Positions 1 to 64,000 of a DNA stretch of 64,000 nucleotides are shown here, one piece after another; position 1 is the first letter of the stretch, and each line of letters begins with the position of its first letter. Below the pieces are notes generated by a model that saw nothing but the letters and a program-made list of their open reading frames with translations, made no database searches and was not told where the DNA came from. The stretch lies in IMG/VR virus record IMGVR_UViG_3300010338_000756, one strand, 5' to 3'. The position numbers and the translations under genes were made by a program. This DNA comes from an uncultured virus (IMG/VR IMGVR_UViG_3300010338_000756) (taxonomy: Duplodnaviria > Heunggongvirae > Uroviricota > Caudoviricetes).

Positions 1-127
1 CGGCGCGGACACGATCTCCATGGTCGCGGGGCTACGTGGCCGCGCCAGTTCCGGTAAAAATGGCTGCATCGCTCTCTGCTGGCACGACGGTAAGCGCAAT
101 CGCATCGTCGTCGGCTACGTCGGCGAG
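1..127 (+). repeat. 127-bp exact direct repeat, copy 1
   Basis: Identical to 60739-60865 by direct comparison. Confidence 0.95.
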
Positions 128-193
128 AACATCAAGGCCGAGACGTGGTACGGCGTAAGCGAGAGCGGCGAGTTGGTCGAGGTGACGCCGTGA
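1..193 (+). CDS. Partial (C-terminal) phage protein, allele of the ASSGD-repeat protein at 60548-60928
   Basis: Frame 2 reads GADTISMVAGLRGRASSGKNGCIALCWHDGKRNRIVVGYVGE..., identical to 60548-60928 up to base 127, then diverges; TGA at 191-193. Confidence 0.8.
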   Translation, partial: GADTISMVAGLRGRASSGKNGCIALCWHDGKRNRIVVGYVGENIKAETWYGVSESGELVEVTP

Positions 194-408
194 GACGCGC
201 ACATCTTTACCTGCGCAACGACGCATGGTGCGCATTCCGCGCCGGCCGCGAACTCTCGCGGTCCGAACAGTGGATGTACTACGCGCGCGATTGGCGCGCC
301 GCAGGCGCCGCGACACACACCGTCGGCAACTGTGTGCGCAATGCGCGCGCTTGCCGCAGGAAATACTGGAAATTCATCTCAGAGATCGTCCGAAAGGATC
401 ACGCATGA
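190..408 (+). CDS. Hypothetical protein, homolog of the C-terminal half of 60925-61305
   Basis: GTG overlaps the upstream stop; CAFRAG..SEQWM..ARD..ARACRRKY aligns with CAYLAG..SRGWM..ARD..ARARRRDY. Confidence 0.65.
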   Translation: MRRAHLYLRNDAWCAFRAGRELSRSEQWMYYARDWRAAGAATHTVGNCVRNARACRRKYWKFISEIVRKDHA

Positions 409-827
409 GTGACGTCATCACCAACCGCGACGCGGCCTATCTCAAGGCGCACGCGGACATCGAGCACGAGGCCGAACTATCCGACATCCCGGCCGAGATG
501 GTCGAGGAAGCGGCGCTCTACTCGCTGACCGTCGCGCCGGAGATGACCGCGCGACAAATCGGCGAAATCTGCCGCGCGTTCACGACGGAGACCGGCACGG
601 TGCACTGCCGGATCGAGTCGATCAACGGCCGCACGGTCGGCGTGTTCGTGAGGACGCGGCGTGCCGCACCGGATGTCGCCACCTCCGCACGCCTCGCGCG
701 CGAGTGCCCGGAGTGCAACGGCAGCGGACTGGCGCTCTATCCGTCCCGCAGCGGCGAATACGTGGCCCGAGACTGCGAGACGTGCGCCGAGCACCGCGCC
801 GTGATCGACAAGGAGGAGGGACGCTGA
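405..827 (+). CDS. Hypothetical protein with ITNRD N-terminal motif and C-terminal zinc ribbon
   Basis: ATGA overlap, AAGGA RBS; CPECNGSG...CETC. Confidence 0.7.
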   Translation: MSDVITNRDAAYLKAHADIEHEAELSDIPAEMVEEAALYSLTVAPEMTARQIGEICRAFTTETGTVHCRIESINGRTVGVFVRTRRAAPDVATSARLARECPECNGSGLALYPSRSGEYVARDCETCAEHRAVIDKEEGR

Positions 828-1000
828 TGGCACTCGCAGCTTTTATCCGCCGCATCAACGCCGAGCTGGCCGCCGCGCGCAAGCAGTGGCAGCGGGATCG
901 CTATCGCAAGGCGCTCAAGCGCAGGTGCGTCGTGCTGCCGCCGCCGCGAGATGACGACCGCAGCAGCATCACCATTCACAAGAGGATCAATACACCGTGA
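827..1000 (+). CDS. Small hypothetical protein, paralog of 62192-62383
   Basis: AGGAGG RBS, TGATG coupling; ELAA..W...YRKALKRR.VVLP motif shared with 62192-62383. Confidence 0.7.
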   Translation: MALAAFIRRINAELAAARKQWQRDRYRKALKRRCVVLPPPRDDDRSSITIHKRINTP

Positions 1001-1113
1001 CCGCACGCAATTCCTTGGCCTCGCGCCTGTTCTCGGTGTTCCTCGTACTCTTGTGGCTCACGCTCATGGGCGCGTTCGCGTGGTCGGTACTGCGCAGCGC
1101 AGCGGGAGCCTAG
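997..1113 (+). CDS. Small single-pass membrane protein (38 aa)
   Basis: GTGA overlap; hydrophobic stretch LFSVFLVLLWLTLMGAFAWSVL. Confidence 0.5.
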   Translation: MTARNSLASRLFSVFLVLLWLTLMGAFAWSVLRSAAGA

Positions 1114-1158
1114 GCAGGACGCACGTGTGACAAGGCTCCGGCGACTGAAAGGCATACC

Positions 1159-2070
1159 GTGTTTCGCAACCTTCTTTGCATCTATCACGCCAACTGCGCC
1201 GACGGTTTCACCGCTGCGTGGGTGGTACGCGCTTTCTGTGCGCAGAACCGCATCGAGGTCGAGTTCCACCCCGGCGTCTATCAGAACCCGCCGCCCGACG
1301 TGACGGGCCGCGACGTGCTGCTGGTCGATTTCTCGTACAAGGAGCCCGTGCTGCGCGACATGGCGGCGCGAGCGCGTTCCATCGCCATCATCGACCATCA
1401 CAAAACCGCTGCCGATGACCTGGCTTTTGCCGGGCCGCTGCCCTCGTGGCGCGAGTGGATCGAGGGTGAGAGCATCGCGCGACGCTACACGGGCGGGCTG
1501 CCAGTCGCTGCGTTGTTCGATACATCCCGCTGCGGCGCGGGCCTCACGTGGGATTACTTCTTCCGCGGGAAGAAGCGCCCCGTGCTCGTCGATTACGTCG
1601 AAGACCGCGACCTCTGGCGATTTGCGCTCTCTGACTCACGTGCCGTCAACGCGGCGATCTTCAGCCACAAGTACACCTTTTCGCAGTGGGATGCGTTGGC
1701 AACGGCGCTCGACACCAACCTCGATGGCGTGGCGCAAGAGGGCCGCGCGATCGAGCGCAAGCACCACAAGGACATCGAGGAGCTGGTCAATGTCGTCACG
1801 CGGCCGATGCTGATCGGCGGCCAGCGTGTGCTCATGGCCAACCTGCCGTACACGTACACGAGCGACGCGGGTCATCTCTTGGCGGAGGGCGAGCCTTTCG
1901 CTGGCTGTTACTGGGATACGCCCGAGGGGCGGGTGTTCAGCCTGCGCAGTCGAGAGGGCGGTGCCGATGTGAGCGCGATCGCCGCACAGTATGGCGGCGG
2001 CGGGCACAAGCACGCTGCGGGCTTCCGTGTGCCATTCGATCAGCTCGGGCAATTCGAGGTCACATCGTGA
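1159..2070 (+). CDS. DHH/DHHA1-family phosphoesterase
   Basis: Motifs YHANCADG, DFS, IDHH, DRDLW and C-terminal GGGGHKHAAGF. Confidence 0.9.
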   Translation: MFRNLLCIYHANCADGFTAAWVVRAFCAQNRIEVEFHPGVYQNPPPDVTGRDVLLVDFSYKEPVLRDMAARARSIAIIDHHKTAADDLAFAGPLPSWREWIEGESIARRYTGGLPVAALFDTSRCGAGLTWDYFFRGKKRPVLVDYVEDRDLWRFALSDSRAVNAAIFSHKYTFSQWDALATALDTNLDGVAQEGRAIERKHHKDIEELVNVVTRPMLIGGQRVLMANLPYTYTSDAGHLLAEGEPFAGCYWDTPEGRVFSLRSREGGADVSAIAAQYGGGGHKHAAGFRVPFDQLGQFEVTS

Positions 2071-2207
2071 TCCGCCGCAAACACGCCGCGCTAAGGTGGG
2101 AGTCGGCGGGACTTACGGGATGGGAGTGCATCGCGTTCAAGCCTTACCCAAAGGACAAGGGCCAGAGCGAGTATCAGAAGCTATTGAATAGATGGGAGGC
2201 CACATGA
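2067..2207 (+). CDS. Small hypothetical protein
   Basis: Coupled start and stop with both neighbours. Confidence 0.4.
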   Translation: MIRRKHAALRWESAGLTGWECIAFKPYPKDKGQSEYQKLLNRWEAT

Positions 2208-2449
2208 CCACCTTCCGCGAGCCGCCGACGTTCATCGACATGCTGACAGAAATTCGCCGGCATCACACGTTGGCGCAGATTGCCAAGGGTACGGGCTACA
2301 GCCCCTCGTATATCTGTGATCTGGCAAACGGCAATCGCCTGCCGACAGTGGCTGTGGTCAACAAACTGTGCGCGTGGCTCGGGCGCGGACCGGTTGGGCA
2401 GCGCACTTGGCATCTTGCAGCGGCGCGTGCTCATGGGTGGAACATATGA
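2204..2449 (+). CDS. XRE/Cro-type helix-turn-helix protein
   Basis: TLAQIAKGTGYSPSYICDLANGNRLP; GGAGG RBS. Confidence 0.8.
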   Translation: MTTFREPPTFIDMLTEIRRHHTLAQIAKGTGYSPSYICDLANGNRLPTVAVVNKLCAWLGRGPVGQRTWHLAAARAHGWNI

Positions 2450-2667
2450 TCACCTTCCGCGAGCCGACTATCGAACTGCCGCAGCCATTCTACCTGTCGT
2501 CCGGTCGAATCATGCTGAGCACCGAGGAGCCTGTAGACCTACTCGTGCCCGACGCCGAAGCCCTGCTCGAAGTGCTGCTCGACATCTGCCCGAATGCCTA
2601 CGCGCTGGCGCACAATTTCCTGTTGGAACGGCAGAAGGCCGAGCACATGAAGGGAGGAGGGAGTTGA
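2446..2667 (+). CDS. Hypothetical protein
   Basis: ATGA overlap; 5' end nearly identical to that of 2204-2449. Confidence 0.6.
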   Translation: MITFREPTIELPQPFYLSSGRIMLSTEEPVDLLVPDAEALLEVLLDICPNAYALAHNFLLERQKAEHMKGGGS

Positions 2668-3128
2668 GCACGCTGCCCTACGAAACCGCCACAAGCGGTG
2701 ACCGCGCCTTGGTCGAAGTTCAGCGCACGCTCGCGAAGTTCGGCTGCCAAAGTTTCGGCACGATGATCGACGCCGAGCGCGGCGTGACGATTGTGCAGTT
2801 CAAATGGCGCGAGCGGCAGATCAGTCTGGAAGCGAGCTGGAAGGGGTATGCGGCGGCTTGGCAGAAAGCTCATCCGTGGTCCGCGTATCGCAGCGGCAAC
2901 CGCCAAGCCTACGACAAGAAGGCGCTAGACATCGGACGGACAGCGGTGTGCTCAGTGCTGCGAGATTGGGTGAAGGGGCAAGTTACAGCGATCGAGTGCG
3001 GCGTGATGTCGTTCGATGCAGCGTTCATGCCGCACATGCTGCTGCCGACGGGTGAGCGCCTGATCGACCGCGCGCAGGCCATGCTTCCGGCGCCGGAGAA
3101 ACCGAAGGTCGTGGAGTTCAAGCCGTGA
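2664..3128 (+). CDS. Hypothetical phage protein
   Basis: GGAGGAGG RBS before TTG; globular composition (LRDWVKGQVTAIECG..F.AAFMPH). Confidence 0.7.
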   Translation: MSTLPYETATSGDRALVEVQRTLAKFGCQSFGTMIDAERGVTIVQFKWRERQISLEASWKGYAAAWQKAHPWSAYRSGNRQAYDKKALDIGRTAVCSVLRDWVKGQVTAIECGVMSFDAAFMPHMLLPTGERLIDRAQAMLPAPEKPKVVEFKP

Positions 3129-3379
3129 CCACCTGCCCGCACTGTTCGGCAGAGTTTGAGCCACGCCGGGCCGATCAGGTCTACTGCAGTCCGAAATGCC
3201 GCATCGAGCACTACCACGCCACCCGAGGCGACGGGGCGCTACGTGGCGCGATTACAGCCGTGCGCAGGCTGACCCATGGGCGAGTATCGGTCACGCTGCG
3301 ATTCCCGCCGGAATCGGCTGACTACGCGTTACGGCTTGAGCCGGGTAAGGTCGCCGAGGTCATCGCGCGCACTGCTTGA
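3125..3379 (+). CDS. Zinc-finger hypothetical protein
   Basis: CPHC...YCSPKC; last gene of the plus arm, converging on the lysis genes. Confidence 0.7.
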   Translation: MTTCPHCSAEFEPRRADQVYCSPKCRIEHYHATRGDGALRGAITAVRRLTHGRVSVTLRFPPESADYALRLEPGKVAEVIARTA

Positions 3380-3605
3380 CCTGCTCTTCGTACTCGACGA
3401 TGACCCGGTGCTGCTCTTCAATCACGTCCTGAGCCGTGGATCCAGCCGGCAGAGTGACCGCCCGCAACCGCTTGCAGGCGGCAGGCTGCGGCACGGGGAC
3501 CGGAATCTCAACGATCCGGGGCGGCTGCACTGCCACCGGGCCGGCGCAGCCCATCAAGGTAAGGTTCAGGTAGGCTGATACGCAGGCAATCGAAGCGCGG
3601 TTCAT
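3360..3605 (-). CDS. Putative o-spanin (Rz1-like lipoprotein)
   Basis: Lipobox-like LTLMGC, Pro-rich linker; overlaps the 3' end of the i-spanin in another frame; start uncertain. Confidence 0.65.
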   Translation of the reverse strand: MNRASIACVSAYLNLTLMGCAGPVAVQPPRIVEIPVPVPQPAACKRLRAVTLPAGSTAQDVIEEQHRVIVEYEEQVKQCAR

Positions 3606-3951
3606 TGACTGACTCCCGAAGTTTGGCGAACTGCGGCGCGATCAGCCGGGCGACTTCGGCGGGGATGGCGTCGACAGCGGACGTGATGGACTGATCCCGT
3701 TCTCGCAGTGCGTCGGCCGCCGCTTGCTGGCGCTCAGCCGCCTGGCGCTCGATGCTGGCCGATTGGGTGGCGAGTTCGGCGCGGAAGTCCGAGATCTGCT
3801 TCTCGGCCCGCGCGACGTTGCCGCGCATGATGGCCCGCGTGGCCCATGTCGCGGCCCCTGCGCCACCGAGGAAGGCGACGGCCGCAAGGATCAGGCACGG
3901 GCCCTTGAACGCCTTGAGCCACGTCAGCGCGGTAGCGAGGGATCCGATCAC
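3508..3951 (-). CDS. Putative i-spanin (Rz-like)
   Basis: N-terminal TM helix, coiled coil, C-terminal Cys; lysis-cassette position. Confidence 0.7.
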   Translation of the reverse strand: MIGSLATALTWLKAFKGPCLILAAVAFLGGAGAATWATRAIMRGNVARAEKQISDFRAELATQSASIERQAAERQQAAADALRERDQSITSAVDAIPAEVARLIAPQFAKLRESVNEPRFDCLRISLPEPYLDGLRRPGGSAAAPDR

Positions 3952-4430
3952 GGCTGCCTCGGCGTGGACTGCAATTGCGCGAGTTCCGCGTTCAATTCGG
4001 CGATGCGTCGCAATCGGCGCTGCTCGGCTTCTGCCTTACGGCGTGCTCGCGTCTCCAGCAGCCATGCATCCTGCAAATCGGGGTCCATGGGCTCACCGTT
4101 CAACTCGCCCCCACCGTCCCATATAAACTCGCGCAGCGGGAAGTGCGTCTTGCAATGCACGCAGAACGTGCCGGAATAGAACCGAGGGTCGCGCGCGTAG
4201 GTCTCGGCGATCGCTTGGCCCATCGTGGTCTGACCTCCGCACCCGATCTGCCGGTCAATTTCGCTAGGGTAGGCGTGGACGTATGACTTGCGCAGCGGCT
4301 TCACGAAGCCTTTCGCCCGTTCCTCCGGCGTCAGCACCACGTATCCACGTTGCTGGCCGTTCGACTGAATCTTTAGATGGCTTCCGTCCTCTGGCACGGG
4401 GCTGCCATCTGTCAACTCTCGTTCGCTCAT
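3948..4430 (-). CDS. Hypothetical protein with putative metal-binding H/C motif
   Basis: YVH...CGGQTTMG..IAETYARDP.FY..TFCVHC; coupled to neighbours. Confidence 0.75.
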   Translation of the reverse strand: MSERELTDGSPVPEDGSHLKIQSNGQQRGYVVLTPEERAKGFVKPLRKSYVHAYPSEIDRQIGCGGQTTMGQAIAETYARDPRFYSGTFCVHCKTHFPLREFIWDGGGELNGEPMDPDLQDAWLLETRARRKAEAEQRRLRRIAELNAELAQLQSTPRQP

Positions 4431-4666
4431 TGCTTCTTGCTCACTTTGAACTGGAACATTTGGCCGGTTGGGCTGCGGTGCACGGCGAAAGACACTATGG
4501 AATCCCCGGTAGCATCGACCTCCGTTACAGAGATGTTGAAAACTCCGTCCTTGTCGGCTAAACGCTTCAGAAATGCCACGATCAACTGGTCTCTGAAGTT
4601 CTCCAGCACGTCATGATGCGGTGCAGCCTGGTCGGCCGCCCTCGCCATGTCCCGTCCCGCGCCCAT
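4427..4666 (-). CDS. Hypothetical protein
   Basis: Coupled TGATG start (alternative ATG at 4648). Confidence 0.55.
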   Translation of the reverse strand: MGAGRDMARAADQAAPHHDVLENFRDQLIVAFLKRLADKDGVFNISVTEVDATGDSIVSFAVHRSPTGQMFQFKVSKKQ

Positions 4667-5034
4667 CAGGCGGTACCCGTTCTGGGACTCGCCGAGATCG
4701 CCGCCTCGGCTCCCGGCAGGAACTTGAACAGCACGCGCGTACCGATGGTGTACAGCCCCGGTGAGATCAGCCCGCCGACCGCCAGCGCCCACGAGAAGCC
4801 TGCCAGCGTGCGCCAGTTCGCCCACGTCACCGCGAGCCCGATCACGAACTGCACCGAGTACCAGAGCCCCCGCCCGCCATTGCGCGGCGCCCACTGGATG
4901 ACGCCCATCTTCACGACCTGCGTGATCGAGATCGCCGCCAGCGTGCCGACCACGACAGATCCGAACTGCGCGTGCGCGATCAGATACTCGAACGCGCCGA
5001 CGATGAACTGCCAGACTTTCGTTGCGGTGTCCAT
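4666..5034 (-). CDS. Putative holin (about 3 TM segments)
   Basis: Three hydrophobic segments; located in the lysis cassette. Confidence 0.6.
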   Translation of the reverse strand: MDTATKVWQFIVGAFEYLIAHAQFGSVVVGTLAAISITQVVKMGVIQWAPRNGGRGLWYSVQFVIGLAVTWANWRTLAGFSWALAVGGLISPGLYTIGTRVLFKFLPGAEAAISASPRTGTA

Positions 5035-5035
5035 G

Positions 5036-5386
5036 CTATGCCTCGTTCTGGCTGAGCGGATAGTTGCCCATGTACCGCGCGAGCGGCTGGCTTGAATACG
5101 GCGCACCGGGTGGCCAGACGTAGCCGAGCACGCGCGCAGGATCGAACGCCGCGATACTGACTCGGTCGCCTTGGTTGCCCCCAAGGATCATCAGCGCGCC
5201 GTGCTCGTTGCGCCCGACCGCGAAGCCGACGTGCCCGCCACCCGTGCGCGCGAATACCGTGATCGCGCCCATCACGGGCGCGGGAATGCGCGTGCCAATG
5301 GAGATAGGCCAAGACAAAGCGCGATAACCGCCCACGAAGCGATACACGCGACCGAAGATGACCAGCTCCAACGGCGAGATGCGCAT
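5036..5386 (-). pseudogene. Truncated NlpC/P60 (TIGR02594-like) peptidoglycan hydrolase
   Basis: Retains GAITVF.R.GGGHVGF...LGGNQ.D.V, but the ORF has no Cys, so the N-terminal catalytic WC motif is missing. Confidence 0.6.
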
Positions 5387-5398
5387 GGTCGAACTCCC

Positions 5399-5644
5399 TT
5401 ATCCATTATGCTCCCCCCCTTTACCCTCATGGGCGACCGCGTTGCGCTGGCGCGCGAACCAGTACGCCGACTGCTGCGTCAGGATCGCAAGCATCCCACC
5501 GAATAGGGTGTCCGCCAAGCGAATCAGTGCAGGGTCGATCTTCGCCCGGCCCAAGGTCACGATGAAGGCCACCGCGAAGAACCCGATGGTGAACACGATG
5601 GTCAGCGCGAACTGCATGATCCCGGTCATTCGGTCATTGGTCAT
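5399..5644 (-). CDS. Small 2-TM membrane protein (holin/antiholin-like)
   Basis: Two hydrophobic helices, YWF motif, charged tail. Confidence 0.65.
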   Translation of the reverse strand: MTNDRMTGIMQFALTIVFTIGFFAVAFIVTLGRAKIDPALIRLADTLFGGMLAILTQQSAYWFARQRNAVAHEGKGGEHNG

Positions 5645-5657
5645 GATCGTCCCCCGC

Positions 5658-6113
5658 TTACAGCTCCGAACAGGACGGCGGACGGTATTCCCGCCCGGTC
5701 AACTCGGTGTAATCCAGCACGCCCTCGGCCACGAGGTCACGGAAATACGCGGCCGTCTCCAAGTCGCTCGCTTTGCATTGCTGCCTCTTGGCGTTCCGGA
5801 TGTCCCGCACCTTATCCTCGATCAGCTTGCGCAGGAGCAGTTGCTTGATCTCCTTCGTCTCGGCTGCTGTCGCGTCAAACTTGGCTTGCAGGTTCTTTAT
5901 CTGTTGTTGCACCGGCTCTATCGCCGCCGTGACCTTCGCGTCCACTTCATCGGCGCGCACGAATCCGAACGGCGACACGCTCCACCCGGCGAAGACGCCG
6001 AACGCCAGCATCGCGATCACCATGTTCCAGCGCCAGTTCTGCAAGCTATCCGGCGTCATTTCGCTAGGTGGCCTGATGAGGTTCAGAAGGCGATAGACCA
6101 TGGTGCGCTCCAC
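5658..6113 (-). CDS. Membrane-anchored coiled-coil protein
   Basis: One TM helix, coiled coil, two C-terminal Cys. Confidence 0.7.
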   Translation of the reverse strand: MERTMVYRLLNLIRPPSEMTPDSLQNWRWNMVIAMLAFGVFAGWSVSPFGFVRADEVDAKVTAAIEPVQQQIKNLQAKFDATAAETKEIKQLLLRKLIEDKVRDIRNAKRQQCKASDLETAAYFRDLVAEGVLDYTELTGREYRPPSCSEL

Positions 6114-6134
6114 GCATCACGATGCGCCTCCGGC

Positions 6135-6296
6135 TCACCTGTGATCGTAGTGAGTCTTGCCACCGGCGCCACCCCCGCCAGACCCCGTGCTCTGATGCTC
6201 GGCCTTCTTCCGCTGGTGCCGGCGATACACGTACCGGCCGGCGAAGTACAGAACCACCACCGCAATCACCAGTCCAATCACGTCACCTGCGTTCAT
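6135..6296 (-). CDS. Small single-pass membrane protein (53 aa; not in the ORF track)
   Basis: AGGAGGA RBS; MNAGDVIGLVIAVVVLYFAGRYVYRRHQRKK... Confidence 0.6.
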   Translation of the reverse strand: MNAGDVIGLVIAVVVLYFAGRYVYRRHQRKKAEHQSTGSGGGGAGGKTHYDHR

Positions 6297-6314
6297 GTCG
6301 TCCTCCTGTCAGGT

Positions 6315-6794
6315 TCACAAATTTTCGTCGATGCGAATCCAAGGGGCATTGACCCCTCGCAATGAGTCTCGCACTGCCCTCATGGCGAGGCGCGAGGATG
6401 TTACCATCCACGTCCCGTTCGGGCCGGCCATGTTGCGACTCAGGCCCGGCGCAATGCAGCCGATGATGTCATACCAGAAGTTCCCGGCGTGAATGAGGAT
6501 CAGGGTCCGTGTCGCATCTTCGCGACCCTCGGGAACGTCCGACGGCAGGTAGTACACGTCCAGTTCCGGGTTCACCAGCGCCCACACGCGATCCCCGGAC
6601 GGCCGGGTGTGCGATCGCAGCGTGTACGTGCCCGGCGCAATGCAGGATACGTGCTTCTCACCAGACCGGCCGCCATGCTGATTCGGCACCCATGTCCGCT
6701 CGATGGTGTGCAGCACTGCACCGTCCGGCAATGTGAGTCGCCCGAGCGTGCAACGCCCATCCCGGTGATCCCTGAGTAACGTCAGCCCGGTCAT
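6315..6794 (-). CDS. DUF5675-like protein, putative endolysin
   Basis: L.R....CTLGRL, TIER.W, SCIAPGTY, ILIHAGN...D..GCIAPG, SRLAM; first gene of the lysis cassette. Confidence 0.75.
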   Translation of the reverse strand: MTGLTLLRDHRDGRCTLGRLTLPDGAVLHTIERTWVPNQHGGRSGEKHVSCIAPGTYTLRSHTRPSGDRVWALVNPELDVYYLPSDVPEGREDATRTLILIHAGNFWYDIIGCIAPGLSRNMAGPNGTWMVTSSRLAMRAVRDSLRGVNAPWIRIDENL

Positions 6795-9700
6795 GCGGCG
6801 CCCCTCGCTGCCTCGATCTCAAAGAACTCACGGGCGAACCGATCCGTCGCCGCTGGCAGCGAGGCGAAGAGTTGCCCCGTGCTCGTGAAGCCCGCCTCCG
6901 TCAGCGACTTCGCGGCCTCGGCCTTGGACCGGCCTGAAATCAGCGGCGACAGCAACTCGTACAACTTGCCGGAATTGCGCTCGCCATAGGTCGCGTCCTC
7001 GACTTCGTTCCACTGACGGTTGAACTCGATCATGGTGTCGCGGATGATCTTCTTCTGCGCCTCAATGCGCTCTACGCGCTCCTTCTCAGGCATGGCGCCG
7101 GCGCGTCGCTCCAACCGCTTGATCTCGCCCCTCGCATCCGCGAGAACGCCCGTGATGGACTTGCGCAGCCCGAGCCGCGGGCGCGGTTCCGCGTTTGCCG
7201 GCCCCACCGAGGTCGCGCGTTGCTTGAGGTCGCGCAGCACGATATTGCGATCCAAGTCTTCGTCGCTCGATGTCCGCGCGTAGTTCGGGAACGCCTCGCG
7301 CACCATCTTAAGCGCCACGGGGTACATGAGCGCCACCTTGCTCAGTCGCTCCTGCCCCTCCTGCGTGGCAATGCCCATCCGGTAGATCGCGTCGATTTCC
7401 TTCTTGGCGTAAGCGATCTCGCTCATGTGACCGTAGAACGTCTCCTGCGTTTCCCGGTCGCCAATTTGGCCCACCACCTTGCGAACGAACGCCATTTCAC
7501 GAGTGGCGAGGTGTTCCATCGGGTCGAGCGCCTTGATCGGCATGTCTGCGGCCGAGGTGAGGAATCGCCCCATGCCGCCCGTCATAAAGTCCGCGAAGTG
7601 CTGGAACGTCTCAGGGCTGATGGAGACCTTGCCCGGCGTAACCTCCGTGCCACCAGTGATCTCGTTCAGCTCGCGCGCCAGTTCCCGCCACATGACCGGA
7701 ACCGTGTCGAAGTACCGCTCCGAATCAGGCGGCGGCGCTTGGTCGAAGTCGGATGGCTCCGGCATGATCTTGCCGCCGTACCACGCCTTGTTCTCGTACA
7801 ACTGCACGAACGGATCGGCCAGCGTCGGAAGCAGGAATTGCGACAGCGACGTGGCATCGCCAATCGGGCTGAATGCACCGAGGTACGCGGACATGACTTC
7901 CGCCGCATCACCGCCGAAGTTCAGCCGCCTGCGATTGCCGATCATCCCGTAGTCCACGTACTTCCCGAGCACTGTGCCCGTGTAGTACACCGCATTGAAG
8001 CCGTATGGCATCGGCACCTTGAGATAGCTCACCGCGGACCCGTCATCGCGTTTCCAGCGCAGCTCTTCTGGCAGCATGACGATCAGGTTGCGGCTCTTCT
8101 CGTACTCCGGAATCTTGTCGTACAGCGGCTCCTTGTCGTCATCATCACCGCCGATCATGCGATTCAGGATGTCCATGGCAATCGCCGCGGCCACCATGCC
8201 GCCGAGCACGATCCGCCCCTTGCGGCTCTTCGCGGTCTGGTACAGACGCGCCGTGCCCTGCACGCTCGCGTTGTAGAACAGGTACAGCGAGTTGAGCACG
8301 ACACCGGCCGCCCCACGCTGATTGAAGTTCACCGTGAGGTTCTTGGCCGCCGCTGCCGCACGCTCAGGCGACAATCCCGCGCCTTTCAGATGCACGAAGG
8401 TCGCGAGACGCACGGCGTTCTCGACCGCCACGTTCTCGCGCTCGATGACATTGCCCACGGCGCGCAACTGCTCACCGGTCCACGCCACGTATCCATCCGG
8501 CCCCAACTTGCGCTGCAACTCCCGCGATAGGTCCGCAGGCGAGTCATAGGCTTGCAGCCACCCCACCTTACCGCCGAGATGCTTGAACTCGTCCCACTCG
8601 GCCGCCCATTCCCCCGACTTGCCCTGCTCGCCTCGGCGCACGGCCCACCACGCCTTGCGCCAGTCGCGCAGAATCTTTAGACGGATGTCGCCTCGCTCTT
8701 CCGAGGTCAGGTTGACCATCGCTGTTTGCAGGTCGCGCAGCGCGTTGGTGACTAGGAACTCCGGGTTGAGCGACGTGTTGATCGCCGAGAGGTAACGATT
8801 GATCCCGTGCAGGAACCCGAGCAACTTGCCCATCTCCGCGGCCGACAGGTTCTTCATCGCCGCCGCCAGACGCAACATTTCTGGCCGCTCAGGGTTGAAC
8901 GTGATGTGGTAGTCCTTCCCGCCGATCTTCACGCGCACCACGTGGTCGGCGAGTTTGTAGGACGGGTTGACGCCCGAGCGCACGAGTCCAGTCACCGGAT
9001 CGAGGTAGCGCGTGTACTCCACTTCGTTCACGGTCCACAGGTCCGGCGCCGGGGTGTTGGTCACGAAGTCGTACAGCGCCCGACCGACCTTGGCCTTCTC
9101 GGCGAGAATGATCGTCGAGTGCGCCTCGGCCACGATGTTCGCGAGAAGGTCGCCCGCCAGCGTGGTCCGCCCGGTGCGGGCCTTGACAAACTTCCCGCCC
9201 GTGTCGAAGCCCTTGCCTTTGCGCGCCATCACGCCGGCATCCGGCTCGCCGGCCCACCCTTTCAGAGGGACGTAGTATTTGTAGGTCGCCTCCCACGAGG
9301 CGATGGTCTCCGGCGTTTGCAGGCCCTCGGCGACCATCGTGTCACGCGCCCACTTGGTCATGCGGTCCACGAAGGCGCCGATCTCGTACAGCTTGCGAAT
9401 GTCGCCGGCACGCGCCAAGTCGGACATGACGGCCGCCGCTTCCGCGTCGCTCATGCCAGACGAGTACCGCGGATCGTTCTGCGTGATGAAACGAATGCGC
9501 GCGTTCGCCTCCGGTGCGTGGCGCGCATAAAGGAACTGCTCGACCTGCCCCCAATCGTAGCCGCTTCGCTTGATGAGTTGGACAAGCGGGTCCACGAACT
9601 GCTTCTCGTAGTCCTCGATGCGGGCCTCCGCGCGGCCGGGGAACAGCGTCTGCTTGAGGTATGCGTCCTCGGCGTCGCTGATTCCCACGCCGCGCCGCCA

Positions 9701-12700
9701 CGCCGCCACCGCTTTCTGCGTGCGGAACAGGTCGATGAACCGATTCTGCGCGTAGTACACCAGTTGCGCCCACAACGCCGACCACCGCGACGGCTCCGGA
9801 AGATCGAAGGTCGGCGAGCCCGTTGCCTGAGCACCGAGCGCCGCGGCCCTTCGTCGCCAGCGAGTGTGCATCACAAGCGGGAAGCCTTCGTCGTCCAGTG
9901 ACGCCTTCTTGAGTTTCGGCGCATCATCGAACAGGACGAGGCGGCCCATCATGTGAACCGGCTGAGACCAGAATGCACTGCGAACCGATTCGGTCGGCCA
10001 CGAGGTCGGGTCAATTCCGGTCCTGCCTAACAACCACGTCTGTTGACCCACGTCCATCGTGCGCACCGTCGGCAGCACCGTGTCCAATAGGAATCTAGGC
10101 TTCTCGGCCTCGGCGAGTTCTGGACTGTCGTGGCCATGGCGCGTATCAATGAAGCCGATCGGCTCGCCCTGATAGCTCCCGTACATCACCAGCAGGTAGA
10201 ATTTCTTCGGCTCCACGTCAGGCCGCTGGCCGGCAACCTCTGGGTGTTCATCCACGATTCGTTCGTAACGCGCGAGCAGTGCCTCGCCGGTTACGGGGGA
10301 CATGGGCCTCATAAGCGCCTGACGAACCTCTAGTCTTGACCAGACCTCCTCGTTAAGTCTCACGCCCTCTTCTGGCGGCCGTTCTTCGCCAATCGGGATC
10401 GGCACGAGGCCCGACTGGACGGCCGACTCTCTCGTGAGCCCGTCCATGACGATTGCCGCGTCGCGGGTCATCTTCGCATCGTACTGGCGCAAGAAGCGGT
10501 CGATGTCGCGCAGCCCGATGTTGTTGTAGTTCTCCATGTTGCCGTAGTGAATCGTCAACGACTTGTCGTGTTCGGCCGTCGGCGCCCAAATGACCGGGAC
10601 GTTACCGCCTACCGCGACATCTACGCCATGCAGCATGTCCGAGGCGTCGTCGAAGTCGGACACTTGCGCCAGCTTTTCCACCACGCCGGGAATCTTGCTG
10701 TCCGCCTCGTCCTTTGACGTGTACCCGATAGTGTGGACGCGCCCCTTCTTTGGACCGCGCTTGAGATAGTCCACCACGTAGTACAGCGGAGTTGCCGCGG
10801 CATTCGTCAACTCCGCTTCTGCGCGTGCCAATGCGGCGCGCATACCGGCGACCTGCTTCGCTCTTTTCGGGTCTTTCTCGGCCTTCGCGAGATTTTCTCG
10901 CAAGAGATTGACGCGCCCCTCATTCGGCGTGGCGCGCGCCATCGCCTTCTTAATCGCGTCCAGTTCTGCGGGCGTGTTATCCCACACGTCCGGATCGGCC
11001 AGAATATCTTCTCCCTTAAGCACACCCACCGCCCGCTCGCCGCGCAACCTAAGCGCCCGCTTGTAGGCGTCCGTGATCTTGTCGTTCAGCGCGGCGGCCG
11101 CGTGTTCGCCAACCCACCCGGCGATTCGCGAACGCAATGTCACCATTTGCTTCCCGACGGATGCGTCCGAAGGCTTCCTCGTGAAGCTCCATTGCAACCG
11201 GACGAGTCCGCCATGCTTGTTGAGATTGGTGTTGATCTCGTCCCTTGTTCCGAAGTAGTCGTCGTTCCCTATGAATTCATGATCCAGCGTTAGGTTCGGA
11301 TTGGCCTCCAGAAGGATCGTGTCTAGCCAAAACCTCCCGGGCGCAATGACCTCATTGGTCAACGCAGGAATATCGCGTCGGCCAAACACGGCTCCACTGA
11401 CGGCCACGTTCTGATACTTGCCCGTCGTTGAGCGCCACCGCTTTCCGTGCATGGACCCCATCGACATTCCGACACCAGCGAGGTTGTGCTTCGCGGCGAA
11501 ATCGACTGCCCATGCGAAGAGCATCGGCACGTACCGCTTCATCGGCGGATACGGCGGCGGCTTCTCGGCGCGTCTTACCCCTAGTTGGAGAACGATTCTC
11601 ATGCTGCCATGCATCTCACGGGTACGTCTCTCAAGACGATCCATGAGCGCCTGCGGCGCCCACACATTAGCGTGTGGGTCGTAGTACACGTCGAGTGCAT
11701 CGTAAAAGACGCTCGATGGCGGATCGGGATAAATGTCCCGCATTGATTCGCCAGCGTCTCGATACCACTTGTCGTAGAACTGTTTAGTTACTTCATTAAC
11801 ACGCGGCTCTAATTGTGCGCGCTCGTCGCCGTCTGCATTCTCATATCTGTTTCGCACGTCATTGTAGTGGTCCGCATCGAGCTTCCACTCTTGCACCCTC
11901 TGGAATTTCCGGTGCAGGTCTTCATCGCTCGTGGACGGTTCGCGCAACGACGCCAAGCGAACGGCTTGCGCTCTCGGCATTACCCTCGCGGCTTCCTCTT
12001 TTTCGCTCTCTAGGCCGCCCGCCGCATCACTGGAATATACAGTGGCGAAGGCGCGCAGAAGTGCATACACCGGCGGCAGCTCCGCAACACTGCCGCTTTC
12101 ATGTCTGATTAGCTTGAGCAAAATCTCGTCGCTAACCGTGTTCATCCAAAGCCGTTTGCGGCTAAAGTGGGTTGCGAGATGATCCTTGAACGCGGTCCAG
12201 TCGAATAACGAAATGACTTTCGGGTCAACATCCCCTTCGCGGAGGCTAACTTTAGCCTGCTGCCTAACGAATGCTCGGAACCATGACTCAGACGACTCGA
12301 TGTCCGCGGGCACCATTTCGAGGCTCCGAAGGCGGCTTATCAGGTACTCGCGAAGGTAGTGCCAATCCTGATTGTCGAATTGGGCGGCGATCTCCACGTA
12401 ACTCCGAAATCCCTCGGGTGACAATTCAGCCCGCAGGAGCGGACCCATGGCTTCCGCCAGAAGCGGTGAGTTGATGTAGTCCCTGACATCTGCCAATGCA
12501 CGGGCTTCTTTCTCCTTAGCCGCCACATAGTCGCGCATGGCGTCTATGAGTTGCTTAATGTAGTCGGATTGCGTCTCGTCGATCCACAGGATGTCGCGAC
12601 CATCCGGAATTTTGAGAATCTCGAAGCGCGTAAAGGCCAGAAGGTTTGGCACCTCGGGGATATCGGAAAAATGACCGCCACGGTATCTGGGGAAGTCCGC

Positions 12701-15700
12701 GCTTGCCGGCGCATTCCGCCACCCGAAAAGGCGCTCCCCGTAGAGCGGCCTACCAGCGCCACGATTCAGCCGATATTCTGCGTATTGAGGCCGCTCCAAG
12801 GTCAGAAGTGCCTCGGCATCGCCCTTGTCGTGATAACCGATTTCACTCTGGCCTTCCGTGGAAGTGCCAACGAGCAGGCGCAACCGATCACGCGCACGAA
12901 GGATCGTCTCGGCGGCCCATTCATCGGCCTCACGCGCATCCTCGAAGTTCGCTTGCCACTCTCTAGTCGCGCCCTCCGGCAACTCCAACGCGCGCCTAAG
13001 ATCCCACGACATACTGACTTTGACATGCACCCACTCGGTGCCGGAATCGCTCTCTTCTGTGATCTCGCGATCAATGTAGAAGCCGTATACCTCGGCTTCT
13101 GAATCGCGATGATAAAGGTTGGGCGGGTCTCTATAGGCTACCTCGCGCGCGAGTTCCTTGGCCTGGTCTTGGATGCTTTCAACATCCTCAAGCATCTTCA
13201 CGCCCGCCGATGTGAAATCGGAGGCCGAGCGCGGCAGTTCTTCGGTTTCTTGGAAGTGCCGCCACGCTTCTTCGGTAACGTGTTCCTGCTTCAGCCGAGC
13301 GGCCACTTCCTGCACCGCGTCCGCATCATCCTCGTCGATTATTGCCGTGTAGGCGTCCGGGACGTACTCCGGCCACAAGTCGGCTATGTACTGCTCGACA
13401 TGGGCCTCCATCTCCGCATCGGTAGTCTCGTATTCCTTCTGGTTCTCTGCGAGTGCCTCACGTAGCTTCCTCTCGATCTCATCGAGATCGTCTTCAAGCA
13501 AGCCGTCGAACTCTTCATTCATCTCGCCACTAAGCGTCGCTGGTCCGGACGGGCGAATTTCGATGTCGGGGAACGCATCGTAGGCCCGGTCCAAAAGCAC
13601 TTCGCGAGGAAGTTGGCTCATGCGAATCGCCAGCGCGCGGCCCTGTTTCCCGCCAAGCTCTATTGCCTGCAGTACGGAATCGGTCGTCTCGCGATCAATC
13701 AGCTCGGTCAGCGGGCGCTCGGAATTACGAATCGCGTCGCGCAGCTTCGTGAGGGTACTGCGCAGTGAGGCGATAATGTCGGAAGCTACGACATCGTGAG
13801 TGGCGCTTACGTCGGGGGTGCCGACGGCTTTGCTCAACCCCTGCTCCGTGAACATCGTCGGCGCGGACGGGAACGTCAGTTCCCACATCTCACCGTCAGG
13901 GTAGTAGTCGGCCCGCACCTGAACGCCCGCGATTTCGCCCGTGGCGCTATAGTGCGCGATCACGTCATCGTTCAGTGCCTTGTGCCTTCTATCCCACGCG
14001 GAGCGGATACGCTTCTCAGCCCTTTCGCTGAACACAGGAGCATATACAAACCGCCCCCACCCTGCGCGGCTGAAATCCGATGGGGTGAGGAAGCGATACC
14101 CCTCTGTCTTGGCGCGCTCTACACCTTGGCTATGTAGGAACAGCTCGGGATTCTCCCCTAGTAGTTCCGTCAACAGCTCCACTTTCTCATCGCTGTTGGA
14201 ACGCATTAAGTCTGCAGCGGCCGAGGTCCGATACGTGAAGATGTCATCCTGCGTTCGACCAGCGCGGTATGCCTCATAGAAGCGGTCCATCAGCTCCGGC
14301 GTGACTTCCACCGTGGTCCGCGAGCGCCACATGCGCGTCGCGAGGTTGCCTGCCTCAGAAGCAATGGATTCTTCGGTCGCGGACAGCAAACCCACGAGCG
14401 ATTTCCCGTGCTCTATAGACGTGACACGATCCAGCTCGTCGATGATCTTCCGTACCTCTGGCGGTGCGCCCCACTTCTCGGCCAGCACATGCGGATCGCT
14501 GAACCTGTGGTCCCCCTCTTTGCCGCTGGTGTTCTGTGATCTTCCATACCAGTTGCGCAACGTGTCACCGAGCGCGTCACTCCACGTCGGCCCATCCGAT
14601 GACAACAGGGACTCCAACTGACTCCATTCGAGTTCCGCCTTCGGGAAGGACTTGCCGCTGTGAGAGGCGAGCAACTGCTTCCACTCGGTCGCCGACGCCA
14701 CGTTCGGAGCCATGTCGGACTCTAGGAAATCCATCAGGCGACTGCTGTAGATGCCCTTGCGCTTCTTGTAGAGCGCCCGACCAGCGATCCTGCGTGCCGC
14801 CTCGTGTCCGGGCTCGCGAAGCAGGTCTTGTGCGCGCCTTATGATGCCGGCGATCCTGCGGTCGTCGTAATACTTGACGATCCCCATCGCGTCCAGCAAT
14901 CGACGGATCGCGGCGACCACGCGCTGCCACACGTTCTGTTCCAGCTTGGTCAATTTGTGGCCGGCCAGCATCTCGCCGGCCATGCGAGCTACCACTTCCT
15001 CGGCCGCCAAGCGCCGATGCAGCGGATTAGTGATGTCCAGTTCCGCATTCTCGGCTTCGAGCCTCACGCGATCCGGCATGTCGCGCCAGATACCGTCCAC
15101 GATCTCCTGCCACTCCTGATCGGACAACAGGACGTTGAAGCCGTGGTGGCCCACGAGTTCGTGGAAGAACGATTCCGTGAGGTCGGCTTCGTCGAACACC
15201 CCGGCTTCGTTCAGGTAGTTGAGGTAGATCGTGCCATTCCAATAGAAGCCGCCGATCTTGTTGATCGGGATGCCATCGGCCTCGGCCTGTCGCGCCAAGT
15301 CGCGCGGTAGGTCGCGCAAGCTCCCGTAGATTTCGATGTTCGGCCCAAAGTACCCCTGCTTCAATCGGCGGATCGTGTTCAGCGCCTTGATGCGCTGTTG
15401 AATCTCCGGCCGGTTCAGGATGTTGTCAGACTGGTCGCGGCGGAAGTGTCCCATGAAGCCGCGCCGCATAAATCGGGCACCGACCGCAGACTTCACCTGA
15501 TCGGGCGAGAACGGAATCCATACGTTGTGGCCAAGGTCGGTGAACTTCCCACCAGTGTCGCTGATCCCGTCGTACCCGAGGCGCTTCAATTCGCGCACCA
15601 CGAACGGCGGGATGCTCGTCCACGCATAGGTCGTGCCGTTTTCCAAGTCCGCGCGCAGCTCATTGACCCAAGCTTGCGGCTTCATGGCGCGAGCGTCCCA

Positions 15701-18700
15701 CGGATCAACCCCGACTCTCCCGGGGCGCCAGCGGGCACGATTCGCCGCCTTCTGCATCCGCTCGACGAATTCCTCGTCCACGTTGCTCGTGTAGAACGGA
15801 TTGCGCAGGTTCAGGTACACCGGGATCACGCCCGGTTGTCCGCGGTTCACATCGACGAATTGCACCTTGCGCGTGTCGATGCCGGCGAGTTTCAGGACTT
15901 TCAGGAAGTCCACTTCATTCCTGAACAGCGTCCCCGAGTTGAGCCACAGTTCAATCGCCGCCTTCAACCCGTTGCCGCGCGCTTCTCTCAGTGCCCAGTC
16001 ATACGTGTCTGGCGACAGGCCGCCGCCTTTCCCGTTGTCCTGAATCTTCGTGCCATCCTCGTCGTACCCGATGCGTCGCATCGCGTCGTTGAATGCGTTG
16101 CGCTGCTCATCGGTCATCGTGTACCACGTGAACGTCAGCGGCTGGCGGGTCGTGACGCCCGGCACGGCGACCGTGAACCACTGGTCGTAGCCTCGGTCGT
16201 CCAGTGACGTGTCGCGCTTGTTGATCGCATAGCCCGATGCAACGTCCGGATCGTCGGTGAAAAACGGCATCGGCCCGGACGTGGCCCGGCCGGCGCGGAA
16301 GCGATCTACACGATCCAGTCGCTCGGTGCCGTGGTACAGCCGCAGCGGCTTGCCGCGCGTGTCCACCACCATCGAGGCTCGGGTGCCCTTCGCGTCTCGC
16401 AGCCATGCCGCCAGACTGCCCGGCACGGGACGGCCCGAGTCCAGTTCCTTCTGCGAGGTTACGTCGTGGTCGTAGTAGATTTCCTCGTTCTGCGACCTGC
16501 GCGTGACGATCTTGACGAACTGCGTCTCGCCGTTCAGGCGGACCTTCACGCCGTAGACGTTGTAGCCCTTGACCGCCTCAGTATCCCCGCCCTGCGGGGC
16601 GCGCTCTTCCAGCAGCACTGCGGATTTCATGAGCGGCTGAATCGCTTGCAGCGTCTGCGCGATGCGACGATCCGCCCCGTGGAAGCGAGCCTTCTTGAGC
16701 CCGACCGCAGTGAAGCGCACCGTGTCGCCAGTTTCGGTGACAACCGACGTGCCCTGAATGTTCAGTCTGTAGAACTCGGTCGTCTGCTTCCACAGGTCCG
16801 GGGTGGCAAGGTCCGTCTCCGCAGGAAGCACCACCGGAACTTCGGGGAACACCGTCAGGTGACGAAGCGCGTGCGCTCGCCGCCAGTCCCCGAACCACTG
16901 CTTGAACCCGTCGCTGTATATGGACCCCGCCGCCCGCACGCGGCGAACCAGCGACGGGGATTCGGTCGAAAACTCGCCGGTATTTCCGACCGCGGACTTC
17001 ACCTGCGACGGATCGAAGATCGCATAGGCGAGATGCGTGTTCCCGTCAGGACCGATGTCCGAGATGATGATGCTGTCGTATCCCTGCCGCTGCGCATCGC
17101 GCGGAACGTCCCATTCGTCCAGCACTTTCCACAGCGGAGCGTCCGGATTGCTCAGGAAGTCAATCGCGTCGTCCGCTGTCTCGTCTGCACCGAATATGCC
17201 GAGCCCCTGCAACTTCTCGAACAGGCGCGTTGGCGAAGGAGACTCACCAAGATCGCTCAGGTCGAGCGGCTTGAGCATTCTGGCGTACACAGGATAGATC
17301 GACTGCCCGAGCCCTTCCCGCGCCTGCGCCTCAAGCTCTTCCAGCGGAACCTCATCCAGTTCCCGCTCGTCCTCTTCCTCGCGCTCGGCCTTGTTCTGCA
17401 CGGCCGCCCGTGTCGCGTACTGCCCCGCAACGTCTCGATCCGGCGTCAGCCAAATCGGAAACGTCGGGCCACCGTAGAACTCCTCGAAGTCCTCGGATGT
17501 GCCGTGGTACAGGACCAGCGGTTTGCCGTCGTCATCGAGCGCCTTGGACGCCCCGAACCAACGCTTGAATGCCGGCGTGCGCGTGATCTCGTCGCGGGTG
17601 CGACGCATCAACGGCCTGCGGCCTCGCGGCACGCGGTACATATCGGTATACAGCGACAGCTCGGCTCGCTTGTTGGCGCCTTGATTGAGGGTGAACCCGA
17701 ACCTGCGATAGAACTTCCGCAGGCGCCGGCGCGAAGTCGTGCCCCACGAACCGGCCCGCATGTCCCGCTGCGCCGTCTGCAACTCGATCTCTAGGCCGCG
17801 GTCGTCGGCGAACTCGGTGAGCGCCTTCATGGCTGCGCTGCCACGGCCCGCATTCCGGTCGCGCTTTGGCACCACGATGCTTTCCAATTCCAAGGTGCCC
17901 CTCGGAGTCACCTGGACGGACAACTCGCTCAGGCCATACCTGCGCTTGATCTCGTCCGCGAACGCATCGGCGTCGGCCTGCGATGTCTCACGCCGCGCCG
18001 GCTTCGTTACAGCCGCCCTGCGCACACGGCGACGCATCGAGTTGCCCACGAAGTCTATCTGTCCGGCCGCCATCCCAACGTCGGATGGCCGCTCACTGCC
18101 GGTCAGACGAAAGTCCTTGGCCTCTTCGTCCGCCTTCTCGCGTTGTTCCGGCGTCGGCTCGCGCTCCCGGGCCTTGTCCGCCAGACGCTGCGCCGTGCTC
18201 GGCTCCGAGGTCAGCTCGAATGGCGCTTCGCCACTCTCGCGAGTTCTGCGACGAGGAACCGCTTGCGCTTCTTCGCCGGCAGCCGACGCAACAGCGCGGA
18301 CATCTTCTCGACCCGCTTTGCCAGTAACGGACTCATATTCATCGGCCTGCGCGCTTTGTCGCTCACGCTCGAACCATTCATCGGCAGCTCTCTCTTCTGC
18401 GATCAGAAAGTCGTGGTATGCCTCGATGTCGTCCCCGGTCAGCGATCCGCGAATCTCGCGCGCGGCTTCACTCAGCGCCTGATAGTCCGCCGCGACCTGT
18501 TCCGCGTCACCATGCACCGCACGATCCGCCGCTTCGGCCATGCCGGCAATGACCCGGCGTTCCCGCGCGTTGAGCTTGCCACCGCTCAGGGCGCGCTCGA
18601 TGACCTCGGGATAATCCGCGTTCTGCGGCAACCGGGTGCCCAACTCCTGAAACCATGGCTCCTTCGGAATCCATTTCGTCCGGCTCACCACGTTGTAGTC

Positions 18701-20701
18701 AGGGCTGTTGAAGTCCTCGCTTTTGCGGATGATGCGCCCGCCCACCTCTGCCCATCCGGCCTGCGTCGCCATGCGGCGCAGCTCCTGCGCCACACGAGGG
18801 TCATCCAGCCGCTCGGCCGTCTCGGTGTCCTCCGAGAATTGCGGGAACCTGTCTGCCGGATCGACGGGCCTGCTGGCCGCCTCGTCTTCCTCTGCAACGA
18901 CGGGCACGGCCGGCTTGGTCTGGTCGGCCAAGTCCAACCCGCCCTTGAATTCCTCGGGCGTGCCCTGCACAACACCCTTGGCGGACTCTTCCATCTTCCT
19001 GCCGAACCGATTCGTCGGGGACGTCGCGGCAGCATGAGCGACGGCGTCGATCTCGGCCGTGTCCGGCGCTGCGGACGGCTTCGCGGCCTTGATCTCAGCC
19101 AGCCTGCGACGCCCCTCTGGAAGCAGTCTCGGCGCGTTGGTCTCCGAGCGCGTCATCCAGCCCGTGTTTTCCAGCAAAGCGGCCTGTTCCGGCGTGGCTG
19201 CGCCGGCAGCCACCGCTTTCAGGGCCTCCCCCTGCTCCGGAGTCACCTGCGCCGCGCTCGGCGCTACGGGCCTCTCCGTGGCTTCTGAGCGATCCTCGGT
19301 CGGCGCCGCGCCCACTTGCGGCTCGCCGGCAGGCATCGTCTCAGTCGGTGCGGCAGGGGCGGCCGGCTCGGCAGGCGCAGCCTGACCAGCCGCTTCGCCG
19401 GCAGGCATCGTCTCGGTCAGTGCGGCAGGGGCGGCCGGCTCGGCAGGCCCGCCCGGGCCGCCTCCGGGCGGCGGCACACCCGCAGCGCCCGGGCCGCCTC
19501 CGGGCGGCGGCACACCCACAGCGCCCTGCCCACGCCCCGAGCGGCGCTTCTGCGGACCCTTGCGCCACTTCTCGCTGCGCCGCGTCTCGGCCAAGTCCTT
19601 GCGAAGCTGCTCGATGTCCTCTTCCAGCGGCGACGCCCCGCCCTCCGCGCCGTGGCTCAACAACAGGGTCGGCCCGCCGAGCAACAACGTCTCGGCCACC
19701 ACGTCGAGCGCCATCTGCGTGCCCTGCTCCGGCGTCAGCGGCTTGGCATTGGCGTACTTCTCGTCGAGCTTCTGCGACAGGTACTGCGAGGCCAACTCAC
19801 CGGGCACCTCGCCCGTCAGGAACGCGAACGCACGCTTGAGGAACGGTAGCCCGGCTTTCAGCACCACCTCGGTCGGCAGCTTCTCGGACAGCGCCTCTCC
19901 GGCACCATTCAGCGCCGCATACGCCTGCTTGTCGGACTCCCGCATCGGCGCATGTCCGAGCGCCTGCTGCTGGCGGTCGTAGGCGTCAATCTGTCCGTAG
20001 GACTGCCCCGAGGCCCATCCGCCGAACATGGACAACGCCAGCGGCTCATTGCGCGTCGCCATCCCGACACCAATGGCTGCCGCAGTCGGCACAATCGAAC
20101 CGGCCGCACCGGAGATGCGTTGAGCCAACCATGGGTCCGTCGGCTCCTGCCCCTCGGCCATCATCTCGGAACCGATCTCGATGGCCTGACGGCCCCGGCC
20201 CTTGAGTTCGGACAGCTTCTTCGTCAACCCGCCCGTCGCCAAGTCCGCGACGAGTCGTGCATCTTCCCCGCCCTCACCGCCCGAAATACGCTCGGCCAGC
20301 GCATCCCGCAGGCCGCCGATTTGCTCGACCAGCCCGCCACCAGCAGCGATCATGCTGCCCTTCATGGCCTGCCATGCGTCACGCCACGTCTCGCCACGCA
20401 GCACCGACTCCTTCACGACCGGCGCCGCCTTGCCGATAGCCCTCAGCGCCGCCGTGACCGGCGTCCCCGGAGGCGGCATCGCACGCGCCTTCTCCGTGTC
20501 GTCCAGCGCCGAGCGCATCGCTTCGCCCGTGCGCTGCGGAACGGACATCTGACGCGCCCGCTCCTGCTCCTGCCTTTCCAGCTCGTCGAAGTAGTTCAGG
20601 CCACCAGTGTCGAAACGCGGCATCCCGGTCGGCGCCACTCGCGCCAACTCGGACTCGCCAGCCCCCACGTCATCGTCGAAGAGGTCGAAGTAGTTCGCCA
20701 T
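6791..20701 (-). CDS. Giant (4636 aa) polyvalent internal-virion/ejection protein
   Basis: One uninterrupted ORF after the internal virion genes; motifs for GNAT, two ART-like (YHGT...F.P.QVKSA) domains, an LPD3-like module, a zincin (HELVGHHG) and a C-terminal LPD38-like region (NFNQRG, LYLFYNAS.QG, PMPYG). Confidence 0.85.
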   Translation of the reverse strand: MANYFDLFDDDVGAGESELARVAPTGMPRFDTGGLNYFDELERQEQERARQMSVPQRTGEAMRSALDDTEKARAMPPPGTPVTAALRAIGKAAPVVKESVLRGETWRDAWQAMKGSMIAAGGGLVEQIGGLRDALAERISGGEGGEDARLVADLATGGLTKKLSELKGRGRQAIEIGSEMMAEGQEPTDPWLAQRISGAAGSIVPTAAAIGVGMATRNEPLALSMFGGWASGQSYGQIDAYDRQQQALGHAPMRESDKQAYAALNGAGEALSEKLPTEVVLKAGLPFLKRAFAFLTGEVPGELASQYLSQKLDEKYANAKPLTPEQGTQMALDVVAETLLLGGPTLLLSHGAEGGASPLEEDIEQLRKDLAETRRSEKWRKGPQKRRSGRGQGAVGVPPPGGGPGAAGVPPPGGGPGGPAEPAAPAALTETMPAGEAAGQAAPAEPAAPAAPTETMPAGEPQVGAAPTEDRSEATERPVAPSAAQVTPEQGEALKAVAAGAATPEQAALLENTGWMTRSETNAPRLLPEGRRRLAEIKAAKPSAAPDTAEIDAVAHAAATSPTNRFGRKMEESAKGVVQGTPEEFKGGLDLADQTKPAVPVVAEEDEAASRPVDPADRFPQFSEDTETAERLDDPRVAQELRRMATQAGWAEVGGRIIRKSEDFNSPDYNVVSRTKWIPKEPWFQELGTRLPQNADYPEVIERALSGGKLNARERRVIAGMAEAADRAVHGDAEQVAADYQALSEAAREIRGSLTGDDIEAYHDFLIAEERAADEWFERERQSAQADEYESVTGKAGREDVRAVASAAGEEAQAVPRRRTRESGEAPFELTSEPSTAQRLADKAREREPTPEQREKADEEAKDFRLTGSERPSDVGMAAGQIDFVGNSMRRRVRRAAVTKPARRETSQADADAFADEIKRRYGLSELSVQVTPRGTLELESIVVPKRDRNAGRGSAAMKALTEFADDRGLEIELQTAQRDMRAGSWGTTSRRRLRKFYRRFGFTLNQGANKRAELSLYTDMYRVPRGRRPLMRRTRDEITRTPAFKRWFGASKALDDDGKPLVLYHGTSEDFEEFYGGPTFPIWLTPDRDVAGQYATRAAVQNKAEREEEDERELDEVPLEELEAQAREGLGQSIYPVYARMLKPLDLSDLGESPSPTRLFEKLQGLGIFGADETADDAIDFLSNPDAPLWKVLDEWDVPRDAQRQGYDSIIISDIGPDGNTHLAYAIFDPSQVKSAVGNTGEFSTESPSLVRRVRAAGSIYSDGFKQWFGDWRRAHALRHLTVFPEVPVVLPAETDLATPDLWKQTTEFYRLNIQGTSVVTETGDTVRFTAVGLKKARFHGADRRIAQTLQAIQPLMKSAVLLEERAPQGGDTEAVKGYNVYGVKVRLNGETQFVKIVTRRSQNEEIYYDHDVTSQKELDSGRPVPGSLAAWLRDAKGTRASMVVDTRGKPLRLYHGTERLDRVDRFRAGRATSGPMPFFTDDPDVASGYAINKRDTSLDDRGYDQWFTVAVPGVTTRQPLTFTWYTMTDEQRNAFNDAMRRIGYDEDGTKIQDNGKGGGLSPDTYDWALREARGNGLKAAIELWLNSGTLFRNEVDFLKVLKLAGIDTRKVQFVDVNRGQPGVIPVYLNLRNPFYTSNVDEEFVERMQKAANRARWRPGRVGVDPWDARAMKPQAWVNELRADLENGTTYAWTSIPPFVVRELKRLGYDGISDTGGKFTDLGHNVWIPFSPDQVKSAVGARFMRRGFMGHFRRDQSDNILNRPEIQQRIKALNTIRRLKQGYFGPNIEIYGSLRDLPRDLARQAEADGIPINKIGGFYWNGTIYLNYLNEAGVFDEADLTESFFHELVGHHGFNVLLSDQEWQEIVDGIWRDMPDRVRLEAENAELDITNPLHRRLAAEEVVARMAGEMLAGHKLTKLEQNVWQRVVAAIRRLLDAMGIVKYYDDRRIAGIIRRAQDLLREPGHEAARRIAGRALYKKRKGIYSSRLMDFLESDMAPNVASATEWKQLLASHSGKSFPKAELEWSQLESLLSSDGPTWSDALGDTLRNWYGRSQNTSGKEGDHRFSDPHVLAEKWGAPPEVRKIIDELDRVTSIEHGKSLVGLLSATEESIASEAGNLATRMWRSRTTVEVTPELMDRFYEAYRAGRTQDDIFTYRTSAAADLMRSNSDEKVELLTELLGENPELFLHSQGVERAKTEGYRFLTPSDFSRAGWGRFVYAPVFSERAEKRIRSAWDRRHKALNDDVIAHYSATGEIAGVQVRADYYPDGEMWELTFPSAPTMFTEQGLSKAVGTPDVSATHDVVASDIIASLRSTLTKLRDAIRNSERPLTELIDRETTDSVLQAIELGGKQGRALAIRMSQLPREVLLDRAYDAFPDIEIRPSGPATLSGEMNEEFDGLLEDDLDEIERKLREALAENQKEYETTDAEMEAHVEQYIADLWPEYVPDAYTAIIDEDDADAVQEVAARLKQEHVTEEAWRHFQETEELPRSASDFTSAGVKMLEDVESIQDQAKELAREVAYRDPPNLYHRDSEAEVYGFYIDREITEESDSGTEWVHVKVSMSWDLRRALELPEGATREWQANFEDAREADEWAAETILRARDRLRLLVGTSTEGQSEIGYHDKGDAEALLTLERPQYAEYRLNRGAGRPLYGERLFGWRNAPASADFPRYRGGHFSDIPEVPNLLAFTRFEILKIPDGRDILWIDETQSDYIKQLIDAMRDYVAAKEKEARALADVRDYINSPLLAEAMGPLLRAELSPEGFRSYVEIAAQFDNQDWHYLREYLISRLRSLEMVPADIESSESWFRAFVRQQAKVSLREGDVDPKVISLFDWTAFKDHLATHFSRKRLWMNTVSDEILLKLIRHESGSVAELPPVYALLRAFATVYSSDAAGGLESEKEEAARVMPRAQAVRLASLREPSTSDEDLHRKFQRVQEWKLDADHYNDVRNRYENADGDERAQLEPRVNEVTKQFYDKWYRDAGESMRDIYPDPPSSVFYDALDVYYDPHANVWAPQALMDRLERRTREMHGSMRIVLQLGVRRAEKPPPYPPMKRYVPMLFAWAVDFAAKHNLAGVGMSMGSMHGKRWRSTTGKYQNVAVSGAVFGRRDIPALTNEVIAPGRFWLDTILLEANPNLTLDHEFIGNDDYFGTRDEINTNLNKHGGLVRLQWSFTRKPSDASVGKQMVTLRSRIAGWVGEHAAAALNDKITDAYKRALRLRGERAVGVLKGEDILADPDVWDNTPAELDAIKKAMARATPNEGRVNLLRENLAKAEKDPKRAKQVAGMRAALARAEAELTNAAATPLYYVVDYLKRGPKKGRVHTIGYTSKDEADSKIPGVVEKLAQVSDFDDASDMLHGVDVAVGGNVPVIWAPTAEHDKSLTIHYGNMENYNNIGLRDIDRFLRQYDAKMTRDAAIVMDGLTRESAVQSGLVPIPIGEERPPEEGVRLNEEVWSRLEVRQALMRPMSPVTGEALLARYERIVDEHPEVAGQRPDVEPKKFYLLVMYGSYQGEPIGFIDTRHGHDSPELAEAEKPRFLLDTVLPTVRTMDVGQQTWLLGRTGIDPTSWPTESVRSAFWSQPVHMMGRLVLFDDAPKLKKASLDDEGFPLVMHTRWRRRAAALGAQATGSPTFDLPEPSRWSALWAQLVYYAQNRFIDLFRTQKAVAAWRRGVGISDAEDAYLKQTLFPGRAEARIEDYEKQFVDPLVQLIKRSGYDWGQVEQFLYARHAPEANARIRFITQNDPRYSSGMSDAEAAAVMSDLARAGDIRKLYEIGAFVDRMTKWARDTMVAEGLQTPETIASWEATYKYYVPLKGWAGEPDAGVMARKGKGFDTGGKFVKARTGRTTLAGDLLANIVAEAHSTIILAEKAKVGRALYDFVTNTPAPDLWTVNEVEYTRYLDPVTGLVRSGVNPSYKLADHVVRVKIGGKDYHITFNPERPEMLRLAAAMKNLSAAEMGKLLGFLHGINRYLSAINTSLNPEFLVTNALRDLQTAMVNLTSEERGDIRLKILRDWRKAWWAVRRGEQGKSGEWAAEWDEFKHLGGKVGWLQAYDSPADLSRELQRKLGPDGYVAWTGEQLRAVGNVIERENVAVENAVRLATFVHLKGAGLSPERAAAAAKNLTVNFNQRGAAGVVLNSLYLFYNASVQGTARLYQTAKSRKGRIVLGGMVAAAIAMDILNRMIGGDDDDKEPLYDKIPEYEKSRNLIVMLPEELRWKRDDGSAVSYLKVPMPYGFNAVYYTGTVLGKYVDYGMIGNRRRLNFGGDAAEVMSAYLGAFSPIGDATSLSQFLLPTLADPFVQLYENKAWYGGKIMPEPSDFDQAPPPDSERYFDTVPVMWRELARELNEITGGTEVTPGKVSISPETFQHFADFMTGGMGRFLTSAADMPIKALDPMEHLATREMAFVRKVVGQIGDRETQETFYGHMSEIAYAKKEIDAIYRMGIATQEGQERLSKVALMYPVALKMVREAFPNYARTSSDEDLDRNIVLRDLKQRATSVGPANAEPRPRLGLRKSITGVLADARGEIKRLERRAGAMPEKERVERIEAQKKIIRDTMIEFNRQWNEVEDATYGERNSGKLYELLSPLISGRSKAEAAKSLTEAGFTSTGQLFASLPAATDRFAREFFEIEAARGAA
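19320..19520 (-). repeat. Two pairs of short direct repeats in the linker of the giant protein
   Basis: PAEPAAPAA.TETMPAGE x2 and GVPPPGGGPG x2, near-identical at DNA level. Confidence 0.85.
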
Positions 20702-20711
20702 TCCTCACCCG

Positions 20712-22211
20712 CTATGGCAGGTTCACGCCTTCCGGCAGGTAGCCGTACTTGTTCAGAAAGTCCTGCGCCAGCGCCGGATTCATGCGCAGCGCCTCGAGCG
20801 CAGCCGCAGGCGCCGGCGCAAAGGGCGCGCGCGGCTGGCGGGGAATGCCCGCCGCTCCACGGCCGCCCGCTCCACGACCGGCCCCGCCGCTGTCACGCAC
20901 CACCCGGCCCTGCATCAGCCTCTTGAACCGATCATCGGCCAGCTCGTTGCGGTAGGCATTCGCCTGCTCGTGCGTCATGTCACGGAATAGCGCGGCATTG
21001 GACTGCATGAACGTGTCGGCCGAACGCTCGGCCAGCGCACGCAGTTCCTCTTCCGTCGCCACCGAAGCCCGCGGGTCCGCCGAGAACTCCAACGCGCGGC
21101 GCCGCACGTCGGCCAGCGCCGAGCCCGTCAGCGGCTCGCCCGTCGCTGGGTCTTTCCCGTAGGTGTCGAGATAGGTCTGGTAGCGCCACTGGCTCTCGAA
21201 GTTGTTCGGCCGGTCCAACTGGCTGCGCGCCCGGATCGGCGTCCCGTCCTCCCCGATGAATGGGATCACCTTGACCTTGCCGTCGCGGATGTCGCGGCTG
21301 TACCCGACCACGCGGCCGTCTTCCGTCGTGATGGTGCCACTGATCCGATTGGCGTCCGCCTCGTCCCGCTGTTGCTCCCGCGCCGCGTCCGCGCCCATGC
21401 GTATCTGCTCAATGGCCGCCGCCTCGCCCAACTGGCTCTTCGCCTGCGCACGCTTGGCTTCGATGGCCGCGCGTCTCGCGTCCCACGCCTCGGCATCCGC
21501 CCGCTGATTCGCCTTGCCCTGCGCATACGCACTCAGCGTGTGCAGGCCCGCCGTGCCGAGGGCAGTGCCGAGGTCTTCCGAGCCTGAGGCCCGCATCAGG
21601 GACAGGCCGAACTGCATCAGCAACAGGCCCTTCTCCCGGCGCGTCAGCGAGCGCGATTCGGGCGGACGCTCGCCGAGTTGGTCCACCATCTGATCGTAGG
21701 CGCTGTCGATGGTCTGCCCACCCGCCTTGAGCGCCTTTTGCAGCGCGCCGATGTCCCGCTCCTGCGTCGCCTTCGGTTGCGACTCGAAGTGCTCGCGAAA
21801 GCTCTTGCCCTGCTCCGCGGGTTCTTTCCCCGCTTCGGGCGCGGCATCCAGTTGACTGTCGTCTGTGGGCTTGACCGTGATCTTGCCCTTCCTCTCCTTC
21901 ATCCGGCCGATCACGTTGCCCACTGCTTCGGCGGCATCGCCCAACGCCGAGCCGCCGCGGTCTTGGGTGAACGCCAGGTCGTGATCGTCGTCGATCAGCC
22001 GCGGCTGCCGGGCCTGCGCCGCCTCTGCCTCGCGCACCATTTCCTTCGTGCGGTCGCGCGTGCTGAGCGGCGTCTGCATGGCCTGCATCGCTGACTGAGG
22101 CGGCTTCGCCATCGCCATCAGGCCGGCGCCCTGCGGATTGACTGGATTCGAGGCCAGCATGGATTGCAGCCTCGCGCTGTACTGTTGCATGTACTGGTCT
22201 AGTGCGCTCAC
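20712..22211 (-). CDS. Putative internal virion (DNA ejection) protein
   Basis: Ala/Gln-rich helical protein with a hydrophobic patch, directly upstream of the giant protein. Confidence 0.65.
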   Translation of the reverse strand: MSALDQYMQQYSARLQSMLASNPVNPQGAGLMAMAKPPQSAMQAMQTPLSTRDRTKEMVREAEAAQARQPRLIDDDHDLAFTQDRGGSALGDAAEAVGNVIGRMKERKGKITVKPTDDSQLDAAPEAGKEPAEQGKSFREHFESQPKATQERDIGALQKALKAGGQTIDSAYDQMVDQLGERPPESRSLTRREKGLLLMQFGLSLMRASGSEDLGTALGTAGLHTLSAYAQGKANQRADAEAWDARRAAIEAKRAQAKSQLGEAAAIEQIRMGADAAREQQRDEADANRISGTITTEDGRVVGYSRDIRDGKVKVIPFIGEDGTPIRARSQLDRPNNFESQWRYQTYLDTYGKDPATGEPLTGSALADVRRRALEFSADPRASVATEEELRALAERSADTFMQSNAALFRDMTHEQANAYRNELADDRFKRLMQGRVVRDSGGAGRGAGGRGAAGIPRQPRAPFAPAPAAALEALRMNPALAQDFLNKYGYLPEGVNLP

Positions 22212-22286
22212 TGTTCGGCCCTCAACCCCACGTCATTCCTCCCATGCCGGCCGGCGCCTCGCCGCCGCCGCCACCACCGCCGCCGC

Positions 22287-23324
22287 CTACCCCTTGTCCG
22301 TTCCCTTCAAGGCCAGCGATCCGCCACCAGTGAAATAGGCCGCTGCCACCGTCGTCACAGCGCCGAGCACTTGCCCCAACGCATTGCCGGATTGCTTGGT
22401 CGTGCTCGTCTGGTGAACCTCGCCCTCCGTGGTCGTGACCACGCCATGCGGCACGGTCGAAAGCGTGCGCAACAGCGGGTCGAGATTCGACACCGACCAG
22501 TCCCGGTTTTCCACGAACTGCTGATAGTCGAAGTCGAGCCCGGCCTGCTCCACGAGGCGGCCCACTCCACCCGTCACCATGAGGTCTTGAATCTGCTCGC
22601 GGTTCATCCGCGAGATGTCACCGCCCGTCTGGCGCCACGCATCCGCGACCCGGGCCAGCCGCTCGTTGTCGCTCCTCCATGCATCGAGCGCGGCACCGAA
22701 CAGCTTGCCGTACCCTTCCGCCGTGGCCCGCCCCTCGGCGCGCTCGGTCTGCCAGTCCTGCCGGGCCTGCTGATAGGCCGCCGCCATCGTCTTGCCGGTC
22801 GTCTCCGCGACCGCGCGGTTGTGTTCGCGCTCCAACTGGCTTTCCAGCATCGTCGCCCGCTCGCCGCCAAAGGCCGATACCCGGGCCGCGTTCCCTCGCA
22901 GGTCGGCAAGCTGCTGGCTGTAGTTCTCGTTCAGTTCCCGCAGTTGCGGGTCGAGCACCTGACGGATGTAGGGGTTCATGTACCGATCCGCGTCGAACGC
23001 CACGTCAGACGCCTCAAGGCGGCTGCGCGCACGATCAAGGTCGGTGTTCTGGAAGGTGTTGCCGTGCAACTCGTCGAGCACGTCACCGCTGCGGCGCACG
23101 ATGTCGGCGCCCTCGGTGTTGTTGGCAAGCTGCTGCGCCCGCCGTTCGCCTGCGGAAAGGCCAGCGACACGCTGCCCCGTGTAGGGCGTGTACTGGCGGG
23201 TCGCGATGTCCCGGGCGAGCCCTACGGCCTGCTGTGAACCCTGCTCAAGCCACTCCGGCAACTTGACTTCGGATCGCCCCCGACTCGTCTGGTCGGTTTT
23301 CGTTGTGCGCTTCTTGCTTCCCAT
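22287..23324 (-). CDS. Putative internal virion (DNA transfer) protein
   Basis: MGSKK.TT start, YTPYTGQRVA and YMNPY motifs, Gly/Ala hydrophobic C-terminus. Confidence 0.7.
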   Translation of the reverse strand: MGSKKRTTKTDQTSRGRSEVKLPEWLEQGSQQAVGLARDIATRQYTPYTGQRVAGLSAGERRAQQLANNTEGADIVRRSGDVLDELHGNTFQNTDLDRARSRLEASDVAFDADRYMNPYIRQVLDPQLRELNENYSQQLADLRGNAARVSAFGGERATMLESQLEREHNRAVAETTGKTMAAAYQQARQDWQTERAEGRATAEGYGKLFGAALDAWRSDNERLARVADAWRQTGGDISRMNREQIQDLMVTGGVGRLVEQAGLDFDYQQFVENRDWSVSNLDPLLRTLSTVPHGVVTTTEGEVHQTSTTKQSGNALGQVLGAVTTVAAAYFTGGGSLALKGTDKG

Positions 23325-23796
23325 CGCTGCTCGCCTTCGGGAGACGCATGAAATTGCCTCCCATGTGAGTGACGCCGCGACGATTGGCGAACACGTGGTC
23401 GATCTCTTGCGGCTGCACCGCCGTCACCCCGTACAGAATCGGGATGCCGGCTTGATCCGCCATCTGCTCCACCTCCGACAGAAGGTGCAGCGCCGTGCCA
23501 CGCGCCCGGAAGGACGGCAGCACGTAGAACCATTCCTCGACCAGAAACCAATCATCGGACCATGGCTCCTGCATCGGCGTCAGGGCGATTGAACCCACCA
23601 GCCGACCGGAGATTTCTGCCACACGAACGCAGAACCGCTCGTCGGCCAAAATTTGGGCGACGTACAACTGCGCCTTGCGTTCGTTCACTCGCGAGACTTG
23701 GACGGCTCGGGATTCCTCCCACGCCATCTTGAGAAGCCGCACGATGTTGCTGTTGTCCAACGGGTGAGCGGCACGGATTTTCAACTCGGATTCCAA
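23245..23796 (-). CDS. GNAT-fold acetyltransferase-like protein in the virion module
   Basis: IRAA..D, VAE..GRLVG, WFYVLPSFRARG.ALHLL; TTG start inferred. Confidence 0.75.
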   Translation of the reverse strand: MESELKIRAAHPLDNSNIVRLLKMAWEESRAVQVSRVNERKAQLYVAQILADERFCVRVAEISGRLVGSIALTPMQEPWSDDWFLVEEWFYVLPSFRARGTALHLLSEVEQMADQAGIPILYGVTAVQPQEIDHVFANRRGVTHMGGNFMRLPKASSDGKQEAHNENRPDESGAIRSQVAGVA

Positions 23797-23883
23797 GATT
23801 CCACCCCGAACAACGCGAACTGCCTGAATGTTATCCCATTTCCAGCCCGGGCGCGTAACCCCCCGCGGCCACGCTGGCACCCA

Positions 23884-24336
23884 TCAAATGTCCCACGCCA
23901 GCTCCCACACGCCGGAAGCCGCGAGCATCACGAGCGCCTTGCCGTGCTGCGACGTGATCGCCGAAGTGCGCGGCGTGCGGATCGTGCCGGTACTGGTGAA
24001 CGTCAGCGTCCCCGTGCCCCCGCGGATGACGATCATGCTCTGCCCCACTGTCCACCCGGTCGGGGTCGAATTCGGCAGCGTGACCGTGATCGCGCTTCCC
24101 GACGTGAATCGCCGCACGGTGCCGGCGTGACCGGGACCAACGGTGAAACTCGTGGACGTGTCCCCGTCCGTGTACTCCGTGGTGATCTCGCTGGAATCCA
24201 CCGCGTCTGCGAAGTTGAGCGCCGTCTGTAGCTGCACGAGGCGCGCGGAAACCTCGTTCAGCTTGCGGATCATCATCTCCCGCGAATCGAGGTCGCGAGC
24301 GTAGAAGGGAACCGCTTGAATCGACGCGAGCTTCAT
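23884..24336 (-). CDS. Tail-associated protein
   Basis: C-terminal beta domain paralogous to the C-terminus of 26757-27830. Confidence 0.7.
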   Translation of the reverse strand: MKLASIQAVPFYARDLDSREMMIRKLNEVSARLVQLQTALNFADAVDSSEITTEYTDGDTSTSFTVGPGHAGTVRRFTSGSAITVTLPNSTPTGWTVGQSMIVIRGGTGTLTFTSTGTIRTPRTSAITSQHGKALVMLAASGVWELAWDI

Positions 24337-26174
24337 CACCGCTTCCCGTATGGCGTCGCGAGCGCCTGCCACACCGACATGCGCCACCAATCGCCGACGG
24401 CGGACGAGGACACCCTGAGCCGCGCCTCAGCACTGCGAAAGCGCACGGGCAGGTGCTCCGTGCTAGCCGTGACCGTGATCGACGCCGGCGCCGTCATCGC
24501 CGTGGACTGCGGGAAGCGACGCAGGTTCGTCACCTCGAACGTCGTGGACCCGATCAGCGTGTCGAAGTCCGGCACCATGTCGTTCACCAGCATGAACAAC
24601 CCGCTCTCGCCGGCAACTCGAATGCCGTGACTCTCGATGTACGCCGTAAGCGCCGACGTGTGATCGTCCACGCCGGACTCGTGCAGGTAGACGTATCCGC
24701 CCTGCAAGCCAATCGGCACGAACTTGAGCACGTTCGAGTCCACCAGCATCGTGCGATTCATGGTCCCCGTGTACCAGCAGTTCAGCAGGTAGTTGTACAC
24801 CACGTATCGGTCAGGCTCGCTGGACGCTGCGCTCGCGTACAGCCACCAAATCTCGTTGCGCGCCGTGATGCTGCCCGCGAAGCACTTGTCGGACTGGCTC
24901 TTGTTGTAGTTCTCGAATACCTCGGTCCACACGTCGCAGGGCATCGCACGCACCACACCGCCCTCAGCGACGTAGAAGTTCCCGAAGCCCATCCAGTACG
25001 TCACGCCGTCGACGTCTACGGCCGCGTTCGCCCCCATGATCGACAGCCCACCCGCAACGTGCCGCGGCGCACCGAAGTAGTACGGCGGCCCCACGTTTTG
25101 CAGGAAGTACAGCGCCGTGTCCGTGAACACGTTCACGCCGCCCGTCGTGAGCACGCCGGTCACGATGCGCGATCCGTCATCGAGCCGTCGCGATCCCGCG
25201 GAATTGTCTGGCGCCGCCACCCATGTAGTGAAGTCCTCGGCGTCGCACCACCCATAGAGCATCTTGTCCTGATTCCCGCCGCCAGCGGGATTCATGCCAA
25301 GTGCCATGACGGTGCGATCATCGCCGAGCACGATCATGTGTTCGATGTTGTCCGGTGCCTGCGTGACTTCCGTGGCGCGCGTGCCCGTACCATTTGTGCG
25401 ATCCCACCAATACAGCGTGCGCCCATTTGGAGACGCCAGAAGGTCTTCGCCCCATCGTTGCAGGGACCAGACTCTGATCTTGGAAACGTAGGTGGTTGCT
25501 CCCGCCACACCATATCCGCCACCCCCGTAAGGCCCTACACCGTACCCGCCGATGGCGGCATTGTTCGCGTTGCCGGAGTTGATCTCGTAGACGATTGTTC
25601 CCGACGTACCGCCTCCCGGCCCCGCCGTTGAGGTCGCCGTCGAAGTGTGCTCGAACCGATAGTTGTTCGTGTCCACGATCTCCGTGACTTCGTGCTCGCC
25701 ATTCATGTCGAGCCCGCCCACCGAGCTGAACCCGGAGATGGTCACGATGTCCCCAACCGCCGCTCCGTGCGTCGAATGCGTCACCGTGACCGTCGCGTCC
25801 CCGTTGACCGTCGAGAACGGATTGTCCGGCGAGGTCGTCGCGCGAATCGGCGTGATGTTGTGCAACTCGTCGTTGTTGATGAGGTACAGCCGCTGTTGCG
25901 TCCCGAACGCGAACCACCGCTCACCGTCGAGCGATGACCACTGTAACCCGGATCGTGCGGCACCCTGATACACCGCGCTGGTGAGGTTGTCCCCGACCGT
26001 CAGGTCCAGACGTTGCCAACCCGCCATCTTCTCCGGCCGACCGGACTGCCCGAAGCGCACCTTGTCGCCACCGATCCAGCGCCCAAGCGAGCGCGTCCCG
26101 CTGCCGGAGTCGTTCGAGTAGAACCCCGGTTGCATCTCGATGTCGCGGTATTCGGCGGCTCGCGGTCCCATCAA
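24336..26174 (-). CDS. Tail nozzle / DNA stabilisation protein (P22 gp10 / T7 gp12-like)
   Basis: About 610 aa, beta-rich; RW..GDKVRF..GRPEK, YWMG..NFY, NEIWWLY, DRYVVYNY motifs; position in the tail module. Confidence 0.75.
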   Translation of the reverse strand: MMGPRAAEYRDIEMQPGFYSNDSGSGTRSLGRWIGGDKVRFGQSGRPEKMAGWQRLDLTVGDNLTSAVYQGAARSGLQWSSLDGERWFAFGTQQRLYLINNDELHNITPIRATTSPDNPFSTVNGDATVTVTHSTHGAAVGDIVTISGFSSVGGLDMNGEHEVTEIVDTNNYRFEHTSTATSTAGPGGGTSGTIVYEINSGNANNAAIGGYGVGPYGGGGYGVAGATTYVSKIRVWSLQRWGEDLLASPNGRTLYWWDRTNGTGTRATEVTQAPDNIEHMIVLGDDRTVMALGMNPAGGGNQDKMLYGWCDAEDFTTWVAAPDNSAGSRRLDDGSRIVTGVLTTGGVNVFTDTALYFLQNVGPPYYFGAPRHVAGGLSIMGANAAVDVDGVTYWMGFGNFYVAEGGVVRAMPCDVWTEVFENYNKSQSDKCFAGSITARNEIWWLYASAASSEPDRYVVYNYLLNCWYTGTMNRTMLVDSNVLKFVPIGLQGGYVYLHESGVDDHTSALTAYIESHGIRVAGESGLFMLVNDMVPDFDTLIGSTTFEVTNLRRFPQSTAMTAPASITVTASTEHLPVRFRSAEARLRVSSSAVGDWWRMSVWQALATPYGKR

Positions 26175-26329
26175 TCCATCCTGTTGCTCGGCGGGCGCCG
26201 CTCGTGCGGCCCCGGATAGGGCGCACTCAGGTCGATGTCCTCGCCTCCATCGCGGTATCGCTTGGCGAGCACGAACACCAGCCCCACCGCCAAAGTCACC
26301 GCAAGCGCCACGACCAACTTCGCTGCCAT
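26171..26329 (-). CDS. Small single-pass membrane protein (52 aa; not in the ORF track)
   Basis: MAAKLVVALAVTLAVGLVFVLAKRYRD...; AAGGAG RBS; start and stop coupled to neighbours. Confidence 0.6.
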   Translation of the reverse strand: MAAKLVVALAVTLAVGLVFVLAKRYRDGGEDIDLSAPYPGPHERRPPSNRMD

Positions 26330-26760
26330 CACGTCTCCTTAATCACGGTCAATACGACGCCGGTTCTCGTCGCCACGATGTTGCTTCCACCAGAATCCGC
26401 GGCCACCTCGATTGTGAATGTGCGCGTGTGCGTATTCACAACGGTCGTGTTCACTGTGATGCCGCGATCCACGTTGAGCTGTTGCCACACGCCCGTCGTG
26501 CCACCCGTGATACTCCCGCTTCCTGTTGAGGCCGTTTGCGTGAACCGAACGTAGTAGTTTCCAGCCGCGCTGGTCTTGTTGATCCACGCGCCTTGATCGA
26601 ACACCGTCCCGTTTCGCACGGTCTGAGAGCCGCCATCGGAGCGCAACTCGAAGGCCGCAGACGGGTTCTGGGGCGAGACCCGAGTCGCCGTCTGGGACAA
26701 GTCCGGTATCGCGATCACAATCGGCGAACCGCCGAATGCGCGAATCATCCGAACGCTCAT
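26329..26760 (-). CDS. Small beta-rich tail protein
   Basis: ATGA overlap with the upstream fibre gene; S/T/G-rich. Confidence 0.65.
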   Translation of the reverse strand: MSVRMIRAFGGSPIVIAIPDLSQTATRVSPQNPSAAFELRSDGGSQTVRNGTVFDQGAWINKTSAAGNYYVRFTQTASTGSGSITGGTTGVWQQLNVDRGITVNTTVVNTHTRTFTIEVAADSGGSNIVATRTGVVLTVIKET

Positions 26761-27830
26761 ACGCCGGCCAGCACCCACGTGCTAGAGCCGAGATACGTCA
26801 GCACCGCAGTCCCGTACTCTTCCGGAATCGTGAGCCGACTGCCGGGTGAACGAATCAACTGCGATCCGCTGGTCGCAAACGTGACCGTCCCCGACGTGTA
26901 CCGTATCACGGCCACGGAATCACCCATCGCAAATCCGTGCGAGTCCCCGACCGTGACCGTGAGACCCGCATTGGCTTGCAGTACGTCTTCCACATGCGAT
27001 GAGGAAATGCTGAATGACGAGCTGACCGCCGAGACCGTCGTCGTGATCGCTGCCGCATTGATGTCCGTCAGCAATCCGTCTATCGCGTCCGCTACATGCT
27101 GCGCACTCGCTTTGCGCAGGAAGTCATCGGACCCGTTCGTGACCATGAACTGCGAGACGGTCGGGTTCTCGTTGTTGGAGGACGTCTGATTGAAGTACGT
27201 GGCATACAGGTATCCCGCCGAAGTGCGCGCCGCGATGGTCGAGTTCACCGCGCCAGTGTTCGGAGTCATCCCGCCAAGTTGCGACGAATTGGTGGCGTTC
27301 GTGGCATTCGTGGCATTCGTCGCGTTCGTGGCGTTCGTCGCGTTGGTCGCGTTGGTCGCGTTCGTCGCCGTCGTCGCCGTCGTCGCGCTCGTCGCGCTCG
27401 TGGCGTTGTCCACCACCGTCGCGGGATTCGTGTCGAGCAGATAGCACGCCGTACCGTTCGTGAACACGAGGTTCGTCAGGCCATTGCGAACCGTGACCGC
27501 CGTGCCAACGTCCCCGGTGACGCGCACCGTCTGGCTGTAACCCGTCGAGTTGCGTACCAGATACCACTTCGTCGAGGCCGGCACGTAGATCGTGCGCGTG
27601 GCACCGGGCGAACCCGACAGTTGCAGGATCGCCATGCGCGCCTGATCCGTCACGCCATTGGAACTCGTGAGCGTGACGTTCGATCCAGCCACCGTGACCG
27701 TTTGCAGCCCGGCGATGGCGTCCTCGATCAGTTCCAGTGCCCCGTCGTTCAGGTACTGGCCCCACGTATTCGTGTTGCCACCCGTCTCCTGAATGCGCAG
27801 GCGCAACAGGTTGGAGAATGTGTCAGCCAC
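26757..27830 (-). CDS. Tail fibre-like protein
   Basis: N-terminal Q.TG.NTNTWG anchor-like motif, (TNA)n shaft, C-terminal beta domain. Confidence 0.75.
   Translation of the reverse strand: MADTFSNLLRLRIQETGGNTNTWGQYLNDGALELIEDAIAGLQTVTVAGSNVTLTSSNGVTDQARMAILQLSGSPGATRTIYVPASTKWYLVRNSTGYSQTVRVTGDVGTAVTVRNGLTNLVFTNGTACYLLDTNPATVVDNATSATSATTATTATNATNATNATNATNATNATNATNATNSSQLGGMTPNTGAVNSTIAARTSAGYLYATYFNQTSSNNENPTVSQFMVTNGSDDFLRKASAQHVADAIDGLLTDINAAAITTTVSAVSSSFSISSSHVEDVLQANAGLTVTVGDSHGFAMGDSVAVIRYTSGTVTFATSGSQLIRSPGSRLTIPEEYGTAVLTYLGSSTWVLAGV
27290..27408 (-). repeat. 9-bp tandem repeat encoding (T-N/S/T-A)n
   Basis: ATSATSATTATTATNATNATNA..., about 12-13 units. Confidence 0.9.
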
Positions 27831-27831
27831 G

Positions 27832-28503
27832 TCAGGCCCCCTTCAAGGTCGTTGCGACCGGCTTCATGGGCGCATAGTCGCCGTCGCGGATCGAAATGCG
27901 AAGCATGGCCCGGGCCGCTGGCAGCAGTTCCTCGTAATACTTCGTGCGCATGTCGGCGTACCGATCATCCGCCTTGAGGAAGTGCTCGGCCTCCATGAGA
28001 CAGGCCGCGAAGAGCGCGTCCGGCACCCGCGAGGACAGCCAACTCGTCGCGTCCGGGTCCACCGAGGTCAATACGTCAGGAGCCGTTGTCACGTATCGGT
28101 AGTTCACCGAGTACACCGCATCCGGCGTCGGCACCACGTAGATCGCGTCCGTCTCGCTGTCGATCCAGTACGCCGGCACGCCTTGTGCCGTCGCGTCCGG
28201 CGCGTACATGCGCATGAAGCCCAAGGACCGGCGTTCCAGCGGCCTGTATTGCCCCGAGACGATCAGCCCCACGTCGCGCACCTGCACGCAGGACGCGGGC
28301 TTGTTCACGAGCCGATTGCCGGCCGCCGTGGACACCGAGGCGTCGTCGGCGTCGAAGATTTCGAGGTTCAAGTCCCGCGTCAGCCGCACCTCGCCGAGCC
28401 CGATCATCGTGTCGAGATTGCTCACGAAGTCCGTCGAGGCATAGGACGGCCACGCCTGTATCGCGGCTCGCAAGGTCGTGTACGTCCATGCCACCGCAGG
28501 CAT
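27832..28503 (-). CDS. Head-tail adaptor / tail tubular protein
   Basis: TYTTL..AI, I.LGE.RL.RDL, PTPD..Y, WLS...PDAL..ACL.EA..FLK. Confidence 0.7.
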   Translation of the reverse strand: MPAVAWTYTTLRAAIQAWPSYASTDFVSNLDTMIGLGEVRLTRDLNLEIFDADDASVSTAAGNRLVNKPASCVQVRDVGLIVSGQYRPLERRSLGFMRMYAPDATAQGVPAYWIDSETDAIYVVPTPDAVYSVNYRYVTTAPDVLTSVDPDATSWLSSRVPDALFAACLMEAEHFLKADDRYADMRTKYYEELLPAARAMLRISIRDGDYAPMKPVATTLKGA

Positions 28504-28898
28504 CAGTCGCGCTCCCGCCCGAGCGGAATCCGGGCGACCAGTTCCACTTGGTCAATCGTATTGCGGTCGTACAGGTCGTGGCAGGAGCTGTGATGCTCGT
28601 ACCCGAGCAGCAGCCAGTCCGGCTGAATCGGCCCGAAACCCACCGGCTGACGCAGCCGCACGATGCAGGCCGGATCGGACCCCACCGTGTGCTGCGTGTC
28701 GTAGGCAAACCCGGCTTCCAGCCACGGGCGCCGCTCCGGCGACACCGTGCATCCGGACACCACCATCAGCGCCATGAGCGCGATCACCACGAGCACGAGC
28801 AGCATCGCGCCCTTCGTGTCCTTGTTCCACATGCGAAAGCCCGTGAACATCGCGCAGAACACGGCCACCACGGCCAAGGTCCACTGAAACGTCGTCAC
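28503..28898 (-). CDS. Membrane/lipoprotein-like hypothetical protein
   Basis: Two hydrophobic segments ending VSGC, then beta strands with GYEHHSS. Confidence 0.55.
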   Translation of the reverse strand: MTTFQWTLAVVAVFCAMFTGFRMWNKDTKGAMLLVLVVIALMALMVVSGCTVSPERRPWLEAGFAYDTQHTVGSDPACIVRLRQPVGFGPIQPDWLLLGYEHHSSCHDLYDRNTIDQVELVARIPLGRERD

Positions 28899-28917
28899 GG
28901 CTGCGCCTCCCCGTTCA

Positions 28918-29529
28918 TCACATCGCCCCCCCCGACACCACCACCGCCAGCGCCGAGGTCGGCGTCGGGAACGTGACCTGCAGCGTCTCGGCACTGAGCG
29001 AGTACACCCGCCCGAGATCGTAGATCACGAGCGTGCGGTTCCCGCTCGACAGCGAGTAGATTTCCACGTACCGCACGTCCCCGGTCAGCGAACCCGTCGT
29101 CAGCGTGCCGAAGTTCACCCAATACCGCCCGCTCGACTGGTCGATGGTCGGCGACAGGGCATACCCGCCCGCCGAATACCCGCTCGCCGTCGTCTCACCA
29201 TCGGTCGCGTAGCGCGTGCGCTGGTACACCGAGAACGGCAGCACGGGTTGCAGTAGGGCCGCCCGGATCGTCTCGCTCTCGATGTCCCACATGCTGCCCG
29301 GGACGCCCGCTTCCAGAACGACGTGCTCCGGCGCCGGGCGCCGCAGCGCCACCGGGTCGTCCACTTTCACCGGCTTCTCCTGCGGGTGCTCGCCCTCCCA
29401 CCAGTCGGGGTCCACCAGCATCCCGGGATACCGACCGTCCTGAACCATGTCCCGCAGCAGCAACCGCCGCCCGGAGCGCGCGCATTCTCCCCACGCCTTG
29501 TCGCCCCGGGCGAAGGTCTTGCCCATCAC
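28918..29529 (-). CDS. Virion-module hypothetical protein
   Basis: KAWGECARSG..., EHPQ.KP, DP.ALRRP motifs; coupled in the operon. Confidence 0.7.
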   Translation of the reverse strand: MMGKTFARGDKAWGECARSGRRLLLRDMVQDGRYPGMLVDPDWWEGEHPQEKPVKVDDPVALRRPAPEHVVLEAGVPGSMWDIESETIRAALLQPVLPFSVYQRTRYATDGETTASGYSAGGYALSPTIDQSSGRYWVNFGTLTTGSLTGDVRYVEIYSLSSGNRTLVIYDLGRVYSLSAETLQVTFPTPTSALAVVVSGGAM

Positions 29530-30224
29530 AGCGACCCTCCGAGGCTGAATTCAAGGTCTGCCCGGGAGCGCAGCGCCTCGCGCATGGTCTTCAACGCCCC
29601 GCCTGCCCCGGTCGGCTCCTGCCCGCGGTAGGCGAGTTGCAGCAGCGCATACCGCTCGGGGTTGAATTTCAGCGCCAGCCGCGCGGCGAGCCCCGCCGCT
29701 GCGGCCTCCATCGCTTCCAGCGGGAGCTGCACCGTGTTGGACAACGCCCCGGGGTCTTCCACCACGCGCAGCGCGTTCATCACGATGGTGTCCGTCGCGT
29801 TCTCGCCGGCCGGCCAAATGTACGCCGTCTTGGCCGACAACCCGGCCAGACGCTCGACGTAGAACCTGTCTGGCCGCCCGGTCTTGCTCTTGTCCGGAAT
29901 GGCGAGATAGTCCGCGCGGTCCACCCGCTGCATCGGCGTGTCCATGCCGTCCCGGCGCAGCACCACTTCGAGCACGTCGAGCACGCCGGCCGGCAACGCG
30001 AAGGACTCCATGGCCGCCGCGGTCGTCTGCGTCAGTTGCGCCACCATGAACGGCAGCTCCCCGACACCCGACCACTCGCTTTGCAACATCAGCCGCAGGC
30101 TGCGCAGCGCCGAGTTCACATGGTCCGAACCAACGCCGGACAGGGCGACTCCCGCGCGCTCGAACGCATCTTCCATGATCTGCGCAATCTGAGGGTCGAA
30201 GGTTCGCGTCCCCGTGGTCGCCAT
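29526..30224 (-). CDS. Second head-tail adaptor-like protein
   Basis: MATTGT..F, EDAFERAG, SA.RSL.LM..EW, IPDK...GRP..FY, GLA..LA.K. Confidence 0.7.
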   Translation of the reverse strand: MATTGTRTFDPQIAQIMEDAFERAGVALSGVGSDHVNSALRSLRLMLQSEWSGVGELPFMVAQLTQTTAAAMESFALPAGVLDVLEVVLRRDGMDTPMQRVDRADYLAIPDKSKTGRPDRFYVERLAGLSAKTAYIWPAGENATDTIVMNALRVVEDPGALSNTVQLPLEAMEAAAAGLAARLALKFNPERYALLQLAYRGQEPTGAGGALKTMREALRSRADLEFSLGGSL

Positions 30225-30225
30225 G

Positions 30226-31998
30226 TCAGTTCAGCCCTCGTATCACGAAGCCACGCACCACAGCCCGGTCGCCCGTGCTCGCCGCCGCAGGCGGCTCCGG
30301 AGGCGCCGTCGTGGACGAGAAGGTATCACTGATCCCGCCGATGGTCACAACCGTGTCCGTGGTCGTCGAAACCGCCGCCGCTGTCGTGTGCCGCGCGCGC
30401 ACCGTGTCGCCCGCCGACACCGTACCCGACACCGACACGAAGGAACCGCCGTTGATCGAATACAGGCCGCCCGTGACGGAAATCGCCACTGAGGCCGTGA
30501 TCCCCGTCACGGTAATCGCCGCCGACGTGACCACCGTGCTCTGCGGCTGGTAGTACAGGTCGGTGAACGTGAACGGATCGGGCGAGAGCTGATCCCGTGT
30601 GACACCCGGCGCATACCCCGTCAGCGTGAGCGCCCCGACCTCTGGCGTCACCGAGAGGTCGTCGTACACCTGAATCGTGATGGTCGGCGCATGACCCGAG
30701 ATCGACAGCGAACCGGCGCCCGGCGCGATGGCGTGCAATTGCGACACGCCCACGCTCGGCGCATACCCGGTGAGCGACAGCGATGCCACCCCCGGCGCGA
30801 TGGTCCTCGATTGACTGATCGATACGCTCGGCGCATACCCGGTGAAGGCAAGAGCGCCAACCCCCGGCGTCTGGTAGATCGGCGAAGCCACCGTGGGCGC
30901 GTAGCCAGTGAGCACCAGCGAGCCCGCCGCGGGAGGCTCCACGCCAAGCTCCTGATCCGGCTCGCTCCCCGCGAACGTCAGCGCGCCAGTCCCCGGCGTG
31001 ATCGTCATCGAGGACGAAATGCTCACCCCCGGCGCATAGCCGGTGATCGTGGCCGCTGCCGCATCCGGCGTCTTCGCAACATGCGCGCCGGACTGCACAT
31101 CCGGTGTGTAACCCGTGATCGTGGCAGCACCAGCGCCCGGCACAATCGTCGCGTGCGCGCTGCCCTGCACATCCGGCGCGTAGCCCGTGATCGTGGCCGA
31201 TCCAGCCCCCGGAGTGATCGACGCATTCGCACCCGAATTCACGGTCGGCGCATAGCCGTCGAGCACGATGGTCCCGACGCCCGGCACGATCAGAATGTGA
31301 TCCGAAGCCGATGCGGTAGGCGCATACCCGGTGACGATCAGCGATCCGACGCCCGGCTTGGGACCGCCGCCAATCGGCGGCTCTTCGCTCGATGTCGCGG
31401 CTCCGACGATGGTCGGCGTATTGCCGTTACCGCTCCAATCCGTCGTGTCCGTCGCATTCGCCAGCGGCCACGACAGTCGCAGGTTGGATGTCCGCGCAGC
31501 AGGAGTACTGCTGCTCGGCGTCATCTCGAACTCGGCCGTAATCTCCGCAGTCGAGAGCGCCGCAGACCACTCTCGCACGTAGCGGAAACACCCGAGCGCA
31601 TTGACCCAATCCGAGTTCGCGCCGCAGCTCACATCAACAATGTTGTCGCTGCTGGACCAATTGACCGAGTACACGCTCGACAGCGTGCCCCCGGAATAGA
31701 TGAAACTCGACCAGTCTCCCGTCGAGTGATCGTATCTCAGCGCCAGACCCGCCCAATCTCCATTGCTGAGATTGGTCGTCGCGCTGCTCGCATAGTTCAT
31801 GTACGCGGAGATTTGCGTCGAGGATTCAATCTCAAACTGGATGTATAAACCGGCCTTCCCTAATACGAGAATTACCTGCCCAGACGTGCTGTCGTTCTTT
31901 CGATACCACCCCAACAGCGTCCCTGTCGGCGTGGACCCGAAGGAACTCGCGCCCGTTCTGTAGACTCGTGCGCTACTGTCGTCTAATTCAAGCGACAT
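30226..31998 (-). CDS. LamG/ConA-like domain plus S/T-rich repeat virion protein
   Basis: VREWSAALS.AEI..E and DWSGNGN motifs, followed by 11 PG.G.L..TGYAP repeats. Confidence 0.7.
   Translation of the reverse strand: MSLELDDSSARVYRTGASSFGSTPTGTLLGWYRKNDSTSGQVILVLGKAGLYIQFEIESSTQISAYMNYASSATTNLSNGDWAGLALRYDHSTGDWSSFIYSGGTLSSVYSVNWSSSDNIVDVSCGANSDWVNALGCFRYVREWSAALSTAEITAEFEMTPSSSTPAARTSNLRLSWPLANATDTTDWSGNGNTPTIVGAATSSEEPPIGGGPKPGVGSLIVTGYAPTASASDHILIVPGVGTIVLDGYAPTVNSGANASITPGAGSATITGYAPDVQGSAHATIVPGAGAATITGYTPDVQSGAHVAKTPDAAAATITGYAPGVSISSSMTITPGTGALTFAGSEPDQELGVEPPAAGSLVLTGYAPTVASPIYQTPGVGALAFTGYAPSVSISQSRTIAPGVASLSLTGYAPSVGVSQLHAIAPGAGSLSISGHAPTITIQVYDDLSVTPEVGALTLTGYAPGVTRDQLSPDPFTFTDLYYQPQSTVVTSAAITVTGITASVAISVTGGLYSINGGSFVSVSGTVSAGDTVRARHTTAAAVSTTTDTVVTIGGISDTFSSTTAPPEPPAAASTGDRAVVRGFVIRGLN
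30590..31360 (-). repeat. About 11 degenerate 21-24 aa TGYAP repeats
   Basis: Counted in the translation. Confidence 0.85.
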
Positions 31999-32001
31999 CT
32001 G

Positions 32002-33021
32002 TCATGCCTCAGCGTGCTTGTACAGGTAGAACCAGCCCGTGTCGGTCGCTTGCCGGATGTATGCTGTGACACCATGCTCCGGAATCTCGCACGCGATCAT
32101 GTGATAGCCTGAGCTGCCGAATACTGCAGGCGGAACCCGCGAGCCAGTCAATTGCGTCCATGTCCCTGACCCGGTCGGGTCCAACTCGAACAAATTCCCC
32201 CCTGACAAGCACAGGAAATTTCCACTCACCGGATCACACGAGAATAGCCCCTTATAAATGCCAATCGAACAATTCGCCGGACACGACGTGAGCCCCGTGA
32301 TCGTGCGATCCGAATTCACTCGCCATGCTTGACGCGGTGCGCCGCTGCCGCCGCCCCACACGGCGCAATTGTGTATCGGGCTGTATGCCATAACGGTGTG
32401 GTATCCGCTTCCAGACAACGAAGGGCCACTGCTCGTGAACCACGAGTCACCGACAGGATCGTATCCGGCGACGTTATTGAAGTCACCATCGCAAATGAGG
32501 AAGATTCCCTGACCACCGTGCGCAGGCGTCATCGAGCCAGTCCACCAGCAGGTTCCAGTCGCAACTTGTAGGTGGATCGGAATCGTCGATAGGTTGTTGT
32601 CCCAAGATGGCCCGCCATATTGGAACCGCCAAATTCGCTGGCCCGTGCCGTACCCATATGCCCGGTAGTAGATGTCGCCGTTTGTGGGATTCACTTCGTA
32701 ATGGTCATAACCATGACCATCCGCAGTGCCGATGTTGTTGACGAAGCTCCATGCATTCGTCGCGGCGTCGTACCGCACGTAGCGCATGTTGCCCCATCCG
32801 TGATACTGCGCTATCACTTCGATTCGCTTGGAGATCGGATTCCACGTCCCGGCGTTGCAGTACACGATCATCGTGTCTGCACCACCCGGCCACAGCACAG
32901 CAGTCTGTCCGGAGACACCTGTCAACTCAGCCCACGTACCAGCAGACATGGACGCCGCAAGCGTCCCGAGTGCGGACGATGCTCCTGTCACTGATACCGA
33001 AAATGCGTTGCTCTGTGCCAC
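32002..33021 (-). CDS. Beta-propeller (Kelch-like) protein, probable receptor-binding or accessory virion protein
   Basis: Recurrent YD..TN.W / YDP..D.W blades; visibly lower GC. Confidence 0.6.
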   Translation of the reverse strand: MAQSNAFSVSVTGASSALGTLAASMSAGTWAELTGVSGQTAVLWPGGADTMIVYCNAGTWNPISKRIEVIAQYHGWGNMRYVRYDAATNAWSFVNNIGTADGHGYDHYEVNPTNGDIYYRAYGYGTGQRIWRFQYGGPSWDNNLSTIPIHLQVATGTCWWTGSMTPAHGGQGIFLICDGDFNNVAGYDPVGDSWFTSSGPSLSGSGYHTVMAYSPIHNCAVWGGGSGAPRQAWRVNSDRTITGLTSCPANCSIGIYKGLFSCDPVSGNFLCLSGGNLFELDPTGSGTWTQLTGSRVPPAVFGSSGYHMIACEIPEHGVTAYIRQATDTGWFYLYKHAEA

Positions 33022-33022
33022 G

Positions 33023-34360
33023 TCACACCTGCGGACAGGCGATGGTCGCCTTCGAGAAGATCACTTGGTCGTAGTCGAAATTGAATGCTTCGGTCGAGAA
33101 GGATGACCCGTTGTGGTAGATCGCGAGGATCAACCCGTTCCACCCCGGCAGGTTCGGCGCACCGACGCTATTCGTCCCGCCGCTATAGTGCGCGGTGTAG
33201 AGCGTGTCCCAAATCTTGGTGTAGCTCGTCTCACCCTGATGCGCCGCCCATATCTCGATGCGCGTGCGATTGCTGCCGGTGCCGCCGTCCGTGCCGGGCG
33301 TGATGTGGTATAGCAGCGTATCCCACCCTCCCGAGTATCGCCATGCGACGCTCAGGTTGGAGATGGTGACGGACTCGTTGTCTTGCCCACCTCCAAATGG
33401 CTGGTAGTTGTACCCGCCGTAGATGCGGTGCCGACCGTACTGGCCCACGACATCCTCGCTGGCGGACTGGCCGTAGGTCACGATCTCCTGACTCGTGTAG
33501 GAACTGTTCGTTGTGGTGAGCCACACGTTCTTGCCGGTGATGTTGCTGTATTCGCCGGTGTCCGGCGGCGGGCCGGGCCGCTGCGCTCGTCGTACTCGCA
33601 CCTGTAACCAGAAGTCATGGCCTTGGTACACGCCGGGATAGGACGCCTGATGCGTCGGGTGCATGTACCATCCGGGGTTTGCCTCGTTGCCCCAGTTGTA
33701 GAGCACGCCACCGCCATCGGTTGCGTTGAACGCGACCGGAGTAATAGTGCCGTTCGCGCCGGGATCGTCTTGGCCTCTACCATTGCCGGCACCCGTCAGT
33801 GCATTGAACGGCCGATGCCAGTACGAGTTGCCGCGACCCGATGTGCTGCCCAGTGGATAGGTGAGGCGCATGAAACCGCCGCCGTCCACGCCACCACTTG
33901 CTTGATGCGTTACGTACTGAGCACCAGAGCCGGCCGCCTCCGGATCGTTCCCGCTTCCGTAACCATTCGTCCAGCGGAACTGATTGACCTCGGCCGCCGA
34001 GTCGAAGCTGTGATACCAGACGACATCTGGACCGCTGATCCGCGCATTCCAGTCCGCCGTAGCACTCGCGATGTCCTCAAGGATCACGCCGCTGACGCTG
34101 CCGGCCGATCCCACACCATCGTAGTCGAACGTCCGCGCACGCGAGTTGAGCGTGATCCCGCGCGCCGTCAGCTCGGCAATCTTCGCCGTGTTCTCCACGC
34201 CAGGCGACCCGGACGTGCTGACGATGTACGGACCATACGAGGTCGATGGGGCCTCCTGCGCAAAGGTCTTCTGCGCAGCAGTCCCCTGCTCGAACTCGAT
34301 GTTAGCTACCGGCAGCCAGTCCGAGCGACCCGTGTCCCGAAACTTGACGCGCCACGCCAT
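33023..34360 (-). CDS. Beta-sandwich (lectin/lyase-like) virion-module protein
   Basis: G/S/T/Y/W-rich; FWLQVR, IEIW, DYDQVIFS motifs. Confidence 0.55.
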   Translation of the reverse strand: MAWRVKFRDTGRSDWLPVANIEFEQGTAAQKTFAQEAPSTSYGPYIVSTSGSPGVENTAKIAELTARGITLNSRARTFDYDGVGSAGSVSGVILEDIASATADWNARISGPDVVWYHSFDSAAEVNQFRWTNGYGSGNDPEAAGSGAQYVTHQASGGVDGGGFMRLTYPLGSTSGRGNSYWHRPFNALTGAGNGRGQDDPGANGTITPVAFNATDGGGVLYNWGNEANPGWYMHPTHQASYPGVYQGHDFWLQVRVRRAQRPGPPPDTGEYSNITGKNVWLTTTNSSYTSQEIVTYGQSASEDVVGQYGRHRIYGGYNYQPFGGGQDNESVTISNLSVAWRYSGGWDTLLYHITPGTDGGTGSNRTRIEIWAAHQGETSYTKIWDTLYTAHYSGGTNSVGAPNLPGWNGLILAIYHNGSSFSTEAFNFDYDQVIFSKATIACPQV

Positions 34361-34367
34361 TGCATCG

Positions 34368-34835
34368 TCAAGCCAGCGTAAAGACGCCGTTCGCGTTCGG
34401 GCTGATCGTCAGCGTGTTCGGGCTCGTCACAGTAAACGCCGCCGTCGAGAGCGTGCAGAAGCACAGCACCCGGCCAGTCCCAGCGCCCGTCGAGTTGCGG
34501 ATCAGCGCGTAGCGGATGTTCGAGAGCGACGCACCCGAGGCCGTGAACACGAGCCCCGCGGTCGTGTACGTGAAGCGCATCTGTCGCGCTGACGCGCCCG
34601 TCGTCCACCGGCCCGTCGCCGGCGCAAGATTGCGACCACCCGCCGCGTACCCACCCGTCGCGGAAATCTCCGCAGGGATCGACGTGTTGATCGAGCGCGT
34701 CGAGAGCGCCGCAATCGCCGCCGAGGCCGACGTGCGGTGCAACTGCATCTTGAACACACCAGCGCCGAGCGTGATGTTGCCAGACCCAATTGCACGCTTC
34801 GCGCGTGCATAGAGTTTCCACGGACCTGCGGCCAT
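34368..34835 (-). CDS. Virion structural protein
   Basis: FK..LH, EI...GGY.AGG..L, IRYALI, G.FTL pattern. Confidence 0.65.
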   Translation of the reverse strand: MAAGPWKLYARAKRAIGSGNITLGAGVFKMQLHRTSASAAIAALSTRSINTSIPAEISATGGYAAGGRNLAPATGRWTTGASARQMRFTYTTAGLVFTASGASLSNIRYALIRNSTGAGTGRVLCFCTLSTAAFTVTSPNTLTISPNANGVFTLA

Positions 34836-34849
34836 CTCAATCTCCTTCG

Positions 34850-36364
34850 CTATTCGCCATCGTTGCGGGCCAAGATGCCCGAAGCGCCATCACCCGACTC
34901 GTCCACTTCCACCGCTGCCCCCGTTTCGAGCACATGCGCCAGAAGACCATCACCGTACACGGCAATCTCGAACGTCTCACCCATCACGCGGATCAGGTCG
35001 ATGAACTCCTGCGCCTGCGCCGCCATCCATGGGTGACACCAGAACATGCGATCCCCGCACGTCACCGGAATCGCCACCGGCCCGTCATTCTCCGGCTGCG
35101 CGTAGGCGTGATGCGCCCCGCCGTCGAGGCAGGAATCACAGCCGTACAGGTGAAAGCGCCGGAACCCGAGCATCCGCAGCAGCGGGATCGCCCGCAGCAG
35201 CACCGTCGAGCCGCCCGGAATGCCGAACCACGGCTTGCCGTCGTACAGCTCGTCCAGCAGGTCGCGCATGTCCTCCGCGCTCGTGTGCCACAGGAGCGTC
35301 CGGTCCTTCGGCAGCCCCTCGAACGCGGCCGGATCGCACTGCGAGGCCATGAGGTACAGGCAGTCTTCCCGCGGCGGACGGGTGAAGCGCGCGTTGAACG
35401 CCCTCGCGTCCACCATGACCTGCGTGACCGGCGCGATGCCGTGATCGAGCGCCCACTGGTAGGCGCCGTTCAGCGTCACCACTTTGGCACCCGCCGCCTG
35501 CCGGGCCTTGATCTCGTCCACATGCGCATTGAGCGACGGTCCACCACCGAGGATCAGCACCTCGACGTTGTTCCCGACGTGCGGCTCGACCTGCCCGTAG
35601 CCCGCCGTGATGTTCGCCCGGACGTTCGCCCGGACCTGCTCGCGGTCCACGTTCAGCACGCCCGCCTTGACGATCTCCTGCGCGTCCTGCCACGCCGTCA
35701 CGTAGAACGCGCACGAATCCCCGCGGTCCTCGGACCAGTGAATCACGCAGTCGCGCTCCCGGAACCGCGCGAGCCACCACTGGTAGTCATGCACCGACAG
35801 GTGCAGCGGCTCGCCGATCAACTTGCCGCACACGTCATCCACGCAGGAGATCGCGAAGTAGACGTGCTGCGCCGCCCCGAGGATGTTGTCGAGCACCCGA
35901 CCCACGTCCTCGGGCGGAATGTGCTCCATGACGTCAGTGCAGTAGCCGTACTTCGCCCGCACCGGGACCGGCTTCACGAGGTTGTGCCGCGTGAATTGGA
36001 GCGCGTGCGCCTGCGTCTCAAGCGCCTGACGAACTTCCGCGTCGAGGCAGTTCTCGGCGAAGTCGAGCATGTGAACGCGAACGCCGCCGAGCAGCGCCAG
36101 CATCATCGCGCCGCGTCCCGTGCCAGCACCGAAGTCGATCACGTCGGCACCCTTGTTCGGTTGCGCTTGCGCTAGGAAGTTCATCGCCTCCCCCTCGCCC
36201 GGCGCCACCGCGCGGTACTCGTCGTGCATCCACATGGCGGCGTACTTCGCCTGCTCGCGCTGGTGCCGCGCCGCGTCCGGCCCGTACAACGTCGGATCGC
36301 GCTCGGTGATCGTCACCTTGGGCGGCTTGCCGATGATCCCCACGAGACCCGCCGTCATCGTCAA
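34850..36364 (-). CDS. Class I SAM methyltransferase fused to a DUF115/Maf (MptE-like) glycosyltransferase-like domain
   Basis: N-terminal VIDFGAGTG and CTDVMEHIP; C-terminal ILGGGPSL, VTLNGA, ASQCDP, GGSTV..RA..L..MLGF...HLYGCDS. Confidence 0.8.
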   Translation of the reverse strand: MTMTAGLVGIIGKPPKVTITERDPTLYGPDAARHQREQAKYAAMWMHDEYRAVAPGEGEAMNFLAQAQPNKGADVIDFGAGTGRGAMMLALLGGVRVHMLDFAENCLDAEVRQALETQAHALQFTRHNLVKPVPVRAKYGYCTDVMEHIPPEDVGRVLDNILGAAQHVYFAISCVDDVCGKLIGEPLHLSVHDYQWWLARFRERDCVIHWSEDRGDSCAFYVTAWQDAQEIVKAGVLNVDREQVRANVRANITAGYGQVEPHVGNNVEVLILGGGPSLNAHVDEIKARQAAGAKVVTLNGAYQWALDHGIAPVTQVMVDARAFNARFTRPPREDCLYLMASQCDPAAFEGLPKDRTLLWHTSAEDMRDLLDELYDGKPWFGIPGGSTVLLRAIPLLRMLGFRRFHLYGCDSCLDGGAHHAYAQPENDGPVAIPVTCGDRMFWCHPWMAAQAQEFIDLIRVMGETFEIAVYGDGLLAHVLETGAAVEVDESGDGASGILARNDGE

Positions 36365-36717
36365 ATCACCTTGAAGAACTGAATCACGCCGTCCGTCGCC
36401 AGCCGAATGACGGATACGTGCGTGTAGGGCGCACCCGTTGGATCGAGCGGCACCGGCATGATCTCCGTGCCCGCCGCGACCAGAAAGGAATCGTTGCCCT
36501 GCGTCGCGGCGACCGTGTTGTCACCGAACTTGACGTAGGTGGCCTGAGAACAGCGGATCACCACCGTTCGGCTGCCAGACGTGAGCGCCGTCGCGGCACT
36601 CGCCGTGGAAGCTACCGAAATCTGCACCCCCGTCGTCTCCGTGCGGAACACAGGCGGCGTGGACCGCCCGCCCGGATAGGTCACAGGGTCTTGAACAACA
36701 TCCGTCGTGCGCGTCAT
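36361..36717 (-). CDS. Small beta-rich head-associated protein
   Basis: Directly downstream of the major capsid gene. Confidence 0.65.
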   Translation of the reverse strand: MTRTTDVVQDPVTYPGGRSTPPVFRTETTGVQISVASTASAATALTSGSRTVVIRCSQATYVKFGDNTVAATQGNDSFLVAAGTEIMPVPLDPTGAPYTHVSVIRLATDGVIQFFKVI

Positions 36718-36734
36718 AGGGCACCCCCCAACCG

Positions 36735-36767
36735 AGAAGAAAAGGCGCCGGAGTCACCCCCGGCGCC
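36735..36767 (-). terminator. Rho-independent terminator after the major capsid gene
   Basis: Minus strand GGCGCCGG-loop-CCGGCGCC followed by TTTTCTTCT. Confidence 0.7.
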
Positions 36768-36775
36768 CGCCCTCA

Positions 36776-37684
36776 TCACGTCGCTCCGGGCGTCCCCGCC
36801 ACGCCGCGCCAGTCGGTCCAGCCGAAGCTGTACCGTTCGCGCTTCTTGTAGCGCAGGTTCCCCGTGTCGAAGTCGCCCTCGACCCCGCCACTCACCGCCT
36901 TGCGGTTGAAGTGCTTGAGGCCATCCGGCACGTCGGTCTTCAGGAACCACGCATCCTCGTCGGTGAGCTGGTGATTCACCGCGAAGCCGTCGCGCACCGC
37001 CCCGAGCTTGTACACGGCGTTCACGTCGTTGTAATCACCGCCCGGACGGTACGGCGACATCAGCAGACGGGTGGCCGTGAACTGCAACTCGGCCGGCACG
37101 ATCAGCTTCGTGGCCTGCGCGCGGATCGGAATGCCCCGGTCGTCGGTCCACTCCGAGATCACCACCAGCAGGTTCTCCAGCGACGCCTCCGCGAGATCGG
37201 CCGCGGTCCCGAGGATGTTCGAGCCCGTGCCACCGCCAGCCAGCGGGTGCGCGGACGAAAGCAGCGCCACACCGTCACCACCGGGGTAGGACGAACTGAA
37301 CCCGTTGTTCAGGATGTTCGCGCCCTTGACTTCCTTGGTGTTCAGCAGCGAACGGGCCAGCGCACGCGCCATCTTCTGACCGATGGACCCGTACTGACCG
37401 TCCTCTTCCGCCTCTTCCGTGATCGCGAACCCGAGCGCGACCGTCTCGTGGTTGTACCGGGCGACGTAGCTCTCGCCACCGTCGTCGTAGGACAGCGAAC
37501 CGCCCTCCGGCTTCACCGGCGCCGTGCCGAGGCCGTACATGAGCACGTCCTCTTCATACGCCTTCGACGAGTTCTCCACGTCGAAGATTTCACGCCACTC
37601 TTCCGGGTGACGGTCGTATTCCAGACCGAACACCGCGTTCAGACCCTCCTGCAACTGCCGAGGGAAACTTGCACGATTCAGCAT
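36776..37684 (-). CDS. Major capsid protein (Mu gpT-like family)
   Basis: L..GLNAVFG.EY, KPEG....YD, ALGFAIT.EA.ED, GDFDTGNLRYK.RERYSFGW.DWRG. Confidence 0.9.
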   Translation of the reverse strand: MLNRASFPRQLQEGLNAVFGLEYDRHPEEWREIFDVENSSKAYEEDVLMYGLGTAPVKPEGGSLSYDDGGESYVARYNHETVALGFAITEEAEEDGQYGSIGQKMARALARSLLNTKEVKGANILNNGFSSSYPGGDGVALLSSAHPLAGGGTGSNILGTAADLAEASLENLLVVISEWTDDRGIPIRAQATKLIVPAELQFTATRLLMSPYRPGGDYNDVNAVYKLGAVRDGFAVNHQLTDEDAWFLKTDVPDGLKHFNRKAVSGGVEGDFDTGNLRYKKRERYSFGWTDWRGVAGTPGAT

Positions 37685-37708
37685 TGTCAGTGTCTCCTTC
37701 TGGCAGGG

Positions 37709-38275
37709 TTAGATCGCGGTCAGGCCGCCACCGAGGTAGTGCAGCGCAATCTGCACGAGCACCTTGGCGTTCGTCCCCACCTCGTTCTCTGGCCGGCGCA
37801 CGTAGTCAACGATCTTGAGAACCGTGCCGGTCGCATAGGTCGAGGAATCCACCTCGTGCCCGGACGTGTTCGTCGTCGCGTTGCCGGCGCCCAGCGACGG
37901 ATTCGCGAGCACACCGATATCGGCCAGCGTAAAGCCCGCCGTTACCTGCGCCTCGAAGATCGTCTTCGGGTCGTCGTACACCCACGCATCCGGCGTCGAG
38001 CCCGTCTGCACCGCCTGACCCGTGGGCCAGCGGCCATAGTGAACAGCGCCAGTGGTGTCGATGTACGTGCAGCCCGAGAACACCCCGATCAGCCGCGCGG
38101 TCGCCGCACCGGGAATCGTGATGTTCTTGGTCGTCGTCACGGGAATGACCGCATCACCGCGGAAGAGGTTGGCCGCGAGGCCGTCCGCGATGTGGTATCG
38201 CGACAAGCGATTCGCCGAGCCACCCGACCCGTGCTGCGTCGCAGTGAAACCGTTGGGACGGTCCTTGTTTGCCAT
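37709..38275 (-). CDS. Head decoration / cement protein
   Basis: MAN.D.P.GF, F.GD.V, GVF.GC.Y, V.DDP...FEAQ; immediately upstream of the capsid gene. Confidence 0.7.
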   Translation of the reverse strand: MANKDRPNGFTATQHGSGGSANRLSRYHIADGLAANLFRGDAVIPVTTTKNITIPGAATARLIGVFSGCTYIDTTGAVHYGRWPTGQAVQTGSTPDAWVYDDPKTIFEAQVTAGFTLADIGVLANPSLGAGNATTNTSGHEVDSSTYATGTVLKIVDYVRRPENEVGTNAKVLVQIALHYLGGGLTAI

Positions 38276-38312
38276 GGTCGTACTCCGTCAAGTCAAACCA
38301 CGCGGCACCCTT

Positions 38313-38993
38313 TCAGGCGTCCGCACCCTCATCGTCCGGAATGTTCGCCTCAAGCCGCCCCCGGCGCGCATGGACCGTGGTCCTCGTGTGGCGCTCCGGC
38401 TTCAACAGCGGCATGACGCGGTTGTTCTCCTTGAACAAGTCCCGGTCGATGCTCTCGGTCATCCTGTCGAGGCGCCTCCGGTAGTAGGCCCGCCGCTGCG
38501 CGGCAAGCGATTCCGGAAGCTCCATCAACATCAGACCACGCTTGACGATGTACTGCCCGTACTTTCCCTTAAGGTCGGCCGTCAGTTCATGCACGCGCTT
38601 GCCAGTGGATCGTTTGCGCGGGCGCCAGCCTTGTTCCAACATCTTTTCGAGGTTGTCGGTGTCCTCGTCGGCCCCCACCTTGTAGCGCACCCATCTTTGC
38701 ACGAACCCGGGACGAGGGTCCGGGGCTCCGAGGATGGACGGGCGCTTCCACGAGGTCGGAAGCTCGCTGTCGCGGTCGATTTGCTCCACTGAATCGACCT
38801 GTCGGGCGGACTCATTCTGCACATGCACACTGTCGTTGTCCAGCGCATGTGTCTGCTGACTGTCAGGGGTCGTCTTGCGCTTCTTGCGCTCGACCATCGT
38901 GAACTGCCGCCGCTCGGCCCGCTTCATGGCCTGCGCCAGCACGTCGGCCGCTTCGCTCTGCTCGGCCTGAAATTCGCTGATTCTCGGGCTCAT
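38313..38993 (-). CDS. Head-module hypothetical protein
   Basis: W.RPS.L.AP.PRPG...RWVR, GW.P, GL.L.E.P motifs. Confidence 0.7.
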   Translation of the reverse strand: MSPRISEFQAEQSEAADVLAQAMKRAERRQFTMVERKKRKTTPDSQQTHALDNDSVHVQNESARQVDSVEQIDRDSELPTSWKRPSILGAPDPRPGFVQRWVRYKVGADEDTDNLEKMLEQGWRPRKRSTGKRVHELTADLKGKYGQYIVKRGLMLMELPESLAAQRRAYYRRRLDRMTESIDRDLFKENNRVMPLLKPERHTRTTVHARRGRLEANIPDDEGADA

Positions 38994-40138
38994 CGGCCAC
39001 CTCCGTCGCGCACGATGGAGCGCAGACGCTCCTGCGCAAAGTATTTCTTGTGCTGCGCGTTGTTCGGGTCGAGCCCGAAGACGCGCATCTGGCTGTAGTC
39101 CTCGGCCGTGAGCTGCACCTTCCCTCGCCGGGCCAGTTCCACCTCGCTCGGGCTGCTCGCGCGGCCCTTGCGGTAGCCAATCCCACCCTGCGGCGGACGA
39201 TTGCGCGGCGCAGGGCGCGCACCCGTGTCGATCTCGTCCGTGTCTCGTGCGTTCACCATGTCCTCTCCGTTCCCGAATGGCTCCCCGTCCGGACCCCGGA
39301 TGTCGAGGTCCGGGTAGTCCGCCCGCACCCGCCGCGCCAGCTCGGCGAAGTGCTCGTCGCTGTAACGCTCCATGTCGAGCGTGCCGTCCTCGATCTCGGC
39401 GAGGATCATCCGGTCATGCTCGATGGCGTCGTTGTGCGCGCTCGCCCACCGATCCGTGTTCCACCAGCGACGGTTCGCGTGAATCCACTGCTGCACCCGC
39501 GGCTCACGCGGCGGCTCACCGCCCGGCGTGCCACCCGGCTTCTGCTGCGCCTGAGCGCGGGTCTCGTCGTTCTGCCGTTGCAGAATCTTGCGCTCGGCCT
39601 GCACGTCGCCGAGTTCCACTTGCAGCCGCAACTGCTCCTTCGTGTTGCCAGCCTCAATCGCCACCTCGAGGCTCTTGGTCAGCTCGGCGATCTTGGCGTC
39701 GAGCGACTGGATCGTGGCGGCGTGCTGGCTCGTCTGCGAGACCCGTTCCAGTGCCGCAAGGCGCGCTTCCATGCTCTGCCGCGCCGTGCGCTCTTCCGCC
39801 AGCTCGGCCTGCACGCGCTTGCGCAGCGAGATTTCACGGTTGATCCGGCGCTGTACGTCCTTGCTGTACTCCGCATCCGCGCGCTCGCGCTTGCCGGGCC
39901 TGCGTCCGTCCTCGGTGCGCAGCGGCGCCTCGTCCTCGTCACTCTTCTTGGCCGCCAGCGGCTTGCCGAGGTCGATTTCCTCGACCACATCGCCCTCATG
40001 CGGCTGAATCACGTCCGCGCGATCAGGCGGCACGAACTCGTCCGCCCGGCGCCCCTCTTCCCCCTGCACCTTCGGGTGCGCGGGAGCCTGCTCGTCTGTG
40101 TCTGCCATGTTGAACCCCTGCGGCCTCTGCCGCGTCAA
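38990..40138 (-). CDS. Putative scaffolding protein
   Basis: Acidic N-terminus, YS..VQ.RI, long coiled coil, C-terminal V.LT.E......FGL. Confidence 0.65.
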   Translation of the reverse strand: MTRQRPQGFNMADTDEQAPAHPKVQGEEGRRADEFVPPDRADVIQPHEGDVVEEIDLGKPLAAKKSDEDEAPLRTEDGRRPGKRERADAEYSKDVQRRINREISLRKRVQAELAEERTARQSMEARLAALERVSQTSQHAATIQSLDAKIAELTKSLEVAIEAGNTKEQLRLQVELGDVQAERKILQRQNDETRAQAQQKPGGTPGGEPPREPRVQQWIHANRRWWNTDRWASAHNDAIEHDRMILAEIEDGTLDMERYSDEHFAELARRVRADYPDLDIRGPDGEPFGNGEDMVNARDTDEIDTGARPAPRNRPPQGGIGYRKGRASSPSEVELARRGKVQLTAEDYSQMRVFGLDPNNAQHKKYFAQERLRSIVRDGGGR

Positions 40139-40575
40139 ACATACGCCCGGATTGCATCAGGGTCCGTGATGACCATGAGAATCTCGGTGTCCGTGAGAAT
40201 GCGCAGTCGGTGCCCGGAGACCAGCATGATCTCCTGCCCCGCGTACTGCTCATACAGCACGAAGTCCCCCACCGTCGGGAGATTCGGTTCATCGGCGAGG
40301 CACAGCCCCGCCGCAGTCCTCGACTTAAAGGCAAACGCCCCGACCTGCACCACGCGGCCCACGGTCGTCAGGTAGTCGTCGGCCTGCTGCGCCACCGCAG
40401 CGATCTCAATCCCACCGGCGCTCACCGCCTTGGCCTTGCGCGGCTCCACGAGCACGCGCCAGTACAGCGTCTTGCCCGGTATCTTCGTGGCGTCCAACGG
40501 CGCCCGTTGCTCGGTTTTCAGTTCCTCGACGGCTCGATCCACGGCGCTACGGCGCGGCGAACTGTATGCGGTCAC
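40135..40575 (-). CDS. GroES-like co-chaperonin
   Basis: RVLVEP...SAGGI, GRVVQVG, VGD.VLY.QYAG, RIL.D.EIL. Confidence 0.85.
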   Translation of the reverse strand: MTAYSSPRRSAVDRAVEELKTEQRAPLDATKIPGKTLYWRVLVEPRKAKAVSAGGIEIAAVAQQADDYLTTVGRVVQVGAFAFKSRTAAGLCLADEPNLPTVGDFVLYEQYAGQEIMLVSGHRLRILTDTEILMVITDPDAIRAYV

Positions 40576-40799
40576 AAACCCTCCTGTTCCTCGTCGTCCT
40601 CGACGCCCTCGACCTGAGCGCGTCTCAATTCTTCCAGCGCAGCGATCAGGCTGGCCGCCTCGCGGGCAGCCCCGACCAACTGCGCGTACCGGCGATCATC
40701 CACGCCGGCCGCCATCTGCTCTTTCAGTTCCTCGCGACGCTTGGTCGTGCGACGGATCGCAGCGTCCAGAATCGCGATGTGCAGCGGCAGGTCCGCCAC
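40572..40799 (-). CDS. Hypothetical protein
   Basis: Coupled in the head operon; Y.QLVG motif. Confidence 0.65.
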   Translation of the reverse strand: MADLPLHIAILDAAIRRTTKRREELKEQMAAGVDDRRYAQLVGAAREAASLIAALEELRRAQVEGVEDDEEQEGL

Positions 40800-40994
40800 T
40801 CACTGCCCCTGCGCGCCGCGCGCACGCTCCTTCACCGCCACGTGGCCCATGACGCCCACTCCGCGGCACGCCTTCTTGCCACCTCCGGCCTGCGCACCCC
40901 GCGCCGGCACGGACACCTTCGAGCCGCTGTAGCCCGGGGAACGGTTGTCGCGACGCCTCTGCTGCGGACTCGGCGGGGTCTTGCTCATGCTCAT
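40800..40994 (-). CDS. Small basic hypothetical protein
   Basis: Fills the gap in the operon with coupled ends. Confidence 0.5.
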   Translation of the reverse strand: MSMSKTPPSPQQRRRDNRSPGYSGSKVSVPARGAQAGGGKKACRGVGVMGHVAVKERARGAQGQ

Positions 40995-41221
40995 TGCACT
41001 GATCCTCTGCTTGCGATGTTGCGCAGGTTTTCCATGCGGAAAACGCCCGCCTGCGTTCCTCGGGCGTACAACAGGGCGATGAACTTCAACAGCTCGCGAA
41101 ACGACACGCCCAACTCCCGGGCGGCACCGGCAAACAGGCGCGGCGAGATGCCAAAGGCACGCCGGTGATGCGCGTACAGGAAACTGCGCGCCTTGCGCAC
41201 CTCGGCCGGCGTGACGTTCAC
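40991..41221 (-). CDS. Hypothetical protein
   Basis: Overlaps the portal stop codon. Confidence 0.55.
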   Translation of the reverse strand: MNVTPAEVRKARSFLYAHHRRAFGISPRLFAGAARELGVSFRELLKFIALLYARGTQAGVFRMENLRNIASRGSVQ

Positions 41222-43686
41222 TTCTTCCGACCCGCCTTCGGTCTGGCCACCGTTAAGCGGTTCAGGCTCTGCGCCATCTGTTGCGCCCTGTTGCGCTGGT
41301 CGAGATTCGCCTGCGCACCCCGGCGCAGGATCGCCGCCACCGTCTCATCATCCATGCGGGCCTGCTTGCGCTCGAATGCCTGCTGCTCGCGCTTCTCCCG
41401 GGCCGCGAACTCCGCCGTCTGGCGTTCGATCTTCGCCACCGACTCTGCATCCCTCGCCTCGGTGAGCGCCCGCTGGTCCTCGGCCGCCTTCGCCGCGGCC
41501 GGGTCTCCCTGCCCCTGCGCCAGCGCACCCGGCGCGCGAGGCGGCGGCAGCGCCTGCGAGGCCGCAATGGTGATCGCCATTTCGAGGTCCGGGTCCATGT
41601 CCTCGCCACCCTCGGCGTAGTAGTCCACGGGCGGCATCGGCACCCCGATGCTCGCCTGCATGTTCGCCGAGACCTGTTCCAGCATCTCCAAGGCGTCGTG
41701 CTCGCGGATGTGCGACAGCATGGCCGCCGAGTAGACCCGGAATTCGTCGGGCGTCATCGTGTTCTGCGCGTCCGCGTAGCCCCGCTCGTGAATCATCCGG
41801 TGCAGGTCGTGCGCCTGCCCGGGGAACGCCCGGATCGCCCGGCCCGTCAGAAGAGCGGCGTTCTCCCCCACCGCGTCGATGCGAATCGGCTGCGGCGGGC
41901 TCGGCTCGACCTTCTCCGGGTCCGGCACCTTGAGCGCACGCAGCAGGCGCCGGTGCGCCTCCGCGCGCTGCTCGATGGTGTACAGGTCCGGCGAGGTGTT
42001 CATCAGCTCAATCTGCGCCTGCGCAATGGCAATGCGCTGCACAGACGAGATGATGTTCGGGTCCGCGACCGGCAGAAAGTCCACCCGGTCATCGAAGTCC
42101 TCGCGCAGCGCCACCCGCGCTTCGCCCTTGAGGTGGTACGGGTACTCGTGCGTCGCCCCGTACTCGTAGAACAGCTCGGCCAGCATCCGGAACTCTTGCC
42201 GCGCCGTCGCGTAGATGCGCTTGTGGATCGCAGTGAAGACTTTCATCGACTGCTCGATCAGCGCGATGGTCGTCCCCACGGGTCCGCGGTTGTCCGCCTG
42301 CCCGACCACAACCTCGGTGATCGAGGCGAAACGACGGGCGTCCGATACGAGCCCCGTCACCAGCGCCGGCAGGGCGCCAGACGGCTCCCGAAACGGCGGG
42401 GTGAAGAACGTGCGCGCCAGCTCGTCGCTCGTGGCGTCAATGTCCTTCCACTTGCCCGGCTCGATCTCGACCGAACCGGCCTTCTTCACCCCATCCTTCG
42501 CCCGGAATCCACCCTGAACCGTCGCCATCAGCGCCGAGTCGAGCGTCGCCCGGATGCCACCGGACGCCGCGTCCGCCAGCGACCCGAGCACATGCACGAA
42601 GCCCCACCCGTAGAACCCGAGCCCGGGCAGGAAGCGGTAGTGCGCGAACCAGACCCGCTTCTCGAAGGTCGGATCGCCTTCCTTCCAGTTGCGGTAGACG
42701 CCGAGAATCTCCCGGCTCGTCTTGTCCACGTAGACCACATACGGCAGGTCGATCTCGCCCGTGTCCAGCTCGTCCACGCCCTCCGGCAGCGAGCCCTCGA
42801 TGTGGTACTCCAGAATCTCGTACAGCTCGTCGTCCGAGTGAAGCACGGGTTGGCGCCGATCCGAGGCATCCTCGATCTTCCGCCCCGCCGTCACCTCGTC
42901 CGCAAGCGCCGGATGCGGCAGGGTCAGGTCGATGAACCGCCCGCTGCGCATCGCCCGCCTGATCTCCGCCCCCGTCAGCGGATAGGTGTGCGCGTAGCGC
43001 GGGCAGTGCTTCAACTCCCGGGCGAAGTACGGCGCGATGAAGTCCTCGGCCTTGACGTACCGGGCCACCGGGTTCTGCGTCCGCGGGTCCGGCTCCACCT
43101 TGCGAAACACGCTGCCCGCCACCGGCAGGTAGAACAGCATCTGATCCGTGTCGGCGTAGTAGCCCTCGTCCACGGCCGTCAGGTAGTAGTTCATGAAGTC
43201 GGAGGCGCGCTCGACCTGCGCCTCGATCTCCGGCGTGGCGTCCCCGGCAATGGCCCCCTGCACCGGGCCCGTCGCGGGGAAAAACTCTTCGATGGCGTTC
43301 GCCTGAAACTGCACGCACGCCTCGGCCAGCACGGGATGCTGCACCGCCGCGGCGCCCACGAAGGGCAGCCGCTCGGCGGGAATGCGCTCGACGCCCAAGG
43401 CGCGCAGTCCCTGCGCCGACAGCCGATCCCATTCCTTGCGGCTGTCGAGGTCCGTCTCGGCGTACTCGCACAGCCGCCCGGCATACGTGGCGCGCTGGCT
43501 CGCACTCATGCGCTCGGCGAGGTTGACGTTGAACCCGGAGCCACCCGCGGCCGAAGCGGCCACGGACCCGTCGTCGAACAACTCGACGATCTCGGTGCCA
43601 TCCGGATACGCCGTGAACGCCGTACCGCCCTCTTCGGAGCGTTGCGGCACCTGCGGGTAGAGCTCTACAACATCGACTGCGGCCAC
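41218..43686 (-). CDS. Portal protein
   Basis: 822 aa; HP.LAEA.VQFQA, DFMNY.L, LP..GS.F.KV, PG.GFYG.G..H, PVGTT.AL.EQ, PVADPN. Confidence 0.9.
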   Translation of the reverse strand: MAAVDVVELYPQVPQRSEEGGTAFTAYPDGTEIVELFDDGSVAASAAGGSGFNVNLAERMSASQRATYAGRLCEYAETDLDSRKEWDRLSAQGLRALGVERIPAERLPFVGAAAVQHPVLAEACVQFQANAIEEFFPATGPVQGAIAGDATPEIEAQVERASDFMNYYLTAVDEGYYADTDQMLFYLPVAGSVFRKVEPDPRTQNPVARYVKAEDFIAPYFARELKHCPRYAHTYPLTGAEIRRAMRSGRFIDLTLPHPALADEVTAGRKIEDASDRRQPVLHSDDELYEILEYHIEGSLPEGVDELDTGEIDLPYVVYVDKTSREILGVYRNWKEGDPTFEKRVWFAHYRFLPGLGFYGWGFVHVLGSLADAASGGIRATLDSALMATVQGGFRAKDGVKKAGSVEIEPGKWKDIDATSDELARTFFTPPFREPSGALPALVTGLVSDARRFASITEVVVGQADNRGPVGTTIALIEQSMKVFTAIHKRIYATARQEFRMLAELFYEYGATHEYPYHLKGEARVALREDFDDRVDFLPVADPNIISSVQRIAIAQAQIELMNTSPDLYTIEQRAEAHRRLLRALKVPDPEKVEPSPPQPIRIDAVGENAALLTGRAIRAFPGQAHDLHRMIHERGYADAQNTMTPDEFRVYSAAMLSHIREHDALEMLEQVSANMQASIGVPMPPVDYYAEGGEDMDPDLEMAITIAASQALPPPRAPGALAQGQGDPAAAKAAEDQRALTEARDAESVAKIERQTAEFAAREKREQQAFERKQARMDDETVAAILRRGAQANLDQRNRAQQMAQSLNRLTVARPKAGRKK

Positions 43687-43800
43687 TCGCGTCCCCCGGT
43701 AGGCGGATCGTGTCGCCGGCAGCCGCCCATCGGCAGGGGCCGGTAGTTGCGCCCGATTCTAGGGCGTTTCGTGATGGTGCGCCACCACGTCGCGGGCGTG

Positions 43801-43830
43801 TTGCTTGTTGCGCGTTGTGGCGTGTATGCT
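43801..43830 (+). promoter_or_regulatory. Putative sigma70-like promoter for the tRNA
   Basis: TTGCTT-18 bp-TATGCT ending 8 bp before the tRNA. Confidence 0.5.
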
Positions 43831-43838
43831 CGGCCCAT

Positions 43839-43915
43839 CTGGGCGTAGTTCAGTCTGGCAGAACGCCTGCCTTGGGAGCAGGAGGTCGCAGGTTCAAGTC
43901 CTGCCGCCCAGACCA
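43839..43915 (+). tRNA. tRNA-Pro (anticodon UGG)
   Basis: Acceptor stem CTGGGCG/CGCCCAG, A discriminator, encoded CCA; anticodon arm CCTGC-CTTGGGA-GCAGG; T arm GCAGG-TTCAAGT-CCTGC; 77 nt. Confidence 0.95.
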
Positions 43916-43918
43916 CCC

Positions 43919-45547
43919 TCACCCGTAGTAGCTCTCGCGCCGAGCGAGGCGCGGGTTGAACAGCCGCACGCCCGCCTCGTCGTCGAGCTCGTCGTCCGAC
44001 AGTTGCAGGTCCATGTAGCGGCGCATGTATTGCAGGGCGATGGTGACGGCGGACACCTGATCGTCGAAGTCCACGTTCGGGAAGGCGGCGCACTCGTTGA
44101 TCAGGTCTTCCGCCCACCGGCGCTCGACGTACCAGACGGCGCCCTTCTCCAGCGGCAGCGAGCTCATGTGCGCGCGGTAGACGAGGTCGCCGTCCACCTT
44201 GACGCCTCGCACCGGCAGGCCCTTTTTTCGCAACTCGGAGATCAGGGAGTGCCCGCTCGCCTTCTTCTCGATCAGGATGCGGTCAGGCTCCCACGTCTTC
44301 GCGGACTCGATGGCCTCGTCGCGCATCTCGCCGAAGCCCGGGCGCCAGCGCCGACGTTCCAGCAGGATCGCGTGCGTGCGCTCCGGAGTCGCGTGGTGCG
44401 TGCGGTTGCGCTCGTCGCGGGTCAGCTCGCTGTACTGGAACAAGCCCCAAGTCGTGCGCACGGTCCACGAGTCCTGCTCCCCGGACTCGAACGCCGTGTC
44501 ATAGGTCTGCACCACCTCGAAGATGTCCGGCAGGGGCCGCTCGGTCTTGCGGTACTCGGCGTGCCAGTCCGGCCAGCGCCACGGGCGCCACCAGTTGCGC
44601 TTGAGGATCACGCCGCCTGCGCCCTCGGGCTGCTGCTGATACTGCGCATTCCAGACGCGCGCCGAGATGGCCTCTTTCTCCTGCGCCACGTAGTTCTCGT
44701 CGAACCGCTCCGGGCACAGCAGCGAGTTCGGCGTCGTCCGGGGATCGCGGAACAGCGGCTCCCCCTCGGGCCCGTTGCCGCGGTTGCGGTAGGTGATGCA
44801 CCGCCGCGAGCCGTCGAACTCCATGGGCAGCACCAGCTTCTCCCACCGCTGGCCTTCCATGGCGAGCACGTGCCCGAACACGTCCCCGACGTGCGTGCGC
44901 TGGCCCACGTAGACCCTGCGGGACGTGTTCGCGTTGTTCACGCGGGAGCGCCACGCGCCATCGTGCCACTCGATCGTATGCTTGCGGATGGCGTCCGACT
45001 CGACTTGCAGGGCGTTGTGCGGGTCGTCCAGCACGAGGATATCCCCGCCGAGGCCCGTCGTCTTGGCCCCGACACTGATCGAGGTCCGGTAGCCCCCCGC
45101 CGTGTTGCTGAACCGGCTGATCCGGTTCTCGTCCGACAGGATCACCACCTGCGGGTAGCGTTGTTGGTACCACCGGGACTCCACGAGGCGGCGCATCTTG
45201 GCGGCGTCCAAGTTCGCCAGCTCGGCGGCGTAGGAGGCGAAGAGGAACTGCGTCTCGGGCTGGTCGCACCACACCCACGCCGGCCACGCCACCGAGCACA
45301 CGCTCGACTTGGTGGACCGCGGAGGGACCGAGATCATCAGGTTGCGGATGTCCCCGAGGGTGACGTAGGCAAGATGGTCGGCAATGGCGTCGATGTGCCA
45401 CGAGTTCACCAGCGGCTTCGGGTCGATCAGCGGCCAGACGGCCTTGAGGAACCGCCGCAGGCTGCGCCGGCACGTCTCGGCGGATACCGCCGTGTAGTAC
45501 CGCTCGGCGCGCTGGATCGGGGAGAGCTGCGCGGAGTCGGCGAGCAC
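43919..45547 (-). CDS. terL: Terminase large subunit
   Basis: ISVPPRSTKS (Walker A-like), ILVLDDPH (Walker B), AQYQQQP, YDTAF, IEKKASG, FDDQV. Confidence 0.95.
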   Translation of the reverse strand: MLADSAQLSPIQRAERYYTAVSAETCRRSLRRFLKAVWPLIDPKPLVNSWHIDAIADHLAYVTLGDIRNLMISVPPRSTKSSVCSVAWPAWVWCDQPETQFLFASYAAELANLDAAKMRRLVESRWYQQRYPQVVILSDENRISRFSNTAGGYRTSISVGAKTTGLGGDILVLDDPHNALQVESDAIRKHTIEWHDGAWRSRVNNANTSRRVYVGQRTHVGDVFGHVLAMEGQRWEKLVLPMEFDGSRRCITYRNRGNGPEGEPLFRDPRTTPNSLLCPERFDENYVAQEKEAISARVWNAQYQQQPEGAGGVILKRNWWRPWRWPDWHAEYRKTERPLPDIFEVVQTYDTAFESGEQDSWTVRTTWGLFQYSELTRDERNRTHHATPERTHAILLERRRWRPGFGEMRDEAIESAKTWEPDRILIEKKASGHSLISELRKKGLPVRGVKVDGDLVYRAHMSSLPLEKGAVWYVERRWAEDLINECAAFPNVDFDDQVSAVTIALQYMRRYMDLQLSDDELDDEAGVRLFNPRLARRESYYG

Positions 45548-45954
45548 GGCTACGGGACCGTCTGAGCCCGCCCGGGCCTCGCCAGAGCCACGGAGAAGCC
45601 CGTGGTGACGCGCGGATGCACCCCTTGGGTTCGACCCGCCGAGCGCGCGATCGGGCGTCCTGCGCCGCCAGCTTCAGCCCTGCGCGTCATTTCGCGCACC
45701 TTCCTGCAACACCCCAACACCGAGCCAACTCCCCTCGCCCATCCTGACCGCCACGCGGACGGCGCGCCCGGTGCTGTCGCGGTCACTGCAACGTCACCGG
45801 ATACACGCCCCACAGGGCCTGCCGCACCCTGCCCCAATGCGCGCGCTCCTGCCCGGTGTCCTGCCCTTCTGGCACCTCGCGAGGCTCAGGTCGCAGAGCT
45901 CACCGTGCTCGGCATGGCAGACGCTGTCCAGCGGGGTCCACACCGGGGAGCCCG

Positions 45955-46194
45955 TCACTCAGGCACCGCCACCCCGACGCGGCGCAGCAGGGCCTCAAGC
46001 ATCTGGACTCGATCTAGGAGCCGATCTTCCTCGCTGCGCTGGCTGGGAGCGATCAGCTCTTCCGCGATGGCCTTGCGCCCGGCTTCGATGGCCTCATTGA
46101 GGATGGCGAGCCGAGCCTCGATGACCGCCTGATCCTGCGCGAGCAGGGCGTCGCTGGCCTCACGGCCTTCGGGTGCGAAGGAAACCTTGTCCAC
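45955..46194 (-). CDS. Small coiled-coil hypothetical protein
   Basis: AGGGGAG RBS before GTG. Confidence 0.55.
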   Translation of the reverse strand: MDKVSFAPEGREASDALLAQDQAVIEARLAILNEAIEAGRKAIAEELIAPSQRSEEDRLLDRVQMLEALLRRVGVAVPE

Positions 46195-46340
46195 GCAGTG
46201 CTCTCCCCTGCTGACCCAGCTCGGCCCGCCGATGGGCGATGCGGTCGCGCAGCGGCAGGGGCCGACCCGTCGGCCGGATGTTCTGCAAGCTCCCCCCGGA
46301 GGGGCTGCCAACTCCCATCAAGTTCCGTATCTTCATGGCT

Positions 46341-46583
46341 TCACCGAGTTTCCACTGACCGAATCCAGAGGGTCAATCCCCACACCACGAGCGCCAGCAG
46401 CGTAGCACCCACTGCCACGCCGCCGCACAGGGCCGCCAGCGCGAAGTGCCACCGCCCGAAGATCAGCCCCGTGAGGAAGGCGAGCCACGCGAGGATCATC
46501 AGGCCCACGGGCGCCCACTCGGCGGGAATCTCGTATCGCACCGGGTATCGCTTGCGAATCTCGCGCCGCTCAGACCGCTTCAC
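46341..46583 (-). CDS. Small 2-TM membrane protein
   Basis: Basic N-terminus followed by two hydrophobic helices. Confidence 0.6.
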   Translation of the reverse strand: MKRSERREIRKRYPVRYEIPAEWAPVGLMILAWLAFLTGLIFGRWHFALAALCGGVAVGATLLALVVWGLTLWIRSVETR

Positions 46584-46851
46584 GGCTCTTCTCCCGCTCG
46601 GCCAGCAGTTCCCGGATCGCGGCGTGGAACTCCCGGGCGCCGTACAGGCGTCGGCCCACGGCCTGCCACGTCTCGGGCTTCTGCCCCCGGCGTGCCGGAG
46701 CCATGGCGCCGTAGCCTGCCGCGATCACCTCCGCCGCAAAGCCCCGGATGAACCGCTTGCGACGGTCGGCCATGTAGGCGTCCACCGTGCGGCACAGCTC
46801 GATGTAGCCCGGTTCGTGAATGTGCGGCGCGTTCTTCCACTGCGGCATCAC
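46570..46851 (-). CDS. Hypothetical protein
   Basis: Coupled to the TerS stop codon. Confidence 0.6.
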   Translation of the reverse strand: MMPQWKNAPHIHEPGYIELCRTVDAYMADRRKRFIRGFAAEVIAAGYGAMAPARRGQKPETWQAVGRRLYGAREFHAAIRELLAEREKSREAV

Positions 46852-47516
46852 TGCGCTTCCAGCAACCGCCGGCCCTGCTCGTCCCCGGCCAGCAGTTCGG
46901 CGAACTGCGCTTCGAGCGCCACCAGCCGATCCTCGGACACCCCGGTCAGGTCGATATTGGCGTGCAGGTGCTTGTGCCGGTGCTCGAAGATCAGCTTGTC
47001 GTTGAACAGGCCGAGGTGCTTGCCGAGGTTGACCAGTTGACCCTCGACATCAAGCAGCTCGTAGTCGAGGTCATCCCCCACGCGCTTGACTCGGATGGCT
47101 TCCATCTGGTCCCGGGTCAGCTCGTGCAATTCCTTGCGCCGAGCCCGGCGCACCACTTCACCGTCCGGCGTCTGCACCTCTTCGATCACGAGGTAGTCGT
47201 ACTCGTTGGCGAATGCGATGCGAGCCAGCCTCCGGAGCACCTGCTCCTGATCGATGGCGATGCGCTCGGCGGACTCGACTGCGACGTGCGCCTGCAGCCA
47301 CTTGATGTAGTCGGCGTACTTGCGCACGATCTCGTGGCAGCGGTGCCCGGCGTACTTCTCGGTGTAGCCCGCGCGCAGAGCGGCCTGCGTGATGTTGAAA
47401 TCCCTGATGTACTCCTCGCAGAACACCCGCACCCGATACGTGCGCGGCATCAGTCCGGGGAAGCCGAACCGATGCGCGGGCGGACGTGCCGATGAGGGTG
47501 TTGCAGTCTGTTTCAT
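46848..47516 (-). CDS. terS: Terminase small subunit
   Basis: FCEEYI.DFN.TQAA.RAGY; VL..L..IAFA; LGKHLGLF. Confidence 0.9.
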   Translation of the reverse strand: MKQTATPSSARPPAHRFGFPGLMPRTYRVRVFCEEYIRDFNITQAALRAGYTEKYAGHRCHEIVRKYADYIKWLQAHVAVESAERIAIDQEQVLRRLARIAFANEYDYLVIEEVQTPDGEVVRRARRKELHELTRDQMEAIRVKRVGDDLDYELLDVEGQLVNLGKHLGLFNDKLIFEHRHKHLHANIDLTGVSEDRLVALEAQFAELLAGDEQGRRLLEAQ

Positions 47517-47562
47517 GTTGTGTTAGGGTGCGCCCAACGCTCGATCACAGAAGGAAACAGCC

Positions 47563-47679
47563 ATGCGCAATCTGCTCTCCCGCTTCAACGCCCTGCCCGG
47601 TTCCGTGACCTACGCGGCCGGATTCGTGGACGGCGTCATCGTCGCCCTGATTGTGTACCTGATCGCCCGCTTCGTCTAG
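47563..47679 (+). CDS. Small membrane peptide (38 aa; not in the ORF track)
   Basis: GAAGGAA RBS; MRNLLSRFNALPGSVTYAAGFVDGVIVALIVYLIARFV. Confidence 0.55.
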   Translation: MRNLLSRFNALPGSVTYAAGFVDGVIVALIVYLIARFV

Positions 47680-47772
47680 GTCGCATCCTGATGCGGGTCG
47701 CGAGGCCCGCATCGGAATGCCACTTGGCATGACGGTCGCCGGCCCGGAGTCCGGCAACACTAGGAGATGACC

Positions 47773-48873
47773 ATGACCACATTGACTCAGGCTTCCCACC
47801 AGTGGGCCACCCGTCCGGATGACCAGCGGTTCACGTCGCTGTATGACATGCAGTCCTTCCTGCACGCGCAGCGCAGGATGTCGGCGGCCCGCGTGGTGCC
47901 CTCGAAGGCGCTCGAAGCGCATCCCGTCGATGGCGATTCCCGCGCCCTCGTCGTGACCGGCCCCAACGGCGTGCCCGTCGCGCCGACCCACTGGTCCTTC
48001 GGCCAGCTCGCGCAGCGTGCCGGCGCCCCGGCGTCGTACATCCGCGAGCTGCCGAGCGCGCTGGCTGCGGATTGCATCAACTACGGGCTCGTCACGCAGC
48101 GCGAAAACGATGATCTCGGCGTGCTGCTCTACAAGCCCGAGGATGGTGCCGCGCAGCTCCGCGCCGTCACCGGCCCGAACTACGGGCGGGTGTGGAATTC
48201 CAGCATCGTCGATGCGCTCGTGCAGCGCGTGGGCGACGGCGTGAGCGGCGACTTCCGCGTGCCCGGCGAGTTCGGCGCGCGGGTCGAGGTCACGAAGGAA
48301 AACACCACCCTGTTCGCGAGCGACCGGGACATGTTCATCTTCCTCGCGGACGAGGAAAACCGGATCGAGGTGCCGAACCGCCGCGACGGGCAACCCGGCT
48401 CTCTGGCGCGCGGGTTCTTCCTGTGGAACAGCGAGGTCGGCTCGCGCTCGCTCGGCATCGCGACGTTCCTCTTCGACTACGTGTGCAGCAACCGCATCGT
48501 GTGGGGCGCCCTCGACTACACCGAGGTCCGTCTCCGTCACACGTCCGGTGCCCCGGCGCGCTGGATCGACGAGGTGTACCCCGCCATCGAGAGCTACGTC
48601 CATAGCTCCGCGCAGCCGATCACGGCGCTGATCGAGGATGCGCGCACCAAGAAGATCGGCGATGACGTGGACGCCTTCCTGAAGTCCCGCAAGTTCTCCG
48701 GCGCGCAGGCGGCGGCGATCAAGGCCGCGCACCTGAGCGAAGAGGGCCGGCCCATCGAGTCGCTGTGGGACGCGAGCGTCGGCATCACGGCCTACGCGAA
48801 GGGCATCCAGTATCAGGATGCGCGCGTCGAGATCGAGCGCGAGGCCGGCAAGGTTCTGGCGCTCGCGGCCTAG
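47773..48873 (+). CDS. DUF932-family protein
   Basis: W..RPDD.RF.SL, THWSFGQLA, RAVTGP.YGR.W, LFASDRD.F.FL, RGF..WNSEVG, VC.NRIVWG; TAGGAG RBS. Confidence 0.8.
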   Translation: MTTLTQASHQWATRPDDQRFTSLYDMQSFLHAQRRMSAARVVPSKALEAHPVDGDSRALVVTGPNGVPVAPTHWSFGQLAQRAGAPASYIRELPSALAADCINYGLVTQRENDDLGVLLYKPEDGAAQLRAVTGPNYGRVWNSSIVDALVQRVGDGVSGDFRVPGEFGARVEVTKENTTLFASDRDMFIFLADEENRIEVPNRRDGQPGSLARGFFLWNSEVGSRSLGIATFLFDYVCSNRIVWGALDYTEVRLRHTSGAPARWIDEVYPAIESYVHSSAQPITALIEDARTKKIGDDVDAFLKSRKFSGAQAAAIKAAHLSEEGRPIESLWDASVGITAYAKGIQYQDARVEIEREAGKVLALAA

Positions 48874-48900
48874 CCGACGGCTCCGGAATCACGGACACTT

Positions 48901-48926
48901 GGGGCGCTTCGGCGCCCCTTTTTTTT
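48901..48926 (+). terminator. Rho-independent terminator
   Basis: GGGGCGC-TTCG-GCGCCCC followed by T8. Confidence 0.85.
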
Positions 48927-48937
48927 CGGGAGGATGC

Positions 48938-49204
48938 ATGTCAGTCAAACGAGCCGCGATCCTCGCACTGCACGGCGAGATCACACTCATCACCACGCAG
49001 CGGCGCAAGATGATGGGCGAGCTGACGCGCCTCACGGCCGAGTTGCACGACACCAAGCGCCCGCCCACGCCGGAGCAGAAGCTGCGATTGCGCAAGGCGA
49101 TCCGGCAGATGCGCGAGCAGATCGAAGAACTGCGCGATCACAACCGGGCGATCCTCGACCGAATCAATGATCTCAGGGGCCGGAAAGACCAAGGCCCGCA
49201 GTGA
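48938..49204 (+). CDS. Coiled-coil hypothetical protein
   Basis: GGGAGG RBS; helical composition. Confidence 0.55.
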   Translation: MSVKRAAILALHGEITLITTQRRKMMGELTRLTAELHDTKRPPTPEQKLRLRKAIRQMREQIEELRDHNRAILDRINDLRGRKDQGPQ

Positions 49205-49284
49205 AGCGGGCATTGGGCGGCGTCCACGGGGCGATGAGCACGAATGGACATAGTGTCAGGCACAACACGCGCCGCGGAGTGAGT

Positions 49285-49692
49285 CTACCCCGAGCCGTAC
49301 ATCCAGCGCAACGCATCGGCCGGATCGAACAGCCGTTCACGCACCGTGCAGACCACAGCCGGAGGATCGCACGGCGGGCCCTCGCGCACCTCTAGCCGTC
49401 GCACCTGCCTGTCGTTGCGGATCAGGCGCCCGTTCGCGAGCGCGTCCAGAAAGGGCTTCACCCTGTTGTCGAGGTCCGAGATTCGCGCGAATCTCGGACT
49501 GAACTGCACCAGCATCTCCACCTCGACCGGATTCGGGGAATCATAGACCGCCCGGGCTTCCCACAGTTGCTCGCGCACGGCCCGCTGGTAGCTCTTCCCG
49601 GGCCGATCCACGTAGGTCACGGAGACGTGTCGTCCCTGCTTTCTGGAGTAGATGACTGCGGTTCGCCAATATTCGTTCGCGGAGGGAGGCAT
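49285..49692 (-). CDS. rusA: RusA-family Holliday junction resolvase
   Basis: PPSAN.YWR, DLDNRVK..LDAL, NDRQV; start uncertain. Confidence 0.85.
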   Translation of the reverse strand: MPPSANEYWRTAVIYSRKQGRHVSVTYVDRPGKSYQRAVREQLWEARAVYDSPNPVEVEMLVQFSPRFARISDLDNRVKPFLDALANGRLIRNDRQVRRLEVREGPPCDPPAVVCTVRERLFDPADALRWMYGSG

Positions 49693-50171
49693 CGGGAAGG
49701 CGACTCGCTCAAGTAGCGTGCGATGCGTGCCCGTACCAGCATCGAGGCCCACTGCCACGCCAGCGCCCACGGGCTGTACCCCAAGATGTCCTCGACCCTC
49801 GTCAGGTGATCCACTTGATCGCCGAAGGTCTGCTCCCACGTCACCGCACCAATCCCGCTGTCGATCCCGAAGCCCCCCACGTGATAGTGCGCGTGCAGCG
49901 GTATTTGCAGGCCCGGATTCTGCCTCTGACCGATGCCGGGCACCCCGAACGGGGTCGCCGCCATGGACCCGCCCCGACAGTGATGCAGCGTCACAGGCCG
50001 CCGTCCACTGACCACGCAGCGCAGCGTTCGGAGTCTTGCTTCGTGTTCGGCGACCGAACTTGGCAAATGCACCCATTCGGCGATCCTCGCACAGTCCGGG
50101 TTCTCGCAGAACTCGCCGCGCGTGAACGGACAGGCGTCCGGTTCCATGCAGCGGCAGGTGAGCGCGGTCAC
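49617..50171 (-). CDS. Ref/DUF968-like HNH-type nuclease
   Basis: CVVSG....LHH, G.GQR....IPL...YH.G..GI, WEQ.FG. Confidence 0.65.
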   Translation of the reverse strand: MTALTCRCMEPDACPFTRGEFCENPDCARIAEWVHLPSSVAEHEARLRTLRCVVSGRRPVTLHHCRGGSMAATPFGVPGIGQRQNPGLQIPLHAHYHVGGFGIDSGIGAVTWEQTFGDQVDHLTRVEDILGYSPWALAWQWASMLVRARIARYLSESPSRCLPPRTNIGEPQSSTPESRDDTSP

Positions 50172-50455
50172 TGCACTCTGGCCGGCATGTCCACGATATG
50201 CCCCAACCGACTCCCGAGTTCGGAGCGTTCGGCCGGGCGCAGGTCGCGCTTGAGGTATTCGTCCAGCATCTCGCGCACCTTGCGGTTCGCGGCCACGTCA
50301 CGCGGGTGATCGTAGGCGTACTGGTAGGCGTCCACCACTCGCCGCGCGAGCTTGTCCCCGCGCATCGCCAGCGTGCCGATCTCCCGCCCGTAGAGGCGAT
50401 AGACTTCGAGCACCTGCTCCCACGGCCACGACAGGATCGTATTCGGCTCGCTCAC
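50168..50455 (-). CDS. Hypothetical protein
   Basis: Coupled in the operon. Confidence 0.6.
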   Translation of the reverse strand: MSEPNTILSWPWEQVLEVYRLYGREIGTLAMRGDKLARRVVDAYQYAYDHPRDVAANRKVREMLDEYLKRDLRPAERSELGSRLGHIVDMPARVQ

Positions 50456-50464
50456 GCTGCCCCC

Positions 50465-51157
50465 TCAGTTCACCCACAGCTCAAACGGTCTGCGAATCTC
50501 GGCGTCGAACTTTGCCGCAACAGCGGGGTCGGCGTCGAGTGCTGACAGCGATTCGATGCCGAGCGTCTGGCGCACGTACTCGCGCGCAGCGTCCGCAGTG
50601 ACGCACGGGTCATCCCTGAGATCGCGCAGGTAGCCGAGGAATTGCGGCCCGGTGATCATCATGTGCGCCTGCTGAGACAGCGTGCGCGGCTTGCGGCGCT
50701 TGGCCTGCCGCTCGGCGCGCTCCACGACTTCGCGCGCGGCCTGATCCACCGGCGCTTCGTCGTCGTCCAGCTCCACGAATGCCGCTGCGAAAAACTCCCC
50801 CGGGAGTCCCCGCGCACGCCGCTGACAGCCATCGAACGGATGCGAGTACGTCTCGTCGTCGAGCAGGAGCGTGATCGACTGCCCGGTCGGGCCATCCCGC
50901 CATCCCCAAAACATGCACTGCCCGTCGTAGCGCACCTCGCCGCTCGTGGACGATGCGATGGCGACGTGAAAGCGCGTGCCCATCTTGCCACCGCGCGCCT
51001 TCTGGAATCGCTTGAACGGATGTACGCGATCCAGCGAGTCCCCGGCGATCCCGAGTTCCACCGTGCGCCCCACGCCGAGCTCCCACCGCGCGTTCAGCAA
51101 CTCGACTTCCCCGTGCCATGCGAGGTGACGTTCCACACCATGCTGTTCAGGCGACAT
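50465..51157 (-). CDS. Hypothetical phage protein
   Basis: Globular; LSQQA.M....F..YL, A.EYVR...GI.S...LD. Confidence 0.7.
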   Translation of the reverse strand: MSPEQHGVERHLAWHGEVELLNARWELGVGRTVELGIAGDSLDRVHPFKRFQKARGGKMGTRFHVAIASSTSGEVRYDGQCMFWGWRDGPTGQSITLLLDDETYSHPFDGCQRRARGLPGEFFAAAFVELDDDEAPVDQAAREVVERAERQAKRRKPRTLSQQAHMMITGPQFLGYLRDLRDDPCVTADAAREYVRQTLGIESLSALDADPAVAAKFDAEIRRPFELWVN

Positions 51158-52679
51158 TTCGCTGCCTCGACTTGGCCGCGCGGATCATGCGACTGCGCAC
51201 GTAGCGCATCGTCTCGATGGACGGCACAGTCGGCTCGTATGTGATCCACTGGCGCGGCGGCATGGACCCGATACGATCCCGATAGCAATAGGCGGCAAAG
51301 CCCGTGCGCTTGCCATACTTGACGCAATACCCCAGCAGCTCGGTGTAGAACCTCATGCGCTCGATTTCGCTCATCGCGGCCGGGCTCTTCGTCGAGATCG
51401 GCACGAGCAGTCCCTCGACCACCGTGTACTCGCGGCCCATGCGCTCGAAGTAATAGCCGCACTTCGGGCAGGTGAGCGAGCCCGAGAAGACCGTCTTGCA
51501 GTCCGGGCAGGTGAGCGAGCGCAACTCGCCGCGCTTTTTCTCGGCGGCGCGTCGCTCGCGCGCCTTCTGCTCGCGGCTGCCGTCGAGCGACCAATACCTG
51601 TCGTCGATGGCGTAGCCGTGCTCGTGTACGTTGCCGGCGTGATCGAGCACCAGCAGGTTGTGCTTGCCCGGGAACGTGCGCAATCCACGCCCGAGCATCT
51701 GCAAGTAGCGCACGACCGAGCGCGTCGGGCGCGCCATCACCACGCAATCGATCTCCGGAAGATCGAAACCATAGGTGGCGATGTCGCAGTTGCACAGCAC
51801 TTGCGTCTCGCCGCTGCGGAAGCGTCCGAATACCGCATCCCGGTGCGGCTCGCTCGCCGTGCCGTCGATATGCTCGGCCGCCACGCCAGCGGCCCGGAAG
51901 GACTGCGCGAGGTAGCTGGAATGCTCTACGTTCGTCGCGAACACCACGGTCCTGCGCCCCGGCGCGAGGTTCAACCAGTGCTGCACGATGTCGCCGAGCA
52001 GCGGTTGCATCCGCTCGCCAATATCCTTGAGGTTGTAGTCGCCGGCCACCGTGCGCACGCGAGCGAGGTCCGGCGCGGACGGCGCGTAGTATTCCGCGTC
52101 CACGAGATAGCCGTGCGTCGTCAGTTGCCGGACGGTGCCGACTTCCTGCAACTCGTCGAACAGCACGCCGAGCGCGCGCCCGTCATACCGCCCGGGCGTC
52201 GCCGTGAACCCGATGATCCGGGCCTGCGGGTAGAGCTGCAACAGCTTGGTGCGCAACTCGGTGAGGTACAGGTGCGCTTCGTCCGCGATCACGATGTCCG
52301 CAGACGGAAGCACCAGACGATCCCGCTTCACGGCCCGGGACACGAGCGTATCCACGCTCGCGACCTGCACAGGCTGATTCAGGGCGATCAGGTGTTTGTC
52401 GGTCGCCGTGATCACGCCATACCGGAACGGCGCGTGTGCGTCGAGCTTGGCACGCAGTTGCGCAATCAGCTCGTGCCGGGGAGCGAGGAACGTCACTCGC
52501 GCGCCATCACGCCGCACCGCTCGCTCGGCCACCGACATTGCGATGATGGTCTTGCCCGATCCGGTCGGGCTCGCGACGAGAATCCGGCGCGCGTTGCTGG
52601 CCTCGATGCGCAGCACGGCGCGCTTCTGGTACGGCCTCAGCTCAAGGCCAGTGCAAGGCGTGGACGAACCTGCATCCAT
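51147..52679 (-). CDS. SF2 (DEAH) helicase with C-terminal zinc ribbon
   Basis: LRPYQ, SPTGSGKT, DEAH, TATP, GFD.P, QM.GRGLR, CPDC..CPKC. Confidence 0.92.
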   Translation of the reverse strand: MDAGSSTPCTGLELRPYQKRAVLRIEASNARRILVASPTGSGKTIIAMSVAERAVRRDGARVTFLAPRHELIAQLRAKLDAHAPFRYGVITATDKHLIALNQPVQVASVDTLVSRAVKRDRLVLPSADIVIADEAHLYLTELRTKLLQLYPQARIIGFTATPGRYDGRALGVLFDELQEVGTVRQLTTHGYLVDAEYYAPSAPDLARVRTVAGDYNLKDIGERMQPLLGDIVQHWLNLAPGRRTVVFATNVEHSSYLAQSFRAAGVAAEHIDGTASEPHRDAVFGRFRSGETQVLCNCDIATYGFDLPEIDCVVMARPTRSVVRYLQMLGRGLRTFPGKHNLLVLDHAGNVHEHGYAIDDRYWSLDGSREQKARERRAAEKKRGELRSLTCPDCKTVFSGSLTCPKCGYYFERMGREYTVVEGLLVPISTKSPAAMSEIERMRFYTELLGYCVKYGKRTGFAAYCYRDRIGSMPPRQWITYEPTVPSIETMRYVRSRMIRAAKSRQRNVA

Positions 52680-52989
52680 CTTGGTCTCGCTTCTCACCCA
52701 AATCGTAGACGACATCCACGGACGCAGCACCGTCTCGGCGCAGCGCCTTCGTGAGCCTATCGCACAACCACTCGTTGCGCCCTTTCAAGCTCGCCAGCAC
52801 CCAACAGCCACGCACGGGCCAGTGACACGTCGAGGGGTCGATGGAAGGGTCCACGATCAGGCCATCCGGGGTGAGCACGTCGCTCGCTTCGCGCAGGAAC
52901 ACCGCGTCGATCTCGCCACGCTCAACGAGCGCGCGAACACGATGCGCGTTGCGCGGGAGTCGTTGCCCGGGTTTCAGGGGTCTCGCCAC
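52642..52989 (-). CDS. Hypothetical protein
   Basis: Lies in operon upstream of the helicase. Confidence 0.5.
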   Translation of the reverse strand: MARPLKPGQRLPRNAHRVRALVERGEIDAVFLREASDVLTPDGLIVDPSIDPSTCHWPVRGCWVLASLKGRNEWLCDRLTKALRRDGAASVDVVYDLGEKRDQDGCRFVHALHWP

Positions 52990-53056
52990 CGGAATCGCCT
53001 TGTGTTGTGCCGTTTCGCAGTGTAACGGCGGCGGCCGGCAAGGTCAACCGCAGCGG

Positions 53057-53338
53057 TTACCGGAACAGGTCACGCTGACGCGGCGACCGTCGCGACGGCG
53101 CGCGACTGAACATCGGCTTCGCCGGCGCCTTGGGCTCGGCACGCTCCGGCAGCTTGCGCACGAACTCGCGCACACGCCGCTCGTGATTCGCTTCCCACTG
53201 CTCCGGGTCGCCAACGCATTCCAGACGATGATCGGCCCAGGTATGCGGATGCACGGGCACCCACCTGCCAGCGCGCAGTTCCCACGAGATCGGATCAGCA
53301 CACCACTTGCAGCGAGCCATGCCTGCATCATAGCGCAA
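53057..53338 (-). CDS. Hypothetical protein with CxxC...H...C motif
   Basis: ARCKWC.DPI.W...GRWVP...DH..EC; start may be the second Met. Confidence 0.55.
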   Translation of the reverse strand: MRYDAGMARCKWCADPISWELRAGRWVPVHPHTWADHRLECVGDPEQWEANHERRVREFVRKLPERAEPKAPAKPMFSRAPSRRSPRQRDLFR

Positions 53339-53433
53339 AACAGCCGAGAAACAACGCGAATCACGAGAATGCTGCTGTGCCGCAGCGCGGCCCGGATTAT
53401 GTCAAATCCCCGGGCCATGGGGAGGGCCGCCGC

Positions 53434-53470
53434 CCCGAGTCCGAGTCCCGAGTCCCGAGTCCGAGTCCCG
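53434..53470. repeat. Five tandem CCGAGT(C) units
   Basis: CCCGAGT-CCGAGT-CCCGAGT-CCCGAGT-CCGAGT-CCCG. Confidence 0.9.
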
Positions 53471-53584
53471 GGCGCCCCGCCGCCCCGGCTCCGGGGCCAC
53501 CGCCCCGCCCCCTGCCCCGGGGGCCCGTCTCTCCGAACCCCAAGGATCGGAGGGAGGGAGGGAGCGGCCCGGCACGGCCAGAAC

Positions 53585-54170
53585 TCCTGAGGCCGCCTGA
53601 CGGACAGCGAGGGGTCTCGCAGCCGCAGCGGCGCTCAGGTTTCCGGCTTGCGCTTGCGCGCCCGAGGACCGTCGGTCGGTCGGTCACACCCGGTCGAGGC
53701 TGGCGCGTGTTCCGCCCCTCGCTGATCGGACTTGCCCCGGGAACGCCGGGTCTCTGCATGGTGCCGATAGTCAGCCACTCTTCCCGTCGTCCCGCACAGC
53801 CTAGCATTTCAGTGCCGGGCCGAGATCGACAGGCGACCGCCCCATATCCATCGCCCGCTTTGCAGCGCCCCATCCTGCGGGCTATGTCGCGTCGAGGCCG
53901 GATCGTGACCCCGGGACCAATCCCGGGAGAACGCTTGAACCCCTGCGGCGACGGAGCGCCGTGAGGCGCCCTGTCGCGCTGGCTCGGTGATCAGGCATCA
54001 CAGCATCGGCCAGCACACGAGGGGCGATATACCGCCGCCTGATGCCCGGGGTCAACCGGCATAGGTATAAATACCTACCCCGAGGGCGCAGGTGAGGGCA
54101 CCGGCCCGGCCGATGTAGGTAGAAATACCTACCCGGCGCGGGCCGGCATGGCGACCGGGCGAACCTGCCG
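53585..54170 (+). ncRNA. Candidate large structured non-coding RNA or structured origin element
   Basis: No credible ORF over most of its length; many nested stems, two perfect 10-bp long-range helices, GTGA and GAAA tetraloops, G-U pairs favouring the plus strand. Confidence 0.45.
54062..54132. promoter_or_regulatory. Twin palindromes TAGGTA-N4-TACCTA
   Basis: TAGGTATAAATACCTA at 54062-54077 and GTAGGTAGAAATACCTAC at 54115-54132. Confidence 0.6.
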
Positions 54171-54314
54171 GACCATCGAGCAGTAGGACACCAGCTTGGT
54201 CGCGAGGTTGTCGATCTCGGGTTCCGAGCGACGCTCACGCGCAGCCAGCACCAGCTCGCGCAAGCGTTCCAGTTCAGCCGTGGTGAAATTTGTCGGGAAG
54301 CCCATGCGTTCCAC
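54129..54314 (-). CDS. Small helical hypothetical protein
   Basis: GAGGAG RBS 8 nt before an in-frame GTG that lies inside the parS palindrome. Confidence 0.5.
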   Translation of the reverse strand: MERMGFPTNFTTAELERLRELVLAARERRSEPEIDNLATKLVSYCSMVRQVRPVAMPARAG

Positions 54315-54322
54315 GTGGAACA
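54307..54322. promoter_or_regulatory. parS-like centromere site
   Basis: CGTTCCACGTGGAACA (minus strand TGTTCCACGTGGAACG); 14-bp perfect palindrome core matching the bacterial chromosomal parS consensus. Confidence 0.75.
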
Positions 54323-54465
54323 CTCCTCTGCAACTGGACCGATTCTCTCACAGCGCGCAATCCGATGACAAACACGCGACGTATCGTGTATATCCCCGCT
54401 GTTGCGTCTTGTGTCGCGTTGTGGGAGAATCGGCCTGTCAGGCAAAAAACCGCGGGAGATCAACG

Positions 54466-54729
54466 ATGAAGGTCATGCGATGGCACACGCACGAGGGCTG
54501 GCGCTGCGCAATTGTGAAGCCCGGGCGCACCAAGCTGCATGTGCTGACGATGGAAGACTTCGGGGTGCGCCATCACGCCGTACCGCTGGACGAGGAACGG
54601 CACATGCTGCCGCTCACGCATCGCGGGCGGGAGTACCCGCTGGCCCGGGCGCGGCGCATCTTCTCCGCCTTCGGGCGTGAGCGCGGCATCACGGCCGCGG
54701 CCAAGGAAATTCTTGAGGAAGCGACGTGA
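54466..54729 (+). CDS. Hypothetical protein, first gene of the rightward early arm
   Basis: GGGAG RBS; coupled to the next gene. Confidence 0.65.
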   Translation: MKVMRWHTHEGWRCAIVKPGRTKLHVLTMEDFGVRHHAVPLDEERHMLPLTHRGREYPLARARRIFSAFGRERGITAAAKEILEEAT

Positions 54730-55712
54730 TGCGATCCAGCAAGATGATGTTCTTGAGCGATTCGCACCGCCCTGCGCCGGTTGAATTCGCGCACGCCTTG
54801 CGCCGCTTCTCCGAGGATCAGAGCCAGTCGGACGAACAGCGGGTGTTCTGGTCCGCGCTGGCCGCCAGCGCCGCTCGCGCGCAGGTCTTCGATTTCGGGC
54901 GGATGCCCGACGCGGTTGTGCGGTCTGAGGCTATCCGCGGCGCACAATTCTGGTCGGCCGGCTTCCTGCGCCTGCCGTTCCCTTCGTCCCTGTTCTGGTA
55001 CACGATTGACCTTGATCGAGACAGCGACCAGCCGCTCCGAGAGCACCACATCGACAAGTACCGTTACGCGACGCTCTGCGTCGATGTCGCCGCGGTCGGC
55101 GGATTCCCGCAGCTACCGGAGAACAAGCCCTCGGTTCTCGCGGTCGATTTCATGGTGGTCCCGCCCGAGTTTCGCGTCACTCAATCGGCCCGCACGACGA
55201 TGGCTGTGAGTTGCGCCGGACATATCTGCGACTGCGACGAGGGCCGATACAGGGGCGTCGCCTACTACTCCTGCGTCGACTCGAAGCACAACAGCACGAT
55301 GCTCGGGTCGCTCGCGGACGGCATGATCAGCATGTGCATGATCCTGTCCACCCGCGGGGTGCCCACGAGGGTCGCAGAGCCGCCTGTCCGGCTGAACGCC
55401 AAGCGTGCTCGCTCAGGCAAGCCGCCGCTGGTGCGCGTCACGCACGTCGATACCGGGCTGTACTACCGCGCGCTCGCCGAGGCGGATCGGCCTCGCGGCA
55501 CGCACAAGAGCCCGGTCCCGCATCTGCGCCGCGGCCACATTCGCCGGCTGCCGTCTGGCGATACGTGGGTGCGCGACGCCGTGGTCAACGCACGCTCGTC
55601 CGCCGAGGTCGAGGCGCGCGACCACTATGACGTGTCTGCGTTGACACAGGTCGCCACACGGACTTACAGTGCAACCACGGCACAACACGAGGTACACCAT
55701 GAGCAGGAATGA
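54729..55712 (+). CDS. Hypothetical phage protein
   Basis: RLPFP near the N-terminus; C-terminal THKSP.PH.RRGH.RR...WV motif. Confidence 0.7.
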   Translation: MRSSKMMFLSDSHRPAPVEFAHALRRFSEDQSQSDEQRVFWSALAASAARAQVFDFGRMPDAVVRSEAIRGAQFWSAGFLRLPFPSSLFWYTIDLDRDSDQPLREHHIDKYRYATLCVDVAAVGGFPQLPENKPSVLAVDFMVVPPEFRVTQSARTTMAVSCAGHICDCDEGRYRGVAYYSCVDSKHNSTMLGSLADGMISMCMILSTRGVPTRVAEPPVRLNAKRARSGKPPLVRVTHVDTGLYYRALAEADRPRGTHKSPVPHLRRGHIRRLPSGDTWVRDAVVNARSSAEVEARDHYDVSALTQVATRTYSATTAQHEVHHEQE

Positions 55713-56721
55713 TGATCGGCGCCCCGAGGCGCCGTCCGAAGCGGCACTGTCCAAGCAAATTGCGGTTGCCGCCCCCGCGTTTCGATCCGCCAGTGACGCG
55801 CTCGCGCGATCCGGCGAACTGCCTCCGCTGCAATGGGAATCGGAGAGCCTGTTCGCCCTGCGTCGCATCATGGACGACCCGAACTTGCAAGCCGCTGCGC
55901 CTGACAGTCTCGTCGATGCGCTCACGACGGTCGGCAGCTTGGGCCTGACGCTGAACCCGGTGAAGCAGCACGCGGCGCTGCTGGCCCGCTATGACCGGAA
56001 GTCCGGGGCATATCAGGCGAGCGTCATGGTCATGTATCGCGGGCTGCTGTGGCTCGCGCGCCGCGCCGGCGTCCACGACATCGTGGCAGACGTGGTGTAC
56101 TCGGCCGACCGCTTCTCGCTCAAGCGCACGCACGAGGGCGATCATTTCGAGCACGAGATCGCGTTCGCGACGCCCCGGGACGGGGAGCAGAATAAGTTCG
56201 TCGGCTGCTACGTCGCCGCCACGATGCCGGGCAGCACGCTGCCCAAGGTCGAATGGGTGCCGGCCGAGGACATCTACCGTATCCGAGCGCAGTCCGATTC
56301 CTACATCGACCGCAGGACCGGCGAGGTCCGGCAGAACTCGGGGTGGGTGCGCTGGTTCGATGAATTCGCGAAGAAGGCCGCCATCAAGCGCGCCCAAAAG
56401 CGATGGGAGAGCGACAAGGCCGATTCGCCCGCGTGGACGCACTTGCAGCGCGCCGTGGACATCGACAACCGCACCGAGAAAGTGGTCGAGGATGACAACG
56501 TGATCGAGGGCACGGTCATCCCGCCTGAGCCGTCGCTGTCGCCCGAACAGGTCGCCGAGATCACGGAATACGCTGGCCCGACACTCGTGCGCAAGATCGT
56601 CGCGGCCTACGATGTCACCAAGCTGGACGAGATTCCGGCCAGCAAGTACGCCGAGATCAAGCAGCGAGTCGCCGCTGCAAAACAGATGATGGAGCAGCGT
56701 CGCCGGAGCGCCGCCCAATGA
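55699..56721 (+). CDS. recT: RecT/Bet-family single-strand annealing protein
   Basis: SLGLTLNP, YRGL..LARR, VVY..D.F, G.YV.A, W...FDE.AKK..IKR. Confidence 0.85.
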   Translation: MSRNDDRRPEAPSEAALSKQIAVAAPAFRSASDALARSGELPPLQWESESLFALRRIMDDPNLQAAAPDSLVDALTTVGSLGLTLNPVKQHAALLARYDRKSGAYQASVMVMYRGLLWLARRAGVHDIVADVVYSADRFSLKRTHEGDHFEHEIAFATPRDGEQNKFVGCYVAATMPGSTLPKVEWVPAEDIYRIRAQSDSYIDRRTGEVRQNSGWVRWFDEFAKKAAIKRAQKRWESDKADSPAWTHLQRAVDIDNRTEKVVEDDNVIEGTVIPPEPSLSPEQVAEITEYAGPTLVRKIVAAYDVTKLDEIPASKYAEIKQRVAAAKQMMEQRRRSAAQ

Positions 56722-57377
56722 GCCGCGCCGTATTCGATGATTCGCCGCAGGGATCGCCGGGCTGGCACCGCGCCCGCCGCGGCAAGATCACGGGCACCCG
56801 GATCAAGACCATCATGCACGGCACCCCGAAGGGCTGGAACACGCTGCTCGACACCCTGCGGCACGAGATCGAGCACCCGGACGCCGAGGTCGCCGATGCG
56901 CCGTTTGTGTCCGCGGACGTGGAACACGGTCGCAAGTACGAGCCCGTGGCTCGCGCCAATGCTGAGCTGCAACTGTGCGAGGACTTCGAGCTGGTCGGAT
57001 TCGCGCAGCATCCCGACTTTCCGTTCCTCGGAGTGTCGTCGGACTTCATGGCGCTGGACCGCACCGTGAACGGCGAGATCAAGTGCCCGCGCGACATCCG
57101 CAACTTCAACGCCGTGCGCTTCTCGCAACGCCTGCCGGACGAATACTACCCGCAGGTGCAGCTACAGATGTTCGTGCATGGCGTGGATCGCACGATCTTC
57201 GTCTGCCATCACCCGGACGCGGGCGACTGGCGAATCAATACCATCGTGCTGAACGTCTACAGCGACGCCGAATATCAGGCCGCGATGCTGGATCGCTGCC
57301 AAGCGTTCATGGCCGCCGTGCGAGGCGCCGCGCCCATGATCACGGACGACACGCCCGGCGTGCCGCTCATTTTCTGA
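56718..57377 (+). CDS. YqaJ / lambda-exonuclease-family nuclease (copy 1)
   Basis: QGS..W..AR.GKIT, HG..YEP.AR, G.S.D, EIKCP, Y.PQVQ.QM. Confidence 0.88.
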   Translation: MSRAVFDDSPQGSPGWHRARRGKITGTRIKTIMHGTPKGWNTLLDTLRHEIEHPDAEVADAPFVSADVEHGRKYEPVARANAELQLCEDFELVGFAQHPDFPFLGVSSDFMALDRTVNGEIKCPRDIRNFNAVRFSQRLPDEYYPQVQLQMFVHGVDRTIFVCHHPDAGDWRINTIVLNVYSDAEYQAAMLDRCQAFMAAVRGAAPMITDDTPGVPLIF

Positions 57378-57390
57378 AGGAAGGACTGCG

Positions 57391-58161
57391 ATGAATACCG
57401 AGAATACCGAAGCTGCTGATTTCACCCCGATGTCGCCGACCGCCATGCTGGCGGCGTCCGATACCATTTCCATCGCCCCGGCCTTCGAGATCGCCCGCTC
57501 GCTGGCGCCGATGAAGACCGCCGCGGATTCGCTGCTGGAACAGGCCAAGCGCGCCGAGGTTCACGATCAGGAATCCGCGGACAAGGCGTCACTGTTCCTG
57601 AGCGTGGTCAAGAACAAGGCCGACCGACTCGAAAGCTACCGGCGCTCGGTCAAGAAGCCCGTAGACGATTACGCTGCATTCATCCAAAGCCTGTTCCGGC
57701 CCATCTCGGACTGCCTGTCCGATGCGAAGAAGCTCGTGTCGTCCAAGGCGAGCGACTACCTCGTCGAGCAGGAGCGCAAGTTGCGCGAGGAACGCGAGGC
57801 CGAACGTCGCCGGCAGGAAGAGGCCGCGCTGAAGATCGCCGCCGAGGCCGAGGCCGCTGGCGATGCGGCCGGCGCCGAGATGATCCTCGATGCCAGTCTC
57901 AAGCAGAAGCCCGAGCCCAAGTCGGCGACCCCGCCGCAGGTCACGAACAGTCTCGGCGGCAAGCTCGGCCTGCGCCGGACGTGGAAGGGCACTGTCGCGA
58001 GCCCCGAGACCGTACTGCGCGCCATCCTCGATGGCCGCCTGCCGTGGTCCCTGATCTCGTGGAATCAGGCCGCACTGAATGAGGTCGCCCGCGGGATCGG
58101 GCAGGAAGGCGTGTTCGTCGGCGTGCGCTGCGATCACGTCGCGTCGGCATCCGTTCGCTGA
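57391..58161 (+). CDS. Coiled-coil protein of the recombination module
   Basis: AAGGAAGGA RBS; R....KP, E/R-rich coil, R.TWK motif. Confidence 0.7.
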   Translation: MNTENTEAADFTPMSPTAMLAASDTISIAPAFEIARSLAPMKTAADSLLEQAKRAEVHDQESADKASLFLSVVKNKADRLESYRRSVKKPVDDYAAFIQSLFRPISDCLSDAKKLVSSKASDYLVEQERKLREEREAERRRQEEAALKIAAEAEAAGDAAGAEMILDASLKQKPEPKSATPPQVTNSLGGKLGLRRTWKGTVASPETVLRAILDGRLPWSLISWNQAALNEVARGIGQEGVFVGVRCDHVASASVR

Positions 58162-58183
58162 ATTGTTCTGAGAGGATCGAATC

Positions 58184-58636
58184 ATGTCACGCGGAGTCAA
58201 CAAGGTCATTCTGGTCGGTCACGTCGGTCGCGACCCCGAGGTTCGGGTTCTCGCCGCATCCGGTTCCAAGGTCGCCGATTTCTCCCTCGCCGCCACTGAG
58301 CAGTGGAAGACGCGCGACGGCGAGAAGAAGGAACGCACGGAATGGGTGCGGATCGCGGCATTCGGCACGCTTGCCGAGATCGTCGAGAAGTACGTCACGA
58401 AGGGCACGCAACTGTTCTGCTGCGGACGGCTGCGCACCGAGAAGTGGCAGGACAAGGGCGGTAATGACCGCTACACCACCAAGGTCTATCTCGATGAGAT
58501 GACGCTGCTCGGCGGCGGGAACCGCGCCGACCGCCCGCCGCGCGACGATGACCGTCACCCCCCGGTTGTCACGCATGGCGCCAACGCGCCGGACGAGGAC
58601 GCCGAGGACGACTTCGATGACGATGTGCCGTTCTGA
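58184..58636 (+). CDS. ssb: Single-stranded DNA-binding protein
   Basis: RGVNKVILVG..GRDPEVR, TEW.RI, KG.Q....GRL.T.KW, acidic tail DDDVPF. Confidence 0.97.
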   Translation: MSRGVNKVILVGHVGRDPEVRVLAASGSKVADFSLAATEQWKTRDGEKKERTEWVRIAAFGTLAEIVEKYVTKGTQLFCCGRLRTEKWQDKGGNDRYTTKVYLDEMTLLGGGNRADRPPRDDDRHPPVVTHGANAPDEDAEDDFDDDVPF

Positions 58637-58905
58637 TGGAGACGCCCATGGCCTACCGCAAACAGTACGCCGACCCGGACATCCGGATGATCTCGACTGA
58701 CGACACGCCGCCGCCGCCGCGTGAGAAGTGGCCATTCCGGCTGCTCGACGTGGGTCAGGGATTCGAGACGACCGAGCTTGGCTACCACATGGCGCTGCGC
58801 TCGGCCGCGACCCGCTACGGCAAGAAGCTGCGCCGCAAGTTCTCGGTGCGCAAGATGCTCAACGTCGAGAATGAGCTGGTGATCGCAGTGTTTCGAGAGC
58901 GATGA
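58636..58905 (+). CDS. Small putative DNA-binding protein
   Basis: PP...KWPF..L.VG..F, KFSVR, V.R pattern. Confidence 0.6.
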   Translation: METPMAYRKQYADPDIRMISTDDTPPPPREKWPFRLLDVGQGFETTELGYHMALRSAATRYGKKLRRKFSVRKMLNVENELVIAVFRER

Positions 58906-59903
58906 TTCTCATGGCGGCTACCAAGATCATCATCAATGTCATCGATTCGAGCGATGCGGCGAGTGAGACGATTCACGGCGCGACGCTTTTTCCGGACGCG
59001 CAGTATGCCGTGCTCTACGACCCGTCGCCTGCGGAAGTGCGGTATCCGGTGCGCGTAGGTAACGGCGAGCGCGCGTGGCGCTCATTCCGCTACGTCTCCC
59101 CGCTCGCAGTCCGTGGTCGTGCCCCCACGTACCTGCACAGCACCGTCACCGTGGACCCGGTTCGCCTGATGGACGAGATTTACGCCCATCGCGACCATCG
59201 CCCCATCGTGTACATTCACCCCGATGCGCCGCTCGTGATGCCGCCGCTGCCGAGCCACTACGAGCGCCTGCGTCGCTCGCGTGAGCCCGCGGCATACAGA
59301 CCGACCGCGGCCTCGATCTTCCAGTGGAAGGACATGCTCGCTCACGAAGTCCTGCCCCACGATAACCACTTGTTCGGCCGGGGCGAGCGTGCGCGCTTCG
59401 AGTTCTATCGCGCCGCGCTGGACGGACTGAGCAACGTCGTGCGACTGAGCACCCTGTCGTCCATGAAGAGCTATTCCCTGCGGCTGTCCAGCGTGTACGA
59501 GATGGCTGACCATCCGTCCGGCCCTGACAGTGGAATGCGAGGGGCGCACAAGGTTCTGAGCACACTGCCGGATCGAGAACTGAGCGACGCTACCGCGTAC
59601 TACGTCACCCGCCTGCGCTCGACAGCGAAGACCGACGTGCGCGACTTCGCACACAAGGTCGCGGCGATGGCGTCCGATGACCTGTGCGGCGACGGCAACA
59701 CGGCCATGCAGTTGCCGGGGAGAATGGTGCTCGTGCTGACCGGCGTGGACGAAGTGACCGATGACCTGTTCATCTTCATGGACACCATCGAGGCCCACCC
59801 GTTCTTCAAGAAGCTCAGATGGCCCGATGAGACGTACATTCAGGACACAAGTGGTGTGATCCGCGTGGTCCGCTCGTTCCGCTATGGCACCGCCGAAGCG
59901 TAA
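58902..59903 (+). CDS. Hypothetical protein (orphan, 333 aa)
   Basis: ATGA overlap; no motif recognised. Confidence 0.6.
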   Translation: MILMAATKIIINVIDSSDAASETIHGATLFPDAQYAVLYDPSPAEVRYPVRVGNGERAWRSFRYVSPLAVRGRAPTYLHSTVTVDPVRLMDEIYAHRDHRPIVYIHPDAPLVMPPLPSHYERLRRSREPAAYRPTAASIFQWKDMLAHEVLPHDNHLFGRGERARFEFYRAALDGLSNVVRLSTLSSMKSYSLRLSSVYEMADHPSGPDSGMRGAHKVLSTLPDRELSDATAYYVTRLRSTAKTDVRDFAHKVAAMASDDLCGDGNTAMQLPGRMVLVLTGVDEVTDDLFIFMDTIEAHPFFKKLRWPDETYIQDTSGVIRVVRSFRYGTAEA

Positions 59904-60021
59904 CCAGCGGCGCACACCGCCGCGCCCGCCGCCGCTGATCCGCTCGGTTGAGGGCAGGGTCATGCTGATCCTGCTCGGCGCATGGATCGCGTTCCTCGTG
60001 TGGGAGATCATTCGATAGCTG

Positions 60022-60050
60022 TTGCCTTCTGTTTCGCGGTGTGATACGGT
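60022..60050 (+). promoter_or_regulatory. Putative sigma70 promoter for the small-gene cluster
   Basis: TTGCCT-17 bp-TACGGT with TGn extension; TAGGAG RBS downstream. Confidence 0.55.
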
Positions 60051-60087
60051 CACGCATAGCTTCTCGATAGGCACTAGGAGACGCACC

Positions 60088-60312
60088 ATGCACCTCACCG
60101 ATGCTGTCGCGATCATGTACGCCACGCGCGACCGCGACCTGAACCCGCCCGCTGGCATGACCGAATCCGAGGAACGCTACGAACAGCGCCAGTTCCAGCT
60201 CTACGTCGAGCAGGAACGCGAGCGTCTGGTGCGCGAGTTCCTGCGCGCTTACGATGACATGTTCGTTGACTTCTGCCTCGACAAGTTCGAGGCTGAGGAA
60301 GGAGGTGCGTGA
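60088..60312 (+). CDS. Small acidic hypothetical protein
   Basis: TAGGAG RBS; RL...F......F..F pattern like 60925 and 61604. Confidence 0.65.
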   Translation: MHLTDAVAIMYATRDRDLNPPAGMTESEERYEQRQFQLYVEQERERLVREFLRAYDDMFVDFCLDKFEAEEGGA

Positions 60313-60551
60313 TGGCCCGTCCGAGCTACCGCGAAGCCGTGAAGTGGCTTTCCAACTTCCGCGATTCCAAGATCGACCGCGACACGAATGCGGACCTGTC
60401 TGACGTTCCGTTCGTCGCCGGCCAGCTCGTCACGATGCTGGTCGCCGACCTGTGGGGCCAGTCGGCGGAACGAGTCGCCAACGACGTGCTGCGCTACGAA
60501 GGAACAGGACGTGACGACCCCGTTGCGACGGTTAGGAGCTACGGCGAATGA
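60312..60551 (+). CDS. Hypothetical protein
   Basis: GGAGG RBS; SYREAV.W, LVADLWG...VA.DV. Confidence 0.65.
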   Translation: MARPSYREAVKWLSNFRDSKIDRDTNADLSDVPFVAGQLVTMLVADLWGQSAERVANDVLRYEGTGRDDPVATVRSYGE

Positions 60552-60928
60552 CTGACTCGCTCGGCCACTTCGTGGCTCTTGAGGTCGCGCGCTGCGTCGA
60601 TGAGACGAGAGGCTCGCCTGATTCCGCCAGCGGCGACTACAGCAAGGCCGCGAGCAGCGGCGATGGCAGCAAGGCCGCGAGCAGCGGCGACTACAGCAAG
60701 GCCACGAGCAGCGGCGACGGCAGCACGGCCGCTAGCAGCGGCGCGGACACGATCTCCATGGTCGCGGGGCTACGTGGCCGCGCCAGTTCCGGTAAAAATG
60801 GCTGCATCGCTCTCTGCTGGCACGACGGTAAGCGCAATCGCATCGTCGTCGGCTACGTCGGCGAGGACGGCATCAAGGCCGACACCTGGTATCGCGTCGA
60901 AGCCGGGAAACTCGTGGAGGCCGCATGA
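60548..60928 (+). CDS. Phage protein with 9-aa ASSGD repeats
   Basis: (ASSGD.SKA)n followed by VG.DGIKADTWY. Confidence 0.75.
   Translation: MTDSLGHFVALEVARCVDETRGSPDSASGDYSKAASSGDGSKAASSGDYSKATSSGDGSTAASSGADTISMVAGLRGRASSGKNGCIALCWHDGKRNRIVVGYVGEDGIKADTWYRVEAGKLVEAA
60626..60745 (+). repeat. 27-bp tandem repeat (about 4.5 units)
   Basis: GCGAGCAGCGGCGA....AGCAAGGCC units. Confidence 0.9.
60739..60865 (+). repeat. 127-bp exact direct repeat, copy 2
   Basis: Identical to 1-127. Confidence 0.95.
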
Positions 60929-61305
60929 ACGCTATCTGCAACGAGCCGATCAGCAACCGCGACCCGCGCTATGCCGGCGCCATGGCCGAACTCGAAACCG
61001 ACTATGCCCGCGAGGATTTTCTCGCCTACCAGCGCGCGAACTTCATGCGGCTCGCGAAGCTGTTCTTGATCGACCGCGACTGCGAGTTTGAAGCGTTTTC
61101 ATGGCAGCAATACGCGGAGGCGCGGAGGTGCGCATACCTGGCCGGCGTGAGCATCGAACAGTCGCGCGGCTGGATGAATCGTGCGCGTGACGCGAAGCTG
61201 CACGGCGACTCGCCCGAGACGATCTGCACACTGGTGAAGATTGCACGCGCGCGTCGCCGCGACTATCGCGCGCATCTCGGACTTGCTCTCGGAGAGACAT
61301 CATGA
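60925..61305 (+). CDS. Hypothetical two-module protein
   Basis: N-half similar to 61604-61801; C-half similar to 190-408. Confidence 0.7.
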   Translation: MNAICNEPISNRDPRYAGAMAELETDYAREDFLAYQRANFMRLAKLFLIDRDCEFEAFSWQQYAEARRCAYLAGVSIEQSRGWMNRARDAKLHGDSPETICTLVKIARARRRDYRAHLGLALGETS

Positions 61306-61607
61306 GCGCTTACCACGACGCGTGTCTCGACATCGCGCGCGATCCCGATCGCATGAGCCGGCACGGCCGATTCATCGGCGCGCTGACAGACGACGAAATC
61401 GGAATCTACTGGCGCGATCCCGACAACGCGCGCGACAGCAGCGAGCCGGTTGCCGAAATCTGCATCGAAGCCGGCATCAGCGAGTGGGATTTCGCACAGC
61501 GGCCGGATGCGCTGCACGAATGGCGCACAGCACTGAGACGCTACGCAGTTGTGCAGATGGTGCGCGACATCGAAGTGGCAGCGACCGACGAATTGAGCGC
61601 GGCATGA
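61302..61607 (+). CDS. Hypothetical protein
   Basis: GGAGA RBS; ATGA overlaps at both ends. Confidence 0.65.
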   Translation: MSAYHDACLDIARDPDRMSRHGRFIGALTDDEIGIYWRDPDNARDSSEPVAEICIEAGISEWDFAQRPDALHEWRTALRRYAVVQMVRDIEVAATDELSAA

Positions 61608-61801
61608 TCGACTGCATCACCAACCGCGATCCGCGCTGGGCCGGAATCATGGCGCAGATCGAGTCGGACGACGACCCGCGCGCTGATTTTCTCGCGTGGC
61701 AGCGCCGGGAATACGTGCGGCTCGCGCAGTTATTCGTAGTCGAGCGCTTCGAGGAATTCGAACAGTTCAGTTGGCAGATGTACGCGAAGGCGAAGGAGTA
61801 G
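61604..61801 (+). CDS. Small ITNRD-family hypothetical protein
   Basis: ITNRDPRWAG.MA..E....R.DFLA.QR....RLA.LF...FE.FSWQ.Y, paralog of 60925. Confidence 0.7.
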   Translation: MIDCITNRDPRWAGIMAQIESDDDPRADFLAWQRREYVRLAQLFVVERFEEFEQFSWQMYAKAKE

Positions 61802-61804
61802 ACG

Positions 61805-62032
61805 ATGACAATGGTGGAATCAACGAGCGAAGCGCGCACCGTGAACAATACGATGCGGCATCAGTATCGCGTCCTTGACGAACTCGAAAAGGCGCAGATG
61901 CAAGCCATCAAAGACAAGGGGCTTGAACTGCACGAGCTGATCGAATCTATCGGTCAGTCGCGTGAACTCTCTCTCGCGAAGACGAAGACGGAAGAAGCGG
62001 TCATGTGGGCCGTAAAACACATCGCGCGATAA
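61805..62032 (+). CDS. Acb2/Tad1-like helical-hairpin protein (candidate immune-signal sponge)
   Basis: HQYR.L...E...M..IK..G and SRELSLAKTK.EEAVMWAVK.I; AAGGAG RBS. Confidence 0.65.
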   Translation: MTMVESTSEARTVNNTMRHQYRVLDELEKAQMQAIKDKGLELHELIESIGQSRELSLAKTKTEEAVMWAVKHIAR

Positions 62033-62191
62033 CCAGTCATGGCCCCAACCAGTGAGACCGCTCCCGCCCTGCAAGCCAGCACAGATTACGCAGCAACATG
62101 CTGGACAGGCATCTGTCTCCGCAGGTGGCGCACACGCCTCACACGGGTACCCCTCTCTGCGCGGGGCCTCCATTTCGGTAAGGAATGAATC

Positions 62192-62383
62192 ATGCGCATC
62201 CTGAACTTCTGGCACCGCCTGCACACCGAACTCGCCGCCCTGCAAACGGCATGGCGCGAGGACCGCGAACGCGCGCAGCAGATCAAGTACCGGCGCGCGC
62301 TGCGGAAGCGCCGCGTCGTGCTGCCGGCGCCGAGGCCGGATGCCGTCGCCGGCAACTGGTACGGCGACAGGAAGGCGCAGTAA
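62192..62383 (+). CDS. Small hypothetical protein, paralog of 827-1000
   Basis: AAGGA RBS; shared YR.AL.....VVLP motif. Confidence 0.7.
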   Translation: MRILNFWHRLHTELAALQTAWREDRERAQQIKYRRALRKRRVVLPAPRPDAVAGNWYGDRKAQ

Positions 62384-62400
62384 TCCCAATGGAGACTCAC

Positions 62401-63138
62401 ATGGCGAAATCAACCCAGGTTGTCGCGGCCGAGCCGCCGACCGAATCCGGAAACGTTCTGCAGATCATCAGCCGCGCGGCAGCCGACCCGAGCGTGGACA
62501 TCGAGAAGCTGGAACGGCTGCTCGCGATGCAGGAGCGCATCGTCGCCAAGCACGCCGAGAGCGACTTCAACGCGGCGCTGAACGCTGCGCAGACCGAGAT
62601 CGGCACGATTTCAGCCGACGCCGAGAACAGCCAGACGCGCAGCCGCTATGCGACCTACGCGAAGCTCGACAAGGTGCTGCGCCCGATCTACACGCGGCAC
62701 GGCTTCTCGCTCAGTTTCGACGAAACCGACTCGCCGAAGCCGGACCATATCCGTGTTCTGGCGATCCTAGCGCATCGTGGCGGTCACAGTCACACGTACC
62801 AGAAGGACATGCCGGCTGACGGCAAGGGCGCGAAGGGCGGCGACGTCATGACCAAGACGCACGCCGCGGGCGCCGCTGCCAGCTACGGCATGCGATACCT
62901 GCTGAAAGGCATCTTCAACGTCGCAATCGGCGAGGAGGATACCGATGGCAATGAACCGCGCGACGAGCCGCGCATCAGCGAGGACCAGGCCGCGACGTTG
63001 CAGGCGCTGATGGAGGAAGTCGGCGCGGACAAAGCGCGATTCTTCGCCTACCTCAAGATCGGCGCACTCAAGGAAATCCACGCGCGCAACTATTCGAGCA
63101 TCGTGAAGCTGCTCGAATCGAAGCGGAGACGGGCATGA
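62401..63138 (+). CDS. erf: ERF-family single-strand annealing protein
   Basis: DP.VD.EKLERL..M, FNAA...AQ, YAT, P....HG.SLSF, H..GH, G.A.SYG.RY. Confidence 0.85.
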   Translation: MAKSTQVVAAEPPTESGNVLQIISRAAADPSVDIEKLERLLAMQERIVAKHAESDFNAALNAAQTEIGTISADAENSQTRSRYATYAKLDKVLRPIYTRHGFSLSFDETDSPKPDHIRVLAILAHRGGHSHTYQKDMPADGKGAKGGDVMTKTHAAGAAASYGMRYLLKGIFNVAIGEEDTDGNEPRDEPRISEDQAATLQALMEEVGADKARFFAYLKIGALKEIHARNYSSIVKLLESKRRRA

Positions 63139-63776
63139 GCGCGCACGACGTCACCCAGGGAACTGACGATTGGCAGGCGCTGCGCCTCGGCAAGGTGACG
63201 GCCTCGCGCATCGCGGACCTCATGGCACGCACGCGCAACGGTTGGGGAACGTCGCGAGCCAACTACATGGCCGAGCTGGTGGCCGAGCGGCTGACCGGCG
63301 TGAAGACCGAGGGGTTTTCGAACGCGGCTATCAAGTGGGGCTTGGAAATGGAGCCGCAGGCGCGCGACGCCTACGCCTTCTTTGCCGATGTCGATGTCGC
63401 TCAGATCGGTTTCATCGACCACCCGCGAATCGCGATGACCGGCGCATCGCCGGACGGACTCGTAGGCGACGCCGGGCTGGTCGAAATCAAGTGCCCGCTC
63501 ACTGCCACGCACATCGAGACTCTGCTGACCGCCTCGGTGCGGGAGAAATACCTGTATCAGATGCAGTGGCAGATGGCCTGCACCGGCCGGCAGTGGTGCG
63601 ACTTCGTCAGCTACGACCCGCGCATGCCGGAACGCATGCGCTATTTCTGCCAGCGCGTGCCGCGAGACGACCGCCTGATCGCGACCTTGGAGCGCGAGGT
63701 CTCGGAATTCCTTCGAGAGGTAGCAGATAAGGTCGCCTCCCTGCAATCGAAGTATCCAGAGAGGTTGGCCGCATGA
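63135..63776 (+). CDS. YqaJ / lambda-exonuclease-family nuclease (copy 2)
   Basis: QGT.DW...RLGKVTAS, WG...EP.AR, GASPDGLVG, EIKCP, QMQWQM, WCDFVSYDPR. Confidence 0.92.
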   Translation: MSAHDVTQGTDDWQALRLGKVTASRIADLMARTRNGWGTSRANYMAELVAERLTGVKTEGFSNAAIKWGLEMEPQARDAYAFFADVDVAQIGFIDHPRIAMTGASPDGLVGDAGLVEIKCPLTATHIETLLTASVREKYLYQMQWQMACTGRQWCDFVSYDPRMPERMRYFCQRVPRDDRLIATLEREVSEFLREVADKVASLQSKYPERLAA

Positions 63777-63991
63777 CCGGCGGACGCGGCAAGACGGGCG
63801 TGACGGCTGCGCAAGCGATGCTGCTTGCGGGCCGTGGCCGCCTGCGACGTCGTCTCAAGGCGCGCATTCGCACACTGCGCGCGGCGCTGGACGCCATCCC
63901 GACGCAGGCCGAAACGGCGCGCCACCTCGGACTGAGTGAGTCGACAATCTCGCGCTACGAGCGCGGCCAGCATATCAAGGCGCACCGATGA
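63773..63991 (+). CDS. Helix-turn-helix protein
   Basis: TQAETARHLGLSESTISRYERG. Confidence 0.75.
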   Translation: MTGGRGKTGVTAAQAMLLAGRGRLRRRLKARIRTLRAALDAIPTQAETARHLGLSESTISRYERGQHIKAHR

Positions 63992-64000
63992 CCGTCCCCC

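Follow-up and report, generated by a model that had tools for sequence, protein, structure and literature searches.

The region at 53906-54150 of the 64-kb stretch of phage DNA analysed here (the window) contains a cluster of palindromes, and its strongest elements are sequence-conserved, AT-cored palindromes that look like a type serving elsewhere as protein-binding DNA sites. The core of this 250-bp cluster would be two operator-type sites, TAGGTA-N4-TACCTA, and the whole is read here, tentatively and at a little under even probability, as a DNA-level regulatory region within a non-coding control region of the phage. The original prediction had placed a structured RNA of 600 nt here (53585-54170, 586 nt). 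The tests of that proposal that could be run were neutral to negative, with the 5' 300 nt at chance level and the 3' 250 nt showing a fold. The feature belongs to no described RNA family and fits best among the cis-regulatory regions of phages.

The phage is novel, GC-rich and uncultured, comes from sludge, and represents a lineage without cultured or sequenced relatives. The nearest cultured phages share 37% amino-acid identity in the helicase and 42% in the terminase. The window has a GC content of 58-72% and encodes phage proteins throughout, including the terminase, portal, major head and DNA-ejection proteins, a set of replication and recombination proteins (DEAD/ResIII helicase, RecT, YqaJ, SSB, Erf and a second exonuclease), and a 4636-aa polyvalent protein with ART-PolyVal, LPD3 and LPD38 domains. 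The phage is probably lytic, since it has no integrase or repressor match. Its genes run leftward from about 6.3 kb to 54.3 kb and rightward from 54.47 kb, and the leftward order from this switch is orf64, a gap of about 790 bp, orf93, a 115-aa ORF and the helicase. Several other gaps of 0.8-1 kb are present in the window. orf64, orf87 and orf93 belong to no Pfam or PHROG family. A search of 5.8 billion proteins for relatives of orf93 returned only orf93 itself, and the ESM atlas gave no lead for orf64. For orf87 the atlas has a confident model, with fold resemblances that are weak (TM below 0.5).

The gap at 53339-54128 is non-coding, since it shows no codon periodicity and matches neither an Rfam family nor a tRNA-like gene. 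Its ORFs have GC1/2/3 values of 0.70/0.75/0.72, 0.76/0.70/0.72 and 0.58/0.67/0.64, compared to about 0.65/0.47/0.83 for real genes, and the three long ORFs match nothing in Pfam or PHROG. All genes neighbouring the gap show the codon-position GC pattern of the genome. A protein-coding signal across the region, which the original prediction had named as evidence that would count against it, is thus absent, codon-position GC being flat. The GC content across 53400-54240 ranges from 0.63 to 0.90, and stretches at or below 0.55 are found only at the promoter regions. The gap also contains simple repeats (Table 1), of which (CCCGAGT)n differs in length by one base in contigs of runs X2 and X4.

Table 1. 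Features in and around the gap between orf93 and orf64, in window coordinates
Feature	Position	Strand	Description
Separate promoter-like site	53047-53019		from the promoter scan
orf93	53057..53338	-	likely start ATG at 53320; GC3 0.73
Non-coding gap between orf93 and orf64	53339..54128		flat GC by codon position
Simple tandem repeat (CCCGAGT)n	53434..53470		in a tract of 80-90% GC
Simple repeat (GGAG)4	53549..53564
Simple repeat (GTCG)4	53671-53685
149-nt element	53906..54054		perfect 10-bp inverted repeat closing three inner hairpins
Hairpin	53948..53977		12 pairs (11 Watson-Crick, 1 G-U) and 1 A-C mismatch; in the MFE fold of both strands
Putative weak promoter-like site	54026..54055	-	TTGACC-18-TATATC; just downstream of palindrome 1
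Palindrome 1	54062..54077		TAGGTATAAATACCTA; AT-only centre
Direct repeat, 43 nt, two copies	54062..54158		74% identity; 54 bp apart; each copy headed by a palindrome
Long imperfect palindrome/hairpin	54101..54146		surrounds palindrome 2, which forms its apex
Palindrome 2	54116..54131		TAGGTAGAAATACCTA; AT-only centre; contains the TAG stop of orf64 (54131-54129, minus)
orf64	54129..54323	-	first gene of the leftward early transcript; likely start GTG at 54314, after a GAGGAG motif; GC1/2/3 0.68/0.46/0.83
Leftward sigma-70-like promoter	54342..54371	-	TTGTCA-18-GAGAAT, TG motif
Rightward promoter candidate	54402..54430	+	TTGCGT-17-(TGG)GAGAAT, upstream of orf87; found by eye

The two TAGGTA-N4-TACCTA sites are the only ones in the 64 kb when both strands are searched, and 0.03 matches are expected. 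They lie 54 bp apart, which corresponds to five helical turns, and between palindromes 1 and 2 it is the sequence that is conserved, beyond pairing alone. Palindrome 2 is flanked by almost nothing but G and C, with a chance pairing rate of about 0.5 per position.

All of the complementarities listed in the original prediction are present, with coordinates that are exact or 1-2 nt off. The closing helix TGACCCCGGG (53906-15) / CCCGGGGTCA (54045-54) is a 100% match and is extended by GCCGG (53897-901) / CCGGC (54056-60). Inside it are CCCCT (53940-44) / AGGGG (54020-24), the hairpin at 53948-77 with its G-U pair and a GTGA loop on the plus strand, and the hairpin at 53978-54014, which has 6+5 bp around an internal loop and is part of the MFE fold. 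The local hairpin CCCGGGA-CCAA-TCCCGGG (53910-27), said to compete with the closing helix, was found, as were the GAAA loop of the hairpin at 54101-46, the pairing of GCAGGT (54088-93) with ACCTGC (54163-68), and the upstream helix CAGCGAGGGG / CCCCTCGCTG. The alternative folds do have their complementarities, but these are ordinary 7-12-nt matches for DNA of 70% GC, and the complementarity behind the possible pseudoknot, ATCAGGC / GCCTGAT, is no more than chance expects. Perfect inverted repeats of at least 10 nt number five in 1.1 kb, where about two would be expected by our own estimate, and the long-range 10-nt inverted repeats are near chance level. The window contains no second copy of the 149-nt element. 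An origin of this element as a MITE or REP was rejected, since TGACCCCGGG with at most one mismatch has four matches in the window against 6.3 expected, and the exact matches are the two arms only.

The whole 586 nt folds better than its shuffles, with z-scores of -3.89 on the plus strand and -4.08 on the minus strand (none of 100 shuffles was as good on either strand). Tests of separate segments, with 200 shuffles each, show where this signal lies. The z-scores for the plus and minus strands are -4.19 and -3.81 at 53906-54054 (none of 200 shuffles as good) and -3.34 and -4.61 at 54055-54150. The corresponding values are -0.21 and -1.23 at 53596-53730, +0.59 and -0.50 at 53731-53880, and -0.14 and -2.47 in the very GC-rich stretch at 53400-53530. 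Folding beyond shuffles is seen in the 3' 250 nt (53906-54150), and the 5' 300 nt are at chance. When 217 windows of the same length from the 64 kb were compared after regression on GC, the candidate ranked first on both strands, with residual z-scores of -2.57 (plus) and -3.4 (minus) that are close to the expected extreme. Among 87 background windows of 149 nt, none had z at or below -3 on both strands, and one had z at or below -3.8 on one strand. A scan with 48-nt windows places the most stable local fold of the 64 kb at 54101-54148, on the plus as on the minus strand (-36.1 and -37.1 kcal/mol). Four of the roughly 33 local hairpins in the top 0.5% lie inside 53461-54148, and the 48-nt piece at 53937, which takes in the hairpin at 53948-77, belongs to the top 0.5% on both strands. 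The fold signal is the same on the two strands, and the G-U content shows no strand preference. The excess of self-complementarity is real and moderately strong, and it is confined to the 3' 250 nt.

The gap hairpins lie about 200-400 bp from a back-to-back pair of early promoters. The promoter scan of the region found two promoter-like sites against 0.2 expected. The rightward promoter of the pair remains a candidate since it falls below the threshold of the scan. TGNGAGAAT occurs in the window only at the two divergent promoter sites, both of which carry the -10 element TGnGAGAAT. The site at 54026-54055 was missed by the scan because position 6 of its -10 hexamer is not a T. A shared promoter motif GTATATC(S)CC was considered and dropped, as two exact and two one-mismatch matches make four against 1.9 expected, a non-significant excess, and alignment adds nothing. 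The one hit of the terminator scan in the region is a 5-pair stem within the big hairpin, where chance alone would give 0.8. A GC-rich hairpin directly after a stop codon resembles a Rho-independent terminator, but neither 54101-46 nor 54057-82 is followed by a T-run on either strand. The terminator that follows the major head gene of this phage consists of GGCGCCGG...CCGGCGCC and then a TTTTCTTCT U-tract, and the gap hairpins were rejected as terminators because they lack such a tract.

The original prediction had recognised no Rfam class, and Rfam 15 likewise gave no family for the feature. A scan of 52500-55500 at E ≤ 10 returned only CRISPR-DR16 at 54682-54699, outside the feature, with 17.1 bits against a gathering score of 35. 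At gathering thresholds the whole window gave tRNA only, and ARAGORN found no tRNA or tmRNA in the gap, the sole tRNA being a tRNA-Pro at 43839-43915. Searches with blastn and megablast against phage records found no match, and the gap showed no other resemblance to the remainder of the window. The flanking proteins, orf93 and the helicase, searched against viral, genome and metagenome loci, matched only the same phage at this locus. The region is matched at 100% identity by the viral record G001 (41.5 kb, 59% complete) and by the metagenome contig L121. Beyond the same phage, the helicase has matches of 31-40% identity in unrelated low-GC contigs.

Twenty public runs from 14 studies share words with the stretch. 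Short contigs from four runs of four studies are at least 99% identical to it, with one substitution in 403 nt and one in 553 nt, and carry too little variation to be informative. One low-depth contig of X2 has four G>A changes and one C>A change, which were taken as damage or error. In the metatranscriptome run X19, only a 151-nt contig at 53850-54000 was obtained of the 2.1 kb compared, and such contigs show no strand, ends or level. X2, which is labelled RNA-Seq and flagged as probably DNA, has a contig at 53849-53999. The agreement of these two contigs is at most a weak hint of RNA. Their near-identical ends were rejected as the end of an RNA, as X2 is probably a DNA library: its contig and the neighbouring one at 54008-54158 fit the two mates of one 310-bp DNA fragment.

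The same motif is found in other phages. When public collections were searched for pairs of TAGGTA-N4-TACCTA sites with a distance of 20-50 nt, six viral stretches, one of them the present phage, and 19 genome stretches came up. The 16-mer of palindrome 1 has four to six clustered copies in each of three unrelated phage records (G002-G004), all confined to one non-coding region per record. These arrays have five sites within about 250 bp and one site 0.6-1.9 kb off, and a control with the reversed pattern gave no match in phage records. The 16-mer of palindrome 2 is paired in a fourth phage record (G005). The array sites in the other phage records are without extended stems, as double-stranded binding sites would be. 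Clustered operator or iteron arrays in a phage non-coding region are of the type of lambda OL/OR. The present phage resembles the arrays of G002-G005 in having identical 16-mers in several copies in one non-coding stretch, and differs in having two copies, compared to six in G002-G004, and no protein in common. BLASTP found no protein shared by the present phage and the other motif-bearing records, and a common regulator beside the motif in the other phages was rejected, as none was recognised with BLASTP and PHROGs.

A related bacterial core, TAGGTATATATACCTA, has a TATA centre and differs from the two phage sites at 1 and 2 of 16 nt. Pairs of this core lie directly upstream of an AbiEi-domain gene in all six loci tested (L134, L135, L141, L142, L147 and L150) of the seven found, and an AbiEii gene is present in all four loci tested for it. 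AbiEi, of a type IV toxin-antitoxin system, is a known autorepressor that binds inverted repeats overlapping its own promoter (PMC7319586; see also PMC3985639). The phage sites are like the AbiEi operators in that the palindromes come in pairs, with TAGGTA and TACCTA as half-sites around a centre of A and T only, and in their spacing, the 54 bp of the phage falling inside the 46-63 bp of the six AbiEi loci. Several of the AbiEi-locus sites also lie in longer inverted repeats, as palindrome 2 does in the hairpin at 54101-46. In contrast, the phage centres are TAAA or GAAA, no gene starts within 30 nt of the phage sites, and no abiEi or abiEii gene or recognisable remnant lies near them or in the window. 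Searches of the window by tblastn with six AbiEi and four AbiEii proteins, and of all its ORFs with two HMMs, gave a best E of 0.06, with no match in or beside the gap. A decayed abiEi gene in the gap was rejected, as tblastn with AbiEi proteins found nothing better than E = 9.9 there. Of the marks of an AbiEi operator, the phage sites show paired palindromic sites with the core sequence of the family, but not a promoter position directly upstream of an abiEi-abiEii operon. The match to the AbiEi core also has to be discounted somewhat for the look-elsewhere effect, since the search used the phage's own motif. That the palindromes are orphan AbiEi-type operators, which recruit or titrate a host AbiE antitoxin-repressor, either as a nucleic-acid decoy against an abortive-infection system or to let a host defence regulator time the phage's early-to-late switch, and which the hairpin module helps to present, is a long shot.

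In the DNA-level reading, a dimeric DNA-binding protein, of the phage or of the host, would bind the palindromes on double-stranded DNA. It might control the weak adjoining leftward promoter, or it might block read-through from orf64 into orf93, the helicase and the late genes. That both strands fold well as RNA would be a by-product of the DNA symmetry, and the 5' half of the 586 nt would be GC-rich simple repeats without structure beyond chance. The location beside the sigma-70-like divergent promoters (54342-54430) suits a control region. That a protein binds here, what kind of protein it is and what regulation results are inferred, and Pfam, PHROG and the ESM atlas pointed to no DNA-binding protein for the palindromes among orf64, orf87 and orf93. 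The operator reading accounts for 54055-54150, but not for the 149-nt element at 53906-54054, which also beats its shuffles. The extended 46-nt hairpin around palindrome 2 is not required by double-stranded binding, and the leftward promoter adjoining palindrome 1 is weak, scoring under the threshold of the scan.

The main alternative, rather unlikely, is a cis-acting RNA element on the early transcript of the minus strand. Transcription from the leftward promoter (about 54342-54371) would continue through orf64 into the gap, and the hairpins and the 149-nt module would then act in the mRNA, as a 3' stability barrier, an RNase III processing site, or a pause or attenuation site without a U-tract, separating the expression of orf64 from that of orf93 and the helicase. 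The minus strand is very probably transcribed across the gap, since both flanking genes are on that strand, and the orf64 stop codon lies right within the hairpin that is locally the most stable in the 64 kb. The segment 54055-54150 scores best on the minus strand (z of -4.61), where two G-U pairs lengthen the hairpin, and 53906-54054 folds as a closed multi-branch structure with z of about -4; however, the plus strand folds equally well, which leaves no strand asymmetry. Phage early transcripts are known to carry cis-acting RNA signals such as lambda nut/boxB, HK022 put and the T7 RNase III sites. The gap hairpins are similar to these in lying shortly downstream of an early promoter, between immediate-early and later genes, and the 20-bp stem is long enough for RNase III. 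They are dissimilar in having no Rfam or sequence match and no preferred strand, and no N-like or Q-like protein was recognised. The missing U-tract, in a phage that uses canonical terminators elsewhere, also speaks against a role in RNA, as does the finding that the two apical 16-mers are sequence-conserved and recur elsewhere without stems. Moreover, the helicase operon could be served from the promoter-like site at 53047-53019, with no need for such a leader.

The free-standing ncRNA of the original prediction is very unlikely. It could be a plus-strand RNA that starts near palindrome 1, runs through the GAAA-capped hairpin and is antisense to the 3' end of orf64, or an RNA of about 150-250 nt, on either strand, that covers 53906-54150. 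The centre of palindrome 1, TATAAAT, resembles a -10 element, but there is no acceptable -35 for a plus-strand promoter, the promoter scan found none, and no terminator lies downstream. Lambda OOP RNA is antisense to cII, and a plus-strand RNA from the gap would stand in the same relation to the upstream early gene at its 3' end, although here a convincing promoter or terminator is missing. The z-scores of the 3' 250 nt (-3.3 to -4.6) and the GNRA-type loops (GAAA, GTGA) on the plus strand are in keeping with such an RNA, whereas the 5' 300 nt of the proposed molecule are at chance and the feature has no Rfam match even at E ≤ 10. The 151-nt contigs of X19 and X2 give it a weak hint, and that of X2 pairs naturally with 54008-54158 as DNA mates. 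It is also quite unlikely that the region has no dedicated function, and that decaying or filler DNA with simple repeats and a duplicated 54-bp unit has produced the hairpins by chance and duplication. A GC content of 0.73-0.90, the length variation of a simple repeat between samples, long-range inverted repeats at chance level and the several other gaps of similar size would all fit, and the residual z of the candidate (-2.6 / -3.4), first of 217 windows, is about the expected extreme. Two AT-cored 16-bp palindromes in DNA of 65% GC, with 0.03 expected, argue against it, and so do the 87 background windows without a case of z at or below -3 on both strands and the near identity of the gap in contigs from four runs of four studies. 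Pfam, PHROG and tblastn with AbiEi proteins revealed no remnant of a decayed gene.

Other candidates were rejected. Hairpin promoters of the N4 type, for a virion RNA polymerase, do not apply, as the 4636-aa protein is without a polymerase domain. The DnaA box consensus is TTWTNCACA, and a theta-type origin was discarded with no such box in the window, no AT-rich element, and two repeat copies compared to the at least three of iterons. A protelomerase target or a CRISPR mini-array was likewise dropped: the palindrome is imperfect, such genes are absent, and the Rfam CRISPR match is noise located elsewhere.

The folding results carry a caution for RNA scans, since a palindrome cluster in phage DNA of 65-70% GC mimics a large structured RNA, with z of about -4 on both strands. 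If the operator reading is true, the feature would be an ordinary cis-regulatory region with operator sites, in a lineage of which no relative has been cultured or sequenced. What it would add is local, namely the place where a widespread sludge phage controls its early transcription. The TAGGTA-N4-TACCTA family occurs both as clusters in unrelated phages and, in several bacterial phyla, as a promoter element conserved in AbiE abortive-infection modules, and it offers a connection, open to testing, between a regulator of host defence and the control region of a phage.

Six bacterial loci (L134, L135, L141, L142, L147 and L150) have the palindrome (C)TAGGTATATATACCTA(G) upstream of an AbiEi/AbiEii antitoxin-repressor and toxin module, at about position 3000 in each. 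The loci come from MAGs and genomes of several phyla. Each AbiE locus has two to four copies of TAGGTATATATACCTA at a spacing of 46-63 bp, and perfect inverted repeats of 6-16 bp, a separate one for every copy, flank them. The abiEi ribosome-binding site of L135 falls within the last inverted-repeat arm, so the hairpin could additionally mask this site in the mRNA. In three unrelated phage contigs, CTAGGTATAAATACCTAG is present in every one of a series of 56-67-bp units, which are clustered or in tandem and lie within long non-coding stretches (see the table).

Three different AbiEi proteins gave weak tblastn matches to the same spot of the window, 3146-3304 on the minus strand (E 0.06, 0.16 and 1.4), inside one of the further gaps in which the composition-based gene call placed no gene (2668-3507). 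The matches possibly mark a remnant and are possibly noise. High folding rank was also found for the segments at 47760, 48932 and 31352. In the simple-repeat tract of the palindrome-rich gap, contigs from different sequencing runs differ in length by one or two bases (53449-53454 and 53490-53500), and part of the depth over this tract may come from other organisms with the same low-complexity repeat.

For the first rightward gene, orf87, the atlas model is confident (pLDDT 0.90), and the modelled fold bears only a weak resemblance to the RNA-polymerase-interacting domains of CarD/TRCF (TM 0.41-0.46). A canonical intrinsic terminator begins 9 nt past the major head gene. The DNA-ejection protein gene (22287-23324) adjoins the ORF of the giant polyvalent protein, and the tRNA gene is on the strand opposite to both of its neighbours. 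The rightward arm has two separate recombination modules. The same arm encodes a 75-aa protein with an Acb2/Tad1 hairpin domain, which could act as a sponge for the cyclic nucleotides of defence signalling.

Coordinates of features in the window and of palindrome arrays in unrelated phage contigs (own coordinates)
Feature	Location	Strand	Remarks
Giant 'polyvalent' protein, 4636-aa ORF	window 6791-20701	-	ART-PolyVal, LPD3, LPD38 domains
Canonical intrinsic terminator	window 36735-36767	-	8-bp GC stem then TTTTCTTCT
tRNA-Pro(TGG)	window 43839-43915	+	between portal and large-terminase genes
orf87	window 54466-54729	+	
Recombination module	window 55669-57377	+	RecT with YqaJ
75-aa protein	window 61805-62032	+	Acb2/Tad1 hairpin domain, E 4e-20
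Recombination module	window 62185-63776	+	Erf with second YqaJ-type exonuclease
Further gene-less gaps, 0.6-1 kb	window 49205-50167, 30554-31330, 2668-3507, 32444-33022		composition-based gene call
CTAGGTATAAATACCTAG clusters or tandem units	L131 2941-3260; L127 2921-3121; L130 3001-3056		unrelated phage contigs
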